Origin: Botryllus schlosseri
Taxonomy: Eukaryota
Direction of reading: 5' to 3'
NCBI GenBank assembly: GCA_051294905.1
Contig: CM119372.1
Location: forward strand, 12,154,001 to 12,218,000
Length of the DNA: 64,000 bases
The notes under the pieces are model-generated. The model was not told the DNA's origin. It did no database searches and saw only the letters and a program-made list of their open reading frames with translations. The position numbers and the translations under genes are program-made. This document shows positions 1 through 64,000 of this stretch, one piece after another. The first letter of the stretch is position 1. Each line of letters begins with the position of its first letter.

Positions 1-1178
1 AGCGGTATCCTATTGGCAAGTATCTTTGTGTGCTGATGATTGTTACTGGCGTAGCTTCATTCATGTACAAGGGAGACAAAGCCGCAAACTCAGGTGCAGC
101 TGGATTCGGGTTTGGAGAGTTGCTTTTGGTAAGTCTCTAAATCTATAGGTATTTCCTTGCTGATAAACATTCCTATTCTTTTGATGCAGATCATCTCACT
201 AACACTAGATGGGTTGACTGGTGTTACCCAAGAAAATATGCGATCAAAGTATACGACGAACCAGCATCACATGATGTATAATGTTAATCTGTGGTCTACG
301 ATATTTCTATTTGTAGGTCAGTCTCATACTGTTATTTTTCATGCCGTTAAAATGGACTTATCATTCGATGTTTTTCAGCTCTCATTGTGACCGGGCAAGG
401 CCTCGAATGTGCGATATTCATTTATAATCACCCTAAAGTTATCCTCCATCTTCTTTTATTTAGTCTCACATCAGCATTTGGACAGCACTTTATCTTTTTA
501 ACGGTACGTGTTACTATAGTTATTATCGCTGTCTGTTTTCAAAAATAACACGTAGCTTTAGTGCAACTGTTCGTATCAGATACCATTTATTCGACCGTTA
601 GGCCTACATGCATATAAATGAAGGCAGTTTCCAAGTCTCATTGACTACCATGTTGCATAGGCTACATATCAGATCTTCAGATGCTGTTATACCGGTCATG
701 AAAAGACTAGTGAATAAAATCGTCTTATCAAAATACTCTTAAGAAATGAGCGAGATCTTACCGTACTTCAATATCGTCCTTCCTTTTTAGGTTGTGTACT
801 TTGGACCTCTTACTTGTTCCATTATTACTACTACAAGAAAATTTTTTACCATTCTTGGATCTGTTATTATATTTCAAAACCCTATGACCTCGTTACAGTG
901 GCTTGGAGCATTTTTGGTGTTTACAGGTGAGATTAGGTTCAATATTTGATGTATTGTATAATATATATTTGTGATTGTAATTTGGAAGTATGCCAGTCTG
1001 TGCTTATAGTTTCTGTATAATTTATATTGGAGCTAAGAGATGTGGGTCGGTTAATTAACTTTGATGATCTCTACGCATGTGTATGAATGAAATCTCGTTT
1101 TCAGGATTGGGATTGGATGCCAAGTTTGGCAAAGCGGTATCAACACCACAGCGTCTGAAAGTTGAACCAAAGTCCTGA
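1..1178 (+). CDS. SLC35B1: Solute carrier family 35 member B1 (ER nucleotide-sugar/ATP-ADP transporter), 3' part. Exons <1-128, 190-316, 379-503, 791-926, 1105-1178.
   Basis: GT-AG exons stitch in frame to ...[22 protein letters not shown]...[16 protein letters not shown]...[10 protein letters not shown]...[39 protein letters not shown]...[20 protein letters not shown], matching the recalled SLC35B1 C-terminus. Stop TGA at 1176-1178. Confidence 0.93.
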
Positions 1179-1586
1179 AGATGTTGTACCCTGTTGCGCG
1201 TTGTCCGTTGTGGTGTCTGCATTGTTCAAAATATTTGCGACACGGCTTCTCATTAACACCGCATGGACTATCCAGTGTCAGAGATTGGCATCACCCAGGA
1301 TGCTAAGCTATGTTTCTCAATATGGCAGTAATTTTCATCCAGCGTATGGTGTGCAAGTGCAATGGTGTGTGCTGTGCAGGACCAGCTTGTCTTCTTCGCT
1401 GGTAGTACTATGTTTTGCAATAGAAAATATATTCATGGCCGGCCAGCAGGTTACAAAATAGGAAATTGTCTCGAGGTTTTGTTACTGTCACTCGGATATG
1501 GAATGATGTATCTGACGACTTATTACTCCTTACTGTAAGGTACTCCACTTTAAATAATAGTTCGGTGACTGATTGACGATCTAACG

Positions 1587-2271
1587 CAGGGCTGGCCAAC
1601 CTTTTCACCCAAAGGGCAGCATTCGATTGGCGAACTGTTTCGCGGGCCACTAGCCAGCGCGAAACTTTTTCGAAGTTCACAGGTCAATAATATTGTCACC
1701 TGACTAAAATTGCGGGCCTGCTGTATATCGCTGGGGTCAGTTTGCAAGGACTGGGTATCGGCGTCTGGACATATCGATACCGAAAGTTTCGACCAACATG
1801 TGTCAATCATTTTTTTGCCTAGGTTTCATAGTCGACGGTCTTTCTGCTAGTGCAAACGCAAAGTCGCATATGTTGAACGACACTCTGTCTCGTAATCGCG
1901 AATATATGCAGTTAGATTCATTCTGATACATTATAGGCGTTCTTTCATTTTCACAAAAGGGCAGCAATATTAAAAGCAAGAAATCGAGTGAGAACATGTT
2001 GCGCGAAGCGTGTAGAAAATATTTACTTTTGATAAATCAATCGCAAATCATTCTGCTTAGTGTAGTGTACGAAGATCTACCAATATATGACTATAGCTCC
2101 GGGATCTGCCAATGCTTCGGAACTGATAATTTAGTCATCACATCTCAAGTGTTGCGGCCTGACTAATCAAATTTTTGGTTGGTCTCACAAGTTCACAATA
2201 TGTGCAATCCATTTTTGAAAATATTAGAAATTTCGGAAATTACCTCGCGGGCCACGGGTTGGCCGGCCCTG
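1587..2271. mobile_element. Non-autonomous hAT-type MITE
   Basis: TIRs CAGGGCTGGCCAACC / GGTTGGCCGGCCCTG. Perfect 8-bp TSD ATCTAACG (1579-1586, 2272-2279). Second copy at 39211-39918. Confidence 0.9.
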
Positions 2272-2814
2272 ATCTAACGTCTCTTAGCAAAGCCAGTTGG
2301 AGACATCAGGCCTAGTATGCGCCAGCGTGCTGTTGCTACATTCGAAGCCATGTCGATCATGAAATGGATGAACCATTTCGGTATCGCCCATATCTGCGTG
2401 TTGGCTTCTGCGCCTACAGGCTCCCGCTGTTGGGTATTGAGACGACAGTCCTCGACAGCTTCCTGTTATAAAGCGATCAATAACGTGATCAATGAACTGG
2501 TTTTGGAAATCGGGATTCGATGTGGACACTGGCGTCTATTTGAAAGGATAGCATATCCCAAGTCCTTTAGTCACCTTTCATTGTACTACTTTCTCGTGGT
2601 GTGGTATGAAATGATGATGCTAAAAAGCGGGAATTTGAATAATTCTGGGAACAACGTCCTAGAACACCACAAAATTGCGATAAAATGAAGAGATGGGATG
2701 GAGTAGACTTTCAATCAATCAACGGTTCTATCATGTTCATCCAGTCAAGACATACAATGCACCGAACGGATAGGTGAATGTCGAACGATGAAGTGCAGTC
2801 GCTTAATCAAACGT

Positions 2815-3153
2815 TAGGGTTACCATATTTTTAAATCGGGAAAGCAGGACACTTTCAAATTTTCAAACTCGGAATTCTGGAGTAAAATCCGGAAAAAATG
2901 TAAAAATTTTGTCGACTGGCAAATAGGTCAACTTTCCCACTCCACTCCAGAAATACAGTTTTTCTTTCACACTTTAGGTTGGTTGACTAAAAAAAGGTAA
3001 TTTTCGTTCGAACCACGAATTTCCTATTTATAGCGTCATTTATGCACATTTCACTTGAATCCATCTACTATCTTATTTAGGCGTCCTCGGAGGACATTTT
3101 CAAAAACCTGAAAAAGTAGGACAAATCCTAAAGGTGGACGTATGGTAACCCTA
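2815..3153. mobile_element. hAT MITE with Blackjack-like termini
   Basis: TIR TAGGGTTACCATA / TATGGTAACCCTA. Degenerate 8-bp TSD TCAAACGT / CCAAACAT. Confidence 0.8.
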
Positions 3154-3467
3154 CCAAACATCCACCCTGGCCTAATACCCGACGGAGCCGTGTTCGATCT
3201 TGATGTCTAGGCTTCCTTTAATCCAGCCATTCACATTTCACAATCTTTTACGTCTCGTGGAACCAACCCTTCTGCGGATATTTGAAACAGTTGCCGAGTC
3301 ACTAGTAGTTTAGCAGTTCGATGTATGTTTGTAAGCCGCACGACGTTCCGTTGAAGGTATCTCAAATATTCGTCACTCGATGAAAAGTTTGTGGCGACTT
3401 ATCAACTTCAATCATCTTGCAAAACGTGTGACTCGAGTCATCCCAAATATCAAGAGTGCTATATGTA

Positions 3468-3832
3468 TAGGCTTACCATACGTCCCGCTTTAGGCGGGAC
3501 AGTCCCGCTTTTTGACGTCTTGTCCCGGCGTCCCGACCAGTCAGCCAAACGTCCCGCTTTTTAAGGCCGGCGGGTATTTCGGAGTGAAAAACGGTTATTT
3601 GAGCTCTGAGCGGAAAGATGACCTTTTTTTTTTTTTTTTTTTTTAGTCAACCACCTAGCAATGCGGAGAGGAAAAGGGTAATTTTTTGAGCTCTGAGCGG
3701 AGAGAAGACCTTTTTTTTTAGTCAACCGATCAGAAAGTGGGATAAATTCACCGGTTTTTGAGAATCCTTCTCCGGTTTTGCAAGCCTAGGAAAAGTGTCC
3801 CCCTTTTAGATTTCCAAAATATGGTAAGCCTA
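3468..3832. mobile_element. hAT MITE with Blackjack-like termini
   Basis: TIR TAGGCTTACCATA / TATGGTAAGCCTA, subterminal GTCCCG repeats, flanking GCTATATG on both sides (the left copy followed by an extra TA). Confidence 0.8.
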
Positions 3833-5289
3833 GCTATATGTCCTCTTTCATCAATAAAAATTAACTGTCCTCTCCCGCAATACGACTATTCTGTTTGAAT
3901 TGCTGTTTTTTAAAGCAATGTCTGTTGCAATGATATGTATATATCATTGGTTATTGTAACTTTTTGCCTGTAGCCGCACTAAACTTGACGCCAAGTATAA
4001 AGTGTCCTCTCTTGGGATTCTGAAAATGTAGTAGGCCTGAAATATATCTTGGTAATTCAAGAGTACTAGGAATCAATGTTATATATACCATTGCAAAGAA
4101 AAAAGCTTTTGGATTTGGAAAGGATTTGGATTTCAGAATAACGAAATCCACTACTTGTACACAGGGGGGCCTGCGCGGCGCCGTAGGGACTGGGTGTCAG
4201 CGACGACCGACGAGCGTTTACAAGCCTCAGGATTGCAGGGATAGTGTAGTAACTGTAGTGACGACTGACGACTGCTGACTGGACAGTGGGCACTGTGTCC
4301 GTCGCGCTGAGCGTGTAAAGCCAACCGGGACAATGGTCTGGTTATGGTTTTAGTCGACATTCACCACAGATTACCGTATAATATGCACCAGTTCATGGAG
4401 CACGGCACAGTTAGCATCCAACATGTATCTTTCAAATTCATTTGAGAAATACGATTGATTGTAATTTGGTATAGGTAGTAGTCCATGCCAAAGTTGAGAG
4501 TCATACCGATTTTATGGCAGGGGTTCTTAAAGTATAATTCACGAAAGGTACAAGTATATAACCCAGGTTGGAATCCCGGTACGCTTAGCGCAATATCTTT
4601 GGTGTGCCAAGACGGTTCTCGGCGTCACACCTGTGTGCAGTCAGTAGAATATTTGGTGTGCACGAGACGCCGATTCCATATTGGTATATAACATGTATAT
4701 AATAGTATATATAACTTGCTTACCTTGTCCATATCCAAGGTCACGGGTTTGGCCTGTTCAAGACCGTAACTGGCGGTATTTGCCAGTTAAGCAATACTAA
4801 TTTGAAATCGTCTGCGTCTTTTAGTTTGGTAGGTTTCGGCAATTTCGATATATTTTGACATAGCAGACAGAAGGTCATGAAATAACATGTAATGAAGTCA
4901 TTATACCAATGGGTCTGCCCGAAGCTGTTTCATTATCATTTACTTCCCTTACATTTTCTAAGACACCTCACTCCGCTCTACCGGTAGATTGGATTGCATG
5001 AGCAGAGAGAAGATTAAAAATTGATAGCAATTCATATATGTGCAATACCCGATTATACTGACCGATTCAATCAGGAATTATAGAAAAGTTGGGTTTATCA
5101 CCCTATGGGAGGCCCAAGACCAACGATTTGGGGGGCCTGACGAAGTTCTGTTTCGGTCCTGGGCCTGTACTGTTGAGTCTAGTACTATAGGCAATCGTTA
5201 CTACTATAGGCTATGGCTAATAGGCTAATATGTCATGAAATAGTGTCAACCTAGATGTATAACACAAATTGGTTTGATTCATCTCACGA

Positions 5290-7170
5290 TTTATCCAACA
5301 TTCGTTTCTCTGGATAACACCGTCGGAGACCTTTGGGATGCTTTAGTGTAGAGTAGGGGTGTGCCGATGAGAGACTATGAGACATGGATATTTGAAGACC
5401 AACCCCTTTCGCGCTGTAGCACATAAATACATGAAGTTTCGGGCTACATACGGCTGCACCGCTGCAGTACGGTGTCAAAAAGATCGGCGGTGATAGAATC
5501 TTGTGCAAAAAGGACTGTATCGATATAGTTGTCACAACCTTGGATATTGATATGTCCGGTTGTCTAAATCAGTGGTTCTCAACCTTTTTCACCTCGCGGA
5601 CCGGTAAAATTTCAAAAAAGGTCTGGCGGACCGGTGAACTTTCAAAATTGAAATGAAGCCAAAATGTGAAGTATGCAACCGTTTTCTGCAATTATATGGT
5701 GCTAGTGAGTGACATTTAGAGGATTTTGATCGTAATTAATTATATCTGTATCTGTATGATCGCATCCATGTGATTTTATGGTAGTGAGTCTTCCGAGTCG
5801 AGGTAAAATTGCCTTGCCCAGATAAACGTGCTACCGCCGAGAGTCGTTTACAGTCTTTCGTGCCGAAGGCGCCAATTCGAATAATATATTTATCTCTTTG
5901 ATAATATCGAGAGAAGCGTTTCGAAGTCGAACCAAGCACCCTGTCGTGCTACAGCTTGCTCGTTGCCCACTGACTCCGTACGCAGGCTACTCTGGCAACT
6001 ACGAATACAATGCGTGTCGCAGAAAAACACCATACAGCAGCTATACCAGCCATCCGCAAATCCGGGCCGAAAGAGCACTTCGTCAGCCCACCCCCACAAA
6101 CGTTGGCCTTGGGCCCCCACCGGGCGATAAGCCAAACTTCTGGTGACTTCGCCCCTGACCCCACAGTTGGGTGGATGTTTTCACAAGTACTTGCGATCAC
6201 ATTCATTCTACTCATTGTAAGCAGAGAGTTCATGTCACTTGAACGCGCCATTGGACAAAATTTTCGATCATTCATGACTGAATCGGTTTTCTCGCTACCG
6301 AATTTATGGAACACCTTTCGGAGTCCTATGTTAGCTTAATCTTCAATATGTGTTGGTACGCCGTGGCGCGGTAATGGCTGACGTCAAAATGCCTATTTCT
6401 AGAAATTATGCGTATTTCTCGGAGAAGGGCACCTAATTAGCAAGACATTTGGTGACATTCGCAAAATAATTTTGTAACTTTTTCAAGCTCGGCCCCACTC
6501 CAATTGGGCGGTTTCGGGTGCCCCAGTCACACTCCGGCACAAAATGAACTAATCGAAAACGAATTGCACTGTTTAGCGATGATGCAGCTCGTATCTGTAC
6601 TTGTCGCTCGCATGTCGCCAAATGACACGTCTTGAACTTTAAGTCACAACGAACATGTTTCCAGCCCTAATGTTACCTCGCGAAGTTCTGAATCAGTTTA
6701 AAATTGGATGTTTTATTTATTTTATCAATGGACAAGCCTTCAACCTTGCATCTGGAAATTAGGGCATAGAATTGTGATATACCTGGCGGACCGGTGGGAA
6801 TGTCGTCGCGGACCGGCACCGGTCCGCGGACCGGCGGTTGAGAACCACTGGTCTAAATGGTCGACACCGGCGCAGGTCAATCCTTGCAATCTGGGTAGAC
6901 CATAGTGCAAATTCAGTATAAATGCTACCCGTAGAGGAAAATAATGCACCCCAATTTGAAATCGAGTGCGACAGACATGCTTCATATAGCTACGTTGCGT
7001 ACAAATGTTGTTTGTGCATTCTCTATATTATACATGCCCGTAAAAATGTAGCATGTAGTGTTGGGTAGGCCCTACTATATTAAAAATGCATTATTTTTTG
7101 ATGTGCGGGGCTTGTGTCACGAGATGCTGCTAAACTCAGATTTGGGCCGCAGCCCGTTTAAGAACCATTG
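5290..7170. repeat. Older interspersed repeat, interrupted by a younger hAT element
   Basis: 5300-5560 and 6880-7150 align by eye with 35490-35780 and 36193-36430 (e.g. GTAGGGGTGTGC, CCAACCCCTTTC, TTGAAATCG.GTGCG.CAGACATG, TACATGCCCGTAAAA). Boundaries approximate. Confidence 0.65.
5570..6850. mobile_element. Non-autonomous hAT (Charlie-like) element
   Basis: TIR CAGTGGTTCTCAACC / GGTTGAGAACCACTG. Perfect 8-bp TSD GTCTAAAT (5562-5569, 6851-6858). Subterminal GCGGACCGG repeats. Confidence 0.92.
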
Positions 7171-7533
7171 TTCTATGACCTTCCAAATGAAGTTGACTAC
7201 TGCCAAACTCTAGAAATCCACTGATGTCATGAAGGAAATTATTTTGTAGATTCTGCTATGGAAAATATTCAAGCTGATGAAATCTGCTCCAAGATGTTTT
7301 ATCCTGGACCAAATTTCTAAAATTATGACCATGTCTGGGCTAGTCCATATTGCTACTGACCATTGATAGGCCGAGATTGCGGAGTTGAGTACTTGTGAAT
7401 ACTTCAGAAGTGCTATCGTAATGATAGTAACATTTTTGATGTAATACTGTGACTAGTTTAATAAATGAATCTATGTAGCCTCAATGTAAGCCAAACAATT
7501 TGGCAATTTGATCATATATATGTCACACGACCA

Positions 7534-7957
7534 CAGGGTTGTAATGACTCGACTTGAGTCATTTTCGCAAAATTCAGAAATCAATCTGTGTATTGACTCG
7601 AGACTGAGACGGCGAAGACCGACATTTCAGTGCAATTTCAAAGAATAGTAAAGTTACCACACTATTGGGATTTCGCCTATTGGCACTGCTGTTTGAAAAT
7701 GTGACCAGAAACTGCTAAAAGTGAGAAAAATGGTATATCTTGAATGTGAACCATTCGATATCACCAAATAGAGTTATAAAAAGGGGGTTAACAAGACTTT
7801 GACTGGAACCTGAGCAGTCAACACAATCCCTTGGACTCGAACCTCTGATCGCTGACTTGGACTTGGACTTGACTCGGTGGTGAATTGAAAATGACTCCAC
7901 TTGACTCGAGTCTAAATTATAAAAGTGAGATTGACTTGTGACTCGGTTACAACCCTG
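7534..7957. mobile_element. hAT MITE of the GACTCG-repeat family
   Basis: TIR CAGGGTTGTAA / TTACAACCCTG. TSD CACGACCA / CATGATCA. Same family as 29800, 31194 and 57881. Confidence 0.85.
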
Positions 7958-8429
7958 CATGATCATACCTCGGATTTTTTCAAAGTGGGCCTATGCGAAT
8001 GATACTTCCATATATATTATTTAAACATGACTATTATTAGGGTCGAGGTCACTGTTCCCTTTAAGCTGCGCCCTCAAAGTTGAAAATCAGCTTTGTTATG
8101 AAAAATCGCAGCACATCAATACAAGGGATATCGACACCGCGTACACCGTACAGGCGTACTTCTGGGTTCGTCACTTATATTAATTATTAGGCAAGTAGGC
8201 TGCATTCTGTCCTTCTGTGTGGAAGATTCTTGCCAGCCCAGCCTTTATACTTGTGTAATGTGTATTCATCATGTCTATTATGATATCAAGCAGAACATTG
8301 AATAAAAGATTTATAGCTTCAATGGAAAAAATGTTCTGAAAATAACGTTGCTTTTCTTAGAAGCCTTGGGTATAAATATATACATTTATCTCATTTTGTA
8401 GCTCAAATTTTACTTTCATCTCTTCAATC

Positions 8430-11400
8430 ATGACTCAGTCGATTGCTGAATATTTTGCCGGGAAGACAGTTGCTCTTACTGGCGGAACTGGATTTGTTGG
8501 GCAATGTGTTATCGAGAAATTACTCCGATCATGCCCTGATGTACGAAAAATATACGTTCTTGCGCGTTCCAGGAAGGGAGTTTGCCCAGAAGAAAGAGTC
8601 AAAAAGTTTGCATCAGAGGAGGTAAGCCTGTCGAAACGATTTTACATTTCCAGCTATCAATTTCTGAAGAAGGAGATGACTCTGGCACATAATGATAGTA
8701 CTTATCTTACATATCTATAATACCATTTATGATGCATCTGTAGGATAACAGGCTTGCCTGCACTGAAACTCTGGTGATTTTGTAAGCGTATAAAGTATTG
8801 ATGAACACCAATTAGACTCTATGTTCCTACATGCACTGTTCATTTATGATTGCTCAACATCTAGATAAAGTCATACCACTTAATTCTGTTGTAACTGTGA
8901 ACATATCCTGCGATTGTATTGGATGAGTCGCAGTAACTTTTACTGACCCTATTCATAGATTTTTGACAAACTGCGTGAACAGCGGCCTGACTTCCTAAGC
9001 AAACTTCATGTGCTGAGCTGTGATTTGGAAAAAGAAAATTTGGGTCTCAGCGAAGAAGCCATAGATACCTTGGAAAATGAAGTGCAAATTTTTTACCATT
9101 CTGCTGCTACTTTACGTTTCAATGAACATTTAAGGTAATAGATTCGGATTGCCAGTATTGTCATATTCAAGATTATCGATGCTCGTGTTAGAGACTCGTG
9201 TTTTTAGGAAATAGTTCTAGAATTAAACCGTCATTCATTTTATTTTGTTTTAAAATCTGCCATTCCAATTGCCTGATTGAATTTGATTTGATGTCTCCAT
9301 TTCTGTTCTTATCTATATATTTTCGTCCTGAATCTTTTCTCACTCTCTCTATTTTACGTGCATCCAACGAGCAAGCATTGTTGCGAATCTCTCGTAAGCT
9401 TCTCCACATTTATATTAACTAAATCTGTATTTTTTGTTTTGTTTAAATTTTTGGCTGTATTGAGTTTAATACAAGACTGATATGTAACGTTTGTCTAGTC
9501 GAAAAGCAGGTTGGGGCTGAGCCCACAAGATTCGTCATCTTTTCATAAACCTTTGAAGCTAGTCTGTCCCCAGTTTAAGAACCCCTGTCCTGTCGTGAAC
9601 GGTTTCATTAATATTACATTTCTAACTAAGGTATGGCTTGATATAGATTCCGTGTCATTGCCATTAACTAACTTTGTATCCTATGTTCCAGGTCCAAGTG
9701 CATTTCTGGTTCTATTGTGTTACTGTTCTCAGAAAACAATAGCTCCATGCACTTTTCTTAACCCAATATATCTTATATATAGAAGCCTTTGTCACATAGT
9801 ACGTTGAGTAAGTCCACTAATGGGACTAATTCCTGATTTCAATGGATATGATATCCAATTCGAAGTGTATTGTGTATAAGAGTGGAAGTGCAGCAGCTAT
9901 ATTGTTGAAATCTTTATCCTCATTATCAGAAATTGTATGTCGTCATATGTTGCGCAACTATACTATTGTTTTTTTAACTTTGAATTTCTCAATGTTTGAT
10001 AAACTCTGTATGCACTGTGCACTTCTGGGTGTTTGTTCTTATCTGTGCCATGATTTGATAAATATTTGAAGTCCAATGATTGAATCATGTCGAGTACTTG
10101 ACTAAGAGAATATCATACTTATTTCTGTTGCTGGTTGAAAGACTAGACTGACTTTCACATTTCAAGATATCTACTGTCACCCAAATTTTGATCTACTGTA
10201 TAAAGGTAGTTTATGTATGTTATAAGCTTGGAGTCGAAGTTACATGTGATAAAATATCGCCTGTTGGTACTGTCAGGTTCCCTATGATCAAATATTTGTT
10301 CATAAAATCAATAAGCCTATTTCTAATTATTGCTGAATAATAGTGTCTTTGTGCCACTGCAACTATCATAATTCAACGCACTACTGTATAGGCAAAATTA
10401 AATGTGCTTCAATAGTCTCAATGTGATCAAACCTTAATGCATAATTTGTTCAGGTCTTAGCCCTGAGGACCTGTTACTGAATTGCATAACACTTGAATTG
10501 TCAATTACAAACATTACAGTAATAATATGCTTCTACCGAATACCTTCATTTAGTACCAAGACCCGTCACTGTGGGACTCCGCCACGCTTATTGTTAGAAA
10601 GTCACCCCCCCTCAAGATTCAAATCAGGATATCGCGGATTTCTCGTTGATCGATATATGATCTAACTCGGTGTTTGTCAAACCCCTAAACCACAAACCAG
10701 GTACCAAAAATTAACCCTGACTAAATGTATTTTGTTTATTACACCCATAAAATAGGTAGGCGCTTTGCTTTTTTATCTTGATCCAATTCATTGGCAGCAC
10801 GATACCCGCTATGTTGTAGTCACAACTCTGTAGAAATTCCAGGACAGACACATTCAAGGAATAAAATCGTGCAAGGGATTTCCCTCCCAAAGTTGAGGTG
10901 CAGTACTTGAAACTTTAAGATCCTCATAGCATACGCATTCATAACTTCCCTATAATAGACATCGCTTTCAAACATACAAAAACATATATGTAGTCAGAAC
11001 CCATTTCTGTACTAAGCTCAATATGGATAAATGTTAAGTTCACCCATCTCTTCGGCTACTAATTGCATATCCAGAGTACTTTCAGAAATTTACGATTACA
11101 ATGAATTTTCAGTGTTCCAGTTCAGTATTCCATTGGAATACTATTCCAAGGCAGTTTTTATGCTCCAATCCTCTTCCATTTTATTCACTGTTTTGCTTTT
11201 CGGCAGGCTGGCATTTGTATTGAACACTCTTGCTGTCAAGCGTCTCCTGAAAATATGCAAGCGTATGAAGCGATTAGAAGTCTTAGTTCATCTATCGACA
11301 GGTAGGAATTGTAATATTGTAAGATTGTATGATCTAAACATGTATATGCTATTGGGAGCTTGAACTTAGTAGATCTATACCATCAATTAGCTTACTCCCA

Positions 11401-14337
11401 TTGTGACCGGATGGAAATCGGAGAGTGTTACTATGAAACCAATCCAAAGTTTGAAGAAATCCAGCAAGCTGAAAAATGGATGAGTGATGAGATGATGACT
11501 AAGTTGACACCAGAAATTCTCGGGAAAAGGTCTGCATTTGCTACCTTCATGCACAATGCCGTTCCAAATTCATTCCCAATTTTTTTACCCAGACCCAACA
11601 CCTACACTCTCACCAAGGCGATCGGAGAGGAGATTGTATTCAAGGAGAGCGGCGACTTGCCTGTCGTGATTTTAAGACCAAGCATTGTCGGCGCTGTTTG
11701 GAACGACCCTATTCCTGTAGGATTGTCTTAACCAGCACCTGCCAGCGATTTTCGGATTCGATTGCATGTATTTTCCGACAGGGATGGATTACCACGTTAA
11801 ACGGACCAACCGGTGTGATTGTTGCTTGCGGAAAGGGAATTCTTCAAAATATGAGAGCAAAGGAGGGACTTGTTCTTGATGTCATACCTGTGGATTTTAC
11901 GGCGAGCTGTGCGATAGCGGCCGCTTGGAAACGAGGGACAGAGTTTTTGCGGGATAAACACACTCCCGGGTTGACGGTTAATATCGGTGCATCTTTGAGC
12001 GATTACAGTGGTAATTTCATAAGTTGTTGGAATTTTTTGGAGACGGGATTGCCCAAAATTGCTACTTTTAGATTCGGCTGCTGAAAGTGACGCTAAAATC
12101 CGAACGGACATACCAGTGTACAACCTGACAACGGGGACTTACAATCCAAACGATTTGGACGCATGGCGTAAGCCTTGTTTTCCTATCAACGATATACGCG
12201 GAAAATATTAACGAGATATTTTATAACAGAAAAGAGCATGACCTATTGGTTCGACAGCTACCCATTCAACGGGGCGTTCAGAAAACCTTTCTTTCAACTA
12301 ACCAATAACAAGTAAGTTCCTATTATTGCATGGTTGACATTTCTGGTTGGATATTGCTTTCAGGACTACATTCATTGTAATATATTCAACTTCAAGACTT
12401 CGTCTGCCCCTTATCAAGAGCTGGCAGCAATAACAAACATAAACGTGGATTCAAATGAAAATCAATTTGACATAGTATGAAGTAATAATGGAATTTTTAA
12501 AATTACGCAAGACAAAATCAGCTGTATCGGTAATTATGCAGTAAACAAAACAAAAACGTGTGATAATCAAATTATTATTCAAGTCACGGAAAAACTTTAA
12601 ACAGACACATATCAGTACGGTATATTTTAGGATTTCCAATCGTTCGGGAGCAACCATCAGTAGTTTGAAGAATTACAATTATACCATAAAATCATTAAAT
12701 ATTTTTTCTCATTAAGATTGTAACCGAATTGAATTTTCAAAATATATATTTTTTTACTTCCTGCGTCTGGATAATTTTATTGTTATCCTTGCAAGTTGGT
12801 TGCATCTTGCATGCTCTGTGCTTGGAATAATTAAAATTTGTATTGATCTATATGCTGTTGGACTTATTCTTGTCAGCGTTATAAAGCACCTTGTAGCGTA
12901 GTTATGCAATTCATGTCATTTCCCCTGCATTAGGCTCTCCCTTGCTTTTCATGACTATAACAAACCAAAATTATCCGTCTCGCCTCGCTGCTTTCTTCTG
13001 TGCACATGATATTGTTTTTCTATTTCAGTTACACGCAGCGATTTTTGATGTTCATGTACCATTATTTACCCGCGTACATTTTCGATATATTTCTGCGGAT
13101 GATGGGGCGAAGACCACGGTATTGACTTGCATTCCTGTCTATTTCGTATTATGATAGATACATTGAGCTTTGAGCAGAATAATTTTCGCAATTTCAGGCT
13201 CACACGGCTGACGAAAAAGGTGGATTCTGCGCTCGATGTGTTGCAATACTTTTTAAACAATACCTTCAGATGGGAGAATCGCAATATGATGGCTCTGTTG
13301 CAACACATGTCCGCAAAAGACAGAGAGGTAACCAATTGAGATTCATCATTCCTGTAATGAGCAGGCAGCAGAAACAAAAGGCCTTTTGCATTGATGAATC
13401 TCACCGATATATCTTGGCACTATGTTAGGGCCGAGTGTAACAGTTTCTGATCTCAGGGTTCACAACGTCCCTGACCGTCACTAATGAAAGGGTTTTAATT
13501 TCTCTATAAATTATTATATTAATATGTGTCTGTGAATGAGTAGCTAATAGCAGAGGTAATCGGTGTAGCTTTGTAACCATTGTAGTAGAAAGATCACATT
13601 GCAAGCTGGATATCTTGTTCCTAAATCTACTTCTAAGTTTACGAAGTACATCAAGAAAGTAATAATTTTGACTTCCGAACCGATTAGGGCAACTTGAATC
13701 ATTAGTGTTAGAGACTGGACTCGAGTATTTGCAAATACCGTTTTCTGCTGACGCCCTGGAATCAACACTACAATTATATTTCCACACCTTTCTTTCATAC
13801 AATTTGGTATTGTTGTCATTCATCTGTCTGAATTGCTCAAATATTGAGAAAGCAACATTTTTGTGCTGCGTTAACTCGCTTTTGCTAAACTGAGCTTATC
13901 TAGAGCATTTTAACGAATCTGATTTTGTGGCAGTGGCATTGACTTTTAATTGGTGCGCTTCCAGACTTTTGATTTTGACCCGAGAAACATCGACTGGCAT
14001 GATTACATGAAGTTATTCACACTTGGCACTAGGAAGCATATACTGAAGGACGATCCCGAAAGCTACCCGGCCGCCAGAAGACATCTGAAATTGTAAAAAA
14101 TATTTTCCAACTACGGGTGTGCTATTGCATTATTTCAATTGTGCTGTCTATTACAGATTGAGAATGATCAGCTACCTGTTTCACTCGATCACTTTTTTGG
14201 TGGTTTGGAGACTCCTTGTGGCTCCGACCGGAATCGCTCAGAACTTGTGGCGTTTAGTGGTGTCTCTATGCTTCAAATTTCTTAAATTCTTCCAAATCTC
14301 TAGCACTTTGCATAGAGGTAGCTTTTTTGGATCTTAA
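8430..14337 (+). CDS. FAR1: Fatty acyl-CoA reductase (FAR1/FAR2 family). Exons 8430-8621, 8959-9134, 11207-11301, 11391-11529, 11593-11716, 11782-12010, 12072-12167, 12230-12311, 13029-13118, 13198-13327, 13965-14092, 14157-14337.
   Basis: Rossmann motif TGGTGFVG, EKLLRSCPDV, HSAATLRFNE, VHLSTAYS, catalytic PNTYTLTK (YxxxK), RPSIV, DVIPVD, sterile-domain FDFDPRNIDW and a hydrophobic C-terminal tail. All splice phases are compatible. FAR1 versus FAR2 cannot be resolved. Confidence 0.92.
9186..10700 (-). mobile_element. Highly degenerate non-LTR retrotransposon (possibly RTE) remnant in FAR intron 2
   Basis: Minus-strand fragments such as ARKIERVRKDSGRKYIDKNRNGDIKSNSIRQLEWQ and a YDD-like word loosely resemble RT and C-terminal segments. 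Many stops; boundaries uncertain. Confidence 0.3.
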
Positions 14338-17132
14338 AATTTATTCCGACTGTACTAGCTACTACTATACTAGCTGCCTTTTCGATGTAGTGGTAATTTA
14401 GTGACTGTGAACCGGCATGTGGTGTTGCAATCATGTGAAGTTATTTTGATTGTGTATTTTAATGTGCTATGGTCATCATCCATTGAATGCAGATTCGATA
14501 CATACTTTACCTCTTTAGTATTCCAAATTATGTTGACTATTCGATTTCACTAACCTCGCAAGGAATATTGTGATAGTATGCTGCGTTTTGACTTTACTGG
14601 CAGTGTTGGCATGAGTTACCGAGGTTCTTCACCGGAAGTTTATTTTATATGATTGTTGATAGTGCTTCAATCTATTATGATAGGGATGGGAAAGCAATAG
14701 TATTGTCTTAGTAGCAGTTGTTACTGAATGTTCCACAGCCTTACTGCACATCGACGTCTCTTTCGCAAAAATTTTGTGACTATGTCATGTATACTTCTAT
14801 GCGAATAGGCCACTTTTTCCAACTTGAATTTTATGCAAGTCTTGCACACAGATAGCCAGAGGTGTCGAGAAAAGTACTTCTTTTGTCAAGTAGGTTGCCT
14901 TGACTTGAAATGTATTTATGTTCTAATTAGATAATTTTATCACATATACGTTTCAAGCTAAATTATTCATTGATAGGTGATATTCCAACTCGCGCTTTGC
15001 GATTTCTGAATTGACTATTTGTTTATAACTAGTAGTTGGATTTGGCCGGTTTGTGAAATTTTATGAGATAAGCGAACCGGTTATCATCACTTTAGAGACA
15101 AAAACCGACTGACAAAAAGTGGGAATTTGATCACTGTATATAACTAGCCAGAAGAGATCGGAAAGATAAATTTTCTCATTTCCTGATTATTCTCTTTGCG
15201 GCCCGCCTTGGAAATCGTTGATTCATGAACTGCAGTCTTTACTGGCGATATTTTGTTCACCTGCAAATATAGCTGGTGTGTGATTCGTAGGTAGGATTTT
15301 AGACTAATTAGGATTACTAGAACTATTGATTTGTACATAACCACGATGCAATATATATGCTGTAATTATTGATATTGAGCTGCCTATTGCTGCCTTGTAT
15401 GTGTCATGGTCGGCATGCATTCATACCTGATTGCATGGAGGGGATAGTTTATTCAGCACCATTGGATGAGTGGAAAGTAGCTGGAATATCGTCACTCAGT
15501 CAATGAAATTACTGTTTCATATTATGAAGATCGTCCCCCCTCCCACACAAAAAACGGGCCCATAACTAACAAACTGATGCAAAAGTCGGATGAGCACTTA
15601 ACAACGTTGTGTTTGATAATGATTTATGTGATGTTTCGTTTACAAGTGCTATATAAAAGGGAATTGTGTCTTTGGAAAAAGAAGTAGGCACGGAGCGGTA
15701 GGCGACCACGCTGCCGAGAGGCGAGTGGTACGAAATCCGAGACTATAGTTGAAAACCTCTGATCATTCAATGAACCGTCTAATGAAGGGTGAAGCTGCAA
15801 GATAAAATTCACTATAAATATACGAACGATATTACGCATTGACCATAAAAACTAGGATACACCAAAGAACATGAAACCTCTGTTCTTGGGGTATGCACGC
15901 TACACGGCATTAGGTTATCCTGACTCGACTGCAGAAAAGCAGCCGGGCCATAGTTCAATTACGGCACCGGCAACTATTTCGTTACTACTCGTTAGATCAA
16001 ATGCTGAGCGGCGTCTAGGAGGGGAATTACTGCCCAACACATCCAGCGAGAGTTCGGCTACTTACACATACACAATACACATGCCATTGCCATATTCATT
16101 CAGTCGCAGAAGATTCGCGAGCAGCGGACTCTGTTATGCGTGAACAACTAAAGATGACGAAACACTTGAAATGACTTATCCATTATGACATCATACAGAA
16201 TCGATGACAGCTTCGACCCTGGTCTCCGGTGAATTTCGCGTTTGAGGCAGCATCCTGTGGTCTATCGGTTTGCTGTTTATCATGTGTACTTCGTACCGGG
16301 TATGTACTGTACGTGACTGATACAGGCAGGAGTTCCTTAATTTCCTCGCCGTGCTCTGAATTGAAACTATAGTGTTGACAGCGATACTTGGCTACGGTGT
16401 ACCCCGAGAGGTCGCGGTAATAACGTAATGTGTTTTCGGTTCTGTGCTCATTGCCGCGCAAGCAATGGCCTACTGTGTCCCCATAACTGCCAAATCGACC
16501 CACAACATATGTGGACTCGGCAGTGACTGTACTGCAGACATCAGGTATAGTTCGGTGTATTAGCAATTTTACGTCTGATTGTAATGGTTCAATCATAACA
16601 GATAACATTCAGAATCGAATCCCTCAATTACTGCATATTACGTAACCCTTGTCGAAAATACTTCTTTTGAAGATCGCAACAATTTGTTTCAGTCGCGCGC
16701 GTTGCTATATGCGATCGTTGCTATTGTTAGATGCAATTTGTAAAGTTGAAGATCTGTAGGCCTACCCTACATATTTGTGATCGACTCTTAATTACGAATC
16801 TTCAGAATTTGGAACCATATTTATAGCCAGCCTTGTTGGGGAAGAAATGGAGAAAATATTGTTGAAAATTCTTTAAAATCTTTCAATTGCACCCAGAGTC
16901 ATTTCTCCAAATGATTTATCGACGGGCATTTAGAAGAATTTTATGACGATTGCTGGGACCTAAGTTTGGAAGTAGATGTCGTATTTTTTTCGTTCCGCTG
17001 ACTAAACACATTATGGCAGGCCTATTGAGTATTCAGTATTGCCTCATCGAATCGATATGTCAGCGTAGTGGGATAGGTAATCAGCATGGATTCATATTCA
17101 GTTATTTTATGATATTCTGTCGTAATTAAATA

Positions 17133-18569
17133 ATGGCATCAACTGCGCAACAAGTGAGGCCCACTGCCGTAACGAAAGCGGCAAGTTTCCAGGAAACAAA
17201 GCGTTATCTTGCGATCGCCCTTTCTAGCATTGCGTACTGTCGCGGTCTCTTCTCGGGCGAAGCTTATAGCGAACGAAGAATAGATTCCATGAAGGTATGG
17301 ATTCTCCGACGTAACAGCCCGGCAGACGGTTTTGTTACATGGCTGACAAGCGTCTATGATGCCCTGGAGAAGGAATATCTGAAGCAGCTTATGCTCGCCA
17401 TCACCTACAAAAGTCCAACGAGCGGGCAAGACATGTTAGAAACTTACACCTTCGGATTCTCCTACGAGGGAAGGCAAGTGATGACCGATGTCCAGCTGGG
17501 GAGTAATGGTGAACCTATCAGATCGACACCAATTACTGCCAAAGAAACCAAAGCATGCGCGCAAAAGTTCATCACAAAGCTTTCTGGGATCGCATCGTCC
17601 TTTGAAGAAATCGGCCCTACATTCTCCATGTCAATGCGATTGACTTACTATGATGATAAAACGCCCGCGGAATACCAACCTTTCGGATTTGAGGCGGGCG
17701 ATCTGGCTAACGGATTGGAAGCTACCAGCGACTCTGAAACTCATATCATCGGCACGATGCAGCAAGGATTTCACAGTACCAGTCTTGTGATTAGAAGGGG
17801 TCAGATTATAGCGGCGCCAACGCAGATTCCGGTGCCCGAGAAACAGCAAAACGATATGGATTGTCAACCGCAATCTCTACACGCTACTCCATTGCAATCG
17901 GGTACTCAGCAAATAATCCGTTGCCCCTGCGGATGTGACGAAATTGACGGTCACGTCATTCAATGTGGATCATGCTCACTGTGGCAGCATGCCGTGTGTT
18001 TTTGCGTATGCCTTGATAACGCACCCGAGATTCACACCTGCAACGCCTGTGCCGACCCGTCGATACCCAGCCTTTATCCTACGGATGCTACTCTTTGCGA
18101 ACTGAGTGAAAAACGCCTCCAAGAAATTTGCACCTGGCGTCGGGCTCTTGAAGCGTGTTTCGCTACCACCAGCATCACAGTCACGTCGTTGAGCGTGCGT
18201 CTTTCTTGCGAAAAAAAGTTGGCGAGGAAGATTGTCAATCAAATGACGCAGGAAGGAATCGTAACGACCAATAAAAATAGCAAAAGCAAGAAGGATATCA
18301 ACATGGCGAATCTTGAAAAGGCATTTTACCGAGACATCCAAAAACCGTCCGCTGACATGCGGCAGCAGGCTTTCGAGGCGAGGAAAAAACTGGCGTCGCC
18401 AGCATATTCTTCTGGATCGTTTCATTCCCAAAACGAGTGTGACAGAACGCCGGGGAATTGGGCAGAATCTCCGAGGCGAGCCAAAAGAAGACTGGGAATT
18501 AGTTCGCAGGAAAGCGATTTCAAAGTTCCCACATTGCCGAAGAGGGTCAAGTCTAACAAGCGTTGTTGA
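17133..18569 (+). CDS. HORMAD1: Meiotic HORMA-domain protein (HORMAD/Hop1 family) with PHD finger and winged-helix region; single-exon CDS, 478 aa
   Basis: HORMA motifs IAYCRGLF, VYDALEKEYL, ETYTFGFSY, MRLTYYDDKTPAEYQPFGF. C4HC3 PHD finger RCPC-x11-QCGSCSLWQHAVC...HTCNAC at about 17920-18050. Helical/wHTH segment WRRALEAC...LSVRLSCEKKLARKIVNQMTQEGIV. Basic tail SQES...PKRVK resembles a closure-motif tail. Confidence 0.9.
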   Translation: MASTAQQVRPTAVTKAASFQETKRYLAIALSSIAYCRGLFSGEAYSERRIDSMKVWILRRNSPADGFVTWLTSVYDALEKEYLKQLMLAITYKSPTSGQDMLETYTFGFSYEGRQVMTDVQLGSNGEPIRSTPITAKETKACAQKFITKLSGIASSFEEIGPTFSMSMRLTYYDDKTPAEYQPFGFEAGDLANGLEATSDSETHIIGTMQQGFHSTSLVIRRGQIIAAPTQIPVPEKQQNDMDCQPQSLHATPLQSGTQQIIRCPCGCDEIDGHVIQCGSCSLWQHAVCFCVCLDNAPEIHTCNACADPSIPSLYPTDATLCELSEKRLQEICTWRRALEACFATTSITVTSLSVRLSCEKKLARKIVNQMTQEGIVTTNKNSKSKKDINMANLEKAFYRDIQKPSADMRQQAFEARKKLASPAYSSGSFHSQNECDRTPGNWAESPRRAKRRLGISSQESDFKVPTLPKRVKSNKRC

Positions 18570-19205
18570 TATGACGTGGTCTTTCTGTTCTTCTTGAGTT
18601 ACGTTCTTCGTTTATTTGGAGATTTAGGATTTTTTTGGCATGGAGAATTTCCTTTGTATTAACGAGTCTCAGATCTCAGGTCAATGTCTCGATCCTGTTC
18701 CCGTGCCGTTATGTAACTCGCGACATCTCAACGCTAAATATTACAGGGACGCTGGCCGTTTGTATATCTAGTCTTCGTTAGGGATTTGCGTAACTCGTGA
18801 TTTTGTCATGATCCGTCGAGAGAGGCGTGTGTTGTCACATTGATATCATTGTCAAAATTTTTGCTAGCGTCATATCGCCACCGATTTTGTGATCTTTGAA
18901 CAGATATGCAGTATGTATAATTAATTTGAAGCAAATCTGTATATGGTTCTCTAACTTTAATTTCATTTCGCCCCACAACACGATCTTTTTGTATTATGTT
19001 CATTATTGTTCATTGATTACTCCTACCATATTATACACTTCAGATATTGCTGAGTGCTAAATAATAAAGTTATTGACACTACAGTTTCAGTACATTGAAT
19101 TTGACCTTGCAAGGGATTTGATACTAGGTTGGGAGCGAACTCGAATCGAACTCGATCCGAAGGCGAGATTGACATACGGTAGGGTCGTCTAATCGTACGT
19201 CCTGC

Positions 19206-19485
19206 GAGTGTTACCATATTTTGAGATCCGAGAAAAAGAAAACTTATTTTGACAAGAACATTAACAGAAATTTAGAAAGGATGTCTTTAAGAAAACTGGT
19301 GATTGCTCGTAGGTTGACTAAAAAAATACATTACAACCCATTTTGGACTTGTATTTTTGGGCTGTCTCTACGAACTCGCCTGGCAATTAATCAACGTAAT
19401 AAAAGAGGACGGAAGAATAGGACGTTTCGGTTTTCTTGAAATAAGAGGACAAATATTCTTAAAAGAGGACATCTGGTAAGTCCTA
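19206..19485. mobile_element. Degenerate Blackjack-like hAT MITE
   Basis: Ends GAGTGTTACCATATTTTGAGATCCGA and GAGGACATCTGGTAAGTCCTA are the reverse complement of the termini of the element at 41822-42775. Confidence 0.6.
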
Positions 19486-19685
19486 CCATAAATCAGTCCC
19501 CCCCCCCCCCCCCCCGAGCACTGACACCGTCTGCTTACAACAATTGTAGGATTGTTGACGTCATTGCCCGAAGCCCGATATAATTATTAGCCCTATGGCT
19601 GTCTCCTTAGAAATATATCGGTATCGCCCTTTTCAATGACGTCACCACTACTAATAATTTGCTCCAAGTATGGGTTGCATTTAAA

Positions 19686-19830
19686 TCATCATCATCATCA
19701 TCATCATTGGTTTATTAGCAATTTTATCGGTTCAATACCCCACAAAATGCGATACAATGAAAAGATATAGGAAAGTGTCGAAGCGACTTGGAGCAGTCTA
19801 TTGAATCATACACCCAACACCCAACATGTT
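19686..19830 (-). mobile_element. 3' end of a LINE/SINE family with a (TGA)n tail
   Basis: Minus strand ends ...AAAATTGCTAATAAACCAATGATGATGATG. The same sequence recurs at 20440-20600, 42207-42475 and 53424-54880. Confidence 0.7.
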
Positions 19831-20439
19831 TAATACAAGGGCCTTGTTTAAAACATGTTTTGCTATATTTTTTTCGAGCCATGACGTGTAGAATATTCTA
19901 TTGTGACGTCATCGTGGATTGACATTGACAATTGAAAATATAGAGTAATAGGTCCATTGACGAAACATCTACGTACTATAGCTGTTGAACCCACTATTCG
20001 AGGGTTCCAACCATCCCATACGGTATAGCCTATACCTCGGCTATACCGGATGGTAATCGTCCGTATGCTCATATTGCTCATACAGCATGTTTTTCGCAAA
20101 GTATTTACACAGTTATGGTATAATTATACAACTTAAAATAACACAATTTTCTTTAAATGCCTTTGTTTAAAACATGTTTTAATCAAAGCGTTTTGTGGTG
20201 TTAAATGCAACCCTAGTTTCAAGCGAGAACTGTGGGATTGATTTACCGAGAGTCATAGGAGTGCACTCATAAGTGAAAATGAGTAGATTGTGTTTCCTGA
20301 AAGTGCAATTATACCATAGTCAGAGGTGGTCAAAGTAGTTAAGAAAGCTAAAATCTACTCAAGTACGAGTAGAAATATTCCTATTAAAAGTATCTTGAAA
20401 CTACTTCAAGCAGAAGTAGCGACGCTAAAATCTACTCTT

Positions 20440-20600
20440 TGTTGGTTTATTCGAAATTTTATCAGTTCCATACACCACAAAAATGCGACACAATGAAAAG
20501 ATAGGAATGTGTCGAAGCGACTTGGACAAGTCTATGGAATCAGACACCCACCTTGGCCCAGGCGATGTAAAGAGGAGGCACACTGAACTGATTGAAAGAC
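20440..20600 (-). mobile_element. Copy of the same retroposon 3' end
   Basis: TGGTTTATT...TTTTATCAGTTCCATACACCAC...GACACCCACCTTGGCCCAGGCGATGTAAAGAGGAGGCA is shared with the other copies. Confidence 0.7.
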
Positions 20601-20939
20601 TACTGCAAGTAATGTCCACGGTCCATTCCTTAGTATATTTTCACTGTACCGCAATCTTGAGGTGTTTTCAATATTTGAAATTATTTGGAAACCGATATTT
20701 TCCAAAAGTGGTGTATTCGAAGTCTATGGGCAATGGACCAATCCAATGAAGTGTGACATTTGACGCCATTCAGTGGTCGTCATGTCGCCGCGATTTGTTT
20801 GCATGTTTATCGAGTAGAATTTGTGAAACTGTCGTTACTGCCACCAGAATCCGTATCATTTTACCCTTTCCATCAATTAAAGATGCCATAAGAATTGCAC
20901 CAAAGTGAAAAGGAAGAAACGAGTTGAACTGACTTGGTG

Positions 20940-22715
20940 CTACAGGGTTGGTGCGATGACATGCAAAATAAGGTCAAAAACATGCAAAATAAGGTCAGTC
21001 GCGACATGCAAAATAAGGTCAGTCACATGCAAAATAAGGTCAGTCGCGACATGCAAAATAAGGTCAGTCCGCGCATAAATCCAAATCTATACTTCAATTA
21101 CAAATCCAACTTTTTTCTTATGAAAAATAAATTCAACATATCTTTCCTGTATAGCAGCCTACTTTCAACATTGAAATTCCTTATCTATATCCTAAATCCT
21201 AAGATGTTTCAATCAAAAGATAATCATGATTATCTTGATTACGAAGTCAGTCGCATGTAGAATATTATTATCAGTCCGCGCATAAATCCAAATCCACAGT
21301 TCAATTACAAATCCAATTCTTTATTTTTATGAAAAATAAATTCAAAATATCTTTCCTATATAGTAATTTCATGTTCGAGATTCCTTATCTATATCCTAAA
21401 TCTGAAGATGTTTCAACAAAATGTAATCAGACGATTATTACGATTACGGGGTGAGTCGCATATAGAATATTAACAGTCCGCGTATAAATCCAAATATTTA
21501 CTTCAAATCCTACTTTTTTCTTATGCCACTGACCTTATTCTGCAATCTGCATGTCGCGACTGACCCTATTTCGCATGCCACTGACCTTATTTTGCATGAG
21601 ACTGACCTTATTTTGCATGTCGCGACTGACCTTATTTTGCATGCGGCTGACCTTATTTTGCATGTGACTGACCTTATTTTGCATGTCGCGACTGACCTTA
21701 TTTTGCATGTGACTGACCTTATTTTGCATGTGACTGACCTTATTTTGCATGTGACTGACCTTATTCTGCATGTTGCGACTGATCTTATTTTGCATGTGAC
21801 TGACCTTATTCTACGGGGTTGGTGCGATGACATGCAAAATAAGGTCAAAAACATGCAAAATAAGGTCAGTCGCGACATGCAAAATAAGGTCAGTCACATG
21901 CAAAATAAGGTCAGTGGCGACATGCAAAATAAGGTCAGTGGCGACATGCAAAATAAGGTCAGTCACATGCAAAATAAGGTCAGTCACATGCAAAATAAGG
22001 TCAGTGGCGACATGCAAAATAAGGTCAGTCACATGCAGAATAAGGTCAGTCACATGCAAAATAAGGTCAGTCGCATGCAAAATAAGGTCAGTCGCTAGCA
22101 AAATAATCTATAAGGTCAGTGGCGCAAAGAAAAAAGTTGGATTTGAATTAAATATTTGGATTTATACACGGACTGTTAATATTCTAGATGCGACCAATCA
22201 CCTCGTAATGGTAATAATCGTCTGATTATATTTTGTTGAAACATCTTCAGCTTTAGGATATAGATAAGGAATCTCGAACATGAAATTACTATATAGGAAA
22301 GATATTTTAAATTTATTTTTGATAAGAGAAAGATTTGGATTTGTAATTGAAATATGGATTTGGATTTATGCGCGTACTGATAATAATATTCTTCATGCGA
22401 CTGACTTTCATAATCAAGATAATCATGATTATCTTTTGATTGAAACATCTTAAGACTTAGGATATAGATAAGGAATTTTACTGTTGAAAGTAGGCTACTA
22501 TATACAGGAAAGATATTTTGAATTTCGTTCTCATAAGAAAAGGAGTTGGATTTGGAATTGAAGTATAGATTTGGATTTATGCGCGGACTGACCTTATTTT
22601 GCATGTCGCGACTGACCTTATTTTGCATGTGACTGACCTTATTTTGCATGTCGCGACTGACCTTATTTTGCATGTGACTGACCTTATTTTGCATGTCATT
22701 GCACCAACCCTCCTC
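20940..22715. mobile_element. Composite foldback-type element built of 21/24-nt tandem repeats in inverted arrays around AT-rich cores
   Basis: About 35 units of CATGCAAAATAAGGTCAGT(CA/CGCGA) in four arrays (forward 20960-21070, reverse 21525-21810, forward 21831-22100, reverse 22585-22700). Terminal AGGGTTGGTGC(G/A)ATGAC inverted at both ends. 8-bp direct repeat ACTTGGTG at 20932-20939 and 22716-22723. Confidence 0.85.
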
Positions 22716-23448
22716 ACTTGGTGAAGTCGATAAATCAAACTCCCGCCTTGGGCTATTAGTGTAATATATTGCCTCTGATAGACTGCACTATTGCACTTGG
22801 TCGCTTCGACATCCTATTTGTTAATTACATGTCATTGTGTATTCAAGTTGCATATTGTATTGACGATATTGTGTGTCCGCGCAGGAAATCTAAATCTGTA
22901 GTTAAAATCCACATTTAAGGTTGTTTTCCATCGTACGCAGTCCTTCCGAAATCACATGAAATTACAGCTACAAATTTTTGAATTTGTTCGTTCCTTATGG
23001 TTATTCTGGAAAAATACAAATTCAAGTTGCAAATCAATTTGTGTTTTAATTGCTCATTTCAAAATCCAGACCCAGATTATAAAATATACTCTTACCATCG
23101 TCTTGAAATCCAAGTCCATATCGTGGATTCACTCTTTGTGTTCAAGTGCAAGACTATAATCTACAAATTTAATATCGGTGCAGCACGAACTTTTGATATA
23201 TAATTTTGCACTCAGGCTGCCAGCTATAAGATTACCATGCCGTCCTTCACCTGGACATAGCCCACAACATATTGTTTGTATCATTCTTGTGATGTTTTGG
23301 TTTTCATCTGACAGAATGCACTCCATCAAAGTTGTTGCGAGGATAATCTGGAGATAACTGCATCGAGTTCTTGGTGTGCTTATTTTTCATTGCCAATGTG
23401 AAGCATATAATCAGCAATCACACTCTTATAGATTATTTCTGGACAAGC

Positions 23449-24867
23449 ATGTCCGATCAAGTTGTAACGAAACTTCCTCACCAGATTTTCACCAGAAAAG
23501 ACTCGCCGAAGCACGCCACTAACTATCTGGAAGGCAGACCTGCTGCATCAATTACCGGAGCACCGGTTGTTGTTAGTTTTCGCCGATTCATTAAGTGGGA
23601 CCCATGCTCCGAAGAAGTGCCGGGAATAAAGAACAGGGACCTGGTACATGCTGTTGCTGCGCTATATGATCAAGCTTTGCCTGATGTCACTGAAGACGTA
23701 ATTTACGCTACCATATGTGAAAAATTCGCTCGGACTATTATGATTTTACAAGATGCTAGTGAAGCACTGGAGTGCTTCAAGCAACGGGCATTACACAAAT
23801 TACAAACTCAACATATGAGCATTGCAGATGACTCTGTATTGTCTAATCAAGATAACACTCATTCAGCAAGCGGTGATAGCACAGATTTTGACGAGCAATT
23901 ACAAAACGGAGCCTCATCTATACCGGAAAACACGGTGACTCTATCCGCCGCCAAAAGTGACGGGGAACCAGAAGATAGCAGGTTTTCCGATGTATTTAGT
24001 GATATGGACACATCCGATGAGGAAGAGGACGAGGATGAAGAAGAAGATTTCACAAAAGGCGTCGATGAATTTTTACAGGATGTAAAAGAGAGGCAACGGA
24101 AAAAGTTGGCCTGGATGGATTCTATCACTAAGAATAACTGTTGCGGTGAGCCGCATGATTTGATAGGTATTGAACACAGATTAATGGGTTGTTTAACATT
24201 TGATCGTATTTACCCCAAACGGGGGCATAAAGTTATGCATCTTGCGTTGATAGCGGTACGAAAGAGATTTCGTCATATGTTAGTTGGTAAATTCCTCACC
24301 GATCTTATTCGTAGTCCGTTGATTTCGGGCAAATATGATGCGATCGTGGTTAATGCCGACCACAAAGCTACTGGATTTTTCGAAAAACAAGGATTCAGTG
24401 GAGACGTACTTCTCAACAGTAAATATGAGGAGATAGGCGATACGTGGTATAACTGCAAACGGATGTGCTACCTTCCTCCTTATCAGTCCTTATCTGACAC
24501 TGACTTGCCTATGAATCGTACTGATGAAATAAATTATAATTCCGCGTTGGAAGCCCTGGATTTAAAACAGATGGAACTGGACTATGCTTTGCACCAGGAA
24601 AGGAGCCTGCAAGTGTTTCAAAGCCAGGCTCTGATCATGGAAAGACTTCGCAAAGAAGTGATTTTGTTACGTGCCAAAGTCTCTGCGCAACAAGACACCA
24701 TCGAAGCCTTGAAGACAGAGAACTATGCGGTTCGTGAAGAAAAATATAACTGTGAGAAGGAATTTTTAAGGTTGAAGTTGAAGTTCCTTACAAATGCTGC
24801 TGGTGATTTAACGCTATTCTCTGATAACGATAGCTGTGGTGATATAGGTGATGAGCAAATTGGTTGA
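23449..24867 (+). CDS. Single-exon protein with a split GCN5/PCAF-like GNAT acetyltransferase fold, acidic insert and C-terminal coiled coil (first ATG at 23449)
   Basis: Long open frame. ALYDQALPDVTEDVIYATICEKFARTIMILQD, RLMGCLTF, HLALIAVRKRFRHMLVGKFL and IVVNADHKATGFFEKQGFSGD parallel the recalled GCN5 HAT segments (QLPRMPKEYITRLVFD, RVIGGICF, EIVFCAV...QVKGYG, LTYADEYAIGYFKKQGFSK). Confidence 0.75.
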   Translation: MSDQVVTKLPHQIFTRKDSPKHATNYLEGRPAASITGAPVVVSFRRFIKWDPCSEEVPGIKNRDLVHAVAALYDQALPDVTEDVIYATICEKFARTIMILQDASEALECFKQRALHKLQTQHMSIADDSVLSNQDNTHSASGDSTDFDEQLQNGASSIPENTVTLSAAKSDGEPEDSRFSDVFSDMDTSDEEEDEDEEEDFTKGVDEFLQDVKERQRKKLAWMDSITKNNCCGEPHDLIGIEHRLMGCLTFDRIYPKRGHKVMHLALIAVRKRFRHMLVGKFLTDLIRSPLISGKYDAIVVNADHKATGFFEKQGFSGDVLLNSKYEEIGDTWYNCKRMCYLPPYQSLSDTDLPMNRTDEINYNSALEALDLKQMELDYALHQERSLQVFQSQALIMERLRKEVILLRAKVSAQQDTIEALKTENYAVREEKYNCEKEFLRLKLKFLTNAAGDLTLFSDNDSCGDIGDEQIG

Positions 24868-25517
24868 ATTTTTTGTGAGAACAGGTTTGCGTTGTCAGTG
24901 ACAGTATTTGGCATGCACTCTGCAATCAGAACTGACTGACAGTACCATCTTTTGCTCTGTTCTGTTTTTGCTGCCAAAATGCTGTTTTGTGAAAATTTAC
25001 CGAGTTTTGCTAGCAAGTGTGTCGATCGAACCCATACTAGCACTGTGTTTTACCTAAATTTGTTGAAAATTATTACTATATTTACTTGAGTAAATATGTC
25101 TACCTTCCTATATTGGTTGTTGCCTTTTCATGCTTGGTTCATCCATTAATTTATGTATTATAAAGATGAAAGATTGATTTTCATTTCACATACGTAGTGA
25201 TTTTAGTTTTTTTTCAGATTTTTATATGATATATTTTAGAATTTCATTACTGTGATGGTTTTTCATTTTGTGCTGTAGAATTCTGATCTTGGTAAGGACT
25301 CTGTTTGAAATAATGTTAAGTCTAATCTGCTTATGTGCTCTTGATCTTTCTTCTGAAATATTGTGGCTATTTAATAAAAGTAAATTAATCGTACACACTA
25401 CACGGTATTTAGATAAAAGGTATATGTTGCGTTTTTGACATTCATGCCTACGGGTGTTATGCATTTTATAACAGAAGGTATATTTATTTCAGCGTACTAA
25501 CCTGTTAATTATCACAA

Positions 25518-28151
25518 ATGTCTCAACTGTCACAGCGATCTAATGGCCAAAAAATACGAGATTGGACAGACCAACGATGCGAAGATAAATACCAAAGTAT
25601 TGCACCCAAAATCCTTCGCGAAATCAATGAATCTAAATCAAAGGAGGCGCTGGAACTCTGCTCCTTGTTACGTACAAAACTCCTTCGCTATGTTAAAATC
25701 GATGAACTCGGCGAGGATATTCTAAACACGGTCACTTTGCGCCTGTGTCGCGTTTTTGATGAAGCTTTGGAAAAGTTACCAGGAAATTTGGTTGACCATT
25801 CGTCGCTGACCATACCAATACTGACAGACCTGTTGAAGGATTTGATAGAAGTTTTGGAATGTTTCAACGGTTTTATCTTACATCTAATGGCATTAGCGAC
25901 AGAATGCGCCAATGATCTGGAACTGCTGAACATTTTTGAAATCATGAGCAACGCCATCGATATTATTAAAAAATCATATCGACACTGTCAAAGCAGTGCG
26001 AAAGATTATGGAGATTTCTTCAAGCACGCAAGTGGACTGTTGGGGAAAGTGTTCAAAATCACTTATGGATTGCAAAAAAACTTTGGATCTATTATTTCTA
26101 AACTAAAAGCAACTCCTGAACTTATCGTGTCGGAACAAAGTAAAATGGCGGTGAAGAATGTTTGTCAAAGTCTACTATCCATCTGTGAGATTACGTGTAA
26201 GATTGATAATTATCCCCTGGTATTGACTTGGAATATGATGCTAAGGTTTATGAACGCGTTCAAAGATATTGTGAGTGAAGAAATAGATGCAGGTTGCTAT
26301 GTGACAATGATATCATGTAACATCAATGAATGTGTCGGCTACTGCATTCAACTGCACCAGCAAAGCAGTCACCTGCTAGACGCCGGCGACATTGCCACCA
26401 AAAAGGCCGTACATCAGTCTTTAAAATACTCCAAACTTTTGATGTCTGCATTTATCGAAATGGTCAGAGTTTTTAATGTAAACTTGACCAAGGAACTATT
26501 ACGTTTGCTCACGGCATTTTTCCATGACTTCAACGCCTTGTATGAGTTACGAGATTCAGAAATTGATAGCGGCAAAATGAAGTCACAAATGAATATTTTT
26601 AAGCAGTTGGGTGTCTACGAAACACTAATCGGTGTGCTGGTTGATGACGAATGCTTCATGAAGTATGTTTGTGTGCATTCTTCGCAAGAGTCTGACTATG
26701 GGTGGTTTCATGTTTGGTTGTCTATTATAAAGCGTTTGTTGCGTAATCCTGACTCGCGCTTGCAGTGGTGTCAAGAACATACCGGCGACAGGGCAGCGGT
26801 CTGTGCGATTGTGCGGTTGATGATAGAATGTGTATCATCGGAGAATTGTGCTTTAGTGTCGCATTTTAACGTTGACGTGTCATTATACGATACTGCCTTG
26901 ATCCACATTTGTGCGTTAGTGTCGGAATTGCCGTCTGATACCTTCGCAGCCATGGAGGAGATGCTTTTTGCATTCCTAACCTCGTACTCTCCCACAAAAA
27001 GTGTCTTAGCCAGCGATGTATTTGTATTCTTGTCAAAATTATCCTTGTCGATGGCCGAACATTACATATCACTTTTGAGGAATATTCTTTGTTCTATAGC
27101 AGAGAGCAATGAAATCTCATTCCCGGTGCTCACTCTGACATCTGTGTTGAATAGAATTGTGGGGTCGTCAAAGGCTGGCGCCGATGCGTTATCGAATTCT
27201 TCCATCACTCGGCCGATATGGTATGCGTTTTGCAAAAGCGCTGAACTTGATCACAGCGCCCTCGAAAATAATGTTTTGAAAATATCGCAAAAATCTGAAG
27301 TTTCCTTGAGCGATGTTGACAAATTAACGAAGGATACGGCATTGTTGGGGAACTGTTTCCGAAATTTTTCCTCATCCGGAAAGCAAAAGGCTATGGTAAA
27401 GCGATTTTTTTTATTGCATGTTGACATTTTTTTGAACTTTGAAAACTGTAAAATCGGATTATGGGATTCAGTAAATTTCAGTAATTTTGTCATGAGAATT
27501 TTGATCGCATTGAAATTCTTCACGCAATACGCCAATGATACCGACAAACCTAGAGTATTACAATGCTTGGAAATGATCGTCAAGCGTAGTTCTGCATTGT
27601 CGGCAAAACTCGGAGTAATTGACGTTCTCGCACAGTTTGGGAGCTTCCATCCGAAAAGCATTGAAGCCGTCAGTTTGATTTTTCGAAAACTGATAGCAGA
27701 CCAAAATTGGAGGGTGCGCCATGACGCTGCTGACACGCTAATCAAACTGTCGCTGCGCATGACAAAGTCAAGTTTACTGGAAAGTTGCGCTAGTAATCCT
27801 GAAGTCTCGCAGACGATCGAGAACCACATCACATTTCAATGCGAAGACTCGACTTTGCGCGAGGGACCTTTCAGCAGACAAGAAAATGAATATATGTCCA
27901 AATTCGACAAATATGTAACATCATGGACAGAGAAGCGATGTAAGCTTTCTGAGAATTTCAGTGAAAAGTGCACGTCTTCCAATGGTGCCTGCAACGTGAG
28001 CCAACGCATATCGCAGATTAAAGCTGACGTTCTCGCGTTGAATCACTCGTGTCAAACGACCGATAATACTCAATTAAGTGTGGAGGATTTGCAAAATTTA
28101 TCAACCATTAAGGGCACTTTAGACCAGCTGATGCATCGGTTTCAAAGTTAA
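25518..28151 (+). CDS. FIRRM: FIGNL1-interacting regulator of recombination and mitosis (C1orf112/FLIP, DUF4487); single-exon CDS, 877 aa
   Basis: IIKKSYRHCQSSAKDYG...LLGKVFKITYGLQK and SLYDTALIHICALV...VLASDVFVFLSK match recalled C1orf112 blocks (IIKSTFVHCKNSESVYS...LFKEAYSLQK; LLAMDAWCFLAR). All-helical HEAT/ARM-like composition. Confidence 0.85.
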   Translation: MSQLSQRSNGQKIRDWTDQRCEDKYQSIAPKILREINESKSKEALELCSLLRTKLLRYVKIDELGEDILNTVTLRLCRVFDEALEKLPGNLVDHSSLTIPILTDLLKDLIEVLECFNGFILHLMALATECANDLELLNIFEIMSNAIDIIKKSYRHCQSSAKDYGDFFKHASGLLGKVFKITYGLQKNFGSIISKLKATPELIVSEQSKMAVKNVCQSLLSICEITCKIDNYPLVLTWNMMLRFMNAFKDIVSEEIDAGCYVTMISCNINECVGYCIQLHQQSSHLLDAGDIATKKAVHQSLKYSKLLMSAFIEMVRVFNVNLTKELLRLLTAFFHDFNALYELRDSEIDSGKMKSQMNIFKQLGVYETLIGVLVDDECFMKYVCVHSSQESDYGWFHVWLSIIKRLLRNPDSRLQWCQEHTGDRAAVCAIVRLMIECVSSENCALVSHFNVDVSLYDTALIHICALVSELPSDTFAAMEEMLFAFLTSYSPTKSVLASDVFVFLSKLSLSMAEHYISLLRNILCSIAESNEISFPVLTLTSVLNRIVGSSKAGADALSNSSITRPIWYAFCKSAELDHSALENNVLKISQKSEVSLSDVDKLTKDTALLGNCFRNFSSSGKQKAMVKRFFLLHVDIFLNFENCKIGLWDSVNFSNFVMRILIALKFFTQYANDTDKPRVLQCLEMIVKRSSALSAKLGVIDVLAQFGSFHPKSIEAVSLIFRKLIADQNWRVRHDAADTLIKLSLRMTKSSLLESCASNPEVSQTIENHITFQCEDSTLREGPFSRQENEYMSKFDKYVTSWTEKRCKLSENFSEKCTSSNGACNVSQRISQIKADVLALNHSCQTTDNTQLSVEDLQNLSTIKGTLDQLMHRFQS

Positions 28152-28309
28152 TATGTCGAATGTTGCCCACCTGAATTTCCGTGTCTCACTGCCAATTATT
28201 TCAATGCATTTCTTGTTATTTACTAACCGAATCTGGATTTTGTTTTGATGCTTCTTATTCTTACATTTGTTCAATGTTTATTCGCCAGCTGCTAAATAGA
28301 CACAGACCA

Positions 28310-31300
28310 ATGAAACCGTCGTTCAATTTCAAATTAAACCATAAGGTCTATCCGCGTACTGTAACGGTCGGGAAATATGACGGCGAGCATACTTGCCTCA
28401 CCGCCGCCACAACCGCAGGAAAGGTGATCATTCATAATCCGCACTCGAAATCTGTTGGTGGGGACCGAATCACTGTGGAAGGAAGTGGCATAAGCCTTCT
28501 GAATATAAATCAAGCAATCACATCTTTGTGTGCAGGTATAGTACAAGCTTGATTTCATAATCTGAGTTTTTTTTCCATATCCAAAACTCTTGACGGCATT
28601 GCCATTTACCTGCTTAAATTGCCGTTTCGTAATGTACAGGCCACATAATTTTACGTACGGACATTAACTCATGCTGTTACGGTATTTCAAAGCGTTGGAT
28701 CACATCAAAACGGCCTTGGCGCCTCTTTATCACTTGTGAGACCTAGTGAATGCTTATCTCATTTTCAATGCTCAACAATTCAATCGATGCTCATCGTGAA
28801 TTATATGAGTAGCACTGATCATGATTATTTATAAGGAGATTTGTAAATTCAGTCCAGCGAGGCTCGTTAATGTCATATTTTGGTGCGTGAATTAGATATT
28901 GTGATCGCAATTTCTACCTCGAAATAGATTTGTCGTTAATGTCATGAATTCTGAACTAATTGTATTTCAGGTCGGCTTGACGGCGACGACAAGCGAGATG
29001 TGCTTGCGATCGGCACTGCCACCAATTTACTGCTTTATGACATTCACAATAACAAAGATTTGTTCTATAAGGTTTGATTGGTCAGGACATCATTTGATTT
29101 TTTCCGCGCTAATGCCGTCTTTACCCAAGGATGTTCCTGATGGTGTGAACACCATGCAGATCGGAAGGCTAGGAGATATCGACACACCGCTTGTTATTGT
29201 GGGGGGAAATTGCACGTTGCAAGGGTTTGATTTCAACGGCGATGACAGGTATTGCTTACTAATACATTACTGAAATTTTAGGCATTTCTGAAGAGATGAT
29301 TTCATATAATCTGTGATAGACTTGGAGCTGAGCAAATCCAGAATCTAAGCTTGACAATTATCGTTTCAGATACTGGACTGTCACAGGTGATAATGTCAGT
29401 TCTTTGGCACTTCTGGATTACACAGGTACTGGGAAAAACAGACTTGTGGTAGGATCTGAGGACTACGATATCAGAGTGTTCCAGGTTTGTTTGTTCTTTT
29501 TCAAGACTGTTTCGGACATCGATTGATGCTCGCAAACCTTGCAGGAAGATGAAATCATATCCGAGATCTCCGAAAATGATGTCGTCACCATGCTGTCTTC
29601 AATCGATGGCAGTAAATATGGGTATTCTCTTGCAAATGGAACTGTGGGAGTGTATGACCGGACAGCCAGGTACGTGGCATAGTCACTAGGCTTACTTGAA
29701 GTGTTCTGAGTTGGTCGAGGTGTCACATACTTTTGCAGTAAATCGATAGCGACTACTTCCGAATTTGCAACATGCAACTTATTCAAAATGACTGATGACC
29801 AGGGTTGTAATGACTCGAGTCGCAATTTATTGTTGACTTGACTTGGCCCAAGTCGTTTTCTTAACAATGGAAAAAATGGAGTTTTGCATGATTCGACCAA
29901 GTCATATGACTTTATTCAAGTCTCGTATATCAGGACCGATATTTGAAAAATAGGCCAGAAACTATCTTTTGAATAAGCTTGCTTAAAGTGAGAAAATGGG
30001 TATAATATAATATTATTATGAATCGCAGGCCTTTGATGTCACTCAAAAGTTGCACAGAAGTGAGTTCAACCTGACTGGAACTCGATACTGAACAGTTAAT
30101 ACAATGACTTGGACTCAGACTCGAGTCTTAACACTATGACCCGGACTTGATCCGTTGCTCCCTGACCTGGACCTGGTGGTGAATTGAAAATGACAGTCTT
30201 GACTCGAGTCAAAACTATAAAAGTCGAATTGACTTGTGACTCGGAACCTTGTGACTTAGTTACAGCCCTGCCAATGACACCACAATATCTTTATATGTAT
30301 TTAGTGACCATGATACGGAGGGGGGGCAGTTTTGAAGAAGTTTTGCTATAAAAGCTGTTGAGCAATAGTAGAAGTAGTCTAAAACATAACCACTTGAGTA
30401 AGTAGTGCAGGTAGCCAAATCTTATTTGAGTAGATCTGATGATCACACAGCGCTAGACGTTGATGAAATACTCGTGCTTCTTGAACATATGACAGCATCG
30501 CGATACGTTTTATCCGTAATATATCAAGGTATTGGAGGGTGAAGTCAAAAAGCCAAGTGACTGCGATGCACCGCTTCGATATTAACGGGGACGGCGTGCC
30601 TGAACTGATAACCGGATGGTCGAACGGAAAGATCGACGTCAGAAACCCCAAAACGGGAGACGTCCTGTATAAAGACACAATGTCGAGCGCCGTGGCCGGG
30701 ATTGTGGATGCGGAATACAGGATGGACGGGAAAGTGCAACTTATCTGCGTGTCGGTCGACGGCGAAGTCAAAGGATACGACCCCATCGTGGGAAAGGCCG
30801 CCGAATCAATCCTCGACACCGCCAAAGCACAGGTGCTGCCTTTGATTGTAGTGATGCTGTCGCAATTGCGTTTACGACGCGTTGATTTTGTGTCACAGGG
30901 GGAGTTACGCGAACTGAATCAGCTGAAGCAGAGTCTGGCGCTTGAAATGCAAAACTACGAGGCGGAGAGAGCGTCTGAAAAATCGTCAGCGTTGGTATCG
31001 CCATCGGAGAAGTCTATGGTATGAAATATGAGTTTGTCTTTTCGGTACTGGGCTTTGGAGATGGCCGTGATTTTATACAACTGCACCCTGACTGTTGATA
31101 AAGTTATGCTCCGAAGTGTGACTCGTGACTCATATGTACCTCATGTCGTGTTGGTCAGTTTGATGTAGCGACTAGTTCTCCCAATTGTTTTGTGAGGGTT
31201 GTAATGACTCGACTGTGTCACGATTTTTGTTGACTCGACTTTACTCGAGTCGTTTTTTCAAATGCGTAAAATCACTCGACTAGTACTCTCGGGTCATTGT

Positions 31301-34300
31301 TCATGACTCGAACCAAGTCATGTGACTCGAGACCAGAACGGCCAAGACACATTTCATTGTAACGCCGAAGAATAGTAAAGTTACCACGTTATTGGATTTC
31401 GTCTGTCAGTCCTGATACTCGTGAAATCGGCCAGAAACTGTTGAGATAGATGAAAATTACTATATTATGAATACGAGCCATTCTATATCACTCGAGCAGA
31501 GTTGATAAACGTAGAATTGTAGATTGATCTGGATTGAACCGTGACCATAATGACTTGGACTCGGACTCGAGTCAAAACACTGTGACTTGTACTCAACCCT
31601 CTACTAGCTGACTTGACTCGGTGGTGAATTGAAAATGACACCACTTGACTCAAGTCAAAACTATAAAAGTCAGATATACTTGTGACTCGGGACCATGTGA
31701 CTTGGTTACAACCCTGTCTTTTTTTTCTATTGTAGGATGCCATTTTATGTGTCGGTCATATTGACAGTAATTCTGTTACGACATAGCCCAAATTTGAGTC
31801 AAATTTGCTTTAATTATCGTTTGTTGGAGCTACCTGTATGGCTGTACGTTAAGCATGGAATCTAGAATAACACTTACTCACAACATTTTGCACATGGCAT
31901 TTTTGGTATCACTTCGAAATTTTGAAAGATGGTGTTTATTCTCGTGGCCTTGCTCATATCATCGTACGCACTTGATCGCGTAATATATTCATTTTACCAT
32001 TCACAGGCTGGCATGATTCCAATCAACACTGAGCTTAAGACCAAGTTTCTCATCGCTCGAGATAGCGAGACGAATTCAGCGCACATCAAACTGGTGATAA
32101 CTACTACCGCCGAAGATGTCGTCATTAGAATGGCAACGGTATTCGCGGAAGGGATTTTCGAAGGCATGTACCGACCTTATGAAAACGTAACATATGCGAC
32201 ATAATCAGAATCCAGTACAGGAATCAGTTGGCAACCAAACTCACACATGAACATAAACAAGTGGTTAAATGTTCACGGAAATGAAGTTTCTCTGATTTGA
32301 CTGTTAGAGCCTGTTTGGAATTAAAGTATTATTATCACAGCTACTGGATAGGACTGATTTCTGTCTGTCTGATTTCTGTAGGCGGCAATTGAACTCTATT
32401 TTTGTCGCTGTTGGTTGACTTACACTCTACTGTTTGTGTACTCAGTTCTGCTGAGCTCTTACTGCTGGCCAATGCATTCAGCTTACTCCAACTAATCCAT
32501 TTCTTTGTGAATAGCGATGGCGTAACATACCGGTATCAAGTATAGATAACACACGATTGACTTATGCAAAATCTCAGGTGAAAGCATCGTCATTCATCCT
32601 GCTCCGAACAAAGTGTCACCCTCAATAGAAGTCCCTCTGCTTCCGATAAAAGACGTGGAAGTGGAACTTCACATTAAGGCATATATTGGACCGAGGAACT
32701 CGCAATCATTTCATGTGTACGAACTCACGAGGAAGTATGTCAATGGGTATACTTGCATGGTAAAATATAAAATGAGAATTGGGTTGGTAGAGAAGTTCCA
32801 AGATCCCAGGAGCAGTATCTGGGTGTTTATGTCTTCATATGTGCCACGACGTCAAAAAGATTGACAACCACTGCTATAACGGTTGGTTAGTCAGCATTAT
32901 GCCAATTGTCCAAGTATGGGATTGATTTTTTCAAGCAAAATCCCTTCGCGTTTTCATCGTTATCAAATATAATGCTATTCATTACTTACACTCTCTTTCG
33001 GGCAAAATTAGTGGCTTCGTCAACCGCCTTTCGCACTCTCTCAACTTTGGTAATTCAATGCGGCACTCCCCTCTAATTTTATGCTTTGCCCGTTCAGTCT
33101 ACCGAAGTACTGCATGTACTCCTACGTACCGACTGCCCTGCCGAAGCCAAGCGGTAACGTAACCTTCGCCCTGAACGAGCGACTGGCGCGCATCCTACTT
33201 TGGCTCAACAAAGCGTTTTTGCTGTTGGACGACGAAGGCGACATCATCAACATCAGTGTTGCGGATGAGAGCAAGGATTTCGATGTGAACTTCATTCTCT
33301 TGAGAGGAGGCGGATCTATCGTCCTGAATTTTGCTGTTGGCGGTAAGTGTGCGACTTTTGTAGCTTTAGAGCAGGGGAATTCCACTTTGCCCATCTTCGG
33401 ACAGCATAAGTCAGAGGTCTCAAACACGCGGCCCGCGAGTCCATTTTCTGCGGCCCGCGAGCGTAATTTGGATTTAGAAGTATTCGACAACATTGAACTG
33501 TCATATATCATTTTCTTATTTGAAAACTGGAAATTCGCCCCAAAACCACTCCAGAAGCTTGAAACTACTCATCAAACTTCACTATTACATCACTTTCAAA
33601 AGTTACCACTGAATACTTCGGCGATTGGAAATTTCTATCGCTAGGGCACAGTCATCATTATATTCAAGTTGTTTTAGATCTGTTCCAGTATTCGAAGGTA
33701 AATCTAACGCCGATTTAATTTGACATAGGTAATGACATGATCAATAGTTTTGTTATCAGGAGTATACCCGAAACCCGGATTAGGCCGTACTGCTCCAATA
33801 ATGCTCTGATATCAGATCAAACTTTGTAAAATTCTAAAATATTCTACCTATAATTGTGACACATCAAATTTCCGCCAGCTGCAAAATTATAACCCGACAG
33901 CTTTTACGATGTCCTGATGCATTTGTACTCTCGCATGGTGTCTACAGCAGCCATGCCAAGCACAGCAACAATTTTATTCAAATGTTTTAAAATGCGATAT
34001 TTTCGTGCCAAGCGTGAATTCACAATAGTAAATCACATATTAAAGATGCGTGTGGCATGTCAGTCTGCAAGGTCCCGTCAAATAAGGCCTACTCGAAAAT
34101 ACATTGAATTCCCCTGTTATTGGTGCTGCTGCCCGTGCGCCATGAAAAAGTAGGAGATTGGCCCGCGAGTACATTTGAGTTTGAGACTTCTGGCATAAGT
34201 GATATTATTTTTAGGGCTGGGAGTGATTCGAATCTATTCGATTAACTCCTTATGACGTCTTGGGTCAAGAGTAGTGATGACCTCTTATGCAACCACAACG

Positions 34301-37300
34301 AGATGAGTGTCAATTCTCTACCACTTGAAGATATTTCCAACAATATCTACTATGTGAAATGTCATTTCCCGCTAGCGTGTGTAGCTTTGTGGTACGACCA
34401 ATGTAGGTTTCAAGGCTTTCATGTTGGGGAAAAAAACATCGAAACTCTTCTCCTTGTTGAAACCGTATAATTTCAGTACTCCAAAGAATTGTCTTTCACT
34501 ACTCGAGTCAAACCGTTAGAATCAATACTCGAATCATGTGCCCAGCCTAATTATTTTTGAAAATCTGGAGTAAAGAGACTCTGAAATTCTTTCTGGATTG
34601 TGATATTTTTAAGACTTGTACTTGAGCAAACCATCCAAGGCAGGGGAGGATGGGTATATGAACCTTCCTATTTCGGACGCAAGGATGTGAAATAACTATA
34701 AGATGATGAAATTACTTTTGACTTCGTGCAGACGCTATTAGACTAGATCAGTGCTTTTCAACCTGTGTGACGGTTCGCACCTGTGCGAATGAAAAAAATT
34801 GCAGTGCGAATGACGAAGGTAGTGCGAATGGTGCGAATGAAAATCCGGATCAAGTGCGAATGAAAACCGTGAATAATTGTTAACATTTCTGACGTGGAAT
34901 AATTCAAATAAACCTAATAGGAAATTTAAGATCAGTTTAACTTTTATAGTTGCGACGCAATTGTAAAACTTAATACGACGCACCACTCATCGTAGTCCTC
35001 ACAAGCCGTAGTGAGTTAATATTCCCGCACTCTAATTATTACGTAACAAAAAGCCTGGTTTGAAGCTGTTGTAGTGGCAGTATAAAGATCTCTAAAATCT
35101 CTATATTATATTGGCAGACATACAGTACATCATCTGAGCCCGAGACAGGCTGGACAAAATGACGTCAAATTGACTTTCTGCTTTCTTTCACTAAACAATC
35201 ATCATATTTTCGTAATAACTGTTCGATTTGCGCGAGGCACGAGGATAGTAGTAAATACCATCATTACAGACTCACATTTGCAAGTTACTGTAACGCAAAT
35301 TTTACCCCTTCAAGGGTAATTACAGTATGGACCGCAAAGGGTATAATTTTGGGTCTACACGGTGCCAGAGTTATCTGTTAATATGTATGTAATATTTATT
35401 GAATTTATTGCAAAAAATCCTGCTATCGTTTCTACATATCGTATAGCCAATAAGCGAGACACGCTTGAGAATTCATGATAAGATTTGTCCGACTGTCTTT
35501 TTCTGGAAAACATGGTCTAAGACCGTTGGGATGAACTAGTATAGGCCGTAGGGGTGTGCAACGAGCGAGTTCAGGCCTATGAGACTCATTCATTTCGAGG
35601 CCAACCCCTTTCTGCGTGGGGGCACATGAAGACGTCACGTTTTGGCAAACAAACCGCTGATAAAATGCGGTGTCAAAAACATAAGCGGCGACAAAACCTC
35701 GGTCTAAAAATTACCGATGTTGGATGGCCAAGCCATTCGAGATATGTTCCGTTGTCTGCACGGAATAGTCCCGTTCTTGCAATCTGAGTAGAGGTCGACC
35801 GATTATCGGCGCCGATATTTGGAACTTTCTCGAATATCGGTATCGGCCAATCTAGGCCGATATCGCGACCGATATTTCATATCTAACTACAATCTACCTT
35901 TTCTGAACTGATCTGCAATTCTGTATCATGTTTTGATTTTCGGGTTATCCCAAATTTCAACGAATGTTCACAATTAAGCAATAAGTCTTTTCGATTTCAG
36001 TTTTCTCGTTTGTTGTTCACCTTTCTGTGGCATGAACAAGTGCCACCTTGCCTAATATATAATATTTTTGGCGAAATAGTTCTCTGCTCCTTCCATATTA
36101 ATATCGGCCTATGATATCGGTTATCGGCCTTGTGAGCGTCGAAATATCGGTATCGGTATCGGCCTGTAAAAATCAATATCGGTCGACCTCTAAATCTGAG
36201 TAGACAGTAGTACAACTGCGATACGCAGAGGAATTTAATTCGCCCTAATTTGAAATCGCGTGCGTCAGACATGTTTTGTAGAGCTGTGTTGGGTAGAATT
36301 GTGGTTTGCGCGTTCTGTATGTCCTACATGCCCGTAAAATGTAGCATACAACTGTAATGTTATAAATAATTTCCTTTTCATTGGTGAGGCTCGGGTCGCG
36401 AGATGTCACAAACACTCAGATTGTGGTGGTAGTCTAAAAGCTGCTTTTTTACCGTTATTAAACTGTCATGAATTCTCAAGTTAGATTGAGCTAAAGAGTA
36501 TAACACACCGTATCATGAGTTAGTTGCTCTTCTCATAAACTTGCGAGACAGAAAATGGATCAACGTATCATCAGGTAGCGAGCTCTAATGTGCCTACTCT
36601 CTTTGATCGTTTTGCACCTTATGTTCCAAAGAAATATAGCAAAAGCCTCAACACAATCATGTTTTTTTTCATTCTTTCGACAGATTGGAGCCTTGCGGGA
36701 CCTTTGTGTCAGCTCTCAAATACAGTTTTGCCAGCAAGCATTTTTCACCCGCGAAAAATACGCTGTATTTCGGATAGGAGTGCAGAACAAATTTTAAGAC
36801 CTGGCCATCCATGCACTAGTAGACGTTTTTGTACAAATTCCCAACAACTTGTTAGGCCGAGAAAGGGTTATAGTGTAATAATTGGAAGCAAAACGAGCGA
36901 AAAAAGTTGCCTTCTTATTGAGACACTTGATAGCTTAAGCTAGATAGTAGCCAATTTGTTGCATATCTGAACAAAATGTTGTTAAGTAGGCCTATCTTCA
37001 TCTACTTTTTGTATAACTATTTTCAATTAGTTTGTGCGATTGAAATTTATTTTACAAAAAAAGTGCGAACGGAGCACAAAAAGGTTGAAAAGCACTGGAC
37101 TAGATGGTTTCATTCCAACCAAATCTATCATTGGATTACTTATAAACAAAATCTTGTCATGCCCGACCCAACCAGGAGCATCAGGCATCCTTGCCCGGGC
37201 TTTCAAAATGTGAACATAGTTTGTCGGCGATAATTTGGCCGTAAGGATAATTGTGCTTGACAGTTTCCGATGTCACGGTAATTTTAATGAATTCTTGAGA

Positions 37301-40300
37301 AGATATTAGTCTCTACTTTTCCTTATTCATAGGTATTGAACTAAGCTGCTGCTAGCAAAGATAATCTCTTTGAGTTTTGTGAATTTCTTGTGTAATGTCA
37401 ACTGATTTGTTATTTGAAATTTAGATATGTATGGATGTAAGTATTCAGGAGTGCTTTGCATGCTCACATTTGTTTATTCATTTCGCACAATTGCACGATT
37501 TCACGCACATTGCTTCAAACCTTGGATATAACTGGCCTGCCGATGCCAAATAAAATTTGTACCTATCACTACCAGGAGCTCAAATGCGGCATGCTGCACG
37601 CTATTTCACCTCAACGACGCAGAACAGTGGTTGTGCGAAAAAAAAGATATGTTCCTTGCATGTGTTTATATAACCTAACTCGACCTAATAAGACAGGTGG
37701 GGTGTGTGAACCATGGTTTTTCGCTTGTGATGATATGAATTCAAATCTTCTAAGAAAGGTATTTTAAATGCTTGGAATATAGGTGAGTTATAATCAAGCA
37801 TTTTTCACGCCACCAATGACCAGCAGACATTTTGAAAATCCGAATCCAGGATCCGTCCTATCGATATATGAAACAATTAACACTTTCTTCCATATCTTTA
37901 ATCCTGTTTTATCCATTTCTAAGATATTATATTCAACAGCTCATTCCAGTAATACAACTTGTTTGCTGCTATGCTGATTGCTGATACCATTTATATTATC
38001 GAAAGATCGATGCAATTATGAAAGCAATCTGTTTACTGGGCTTGTCGAATATATATATATCGACTTTTCAATTAGAGTAAAATGAAAAGGGCAAAAGAAA
38101 ACAGGAAACAAAAAAAACATCAAGATAATCAGTTTTAGGCTCGTATTAAGCGTCTCCAACGTAGGCGGTCGTGGGCGTCTTCAAGCGACAGCCCGCGTTG
38201 CGCTAGGTCAGTCTCCATTGTCGAGCGCCATGTTTTCCGATTCCAGCCACCTCTGCGCCATGGCTCCGTCGGCTTGTCGAAGGCACTGTGCAATGGAGCG
38301 AAATAGCCCGGATAAACCTCCAACACTTTTAAGATAGGCAAAACCTGGGTTCAGGGCCACTCCAATTAATGTTGTGATGCCTAGCATGCTTTGCTATGGA
38401 TGGATACTCATTGATTTTTCTCGTCCTTGATTTGACTGTATTTCAAGTTGTTGCGAGTATCAATCTCATAAATCACGTCCGCTCCAGTTTGGGTGAAGTC
38501 TTTCATTCCATGTGTCAAGGGGCGGCTGAACGTTAACTATTTGACTTGGTCTTCAGTGTAACGATTTGGAAATGTGTTTTCTCATTACAGGGCAGGCATC
38601 CATTCATACCGATGATATTGATGTTGCCGGTGACCTTATACAGAACATGGCTTCTTTTCTGGGAATATCTGACCTGCAGGTCTGTTTACTCAGGCAGTTA
38701 TATGCAATTGAACCCTATGCTAAACTAAGGACACATTCCCATATTATTTATCTTAACCCAATATTATTTGAAGTTCCTCGCCATTATGTGGTGTAGGCCT
38801 GTTTTTGTTCATTGAAGAGCAGTTTGTTCATTGTGCTTTGAGGCTGGTCGAAGGTATACGGGAGAGCTGTCTATTTGAGCTCATCCAATCTTCATACCTG
38901 TACCACACTGTGCCGGCATTCACAGAACATTATATGACATTCCTGACCGCAGCATATCAAGCTTCAGCCATGACCCCATCCAATTTTATCACTCCCCCCG
39001 CATAATTATGCAATCTTGTGTGAATTTCTGTTGTATGGTCTTTAGGTGACCGCTAATTTCCCCGGACACTTTGATCTACTTCATGATTTGATTGGTAAAG
39101 CGGGGGAACTGCATACGACACAGCAGAGACTATCGGCGGAAATGTCTGATCATTCGAATCTTATAAGAAACTTAGTGGTGAGTTGATGATGATATCTTGA
39201 AACTGTAGCGCAGGGGTGGCCAACCTTTTCGGCCAAAGGGCCACATGCAGTTGAACAACCCTTGAGCGGGCCACCGGCCGCGTTAAGCGTGAAAATTTTT
39301 CAAACTATATAAGTCAATAATAGGTCAATAATGTTGTTAGTTGAGTCTATTGCGGGTCTGCTGTATAACGCTGCGCTCAGTTGGCAAGGACTGGACCATT
39401 CGTCACCTGGACATATCGATATCGAAAGCTTCGGCCAACATGCGGCAATCATTTTGTGCCTAGGTTTCATCGTCGACAGTCTTTCTGTGAGCGCAAACGC
39501 AAGGTCGCATGTTGGACGACACTTTCTCTCGTGATGGAGAATATAGTTAGACTCAATCCGGCACATTAGGCGTTCTTTGATTTTCAGGAGGGGGGTAACA
39601 ATATTAAAAGCAAGAAATCGAGTGACATATTGTGAGAAGATTAAGATTTTGATAAATCTGCTGCAAAATATTCTGCTTTATTGTAATGTACGATGATCCA
39701 CCAAAAATGTGACGGGCCCATGGATCTGCCAATGCGTCGGAACTGACATTTTAGTCGTCACATCCTAAGTGTTACAGCCAGACTAATCAAATTTTTGGTT
39801 GGCCTTGCCATTTCACAATCTGGGCAATCCATTTTTGATAAAATTACTAATTTCCAAAATTACCTCGCGAGCACTCAAAACCTTCTCGCGGGCCACATCC
39901 ACGGGTTGGCTGCCCCTGATGTAGCGTATCTATAGTAACAGTTAGTGTAGTGTACTGTAGATCAAGAAATACAATTATCGCAGGATTACATGTACGTTGC
40001 ACACTCTACATAGCCTTTAGTTGGAGATTTTGTTTTCATCATTTCCACCTATCACTATATGCCACAGATTTCATATATAATATATTGTATGCAAAGATAG
40101 TCATGTAATTTGTCGTTTTTAAATTGGAAGACTTTGGTATAATTACTCGGTCCACTATCTATTTTCAACGTAAACTACTGACTAACAGGTGCAGAAATTA
40201 TAGCATCTTTACTTATCGATTATGGCTACCTTGAAAATATGAACATTATCCACCAATGTACTTCAACCGTCGATTAAGTTGAACTGAATCTGCCATCAAA

Positions 40301-40771
40301 GTAACGACAAATAATAGATTCTTGTGAATGCATGTCGGTGCTAAGAAATAAGACTTGTCGAATGTAGAAGTTGAATGAGGCAGTTGATTACAGGACTGAA
40401 TTTACGCCTTGCGCAACTGAGTGGTGAATAATACCGAATCTCTGATTACTCTGTGAAGAAACATGTGAAATTTTCCTATCATCACTCAGGTCCGTGCAGA
40501 AGACTCCAGACTCATGAGCGACCACAGAAGTATGAAGCAGTCATATTCGGAACTGTACAGTTTGAACCAAGATTTGGTCAACGGGTACCATATTCGGTGC
40601 AATAATCATAACGACTTATTGGAATGTCTTCGTCTCATCAACAAGTGCATCCAGAGAGCCGGGAACCTTAGAGTTGGTAAACATAAGACCAACTTGATAG
40701 CTTCTTGCAGGGAGGCCGTAAAAAGAAATGATGCTAACGCCTTGGTTAGAGTAATGAAAGCTGGGTCGTGA
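28310..40771 (+). CDS. BBS2: Bardet-Biedl syndrome 2 protein (BBSome subunit). Exons 28310-28535, 28971-29071, 29130-29248, 29370-29484, 29545-29669, 30529-30832, 30899-31018, 32007-32163, 32578-32734, 33098-33342, 38591-38679, 39046-39177, 40490-40771.
   Basis: [136 protein letters not shown] are diagnostic of BBS2. Splice phases are consistent. Confidence 0.96.
29800..30270. mobile_element. hAT MITE of the GACTCG family in a BBS2 intron
   Basis: CAGGGTTGTAATGACTCG ... GTTACAGCCCTG. TSD CTGATGAC / CCAATGAC. Confidence 0.85.
31194..31716. mobile_element. hAT MITE of the GACTCG family in a BBS2 intron
   Basis: GAGGGTTGTAATGACTCG ... GGTTACAACCCTG; internal sequence matches 7534-7957. Confidence 0.82.
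33412..34192. mobile_element. hAT (Charlie-like) MITE
   Basis: TIR CAGAGGTCTCAAAC / GTTTGAGACTTCTG. Perfect TSD GCATAAGT (33404-33411, 34193-34200). Confidence 0.9.
34212..34549. mobile_element. hAT MITE
   Basis: TAGGGCTGGGAGTGATTCGA ... TCGAATCATGTGCCCAGCCTA. Perfect TSD ATTATTTT. Confidence 0.8.
34749..37097. mobile_element. Non-autonomous hAT element of 2.3 kb carrying nested repeats
   Basis: TIR CAGTGCTTTTCAACCT / AGGTTGAAAAGCACTG. Perfect TSD GACTAGAT (34741-34748, 37098-37105). Subterminal GTGCGAA repeats. Confidence 0.92.
35789..36192. mobile_element. hAT MITE nested in the 34749-37097 element
   Basis: TIR TAGAGGTCGACCGAT / ATCGGTCGACCTCTA. Perfect TSD AATCTGAG. Subterminal ATCGG repeats. 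Confidence 0.92.
38135..38341 (-). mobile_element. RTE-clade LINE 3' fragment
   Basis: [42 protein letters not shown] has the typical RTE ORF C-terminal pattern (W.R..G....TW...DL...A.DR..WR). Confidence 0.7.
39211..39918. mobile_element. hAT MITE of the same family as 1587-2271
   Basis: CAGGGGTGGCCAACC ... GGTTGGCTGCCCCTG. TSD CTGTAGCG / ATGTAGCG. Internal sequence colinear with 1587-2271. Confidence 0.9.
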
Positions 40772-41821
40772 TCGTAATTTTCCATCCACTATTTATGTAC
40801 TTCATATGAAATCACTGTATATTTTTGTATTGTGTAGTCGTTTATATAAAGTAAAATACCTTTGATATATGTGTCCGGTAAAATTGATGTCTTACTGTTG
40901 CTGTTTGTTTGTTTATTTACACCATTAGTTTCCGTTCATTGAACGGTGATGGACATGACTGCAGCACACTTCTCTTATCTTGTGCATTAGAAAGAGATCA
41001 GTTGGCTATTCATATGTGTCGTAGTTGCCAGAACTAGCATAAAAAAATCAGCTAGGCGTGTTTGGAGGATTTAGAAACGACTTTCTACCGTGCTGCTTCC
41101 TTCAGATGATGTTCTTAGAATTTACCAACATGGTAATTGCGCACAAATCGGAAAGCAGCTAAACAAAGACTGTAAATATAAGATTGTGATATTCTCCAGT
41201 GAAAGAATGAAAGCGTTGAAATGATCAGGCGGGAGGGGGAAGAGGTCTCAGTTGCACAGGTACTTGCTTATAAATGTGACAAAACAAACGACGCATCCAG
41301 TGGTGTAACAACGCAATGAGCCGCCTTCTGATTTATTGCATGACCCAACAGCCTTTAACACCATTGTAATAGTTGATGGCCCGTACAGGAATGTAAAAAT
41401 GTGGGTTGACCTTGACATGAAATCAGATTATAGATAAGGTGACAGATCGGTTCTCAAATCATTACACCACAAGATTGCGATATAATGAGAAGATAGGACG
41501 GTGCGGAAATGACTTGAAGTAGTCTTTCAATCAGACGCCCATATTGGCCTACAGCATGTAAATAAAAGGCATGCACACTGGATTTAAGAATGGATACCTC
41601 GAATTCGAGTCTCAGTATTATGACTCGGACTCGACCCTCTGCACCCCGACTTGGACTTGACTCGGTGGTGAATTGAAAATGACTCGACTTAAAACTATAA
41701 ATAGCATTGACTTGTGACCAATGTTCCCTCTTCGGCATCGGCTTTATGTGCGACACATTTTTCTGTACGAGCTCAGCTTAACGGGAACATTGCTTGTGAC
41801 TTGTTGGTAATCCTGATAGCA

Positions 41822-42775
41822 TAGGGTTACCATATGCCATCTTTGAAGAGGATTTGTCCTCTTTTTCAACATATTGAAAGTGTCCTCGGATGACGCCAAG
41901 GCTATATGTCCTCTTTTGGAAATTTGTCCTCTTTTGAAAAAGTAGTAAAATATACTCAAAAATTGGACTCCGATGTAGGGAATATTAGCCAGTCTTCAGC
42001 TGGATTACCGGACCACGACCTAACATCGACCTCGTCCTCCGCCACATGCCACCTCATTTTGTCGCTTGCGTCTTCTATTCTCTGCATTACTTTTCATTCA
42101 GGGTGCATGCCTCTTATTTACTTCACCTAGGCTAAGGTGGGTGTCTGATCTTGATGGCTACTCCAGGTTGTTTCGACACCTTCCTATCTTTTCATGGTAT
42201 CGCAGTCTTCATCATCATCATCATTGGTTTATTGGCAATTTTATCAGTTCATACACCACAAAAAATGCGATATAATGAAAAGAAAGGAAGATGTCGAAGC
42301 GACTAGGAGTTATCTATGGAATCGGACACCCACCTTGGCCTAGGCGATGTAAAGAGGAGGCATGCACATTGCACACTGAACGAAAGTAAAGAAGATAGTA
42401 TAGAAAAAGGAAGCGACAAGAAATAGGGCGGCATGTCATGGGAAGCGAGATCGATAGGGAGTGGTCCGGTAATCTTGAGGATGGACAGTCTTGTGATGTT
42501 TTGAAACGATGAAAATGTTAATAAACCTGATTGATTGGGAACGCCTGAGTTGGCAAAACAATAAACGAAAATACGGCTCAACGGGTATTGGGGGAGCAAA
42601 GATAACTTCTGAAATGGGTTAAAATCGTCTAGTCAGATAACCGACATTTTTTTAGTCAATACAGTACTATTGGTCGAACAAATTTAAAAATCACTAGCTT
42701 TCGTTTCCGGTACTAGAGCTTTCAGAATTTTTGAAAAGTGTCCTCTCTTTCGGATCTCAGAATATGGTAACCCTA
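41822..42775. mobile_element. Blackjack-like hAT MITE containing two inverted retroposon 3' ends
   Basis: TAGGGTTACCATAT ... ATATGGTAACCCTA. Internal 42003-42204 is the reverse complement of 42266-42475. Confidence 0.75.
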
Positions 42776-43682
42776 GGCAGCACCGTAGAGGATGTCCTAC
42801 AGTCTCTGTAGTTTAATCATAGCCTTTATGCATATAAGGCTATGGCTCAATAAAGACAGTCTCAAACTAGTGTCGTACGTCGTACCTCACTGTGATTAAT
42901 GATACCAATAGTTCAATATACAGAGGCCACCGCGACTACATGTAGTAAATATTTGTTACTTGAGCTATGGTGAAACCGTACGTCGGTTTCGTTAGTCCGT
43001 CGTCAATTTCCACGCACTACGAATATCAAGTATCAAGTATCATTCATTTATGGTCGGGGGTTGGTTTATGACGCATGAGCTTTGGAAGGATGGTGTACTT
43101 TTATGTTGCTTTGTTTTTGTAGAATGGTGTTATCGTTGAGAAGGTGGCTGTGGATGATATAGTTTTTCTTGATCTAAGGTTGGACCGTTAGCTCTGTTTT
43201 TACCTAGATTGCTATTATGGTGTGAACTTGAAAATTGATTGGAAAGGAGAGCAGAAGATATGGCATTTTGACGATAGGTAACAGTAGTCGTGTATTCAGC
43301 CCACGCATAAATCGATGAGCATGAGGAGAAAAGGAACTTGCATAGCGCAATAAGACAAACATGAGTCATGACTCATGCGCTGTCTGAAATTGGTGTCGCA
43401 TGCGGGACACTTGTAAAACCCGCAGAATCTGCTTAATGATACCGCACCAGTTTGAAGCTCTCCTGTTTGTTTGTCATTATATTAATTGTGATAAAATTTA
43501 CATCCACCCTTTGTAAGTTCACAATTACCTGCTGCACAAAGTTCCAAAGTGTTGGTATAAAATGAAACATTAATAACTGGTGGGTTTGTACTCAATAGGC
43601 TTATCAATAAAATGTTTTTGAAGGTCTCTTGGAACAAGCCTTATAATTAGGCTACGATTACGATTTACATCAATTATGACTG

Positions 43683-43939
43683 AGCGAGATAGTGTAATGG
43701 TTATGCGTCCAGCTTCTCGATCGGTAGGTCGTGGGTTCAATCCCAGGCCGGGTCAGACCAAAGACTCTAAAACTGGTATCCGCGGCTATCCAGGTAGGCG
43801 CTCAGCATCCATGGATAGCGTGGAGGAGAAAAATACGGTGGTGCAGACTAGATGAACTTGCTTGAAGTTCGTATCGCATCTCCATCGTCAAAGCATCTCG
43901 ATGTTGCCGGCGAAAATAAATCTGATCTCTCTCTCTCTC
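43683..43939 (+). mobile_element. tRNA-derived SINE with a Meta-like central domain and (CT)n tail
   Basis: A box TAGTGTAATGG, B box GGTTCAATCC, core GGTCAGACCAAAGACTCTAAAACTGGTATCC...GGCGCTCAGCA, then AATAAA and (CT)n. Other copies occur in the window. Confidence 0.85.
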
Positions 43940-44541
43940 ACTTGGGTCCCAGACTGGAAACAGTGGTTTTGGGCGATAAGTTGCGTGTGACAGATGAGTT
44001 CTTTTGCATAGAATAATTAACTAATTGAAAGGAAGTTGTGCGTGACGTAGCCACCAATTCCACTCTGGCTTGGGTCTGTCGTCTACTATACTGAGTATCA
44101 ATCAGTATAGACACATATTCCAAGTTGAATTGTCCAAATGTTCATGTATTGATGTTATATTAAAGCATCAAAAATATGTTTATTGGAGAGCTTCTTGGAT
44201 GTACGGTACAGATATGCAAAACACATGATTGAAAAACCCACTGACACTCGCTTCTCTACTAGTTGCTGACGATTGCCCCTGACAAGCGTCAGCCGAAAAT
44301 ATTCGGGTTTATTCCAATATGAATATACTTTCAATCATGTAATTTTAGACATAGGACTACTCAAGTCAAAAGAACATACCGTTACATCATTCAATAGAAG
44401 TTATTAATTGAAAACTTGACTCCAGCATTCTGATTATACTGTCTTCATTGTTCAATTTGGCTACTCATCTATTATTCAACCTTTCTGTTCAGGATCTTTT
44501 ATATTTGACTGTGATATCTGACTGATAAGCCCTATCATTTC

Positions 44542-46746
44542 ATGAAAGACCTTCAATGCGATACGATGTCAAATATGTTACGAATTGAAAAAACCACAAT
44601 CAGGACATCAGTGGTTGATCTGCCTTACCTCAAAATGGAAACACTTCAGAGGGATGATGTTTTCGCATCGCCTGATCAAGAAAACTGCGACGATCTAAGT
44701 GATAAGTTCATGCGAATGAGAGCGACAGACTCCAAGAAGGAAGCAGTTGCGTTACGTGGGAGTGGAGAGCCCGAAAGTGGAATTACTAAGAGCCGGAAAA
44801 TGCCATATGTTAACTTACATTCGTCCATATCATTGCACCATAATGGACACAGGCACTCGAGTGCCACAAGGTTTAGTGCTTATAGCGTTTCATCACCTAC
44901 CAATTTTGGCACAAACGCGTTCAAGACGATACCCTCGATTGTAATTAATGCCGACGAAGCGAAATTCATTTCTCGATTCTACGAGTCGAATCACGGAAAA
45001 ATTGTTGAAAGACACAGAGAGAGGTTATTTTTTCGTCCATATCGTTTTCTCAGTCGGAGACACTGCATGTGTCAGCCAGCTCCTATAAGAAGACGCCGAC
45101 TTGGAGTCAGTCATAAAAGGTATGTGCTGTTCTCGATATGACTTATTTGTTACACATTTAGTAGTCTCCTCAAACGTATACTGGTTGCATAACCTACTTG
45201 ATCTTTTGAAATCTTCGAATAGGCTGCCACAACGATTACATAATGTGCGAAAATATACTTTGACATGCGTCCAGTTAGGTTTACTTGTAACTGGCCAGGC
45301 TGACATATATCGACAGATGTGTTGTGACAGCTTTTATAATAGCTCTTTGCTACCGAATGACAGGTGGTGCCAAAATAGGTCAACTTTGAGAAGAATATAT
45401 TCTGTCTTCTGGTTCTTATGAAGATCTGTCATCCCCGAAAACTAATTACTGCTAGAAATCGACTCCGAAAACTGTCTCAAAATATATTTGGATGCGGACC
45501 TAGTGCAAGTAGACACATTTGACTTGGGTGCATGGACCTTCATTAGTGATCACTTCAAGATATGACGTACTGACAGCTGTCAGAAATTTGGCCGTAGCTT
45601 ATTCTGTACCAAATCCAATGGTACCACAATTTCTGCTTTTGCCAACAGCAGTGCCTACCCTTTAAAAGATTCCTAGCCATTTATGATCTCAAATAGCAGT
45701 GGAGTTGGAGATGTGACGCCATACACAGTACCAATCGAGACCCTTCAGTCTTTGGCGTCATACCTTGCCCGATATCTCACCAATAACTCATAGGCTACTA
45801 ACGTCACTTAACCAAATCCAAAAATATCATAGCTCTCCTCTAGTTTGCGTATTACGTAACAGCACTGATGAATAGTGTGACAACTGACATTCACCGAATT
45901 TCAGAATCGTTACGGAGTCATCAGTAAACGAGCTGTCAGACATGTTGGAACAACTAGGATCGGACAAAGCTGCGAAAGGTCTGCATCAAAAGCATTCATG
46001 GCCTGACAAGTCGCTGCAACCATTTTCCCCAGTATCAGACCGGTCCGTATCTGGCCAAAGACAATTGAATCGTGTGGGATCACTAGGAAACAGTGATACT
46101 ACATCTAGCAGCAGCGAGATGATGCAAGTCATCCGCGGTATGCACGAACTTGGTGTATCAACTTATAATTGATAGTGTTGCCAACTTAAGAGCGTCTTCC
46201 TATTTATTGAACGGGTGGTGTGATATGCTGTCATCACATTTAATCCAACCTGATTAATACTGTTCTTCATTTCTACTTGCAATACTATTTATGTAACATG
46301 GTCGTGTTACCGCCAGTATTCCAGCCTGATAGGCATTCTCAGAATGATTCAAATGCATTTTAGGCATATGACATCAATACGTGACCACTGGACATTGTCA
46401 TTGCAGTATCAAATATCAATACCGGTATACTGTGGACCTCCGCATATTTTTTCTTACATCATTCAATCATGATACTCACTGTGCGTTGCATTATATAAAT
46501 ACCAATATATATATGTGCTGTAGCATAAAAGAGATGCCGTGATATACAGGGCTGGTCTTTTCCTTAAGTCGCGCTATCTTGGAAAGCAGCTTCACACAGG
46601 AGATGGCGGAAGAGCTGCACACAGTAGTACAAGAGCTATCCTGCAGTCTCCTAAAAACAATTAATCTTTCCTTGACTGCCAGTCATACGGTAATTGTTTT
46701 GTGTATCCCAGTGTCAGTACAATATTGGAGTCAACATAGTCGGTAA
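44542..46746 (+). CDS. Putative uncharacterised spliced gene. Tentative exons 44542-45119, 45905-46137, 46550-46746.
   Basis: 199-aa ORF with an upstream TTCAG acceptor (44492) and donor AG|GTATGT. Phase-compatible exons follow (IVTESSVNELSDMLEQL...; GLVFSLSRAILESSFTQEMAEELHTVVQEL). No family recognised; 3' end uncertain. Confidence 0.45.
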
Positions 46747-46804
46747 CGATGGTCTCTCTATGGTGCTTACATCGATGAAAGCAATAGACAACAAACCTTC
46801 AATT

Positions 46805-48106
46805 TCAATGACGTTGGAGCAGGTAGTAATCGATTAGAAACGAAAAAGCACCAAATCCGATGCCGCCTAAAATGCCAGCTTGAAGCCCTGCTCGCAATCC
46901 AAGCAGTCCGCCGGTGATAAAGCCAGCCGTTGGACTGGTATATTGATCGGTTTTTCCTCTGTACTGTAAATTGAAGAAGATTCAGGATGTACAGTACCAA
47001 ACCTGTGATTCTTAACCAGGGTTCGACAAAGCTTTTTCAAGAGTTCAATGCGAACGCCCTCTGAAACATTGATATGTTACGGTTTACTGAATGTTATTCG
47101 AAACTATTTTCTTGAAATGGATAGTGGATACGGTAACCACTTGCTTATATGAATATCAAAATGGCAGATATAATCAGTCCACAGTTGAATGACATTTATC
47201 GAGTTTCAAGAATCATGCAAGGTAGGAATAACAACTTCAACAGAACAAATCTTCAAACAATTTGGGGCCAGCAAATGGAAGGTTATCCACTTTTAAAAAA
47301 AAATCCCTTGGAGGACTTTCTCTTGTCTTTCGTTAAGACTTATCTATGCGAGCATACGCTTATTATTCTGGTTGATGTTAATGCAACAAAAAATGAAACC
47401 TACTTTCATGCAAATATGACACGAGAATTACCGTTTCTGAAACAGCTGCGAATCTATTGTTCTACTAAAAAAGTTCTCTTTAATACAGTAATGTATTGTG
47501 AAATGTGGTAGATTTTTGTTTCATGGGGTTTGATGAAAGCTTGCAGATCAACATAAGGGATCAGTACGACAGTAAAGGCTAAGAATGACTGTACTAGTCA
47601 ATTCCCAGCTATATGCTTACCGTATCCAATGCACATTCTGTCATGGAGTACGCAGCGCCGACAAAGGCAAAAGTTTTCCCGCTAGAATGCATTCTGGTCT
47701 TCATCTCTTTCAGCGTCTCTCTGACCGTCGGAATTTTTGATGGATCAGACGTCGGAGATTCCACACCGTACATAAAAAGTCCAAGTATTCCTCCGACACC
47801 ATATCCTGAAACGATCATAGTAGTCGAAATATAAACCGACAATATAAAATAAAAGACTCCCCCACCTGCTATACAAGCTGTCACGCTACGAAACAGGCAA
47901 TTCTCGGACGTGACAGTTATAATCTTATCAGTCTTCGAAATCTGTGGGAGCAGGCTGAAGTTTGAATGCCGGTCCAAAAAGGGGAAAGGAGTCTCTCTTG
48001 GTCTTTTGTGTGCCTCAGTAATATGCTGCAACACTTCCGAATATACAATAGGTCTGCTGCTTTTAAGTAGTGATGATCTGTCGCCGTTCATATTGCTTTC
48101 TGACAT
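46805..48106 (-). CDS. TIMM22: Mitochondrial import inner membrane translocase subunit Tim22. Exons 48106-47866, 47805-47621, 46963-46805.
   Basis: [24 protein letters not shown]...TVRETLKEM...[26 protein letters not shown]...[36 protein letters not shown] matches the Tim22 family. Confidence 0.93.
47003..47591. mobile_element. Degenerate hAT-like MITE in TIMM22 intron 2
   Basis: CTGTGATTCTTAACC ... GGCTAAGAATGACTG imperfect TIRs; TSD degenerate. Confidence 0.55.
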
Positions 48107-48780
48107 CTGTGGTATTGACAGTGAACATTCCCCAAGTCCCCAGCAGAACTTCTTAAAATACTATGTGTTCATCTCACTTGCAAAATCTGTGTTGCATTGA
48201 AACAGTATTAACCATTAGGCTACGGTGAAAGCATGAAATAAGAAAAACATAACAGTCTCGTTTGGATGAGCAGTGGGAAGTCAAGGCTTCAACTTGGTTG
48301 GCAGGTTCAAGACTTTCACTTGCCAGCACTAAATCAAACGAAGTTTTACAATACAAAATAAAACCATTCAGCAAAATATTGTCGGCTCCTTTTTTCTCAT
48401 GAAATTAACACTTTTGAATGAGCGAGTCGTTGGCACAAATTCGATTTCATGATATTAGAGCGCCGCACTAATTCGGCGTTTGTTTAATACGGTTTATCAA
48501 TGACTTCGTTTCCGTGATGTCAATTCACATTCAGGTACTGTCTATCCCGCCAACAGAGGGCCTTCAATATCAGCAAACACACAAGATTGAAGGTCACTAC
48601 GACAATCGATTCGGTTGCTATCCTACACATTTCTTCCAACGTTCCAAGTGCCATCGCCATCCCAGTATTCCCAGTTGTCTGTCGACCCACGCAGTTTTGT
48701 ACATAATCAGTCATCCATTTCATTGTAACCGCCTCAGAAACGCCCACATGCAATAAGAAAGTAGCGAATTAAATTTTAAA

Positions 48781-49392
48781 GAGAGAGAGAGAGAGAGAGA
48801 GTCTTTATTTTCATCGAACCAAAATACATAACAAACGGCAGTGATGGTGGTACAGAAAATATGCGTGCACAGTATTCGGTATTAGTTAGGAATGATCGAT
48901 AAGACCATGAAGGTCATCTAGTCTGATCACACCAGCAGGTACACTTGACTCTGAACAGTCTGACTGTAAAAAAATGTTTAGTTAAGAAAGGAAAATGAAA
49001 AAAAATTAAACAATGGTAGCAAATGATCAATGTCTGGGCGAGCTAGGGCAACAGTGTTAGTGTAACGACAAGAGGTGATCAAGTAGGGCTCTTTTGAATC
49101 TATTATAAGGCAATTCAAGGATATGTGGTGGTAATGCATTCCAGATGATAGGCCCCGAGTAGTCGATAGACCTCTTAGTTAGGTTGTTATTGGGTGGGGT
49201 AAGTAGACGTTTCCTTTAGACGAGGATCTCGTGTAATGGGAATGGCCATGTTTATCAAGTATGAAAAAGTCATCAAACACAGGAGGCAGACTATTGGAAA
49301 AATATTTGTGAACAACTTTTGATACTTCGAAGCGATATAGTTCATCAACTCGCAAAATTCGATGCTTACGGTAGTAAGGCGATAAAACTGGG
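48781..49392 (-). mobile_element. 5'-truncated CR1/L2-group LINE (ORF2 C-terminus, 3' UTR, (CT)n tail)
   Basis: PYYRKHRILRVDELYRFEVSKVVHKY...HSHYTRSS...RSIDYSGPIIWNALP...FKRALLDHL is a typical L2/CR1-group C-terminus. Ends AAAATAAAGAC(TC)n. Confidence 0.85.
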
Positions 49393-50011
49393 TTATATAT
49401 ATATATATATATATATACATCCAAGAAAGAACCATCTTAATGCTTTCCACTTTCATCGATTTCCCGATTGCTGTCGCCCCCCTAAAAAAACGCGTTGCTT
49501 CCGCTAGCTGTTGCTGCAGCCCTATTACGACACAATAACTAACAAAATATGTAAGCAATGATCGCTGCGTGTATCAGGCGGCGTGTCACGTGTTCAACAA
49601 GTTAGATTTGAAGGACAATCGAATGTTTACATTCGACTTCGATAGTTTCAATGTTTTTTTTTTTCGGCAAGTACGGACACTGTACTAAATTGTATTAAAT
49701 AATGGACTATAGGCTATTGGACATATTTGATTGTTCTATTTTGCAACTATGACATGCAGACTACCGTACATTTTATGATAGAAAATGCATTTTTTATTCA
49801 TAAATGCTAGCGTATCGGTATCGGGCTTACCCAAACACTCGAAAAGTGCGATTGTCATCACTGTAATACAATTATGATGTTCTACAGTTACTCATGATTG
49901 CTTTGAATATTATTGTACATTTATAGTCTGATAAATTGGAAGATATTGTAGTTATTTATGTGATTGCTTCATCTGCTGAGGAAGGCTTGAGCAACAATTG
50001 TTTGCCAACGG

Positions 50012-53000
50012 ATGAATTGTTACCATATACTGTTGTTAATTCTGTGGAATCGTTTCTATCTGGGAGACTGTAGTAAGTTGAAAGAGCTGTTGATATATAA
50101 TTGGTATAATCGTTGGTTCCATCATTTTCATACACTCAAGAGAAACAATGTACAATGTGACGTACCGGTAGTGAACAGATGGGAGGACGTCTAGACATTG
50201 TGCAACGTGCTACTGTTGAGCATTGAACTGAGGCCTCAAATTGTTGATAGCGTGGAACTTACCATTACTTCAACTCACCCAATTCATCACTTTCATGTCC
50301 TCATATTTGCAATGTCTGGATCTGGCCACGAATCCAACAAATATTTTGTTGTTTCAAGCGAATTGTCATACTTTTACAACAAAATTTACTATTGTAGAAG
50401 TTTCTCACAATTATACCTAATATTTTGAAATATTAGTAAGGGGACCTGATTTTCAGCCCATGGCAAAATTGACATAAAAAGCAGAAATACACTTGAATAA
50501 TACATTCATATTGAAATGAACCTGAATAGTCTGGATGACACTCGTCAGGGGTAATCGACTGTTGATATACGATATAGAAATATCGGAAATGGCCCTTAAA
50601 ACATTGACAAACCATACATTTCATATTCATTAATCGCTGAAACAGCGGAAGGCGCATAAAGCAGAGCATTGAGTCATTGACCTCCGAGCGGACAGTACTA
50701 TAAAACAGCGGAATGTGTTTGATGCAAATTAGGCAGAAAAGTCACCAGATCATTAAAACGTAGGGGAGAAGAGAAAAAATTAGACACTTTCGATGTTAAA
50801 ACGCTACTCAGAGAGTAATGCTCTCTGAGCATCCATTTTGATAGCAATGGAAAGCTTGTGAGCCGTACCATTCATACCTACGTTTGAGTTGTATTGAACA
50901 ACATACTCCCGGATTTTTCGGGCTTCAATAATCGTTGATCAAATGTCTCAACTTACGCCAGCGTGATGGTAATATGAGACACGCTGGGCCCAAGATGAGA
51001 CACACCAGCAATTCTTGTTTGTTACAGCATCAGTTATCCCAAATAGATCCAACAACTAGTAACATCATGATTGAAATTTATTAACCATGAAATTAAAATC
51101 AACTTCCCAGACGAATTTGCACATCATTTGAATCTTTAAATGTCATCAAAACTAGTTATCCACGGGAGCCAGCAACACAGCAACAATGGGAGTTTCCAAT
51201 TTTTTCATGACCAGAGACATGTCAGAATGTGGCATCAGGCCAACTCAGATAACTATTGTATTATTTTTGCTGTAAATAGTTTAAATTTCAAGCATATCGA
51301 ATCATTCAATGTAAAGAGAGAGAGACAGAGAGATGATATTCTTTTTCGCCTGCACCATCGAAATGCTTTGACTACGGAGATGCGATACGACCGCGAGGTC
51401 ACCTAGTCTGCACCCCTGTGTTTTTTTCTACTCCATGCTATCCGTGGATGCTGAGCGCCTAGCAGGATAGCTGCGGATACCATTTTTCTAGTCTTTGGTA
51501 TGACCCGGTCGGGAATCGCACCCACGACCTACTGATCGAGAAGCCGGACCCATCACCATTACACTATCTCGCTTGTCTTCCTATGCCCATGTCTCAACCA
51601 ACAAGATAGCGTAATGGTTAAGCGTCCGGCTTCTTGATCGGTAGGTCGTGGGTTCGGTTCCCGGCCGGGTCAGACCAAAGACCTGATCAGTAACACTGGT
51701 ATCCATGGCTTCCCTGCTTGGCGCTCATGCATTACTGGGATAGCATGTAGGGGTGGTGCATAACTTAGAAAGCCGTAAAGGCTATATCTGCACTTCCTTG
51801 TCCAGTGATATATGCACATCATGCACTCATGGTATGCATATGCGCATATCGTGTGTATGTGTATCATGAGTCGGTGTATATGCCGCAAAAACATCAAGGA
51901 CAAAAATAAACTACGTCCTTTCCTTTCTCAACTTACCCCCAAGCGTTCCTCTCATCTTACCCCACACCTCCATTATTGAATAGCCTAACCTTCAATAAAA
52001 ACGTTCCAGTCTACGGCTTCTCAAAAGTAAGTGAATAACTAAACTGCTAATTTTGTAATCTATGGGCTCCATAAATGTCATTTTTTTATATTAAATAATA
52101 TGGTCAGTATGCCCTTAAAACATGAATCAGCATAACTCAAACTATAAAGAAATTTTTTTTTTTGCATATTTCTGTTCAACACCAAACCTGTCTGCCTCAG
52201 TCACAAGGTAGAACAGTAGAATGGCGCTGTGGGAACAGCGTGGTTGAATGTTTCTGTAAATCAACAAATTGTTCTAGGAAAAAAATGTATGTCTCACCTT
52301 GCCCCGTGTGTCATGTTTGCATCCTGTCCCCTAATTGGCATAACATGGCAATAAAACGTGGAAATAAAACATTTGATAATTGGCCATTGTCGTCAAGCCA
52401 ACGTAGCGGAAAATACTCTAAATGCGGAAACAGCGGAGGATATAATTCACGAGAAGGCTATAATTTGGCAGTAGTATGGTCTTGAATCACACGAAGTTAG
52501 GATTCTGATGTAGCAGAATGAAGCAGAATTAATCAATGGCCATCGTTGACGTGCAATCCTTCTTAATTTAGATAGCCCTACATCTGAGACTGATTCAGTG
52601 AAGTTTACGTTTACTATATTTAAGATGATGTGCCAATCACGGACTGTATATGGGTACGGTATTGCTAATCCCTAAATATATAATTTGCTTACAAGGGATG
52701 TTGTGCTTTTTGCGGCTACAAACTATATTACTCTATTTCAGTTTGGTTATTGGATTTGGAAAAGCGATGTGCTGGCGCAATCACGGATTCCATTAACAAT
52801 GCTACTTTCTATTCCTTTGCTGATAGCAATGAAAATCGTGCCACTGGTGATTACTCCTACACATGTGCGAGTAAATACATCGATTTGGTACCAGATGTTT
52901 GGAAAAAGCAATGCTTAGCTGTGTGGAGTCTGGATAGCAATCGTATTGAGGATGCGAAATGGTTTGGACAGACCCCGAACTGTATCCGTGAGTCTACAAA

Positions 53001-56000
53001 ACTTATATTATTTCGTTCATACCTGTTGTACTTGAGCATAATGGCTCAGGATACACCATGTAATCATCCAGAGTAGGCTATGTGTGTGCCCATTATAGCC
53101 GACAGTTCTCTAAGGCTCGGCCAATTTGAAAGTATAAGATATTATTCTGGTGTTTGATTGATGACACCCTTGTAAGTTGTGATCAGAGGCACATCCACCC
53201 TATCATCACCCTTTCCCGTCAGACGCCTAGTTAAGCAATATCGAAACAGTAAACAATTTATTTGCGTGTGCCATGATAAATATTTAGCTGTCCATATAAT
53301 TTGGCTAATCTGTATGATATGAGACTTCACACCTTGATTTACATCTAGCCCAGGTGTTAGCATATGCAAACTACGACGTGGGAGTCATAGGCGGCCCTTT
53401 AAACTTTTTTATCAGGTCCGGTTCGGTTTATTAGCAATTTTTATCAGTCCAATATAATGAAAAGAACGGAGGGTGTCTAAACGACTTGGAGTAGTCTTAC
53501 GAATCAGACACCCACCTTGGCCTAGGCCAGGGGTTCTCAGCCCGTTTGTGGCCAGTTTCCGATTTGAAAATGTGCTGTGGCCCACCTCTTATCTTAGATT
53601 CTTAATTCTGTTCAATGTGTGGTAGTCGACGGCGACGATATGCCTTATTTGTTGAAATATGCGCATCTTTCTCTTAATTTACTGATTTTATTTAAATCTA
53701 CCCCTCTAGGGACATGAAATAGCGCGAAGCTCGACGAAAATTTAACGAGTTGAATAAATATCCTTCAACAAACGACCAACAAAATAATCTTGGGCCCCTT
53801 CGAGCTCCCCCAATTGGGGGTTAGGGTGCGGCAGTTACTGCCCTCGTATATCATTGGCTAAAAATCCTGTGTATATTATGATCGTCCGCTGCTCCATTCG
53901 CGTCGCGAAACACAAGGATCAAATTCCCTCATCCACTTAGTGATTGGGGTTTTCGTTTCACTATTGTGAGGAAAAATATAATCATTAGGGACCAGCTTCA
54001 AACAATTCATTAATGAATGGGTTGCTACTACTACAGAGAAGTGGAGAAAGAGTTTTTTAATATGCATGCTGTACATTGTACAATGCACATTGTATGTCTT
54101 GTACCAAACCAACTGAAGTTACAATGTCAGAATATTCAATCCAACGATGCAATCAATTCATGTGACTCTTACATTATGTTCAATGATTTCCATGGCGGAC
54201 ATATTAAACTGACTCCAAAGATTAATGCGCTCCGCTAAATCCTCAATCCATTACGATTCGTTGCGGTGGTGCAGTATACCTTCACCAGAAGTTGCTAATA
54301 ATTTTCAATTATTCCTATGTTGGTCTTACAATAATACGAGCTGCCGATGTACAGTAAATCAATTACACTTCATTCCGAGTTTATTGCACCCCCTTTCCAC
54401 GGCATATGACATATGACCCTGCCGGAATACTTGGTTACTTCAGCATTACCTTCCAGTTATCATATACTCGAAATTACTTTAGTTACTGTTAGCTGTAGGT
54501 TGTCATAGCCAGCGGAAAAAGCCGCCGTTTGTTCCTCCCGTTTTCGACTGGTACATGCCGACTCCATGCGTGCCACTATGTCTCATCAAAGTCGGATGAA
54601 AAGTTTATGAATATATTTCTATCGTTTAACATAACTAATAAAACTAAACTTGCATTAATTCTAAAATTTTCCAAATAGCTTCGTGGCCCACCTCAAAATG
54701 CTCTGTGGCCCACCCTTTGAGAACCCCTGGCCTAGGCGATGTAAAGAGGAGGCATGCGCACACTGAATGAAAAATATAGGAAGATTGTATAGAAAGAGCA
54801 AGCGACAAAAAATGGGGTGGCATGTCATGGAAGGCGAGATCGATAGGTCAGGTCGGGGTCCTGTAATATTGAGGACAGACTAGTATTTATTTAGTAGGTC
54901 TTCCGGAATTGAAAATTAAATGATTAAACCTTGAAAGAAAAGTAGTGGAAAGAAGTCAGAGCCAGAATACCCATTGTCGATATTACTCAAACTATTATCG
55001 CTACACTGTGAAAATATCATTGACCACTTTATCTCAATTATTTCTAGCATATACATGTGTTCCCCCTCAAGTCTATTATGGGGATGATATAAGTTATATC
55101 AGCTGCAACCACGCAAAAGTTACGGATTTCATTACTGGAGACGATCTCGGCTTTCCCATTGACACAAAATGCTACGTGAGATGTCCCAGTGCTGGTTTTA
55201 GGGTCAGTAACCACATCCAGTGCGTTGCTGATAGCTCGTATGAGACCCCCGAAATGATACAGGACGAGCATTATAACCGGGGTCGGTGGAAAATCCTCGC
55301 AAATAATTGCTTTTGTAAGTACTGGTGGTTCTTATGTTAAATGAAATATGTTATACTTATGGTCCTTACCTTGACCTTGACCAGTCTTTGCGTGCTCAAT
55401 CGATTTTGTCTAAAAATACAATGCTTTTTTCTGTAACATCGTAATCATGTTAGGATAAGTTTCTGTGTTATGTTAGTGTATTCTGTCGTGAGACTTGCCT
55501 TCAGGTTTTTGTGTTATTCTTGTGTATTACTTTGGATGCCAGTTCATGTCAACTGCAGATAATTTTAATAACATTTTGATGGAGCCTTTCTTCTGATGTA
55601 TGCCAGCAGTTATTTAATTGAAGTTGGCCAGATTGTTTTTAGCGAAAGTATATAAATCATTTACAATTCTATGTACCTGTACGCAATCCTACTCTACACC
55701 TTTAGGTACTTTTCTCTTTATTGGTTTTTGAAAGCACTGTCTCTATTACTGTGAATTAGTATCGGTTTCGGTGCTATTGATACACACATGGATGTATTGC
55801 CATTCATTTTCATCACTTGACTTTTTATGTTACCGGTATCCCCCGTTTCTTTTCATTGCATGTGCATTCCTCTTATTTATATACGTTCTAGATCCAGGCC
55901 AAGGTGGGTGTTCGGTTGAAAGCCTACTAGACTTCTTCCTAGCTTTTCATATTATTACAACCTTGTAGTGTTTTGGAACACCACTACGACTGCGTTCTTT

Positions 56001-59000
56001 TTCAGGGAGTTCGTGCCACTTTTTCGATCTACGTCCGAGGAACTATTGCTATGATTCTTTTAGTACGGGTTCAAAATGCAATTCGCATTGTACAAAAGGT
56101 GACGAGAAATTGGTGCCATACGAAATGACCTCATGCATGGTCAATGCGCGTGGAAGCAGTAAATGGATTCCTATGCTTGACCAGTGTAAAGGTAACAATT
56201 ATAATATTAGCTTTTATATTGTAGGTAGGACGTTGTACGTTTTTGTCCTTGATGTTTTTGCGGCATATATACCGACTCGTGATACACACACAGCGCACAT
56301 TCTGTGCATATGCATACCATGCCACTGGACAAGGAAGTTACAGATATAGCCGTGTATGGCTTTCTTAAGTCTTGCATCACCCCTACATGCCATCCCGGAA
56401 ACGCTTAGTGGGGAAGCCACAGATACCAGTTTACTATGGGTCTTGGGTCTGACCCGGCCGGGGATCGGTAGTCCGTGGTCTACGGATAGCAGCTTACAGT
56501 ATATACTTAACTGGCAGTAGCTGATACGAACGCCTCCTTAGTCAGCTCTTGACTGACAGTTCAACAGAGGACAAGTGCCGTTTCCAGGTATAATGTATGG
56601 ATGGTTGGTAACATTATTATTATTATTGATTACACTGGTAAGTACAATTTTTGTTGACTTTGATCAGACAATTGATGTCGACTAACTTCTGGGCGCTGAA
56701 TTCCCAAATAACTTCCGTTTTTCTCTATCACGTCAAGTTTTCGGGTTATACACTCACCACAGTGTCTCATAACCCACATAAAAGTACTTCTTTGAATATT
56801 TTGCATTTATTGTATAAAACGTTACAAAAACCACAAGCAGTCGAAAGTAAATCAATAGAATCCAAATAAACATTGGCACTGCTTTATTCGGTTGATTTAA
56901 ACTGATTTTGCTTCTGCAGAACAAATAAAGTGTGAGTTTCAGGGTCCAAAGTTACGTTAATAACTCATAATTGAACAATAGTCACCTACCACATGTAAGC
57001 TCCAATCTATTCCGGTATCTTACGGTATGACTATGATATGACAACTATGATATCTTACCCCCTTCATCTTCAGATATTGGAGGATACTTTCTCCTTGTCA
57101 ATCGCTTACAATGCCAAGGTTTTCCGGGAAGTTATTTAGATATTTTAGCTTTTTTGAATGTCTGCTGTCCGACATAAACATATGGCAGTTGGGGTGGAGT
57201 GAAAAACATTTTCCCTTGTGCTGTGCTTTTTAATCTTCATCAAATACACAATCCTCCGGTGCCATCCTTAAGCCACATTGGAGTGCAATTTTATTTCTCT
57301 GTTTAAAGTCGCAGCAGAAGATGTCAAAAAGCTTATCAATATCTTGCAAGAACGTAGTTTCCATTTATTTGTAAGAATTTGGGATAGATTTTTTGGGATA
57401 CCGAGTTAGTTCACTCATATTTAACATCAGTTGATTGACTTTTCGCGCAATAGGAAACTTATTTATGGAAAATACATTGCACCAAATCCAACGATCATGT
57501 AGCTCCTTTGCAACTATGAAGAAAGTTCAATCATTCTCTCTACTATCCGAATTATGCTAGGTTGATATAAAAAATCAACTGATAAGTCCTTCAAACAAGA
57601 TTTTGTTGTTAAAGCAGCAATGTAACAAACAGTCACATGCTAATTCGCATTTCAAACTTGGTACAACCAACCAACCTTTTTAATGGCAGTCTAAAAATCA
57701 ACAATTTGCTTGTAACTTTTTTTCTGTACATTTTCAAGGCAAAGTTCCATGGAAGTGAGATAGAAACTTGTTGCTTCCGCAGATTTTAAACCCAAGACTG
57801 ACTTTCTAGCATGAGCGCTTATCAAGATATGACAAAATTAGCTATTTTCGACTCGTTTGGTGGAATTGCTCGGCTACTAGCAGTGTTGTAATGACTCAAG
57901 TCATGACTCGACTCGAGTCAGACTCGAGTCACGATTTTTTGTGACTCGACTCGAGTCAATATTTGGATTGACTCGACTTGTACTCGAGTCATTACGCATG
58001 ACTCGACCCAAGTCATTGACTCGACTTATTTTATATGACTTGAAGATGAAGAAATTTGCGAATCGTAATGGCTAGATCAACGCATCTGACGAATTCTGCC
58101 GACATCGCTATTTGTCGCCACTGCTTTCGTTGCACTCGTCTGATATCAGATAGGCCGCCGTAAAAACAGCAGACAATGGTATATATAGTAGCAATGTATT
58201 GTACAAAATCATCCTGTGATGAAGAGGTAATAGATCCACCGCAATCAAAGTACTCAATACTTTTCAATTATACAAACAATCGAAGCAAAGTTCAATTAGG
58301 GCCAATGAAATGACTCAGATGGTCAAGTACTTGGAAGAGACTGATAAGCTCATGTGTAGATTTGAAGGCGATGATTTTTTGCATTTTTGGACGACTAGAA
58401 AGAATGAGTATCCAATGCTCTTCAATGTGGTTCAAAAATGCTTGTCAATTCCTGTATTTAGTGCACTAGTGGAACGTGAATTCAGTAGAAGTGGATTTTT
58501 TCCAAGGCCATGCCGCTATAACATATATGAGGATCTCCTTTCCACTTAAGTATTTTTGAAGTGTAACTCAATGATTTGATCTGCTGTCTGCGAAAACCCT
58601 CCGTCCATTTGACGTTTTGTTAGGTATGTGCATTGGGCACGTGAGTAGGCCTAATAATGAATGGCTAATGTTGTGTGATGTTGGTACAATAGGGCTGTTC
58701 AAAAATAATTTCTTTTTTATTTTACTGGGTGGCTACTTGATAAAATTGTTATGTTGCATAAAAAGAACACTGAATCTGGCTTCATTTTAAAAAGTTGAAT
58801 CAATGATATGAGAGGAGAAAATTTTATATTTGAAAATAAATGGAGTGCTTTTAGTGAGAAATTCTTTCATATAATATAATTACATACTAGTAGTAAGACG
58901 ACAATTTTTTCATATCCAGAATATTCCACTCAAATAAAATCGCTTTTTCTAGTTGGAATTGAGCCAATTTTGCTATGAATCATATTTTTACACACTATAA

Positions 59001-62000
59001 CAATATCATGAGGTAGCCGGTAAAATTCGAAAATCTCTATTTGTAATTAATCCAAAATTTTCTCTCATTGTAGTAACGCTCCGGCGGCTATTTCGGGAGC
59101 TGAGCAGGAAAGCTGACCTTTTTTCTAGTCAACCACCTCATAACGTGAAAGAAAAACTGTACCTCTGCATAAACAAGCATCTGTTGATTCTCTATCAGCT
59201 GGTATCTAGACGTGAATTCGTCGGTTCTATATCAGATAGTATGTAGACGTGAATTCGTTGATTCTCTATAAGCTATAAGCTAATTCAGGATTGAAAGTAC
59301 ACGAGTTGAACATGACTTCAATGCAGTGACTTGGACTCGGACTCGAGTCATAACACTATGACTCGGACTTGACCCTATAAACGGTGACTTGGACTCGGAC
59401 TCGACTCGGTGATGAATTGAAAATGACTCGACTTAACTCTAGTCAATACCACAAAAGTAAGATTGACTCGTGACTCGGAACCATGTGACTTGGTTACAAC
59501 CCTGGCTACTAGTGGGCGCAGAATCTGAAATCATGATAGAAGTTATTCATTTTAGATTTGGGACCAAATATCAAAAGCATTTTTTGAAATTCAAAAATTT
59601 TTTTTTACTCCATCCTTATGGCAGTGGCACATGTGTATCAGGGTTACATCTGCATGCTTTTTGTCTGACCAATAAGAAAACACAATATTTCAAAGCTGAC
59701 ACATATGATCCAATCGTGCTTGTGAAATTGCAACAATTCAATCTTACTGTATTATTCACAAAGACTAACTGAGTGTGCAATTGTTACTGCACCTAAAACG
59801 TTGCCATTTTGGAGAATGCCACACTCTAGGATCCTTTTTGAGCTGCCAATAGACATTTGTCATTCACTTGAGTTGTAAATCGGGATTCCTAACTCTTCCA
59901 GCAACCCATGGTAACAGTATCATGCCAATGTCAGTATCATGGCAATACAAAAAGCTACCTAAAGTAGCCCTACGATAAAAACGCAGTTTGTCATGATCGA
60001 AAGTGAGATATCTTCTCTATCTTGCCAAGTAATCTTTTCTCAATTTGCAGGGATGCTAAAAGTTTCGAATATTTCTCTTCCAAGTTCCATTGCCTATGTC
60101 AGATCATCTAACTTGTGTTGATGGACTACTCTACATTCTGAATCATCTTTGATTGCAAATTCTTCATCATTACGCCGGCTATCCCTAAGATCTTCATCTT
60201 GATCCAAATTACTGAGCGTAAAGGAGTTTGAAGTTACACTGGATAAGCTGAATTGGACATTGGACCTATTGCTGAAAGTCAATGTAAAGTTTATTTTTCT
60301 TGCCATATCCTGCAGTTTGCATCAAATATGTGTCTGAAATATCCTTGGATGATTGCACCCTCTAACCAAAAATGGGTGAAAGCATTATCCTAGATCAATA
60401 CCAGTACCTTTTCTGTAATAATTCAATTGACCCCTTGGCTATATACCTTATCATATGATAAAAGTTTGGATTTCGATATGGTGTGGAAAAGTAACATGGC
60501 TAAATTCGTGAAAATTTGCATATTTTGGGCATATGTCGTAGAGCAAGAACTTGACGTGATAGAAGAAAACCAGTGGCATTTTTGGAATCAGCACGCCAAA
60601 ACTATCCTTTATCAAAGTCAACAAATTTTTCGTTCAAAATTGTTGTCCGGTGTTATGGGGTCCTGTGTATTTTCAGCCGTTCTCCATTCGTTACCGGACT
60701 ACATTTCTTGAATTTGAAAATAGTTGCACCCATTGGTGAAAAATAGAATGCATACCCTATTTAAAAACTGGATTTTGAATGTACTTGAGATACAAACACT
60801 TGTAACTTCTACTGGTAGATTTAGATTGTCTTAACCTTCTGCTTGTCATAGGATGAATATTGCAGCTAAGTACCTTCCACCAACTCTTTTGAAGGCTGCT
60901 AACAAGAATAACATATGTAGACAATACTATTCTACAGGAGTGTCGGCAATGTTTTTTTTAGTTATCGACGACCTCATAAATTGCCAACCGTACGCTCATA
61001 AAATAAAATACATGAACTGCACCGATCGTTACAATAGAGGCTCGGTTTGTGAAATATTTTGTGAACCGACCGAACAAAGAATAGGATCCAAAACGGTGGA
61101 ATGTAAGAAACGTGCGGGCGGATACTTGGCATGGACTGCAGTTTCAGCAGGATATGCGGATAACGAAATTGCTAAATGCGAACGTGAGTATAATAATTCC
61201 TATTTTTGCGCTTCACTTGATTTACTACAAGGAAATATTTTTCAATCCGGAATCGCCAGTCTCATCGTGGTTCTATAAGATATCTATATCACACCTACTA
61301 ACCAAGTTTCGAAATTTCAATTCTTTGTAGTGCAGCACTATGGAATATTTTGCATTAGATGTGAAGATACGGTTTGCAGTTAAATTTTACCGCTAACAAT
61401 ATCATTGTCAGATCAATCAACGTTGCTTGTTGCTATCTTGAAGTTCTGTGCCAATATAGAACCTTACTGATTTAGACCGTTAACATACGCCACTGTTTTC
61501 AGTGTTGCAAACATGAAATGTTTGAGTCAAATACTTGCGAAACGCATCAGTCAGGCACCTGTACCATAGGTATTCTGGGTGAACACACTGTGTCAGGATA
61601 GTGAGGCAATAAAGGTAGTGAGTGCGAAAACGACAAGTGTCATGATGGTGACTAGCTAAGTCATTAGAAATGGCACAGTCGGTGACAGAATAGTGATGCA
61701 TTCAAAATAGTGAGACGTTCGAGATTATGACCATGGCCGAGGTTAGGGTCACTTTGGGTTGAGGTTATGGATAGGGGTTTGGTAAGCGTGTTCTATTGAT
61801 AAGGTTCGGAATCGGCGGTTATATCTGGGCAAAACACAATGTACAATGTGACACGATACACAAGACACAATGTGATGTAGTGAACAGATGGAAGGATGTC
61901 AAAACCAAGGACGGCCTCTCAATTTTTCTATTTTTATGAGTCTTTTTTTATCCTCTTTTCTCAATAGCTTTTCATTCATTCTTTTTCGGATCTTTCTCTG

Positions 62001-63394
62001 GGCTTTTTGAGTAAGACGCTATTGGAACAGCATTGTAGGGGAGGAGCAGCCCAGATAAACCTCTGACACACGCTACATCATTTTTATCGCTTTTCCTTTT
62101 TATCTTTGATTTGCCTACATTGATTGTGTCATTTCAAGGACTACTCCACTTCATCTCAACACCATTCATGGCGATTAGGCTTAGCTTAGGTTATTTTGAA
62201 TGCCTCACCATCATGATACTCGCTGTTTTGACACCGGCTATTCTGAATCCCTCACTACATGTGGTTCTAGTAACGCGTTTCATTTTCAGCATTGGAATGT
62301 CCTGATCCAGCCACATTCCCCGATGCGACACTGATGTCGTGCACTGATGGGAGGAGCTTGGGTTCCATTTGCAGTTACGAGTGTCCTAGAAAAGTCGCGG
62401 GTACCCTCCAACTTACCTGTCATGTCGATCCAGCGTCCGGATTGGACTATAAAGCTATTTTTGTTTATTCCGGAGACACGTGTGTGTGTAAGTTTGTCTG
62501 AATACAGGTAGGCCTATATTTCTAATTTATTTTATTCATGGTGGATCTATCATCAGATATTGTACAGAAGTGGTTCCTAGTTGCCAGTGACCCAAATCTG
62601 AGTTTTGCGTACATCTCACAACCTGCATTCTCAATATCAACATGCATGAAACAGGCAGACAAGATACCGAGGCCCCATTTTATCCAATCTCACAGTAAAA
62701 GGTACTGTGGTGTCTGTGTTCGGGCAGCAAGTGTCTCTCTCTGCATGCCTCTTACCCATGCAAGCTAGAACTTTTTGCACTAAATGCGGGCAAGCCTTTC
62801 TGTGACATTCTTCCCCACTCTGCATTAAAAGTCTAGGCACCCTCTTTTATGACCAGGCCACAACTTGTCAGCACCAGCCACTCATCGGATGCAGTGAGCA
62901 GTGACCAAAGCCTGGTACATCCATGTTTGGGTCGGTGCCATAATTATAGAATCACCGGTGTAAAGAATGTGAAGAGTAATACGGCCCGTTTTGGACGGTT
63001 CTGCCTGAATTTTTATCTTGGTTTATGGCACATATAACGTCACAATTTATTCGACCAAATGGTATTTGTGAGCGTGAATCCGACTGCACGCCGGACAATG
63101 TTTTAACTGGTCTTTGATTTTAAGCAAATCAAGTACAATATGCATGAATGGAATGGAATGGAATGTTATGAAGTTCTCTTTTTGTAGATGTAAAGTGCCC
63201 CGATTTGGACAACAGCACGCTATCGACCGACACGACAATGACGTGCAACAACGAATTCTATCTTAACTCGGTTTGTACGTTCACCTGCGCAACCGGTGCA
63301 CGCATTTCAACGCCGTACGACACCATGAAATGTAACGACAGTGATAGCGACGGAGTGGGTGAATGGAATGTTGCCACCATGCCAAACTGTCTGG
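50012..63394 (+). CDS. Secreted or membrane multi-sushi (CCP/SCR) protein, selectin/complement-regulator-like; incomplete at the 3' end. Exons 50012-50072 (signal peptide), 52742-52987, 55048-55314, 56006-56191, 60962-61183, 62290-62487, 63188-63394.
   Basis: Six phase 1-1 exons, each one Cys-rich module (the first with 4 Cys, ending WFGQTPNC; the others with 6 Cys, e.g. CPD...CNNEFYLNSVCTFTCATG...KC...GEWN...PNC). Preceded by a hydrophobic exon MNCYHILLLILWNRFYLGDC with a phase-1 GTAAGT donor. Confidence 0.82.
51315..51573 (-). mobile_element. tRNA-derived SINE, same type as 43683
   Basis: Reverse complement of the 43683 element including the A/B boxes, core and (CT)n tail. Confidence 0.85.
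51601..51918 (+). mobile_element. tRNA-derived SINE with an alternative 3' tail
   Basis: Same head and core (TAGCGTAATGG, GGTTCGGTTCC, GGTCAGACCAAAGAC, CCTGCTTGGCGCTCA) but a different tail ending GCCGCAAAAACATCAAGGACAAAAATAAA. Confidence 0.82.
53424..54880 (-). mobile_element. Retroposon 3' end (TGA-tail family) split by a hAT insertion
   Basis: ...GACACCCACCTTGGCCTAGGC resumes after the insertion as GATGTAAAGAGGAGGCATGC, as in the uninterrupted copies. Confidence 0.75.
53528..54729. mobile_element. Non-autonomous hAT (Charlie-like) element
   Basis: CAGGGGTTCTCA / TGAGAACCCCTG. Perfect palindromic TSD GCCTAGGC (53520-53527, 54730-54737). Confidence 0.9.
56226..56468 (-). mobile_element. 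5'-truncated SINE with the alternative tail (as 51601)
   Basis: Reverse complement of 51655-51918: TTTTTGTCCTTGATGTTTTTGCGGCATATATACCGACTC ... GGTCTGACCCGGCCGG. Confidence 0.8.
57210..57515 (-). pseudogene. Degenerate DNA-transposase N-terminal fragment (hATm-like by recall)
   Basis: Minus-strand VAKELHDRWIWCNVFSINKFPIARKV...FLQDIDKLFDIFCC...GLRMAPEDCVFDED*K with in-frame stops resembles the VA.EL...W / LFDI / ED..F..DQ pattern of invertebrate transposases. Confidence 0.5.
57881..59504 (+). mobile_element. Internally deleted hAT transposon of the GACTCG family, retaining a C-terminal dimerisation-domain remnant
   Basis: TIR CAGTGTTGTAA / TTACAACCCTG. Perfect TSD GCTACTAG (57873-57880, 59505-59512). 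58310-58549 encodes FWTTRKNEYPMLFNVVQKCLSIPVFSALVEREFSRSG, the hAT dimerisation motif. Confidence 0.92.
59513..60652 (-). mobile_element. Degenerate Chapaev3-like (CMC) transposon: 5' end plus transposase remnant
   Basis: Minus-strand GLLEELGIPIYNSSE*QMSIGSSKRILECGILQNGNVLGAVTIAHSV matches the recalled EWRLFIDSSKRSLK.VLLHNGN...IGHSV motif. Terminus ...TTGTCCGGTG followed by TTA, with a subterminal TTTGGAATCAGCAC. Family assignment from memory. Confidence 0.6.
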
Positions 63395-63488
63395 GTATAC
63401 TACCTCGTCCTGGCCGTACCTGGCTTTTATGTGATGCTGCTTTAGTTAACATTTTATTAAGCAAAATTGCATCCGGCAATATACCTTA

Positions 63489-64000
63489 CCGTAATTTTCC
63501 ATGTACAATGCGCAAAATTTTACCGATTTTTTGCCCTAAAATTGGGGGGTGCGTATTATACATGGGGACAACAAGCTTTGAAAAAAATTTCCCTCCATAA
63601 AAACTTGATACCACACCTTTCATCGTGTTTGTTTCCAATCGCGCATCACTTTCAGTCATATCGCCCGGGAATCAGTGTAACGCGCTGCCAATTAGCGAGA
63701 AGCGTGTTGCCAATTACCGAGCAGCACAGCACGCGGTCTTCTGCTGAGTTAGTTTGCCGTTTGCACGCGAACGAAATTATGTCATTGAGCATGAGCATTG
63801 CTGCGCGCGCGGCAATCCTCGCTAGTTCATAGCGTCAATGTCAGGGCTCAACAATCGCATATGCAACAGGCCATGCGTGCAAGATATAATCGCTTGCGTA
63901 ATCAGTCGCATCTCTAACAGACCTGGCCTGAGTAATCGCATCTGTAATAGGCCTCGTGCGCAAGATGTCGTGTCGCTGGCCTAAACTATATCGTCGCAGG
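63489..64000. mobile_element. Probable Tc1/mariner (Tc2/pogo-like) MITE left end; may run off the window
   Basis: TA followed by CCGTAATTTTCCATGTACAATGCGCA...GGGGTGCGTATTATAC, a typical Tc2-type terminus. Right end not seen. Confidence 0.5.

Follow-up and report, generated by a model that had tools for sequence, protein, structure and literature searches.

In the ascidian Botryllus schlosseri, three genes without coding introns, encoding a HORMAD (Hop1-like) protein, a GNAT-family protein and an orthologue of FIRRM, follow one another on the plus strand and lead into the intron-rich gene BBS2. This raises the question of whether such a run represents a germline module, an operon or a chance arrangement, and of how its members came to be without introns. 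We analysed the locus within the 64,000-nucleotide stretch of DNA that holds it (hereafter the window), for which a preliminary description had proposed a candidate germline module or operon. Our analysis gives a probability of roughly 0.55 to a reading in which GNAT, FIRRM and BBS2 form an ordinary ascidian trans-spliced operon, HORMAD is separate, and the introns were lost as retrocopies within tunicates.

The gene identities proposed previously (HORMAD, GCN5-like, FIRRM and BBS2) agree with our Pfam, profile and structure matches, and the gaps of 650 bp between GNAT and FIRRM and 158 bp between FIRRM and BBS2 had been given correctly. The three single-exon open reading frames on the plus strand were likewise confirmed (Table 1). 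When homologues were compared with the window by tblastn, 15 of 16 gave a single-frame HSP on their own gene (HORMAD 3/3, GNAT 6/6, FIRRM 6/7), which for the closest homologues spanned almost the full protein; the exception, lamprey FIRRM, aligned as two HSPs that share one frame. Because homologues align as single-frame HSPs, HORMAD, GNAT and FIRRM have no introns in their coding sequence, to which the claim is confined, UTR introns being possible. The neighbours are intron-rich, as described: the 13 exons of BBS2 are separated by 11 GT-AG introns and one GC-AG intron with no internal stops, the Pfam domains BBS2_N, BBS2_Mid, BBS2_hp and BBS2_CtH were found on its exon pieces, and FAR and a UAA-family (SLC35B1-like) transporter also lie in exon pieces. 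CpG observed/expected values (0.97-1.15 over the HORMAD, GNAT, FIRRM and BBS2 CDSs) do not tell the genes apart, and an Rfam scan of the window returned zero matches. A minus-strand ORF at 16183-16608 (141 aa) was rejected as a gene, with a weak Pfam match, no usable Atlas match and a low recognition score.

Table 1. Features of the HORMAD-BBS2 region, in positions of the window.
Feature	Position	Strand	Details
HORMAD (Hop1-like)	17133..18569	+	478 aa, one coding exon
HORMAD-GNAT spacer	18570..23448		4,879 bp; self-BLAST
Palindromic foldback/MITE-like element	20928..22711 (approx.)		21/24-nt subterminal tandem repeats
GNAT-family protein gene	23449..24867	+	472 aa, one coding exon
GNAT 3' UTR and GNAT-FIRRM junction	24868..25517	+	UTR to at least 25456, AATAAA 25373; motif scan
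FIRRM / C1orf112 orthologue	25518..28151	+	877 aa, one coding exon
FIRRM-BBS2 junction	28152..28309	+	158 bp; FIRRM 3' UTR to at least 28239
BBS2	28310..40771	+	724 aa, 13 coding exons (scripted exon model)

The HORMAD protein carries a HORMA domain (aa 22-214; Pfam, 1.8e-40), a PHD finger (aa 260-308; PHD_5, 2.5e-8) and a winged helix (about aa 335-390), in that order; its profile matches include HORMAD1 (8J69, 1.5e-42) and structures of the chromatin-binding region (9MYP, 7.7e-39; 9MUG, 1.9e-26), and its closest named match is from Styela clava (41%). In HORMA-PHD-wHTH order and in sequence it is like the holozoan Hop1/HORMAD proteins with a PHD-wHTH chromatin-binding region (9MYP, 9MUG; PMC12365614), a set to which it contributes a chordate (tunicate) example. 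Vertebrates are reported to have lost this region (bioRxiv 2023.03.04.531117), and the available text of that preprint and of PMC12365614 held no mention of tunicates. A tunicate HORMAD that retains what vertebrates lost is a side result of some value. A basic C-terminal stretch is conserved in the alignment. A metagenome scan with the HORMAD alignment confirmed 1 of 219 candidates, a distant HORMA gene (28%) on a 2.2-kb contig that was uninformative for linkage.

The DNA behind HORMAD does not fit the single tight block that had been proposed. At 4,879 bp between coding sequences, a distance omitted previously, HORMAD does not closely abut the next gene, as judged from DNA only, and self-BLAST matched 2,245 bp (46%) of this spacer to repeats at other places in the gap or in the window. 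The foldback element within it has arms of 173 nt (20944-21116 and 22539-22711) that are 96% complementary; ORFs of 122-191 aa in the element are repeat artefacts and were rejected as genes. HORMAD is also followed by its own AATAAA at 19063. The suggested operon is likely for GNAT, FIRRM and BBS2 and unlikely to extend to HORMAD, which likely constitutes a transcription unit of its own and neighbours GNAT by happenstance.

For the GNAT protein, structure prediction gave a Gcn5-like fold that is interrupted by ~140 inserted aa and followed by a long helix (aa 357-454). The predicted model was compared with 9YNV (Z 14.3, rmsd 3.3, 171 aligned) and 1YGH (Z 14.0, rmsd 3.6, 160 aligned), and KKT23 (Z 13.5) was tied within 1 of the best matches. 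A Gcn5-type GNAT fold is thus predicted, and the Gcn5/PCAF HAT domain is the top structural and profile match; the closest named match is from Styela clava (46%). The catalytic glutamate of Gcn5 sits in strand 4, and acetyl-CoA motif A reads R/Q-x-x-G-x-G. By alignment, His264 occupies the glutamate position in the window protein, and across the family this position holds Glu in 0/13 members (His in 5, Gln in 5, Tyr in 2 and Asp in 1). The Arg and last Gly of motif A are present in 13/13 and the first Gly in 8/13, the latter being missing from the window protein (Leu278) and from its two closest relatives. An ADxxAxxFFxKxGF-type motif is conserved at aa 303-316. Besides the split fold, these two substitutions and the long C-terminal helix, the protein differs from Gcn5/PCAF in having no bromodomain in the Pfam scan and in belonging to a separate animal family, partly fused to a PARP-like domain; this domain, found in some animal orthologues, is absent from the window protein. 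A literature search for earlier descriptions of a family that joins GNAT and PARP-like domains found none relevant by title among the matches listed, and the family may still be in print; a metagenome scan with the GNAT alignment confirmed 0 of 266 candidate stretches. This uncharacterised animal family is a further side result of some value.

The third single-exon gene shows full-length homology to FIRRM/C1orf112 (FLIP, MEICA1). A profile search returned 87 matches, of which the top 10 comprised eight clusters named FIRRM/C1orf112 and two unnamed or hypothetical ones, and named matches came from Styela, Clavelina, Phallusia, lamprey and echinoderms. DUF4487 scored 20.6 bits in the window protein, below the 25-bit Pfam cut-off, and 27.3 bits, above it, in a relative (P0016). 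Compared with other FIRRM proteins, that of Botryllus is fast-evolving (25% to Styela FIRRM) and encoded in a single coding exon; the older and the newer version of the Styela FIRRM protein themselves show 67 differences over about 684 residues. FIRRM acts in mitotic repair, and mouse embryos that lack it die early (PMC10413679); it is not germline-specific.

These identities bear on the proposed germline module, a selected and co-regulated unit in which HORMAD, FIRRM and the Gcn5-like protein would work together in meiotic recombination. Two of the three genes do act in recombination, the nearest structures to the GNAT model are Gcn5 HAT domains, and HORMAD keeps a PHD finger that in its relatives is predicted to read H3K4me3 (PMC12365614). 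However, GNAT has His where Gcn5 has its catalytic Glu, mitotic cells need FIRRM, and a repeat-filled 4.9 kb separates HORMAD from GNAT. Linkage in relatives, whose absence the preliminary description had listed among its refuting observations, is missing in Styela, where the counterparts of the three genes lie on three chromosome-sized sequences (22.50, 24.90 and 20.05 Mb), and in Ptychodera GNAT and FIRRM are on separate sequences (45.69 and 41.00 Mb); this comparison covers two species, tells the Styela sequences apart by size and assumes one assembly and one-to-one orthology. Nor does the run exceed chance at genome scale: the rates of another species, Ciona (PMC2760879), predict ~13-28 co-oriented single-exon triplets in each genome. 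Because HORMAD lies 4.9 kb off and the counterparts occupy three Styela sequences, a dedicated germline module, which would have indicated a new meiotic acetyltransferase, is highly improbable; it is not supported, and the locus is ordinary.

In the operon that we favour, a shared promoter upstream of GNAT would drive GNAT, FIRRM and BBS2, and spliced-leader trans-splicing would divide the precursor into an mRNA for each gene, with the leader added at 25492 (or 25474) for FIRRM and at 28288 for BBS2. Operons in Ciona hold ~20% of genes, which abut without intergenic DNA; single-exon genes make up 38% of operon genes versus 15% elsewhere, and 60% of the 5'-most operon genes are single-exon (PMC2760879). 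An operon of the Ciona type calls for same-strand neighbours whose transcript ends lie less than 100 bp apart. That single-exon genes are common in Ciona operons also speaks against the germline module. With the operons of Ciona intestinalis (Satou et al. 2008, PMC2760879) our locus shares the common strand, apparently near-abutting transcript ends and 5' single-exon genes before an intron-rich gene, whereas it belongs to a different ascidian, its leader addition is predicted, two single-exon genes succeed one another upstream, and the gene set is known as an operon in no other species.

RNA reads came from 4 of 24 listed runs with the same species label and unrecorded tissue, and were placed on region 22730-29780 only, HORMAD lying outside. 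The runs yielded 78, 31, 93 and 1 (run X24) placed reads, most of which had <95% similarity to the window; in the two bulk runs, >90% of the reads ran on into unlike sequence. All 93 reads of the single-cell run X15 were second mates on the plus strand. They piled up at the 3' ends of GNAT (10 reads at 25356-25447, 9 at 25456) and FIRRM (33 at 28127, 5 at 28239), where priming A-runs are absent (at most 11 A in 20 nt), and none fell in 25562-25797. Reads at 24012-24049, partial matches to the acidic repeat, were set aside.

At the FIRRM-BBS2 junction, FIRRM reads reach to within 49 nt of the candidate BBS2 acceptor and 71 nt of the BBS2 ATG, their exact ends being unmapped. The gap combines TACTAAC at 28221 with an AG-free zone of 141 nt that closes with CAG at 28288. 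The 19 cis acceptors that were measured all have shorter AG-free zones (14-86 nt); 200/20,000 shuffles and 18/6,388 window segments of 135 nt lack AG. A motif scan found no AATAAA or ATTAAA in the gap. These observations weigh on the possibility that HORMAD, GNAT, FIRRM and BBS2 are closely packed but independent monocistronic units, each with a promoter of its own (that of BBS2 inside the coding end of FIRRM), perhaps leader-spliced but without a polycistronic precursor. Because FIRRM transcripts reach so near, no free promoter DNA is left before BBS2, and the branch-point match, long AG-free zone and missing poly(A) signal likewise argue against it, so that we consider it unlikely. In a botryllid gene pair 227 bp apart the downstream mRNA is without leader (PMC3691228), which counts against the operon reading. 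No spliced-leader read was seen at low depth: the 12 listed of 17 loose ends were leaderless, and the 5' ends of FIRRM and BBS2 were barely covered. No splice joints appeared in the reads, even across BBS2 introns, and RNA placement therefore had little power.

The GNAT-FIRRM junction is less clear-cut. Candidate AG acceptors end at 25474 and 25492 (TTTCAG), behind AG-free zones of 55 and 15 nt, respectively, and the acceptor-like site just before the downstream ATG is weaker for FIRRM (25492) than for BBS2 (28288). A canonical AATAAA, kept by GNAT, stands 119 nt ahead of the FIRRM acceptor. An operon of FIRRM and BBS2 only, with GNAT and HORMAD as separate units, would suit the far stronger signals at 28288 and the majority of two-gene operons in Ciona (1,079/1,310; PMC2760879). 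However, GNAT reads extend beyond the AATAAA and reach at least position 25456, which is 36 nt short of the predicted acceptor at 25492, the exact mRNA end being unmapped, and we regard this two-gene version as quite unlikely.

Retroposition or intron loss, raised in the preliminary description, is likely, as orthologues elsewhere show splice isoforms within the coding sequence. Internal isoform differences occur for FIRRM in Clavelina (one internal residue difference at positions 278 and 640), Ptychodera and lamprey, and for GNAT in Ptychodera (19 internal residues). Such differences in Clavelina FIRRM and Ptychodera GNAT imply coding introns there, and FIRRM thus likely lost its introns within tunicates. 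On these sequence comparisons, intron loss within tunicates is likely, and probably occurred by retrogene replacement: retrocopies would have replaced their parent genes, GNAT and FIRRM settling before BBS2. Being expressed in the germline, meiotic and repair genes would be open to retroposition that is inherited, and the presence of two recombination genes among the three would then require no pathway shared with GNAT. Retrogene replacement of the meiotic gene SYCP1 is reported in amphioxus and Ciona, and is called relatively common in Ciona (PMC5803294); our locus is alike in combining a meiotic or repair gene, one coding exon and new neighbours. It differs from that case in that no genomic poly(A) remnant or A-tract follows GNAT or FIRRM, marks that old retrogenes lose, and intron loss in place with rearrangement is possible. 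A search of the window DNA for a relict leader of the Ciona type yielded 1 match at 3 mismatches, where 1.48 were expected; the Botryllus leader may differ, and such relicts too are lost from old retrogenes. Since stolidobranch genomes are heavily rearranged (PMC12448946), the missing Styela linkage does not single out retroposition.

To conclude, we tentatively propose, as a scenario that is possible yet rather doubtful, that retrocopies of germline-expressed genes from different ancestral chromosomes landed successively before a trans-spliced BBS2, replaced their parents and joined one polycistronic unit. Satou et al. (PMC2760879) called it unclear what single-exon genes at the 5' positions of operons mean; if true, arrival of retrocopies would answer why such genes prevail there in ascidians, and this locus would be a clean example on which the growth of operons through arriving retrogenes can be tested.

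The preliminary description proposed a co-oriented germline module or operon of three intronless genes, HORMAD, GNAT and FIRRM, followed by the intron-rich BBS2. Indeed, each of the three is a single open reading frame, and 15 of 16 homologous proteins aligned to their gene as a single HSP in one frame, the closest covering nearly the whole length; the three therefore carry no coding introns. Domain, profile and structure matches also agree with the gene names, 'GCN5-like' being a matter of fold, not orthology. BBS2 starts at 28310, and its exon model has 13 exons (724 aa, stop-free); intron 8 of 12 is of the GC-AG type. The reported gaps of 650 bp (GNAT-FIRRM) and 158 bp (FIRRM-BBS2) are correct. 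That account omitted the 4,879 bp separating HORMAD from GNAT, 2,245 bp of which are repeat matches, and HORMAD has an AATAAA at 19063. The block is looser than described.

Features of the window and their coordinates
Feature	Position	Strand	Remark
HORMAD, ORF 1	17133-18569	+	open reading frame
GNAT, ORF 2	23449-24867	+	open reading frame
FIRRM, ORF 3	25518-28151	+	open reading frame
Palindromic foldback/MITE-like element	20928-22711		173-nt arms; inside HORMAD-GNAT gap; apparently two abutting copies, 21/24-nt subterminal repeats, giving spurious ORFs
Short dispersed repeat	19689-19816, 20442-20580, 41463-41571, 42108-42362, 53452-53527		copies 75-89% alike; two within HORMAD-GNAT gap
141-aa ORF	16183-16608	-	head-to-head with HORMAD; probably not a gene; no usable Atlas match
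BBS2 GC-AG intron	32164-32577
Pair of open frames, 208 aa and 94 aa	44515-46172	+	composition protein-like; Pfam search negative; perhaps exons belonging to an unknown gene
Tim17/22/23-family gene	47612-48768	-	exon pieces
Cysteine-rich exon-sized frames	54924-63600	+	sushi/CCP-like by eye; no Pfam match for three frames tested
hAT transposase dimerisation domain	58223-58546	+	remnant

A germline module of HORMAD, GNAT and FIRRM is very improbable. The Styela counterparts lie on three sequences (22,500,630, 24,897,793 and 20,054,287 bp, respectively), and the Ptychodera counterparts of GNAT and FIRRM are found on sequences of 45.69 and 41.00 Mb; linkage, whose absence had been set beforehand as refuting the module, is here judged from sequence sizes, presuming that each species is represented by a single assembly and that the counterparts are true orthologues. 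Moreover, about 13-28 co-oriented single-exon triplets are expected per genome at the single-exon rates of another species, Ciona (15% outside operons, 38% inside).

The operon proposal fares better once HORMAD is set aside. Four low-depth RNA runs gave 78, 31, 93 and 1 reads aligned to 22730-29780, mostly less than 95% alike to the window and thus from a divergent lineage. One of them, the single-cell run X15, is taken as 3'-tag chemistry; it has second mates only, of 90 letters, with a loose end that resembles a template-switch adaptor. Its plus-strand reads pile up at the 3' ends of GNAT and FIRRM, where no genomic A-tract able to prime them was found, reaching at least 25456 and 28239, that is 36 and 49 nt ahead of candidate trans-splice acceptors (AG at 25492, CAG at 28288). 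AATAAA is absent from the FIRRM-BBS2 gap, which contains a TACTAAC at 28221 and an AG-free zone of 141 nt; this zone is longer than at any of the 19 measured cis acceptors (14-86 nt) and is matched in 1% of shuffles. PMC2760879 and PMC7986045 place about one-fifth of Ciona genes in operons, with no intergenic DNA between members, and a single-exon gene first in 60% of them; the candidate unit GNAT-FIRRM-BBS2 is likewise headed by single-exon genes. The case is weakened by the lack of any spliced-leader read or splice joint (BBS2 included) among these low-depth reads, the canonical AATAAA in the GNAT UTR, the weak signals of the candidate FIRRM acceptor, and a botryllid gene pair 227 bp apart described without a leader in PMC3691228. 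GNAT-FIRRM-BBS2 is nonetheless likely to be an operon, and HORMAD, across its 4,879-bp gap, likely a separate neighbour.

Retroposition or intron loss had been suggested as the origin of the intronless genes. In RefSeq, the Clavelina FIRRM isoforms are set apart by a single residue at two internal positions, and the Ptychodera GNAT isoforms by 19 internal residues, pointing to coding introns in both; judging from these sequences, FIRRM introns were likely lost within tunicates. Retrogene replacement has precedent in meiotic SYCP1 of amphioxus and Ciona (PMC5803294; review, PMC5470649) and is called common in Ciona (Kim et al. 2014, cited in PMC5803294). Yet no poly(A) remnant follows GNAT or FIRRM, and no relict leader of the Ciona type, that of another species, was found in the window. 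Since stolidobranch genomes are described as scrambled even inside one family (PMC12448946), intron loss in place with later rearrangement is a live alternative.

GNAT belongs to what appears to be an uncharacterised, unnamed animal family (15 matches, sponge to axolotl; closest named, a Styela clava protein, 46%) with a predicted split Gcn5-like fold. Its model (mean pLDDT 72) best matches Gcn5 domains (Z 14.3 and 14.0), with KKT23 tied at 13.5, but unlike Gcn5 is interrupted by about 140 residues, followed by a long helix. His264 occupies the position of the catalytic Gcn5 glutamate, which is Glu in 0 of 13 aligned members, and the first motif A glycine is absent, as in 5 of 13 members. GNAT is not an orthologue of Gcn5 and may at best act as a Gcn5-fold acyltransferase. 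Several animals have a member with a C-terminal PARP-like domain (above the Pfam cut-off in three of four longer orthologues scanned), before which four ascidian proteins stop short. The family, which includes the window protein, P0004, P0005 and P0008, has a conserved FxxVFSD motif in its acidic insertion.

ORF 3 is FIRRM, as shown by a profile search (87 matches; the name on 8 of 10 top clusters). Between the old and new Styela FIRRM RefSeq versions (P0112, P0027), 67 of about 684 residues are changed, against 1 of 464 for Styela GNAT; a difference so much larger reflects either very high polymorphism or two copies. ORF 1 is a meiotic HORMAD that combines HORMA, PHD and winged-helix regions (closest named match, a Styela clava protein, 41%). 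A full-length relative at 55% is annotated as a single ORF on a contig of 10.5 kb, which suggests that a related species may likewise have an intronless HORMAD. The architecture of ORF 1 is described for Hop1 of sea star and schistosome in PMC12365614, and its loss in vertebrates in bioRxiv 10.1101/2023.03.04.531117; in contrast to vertebrate HORMADs, the tunicate protein retains the PHD-wHTH chromatin-binding region (17900-18310). The whole arrangement is real, but ordinary for an ascidian.
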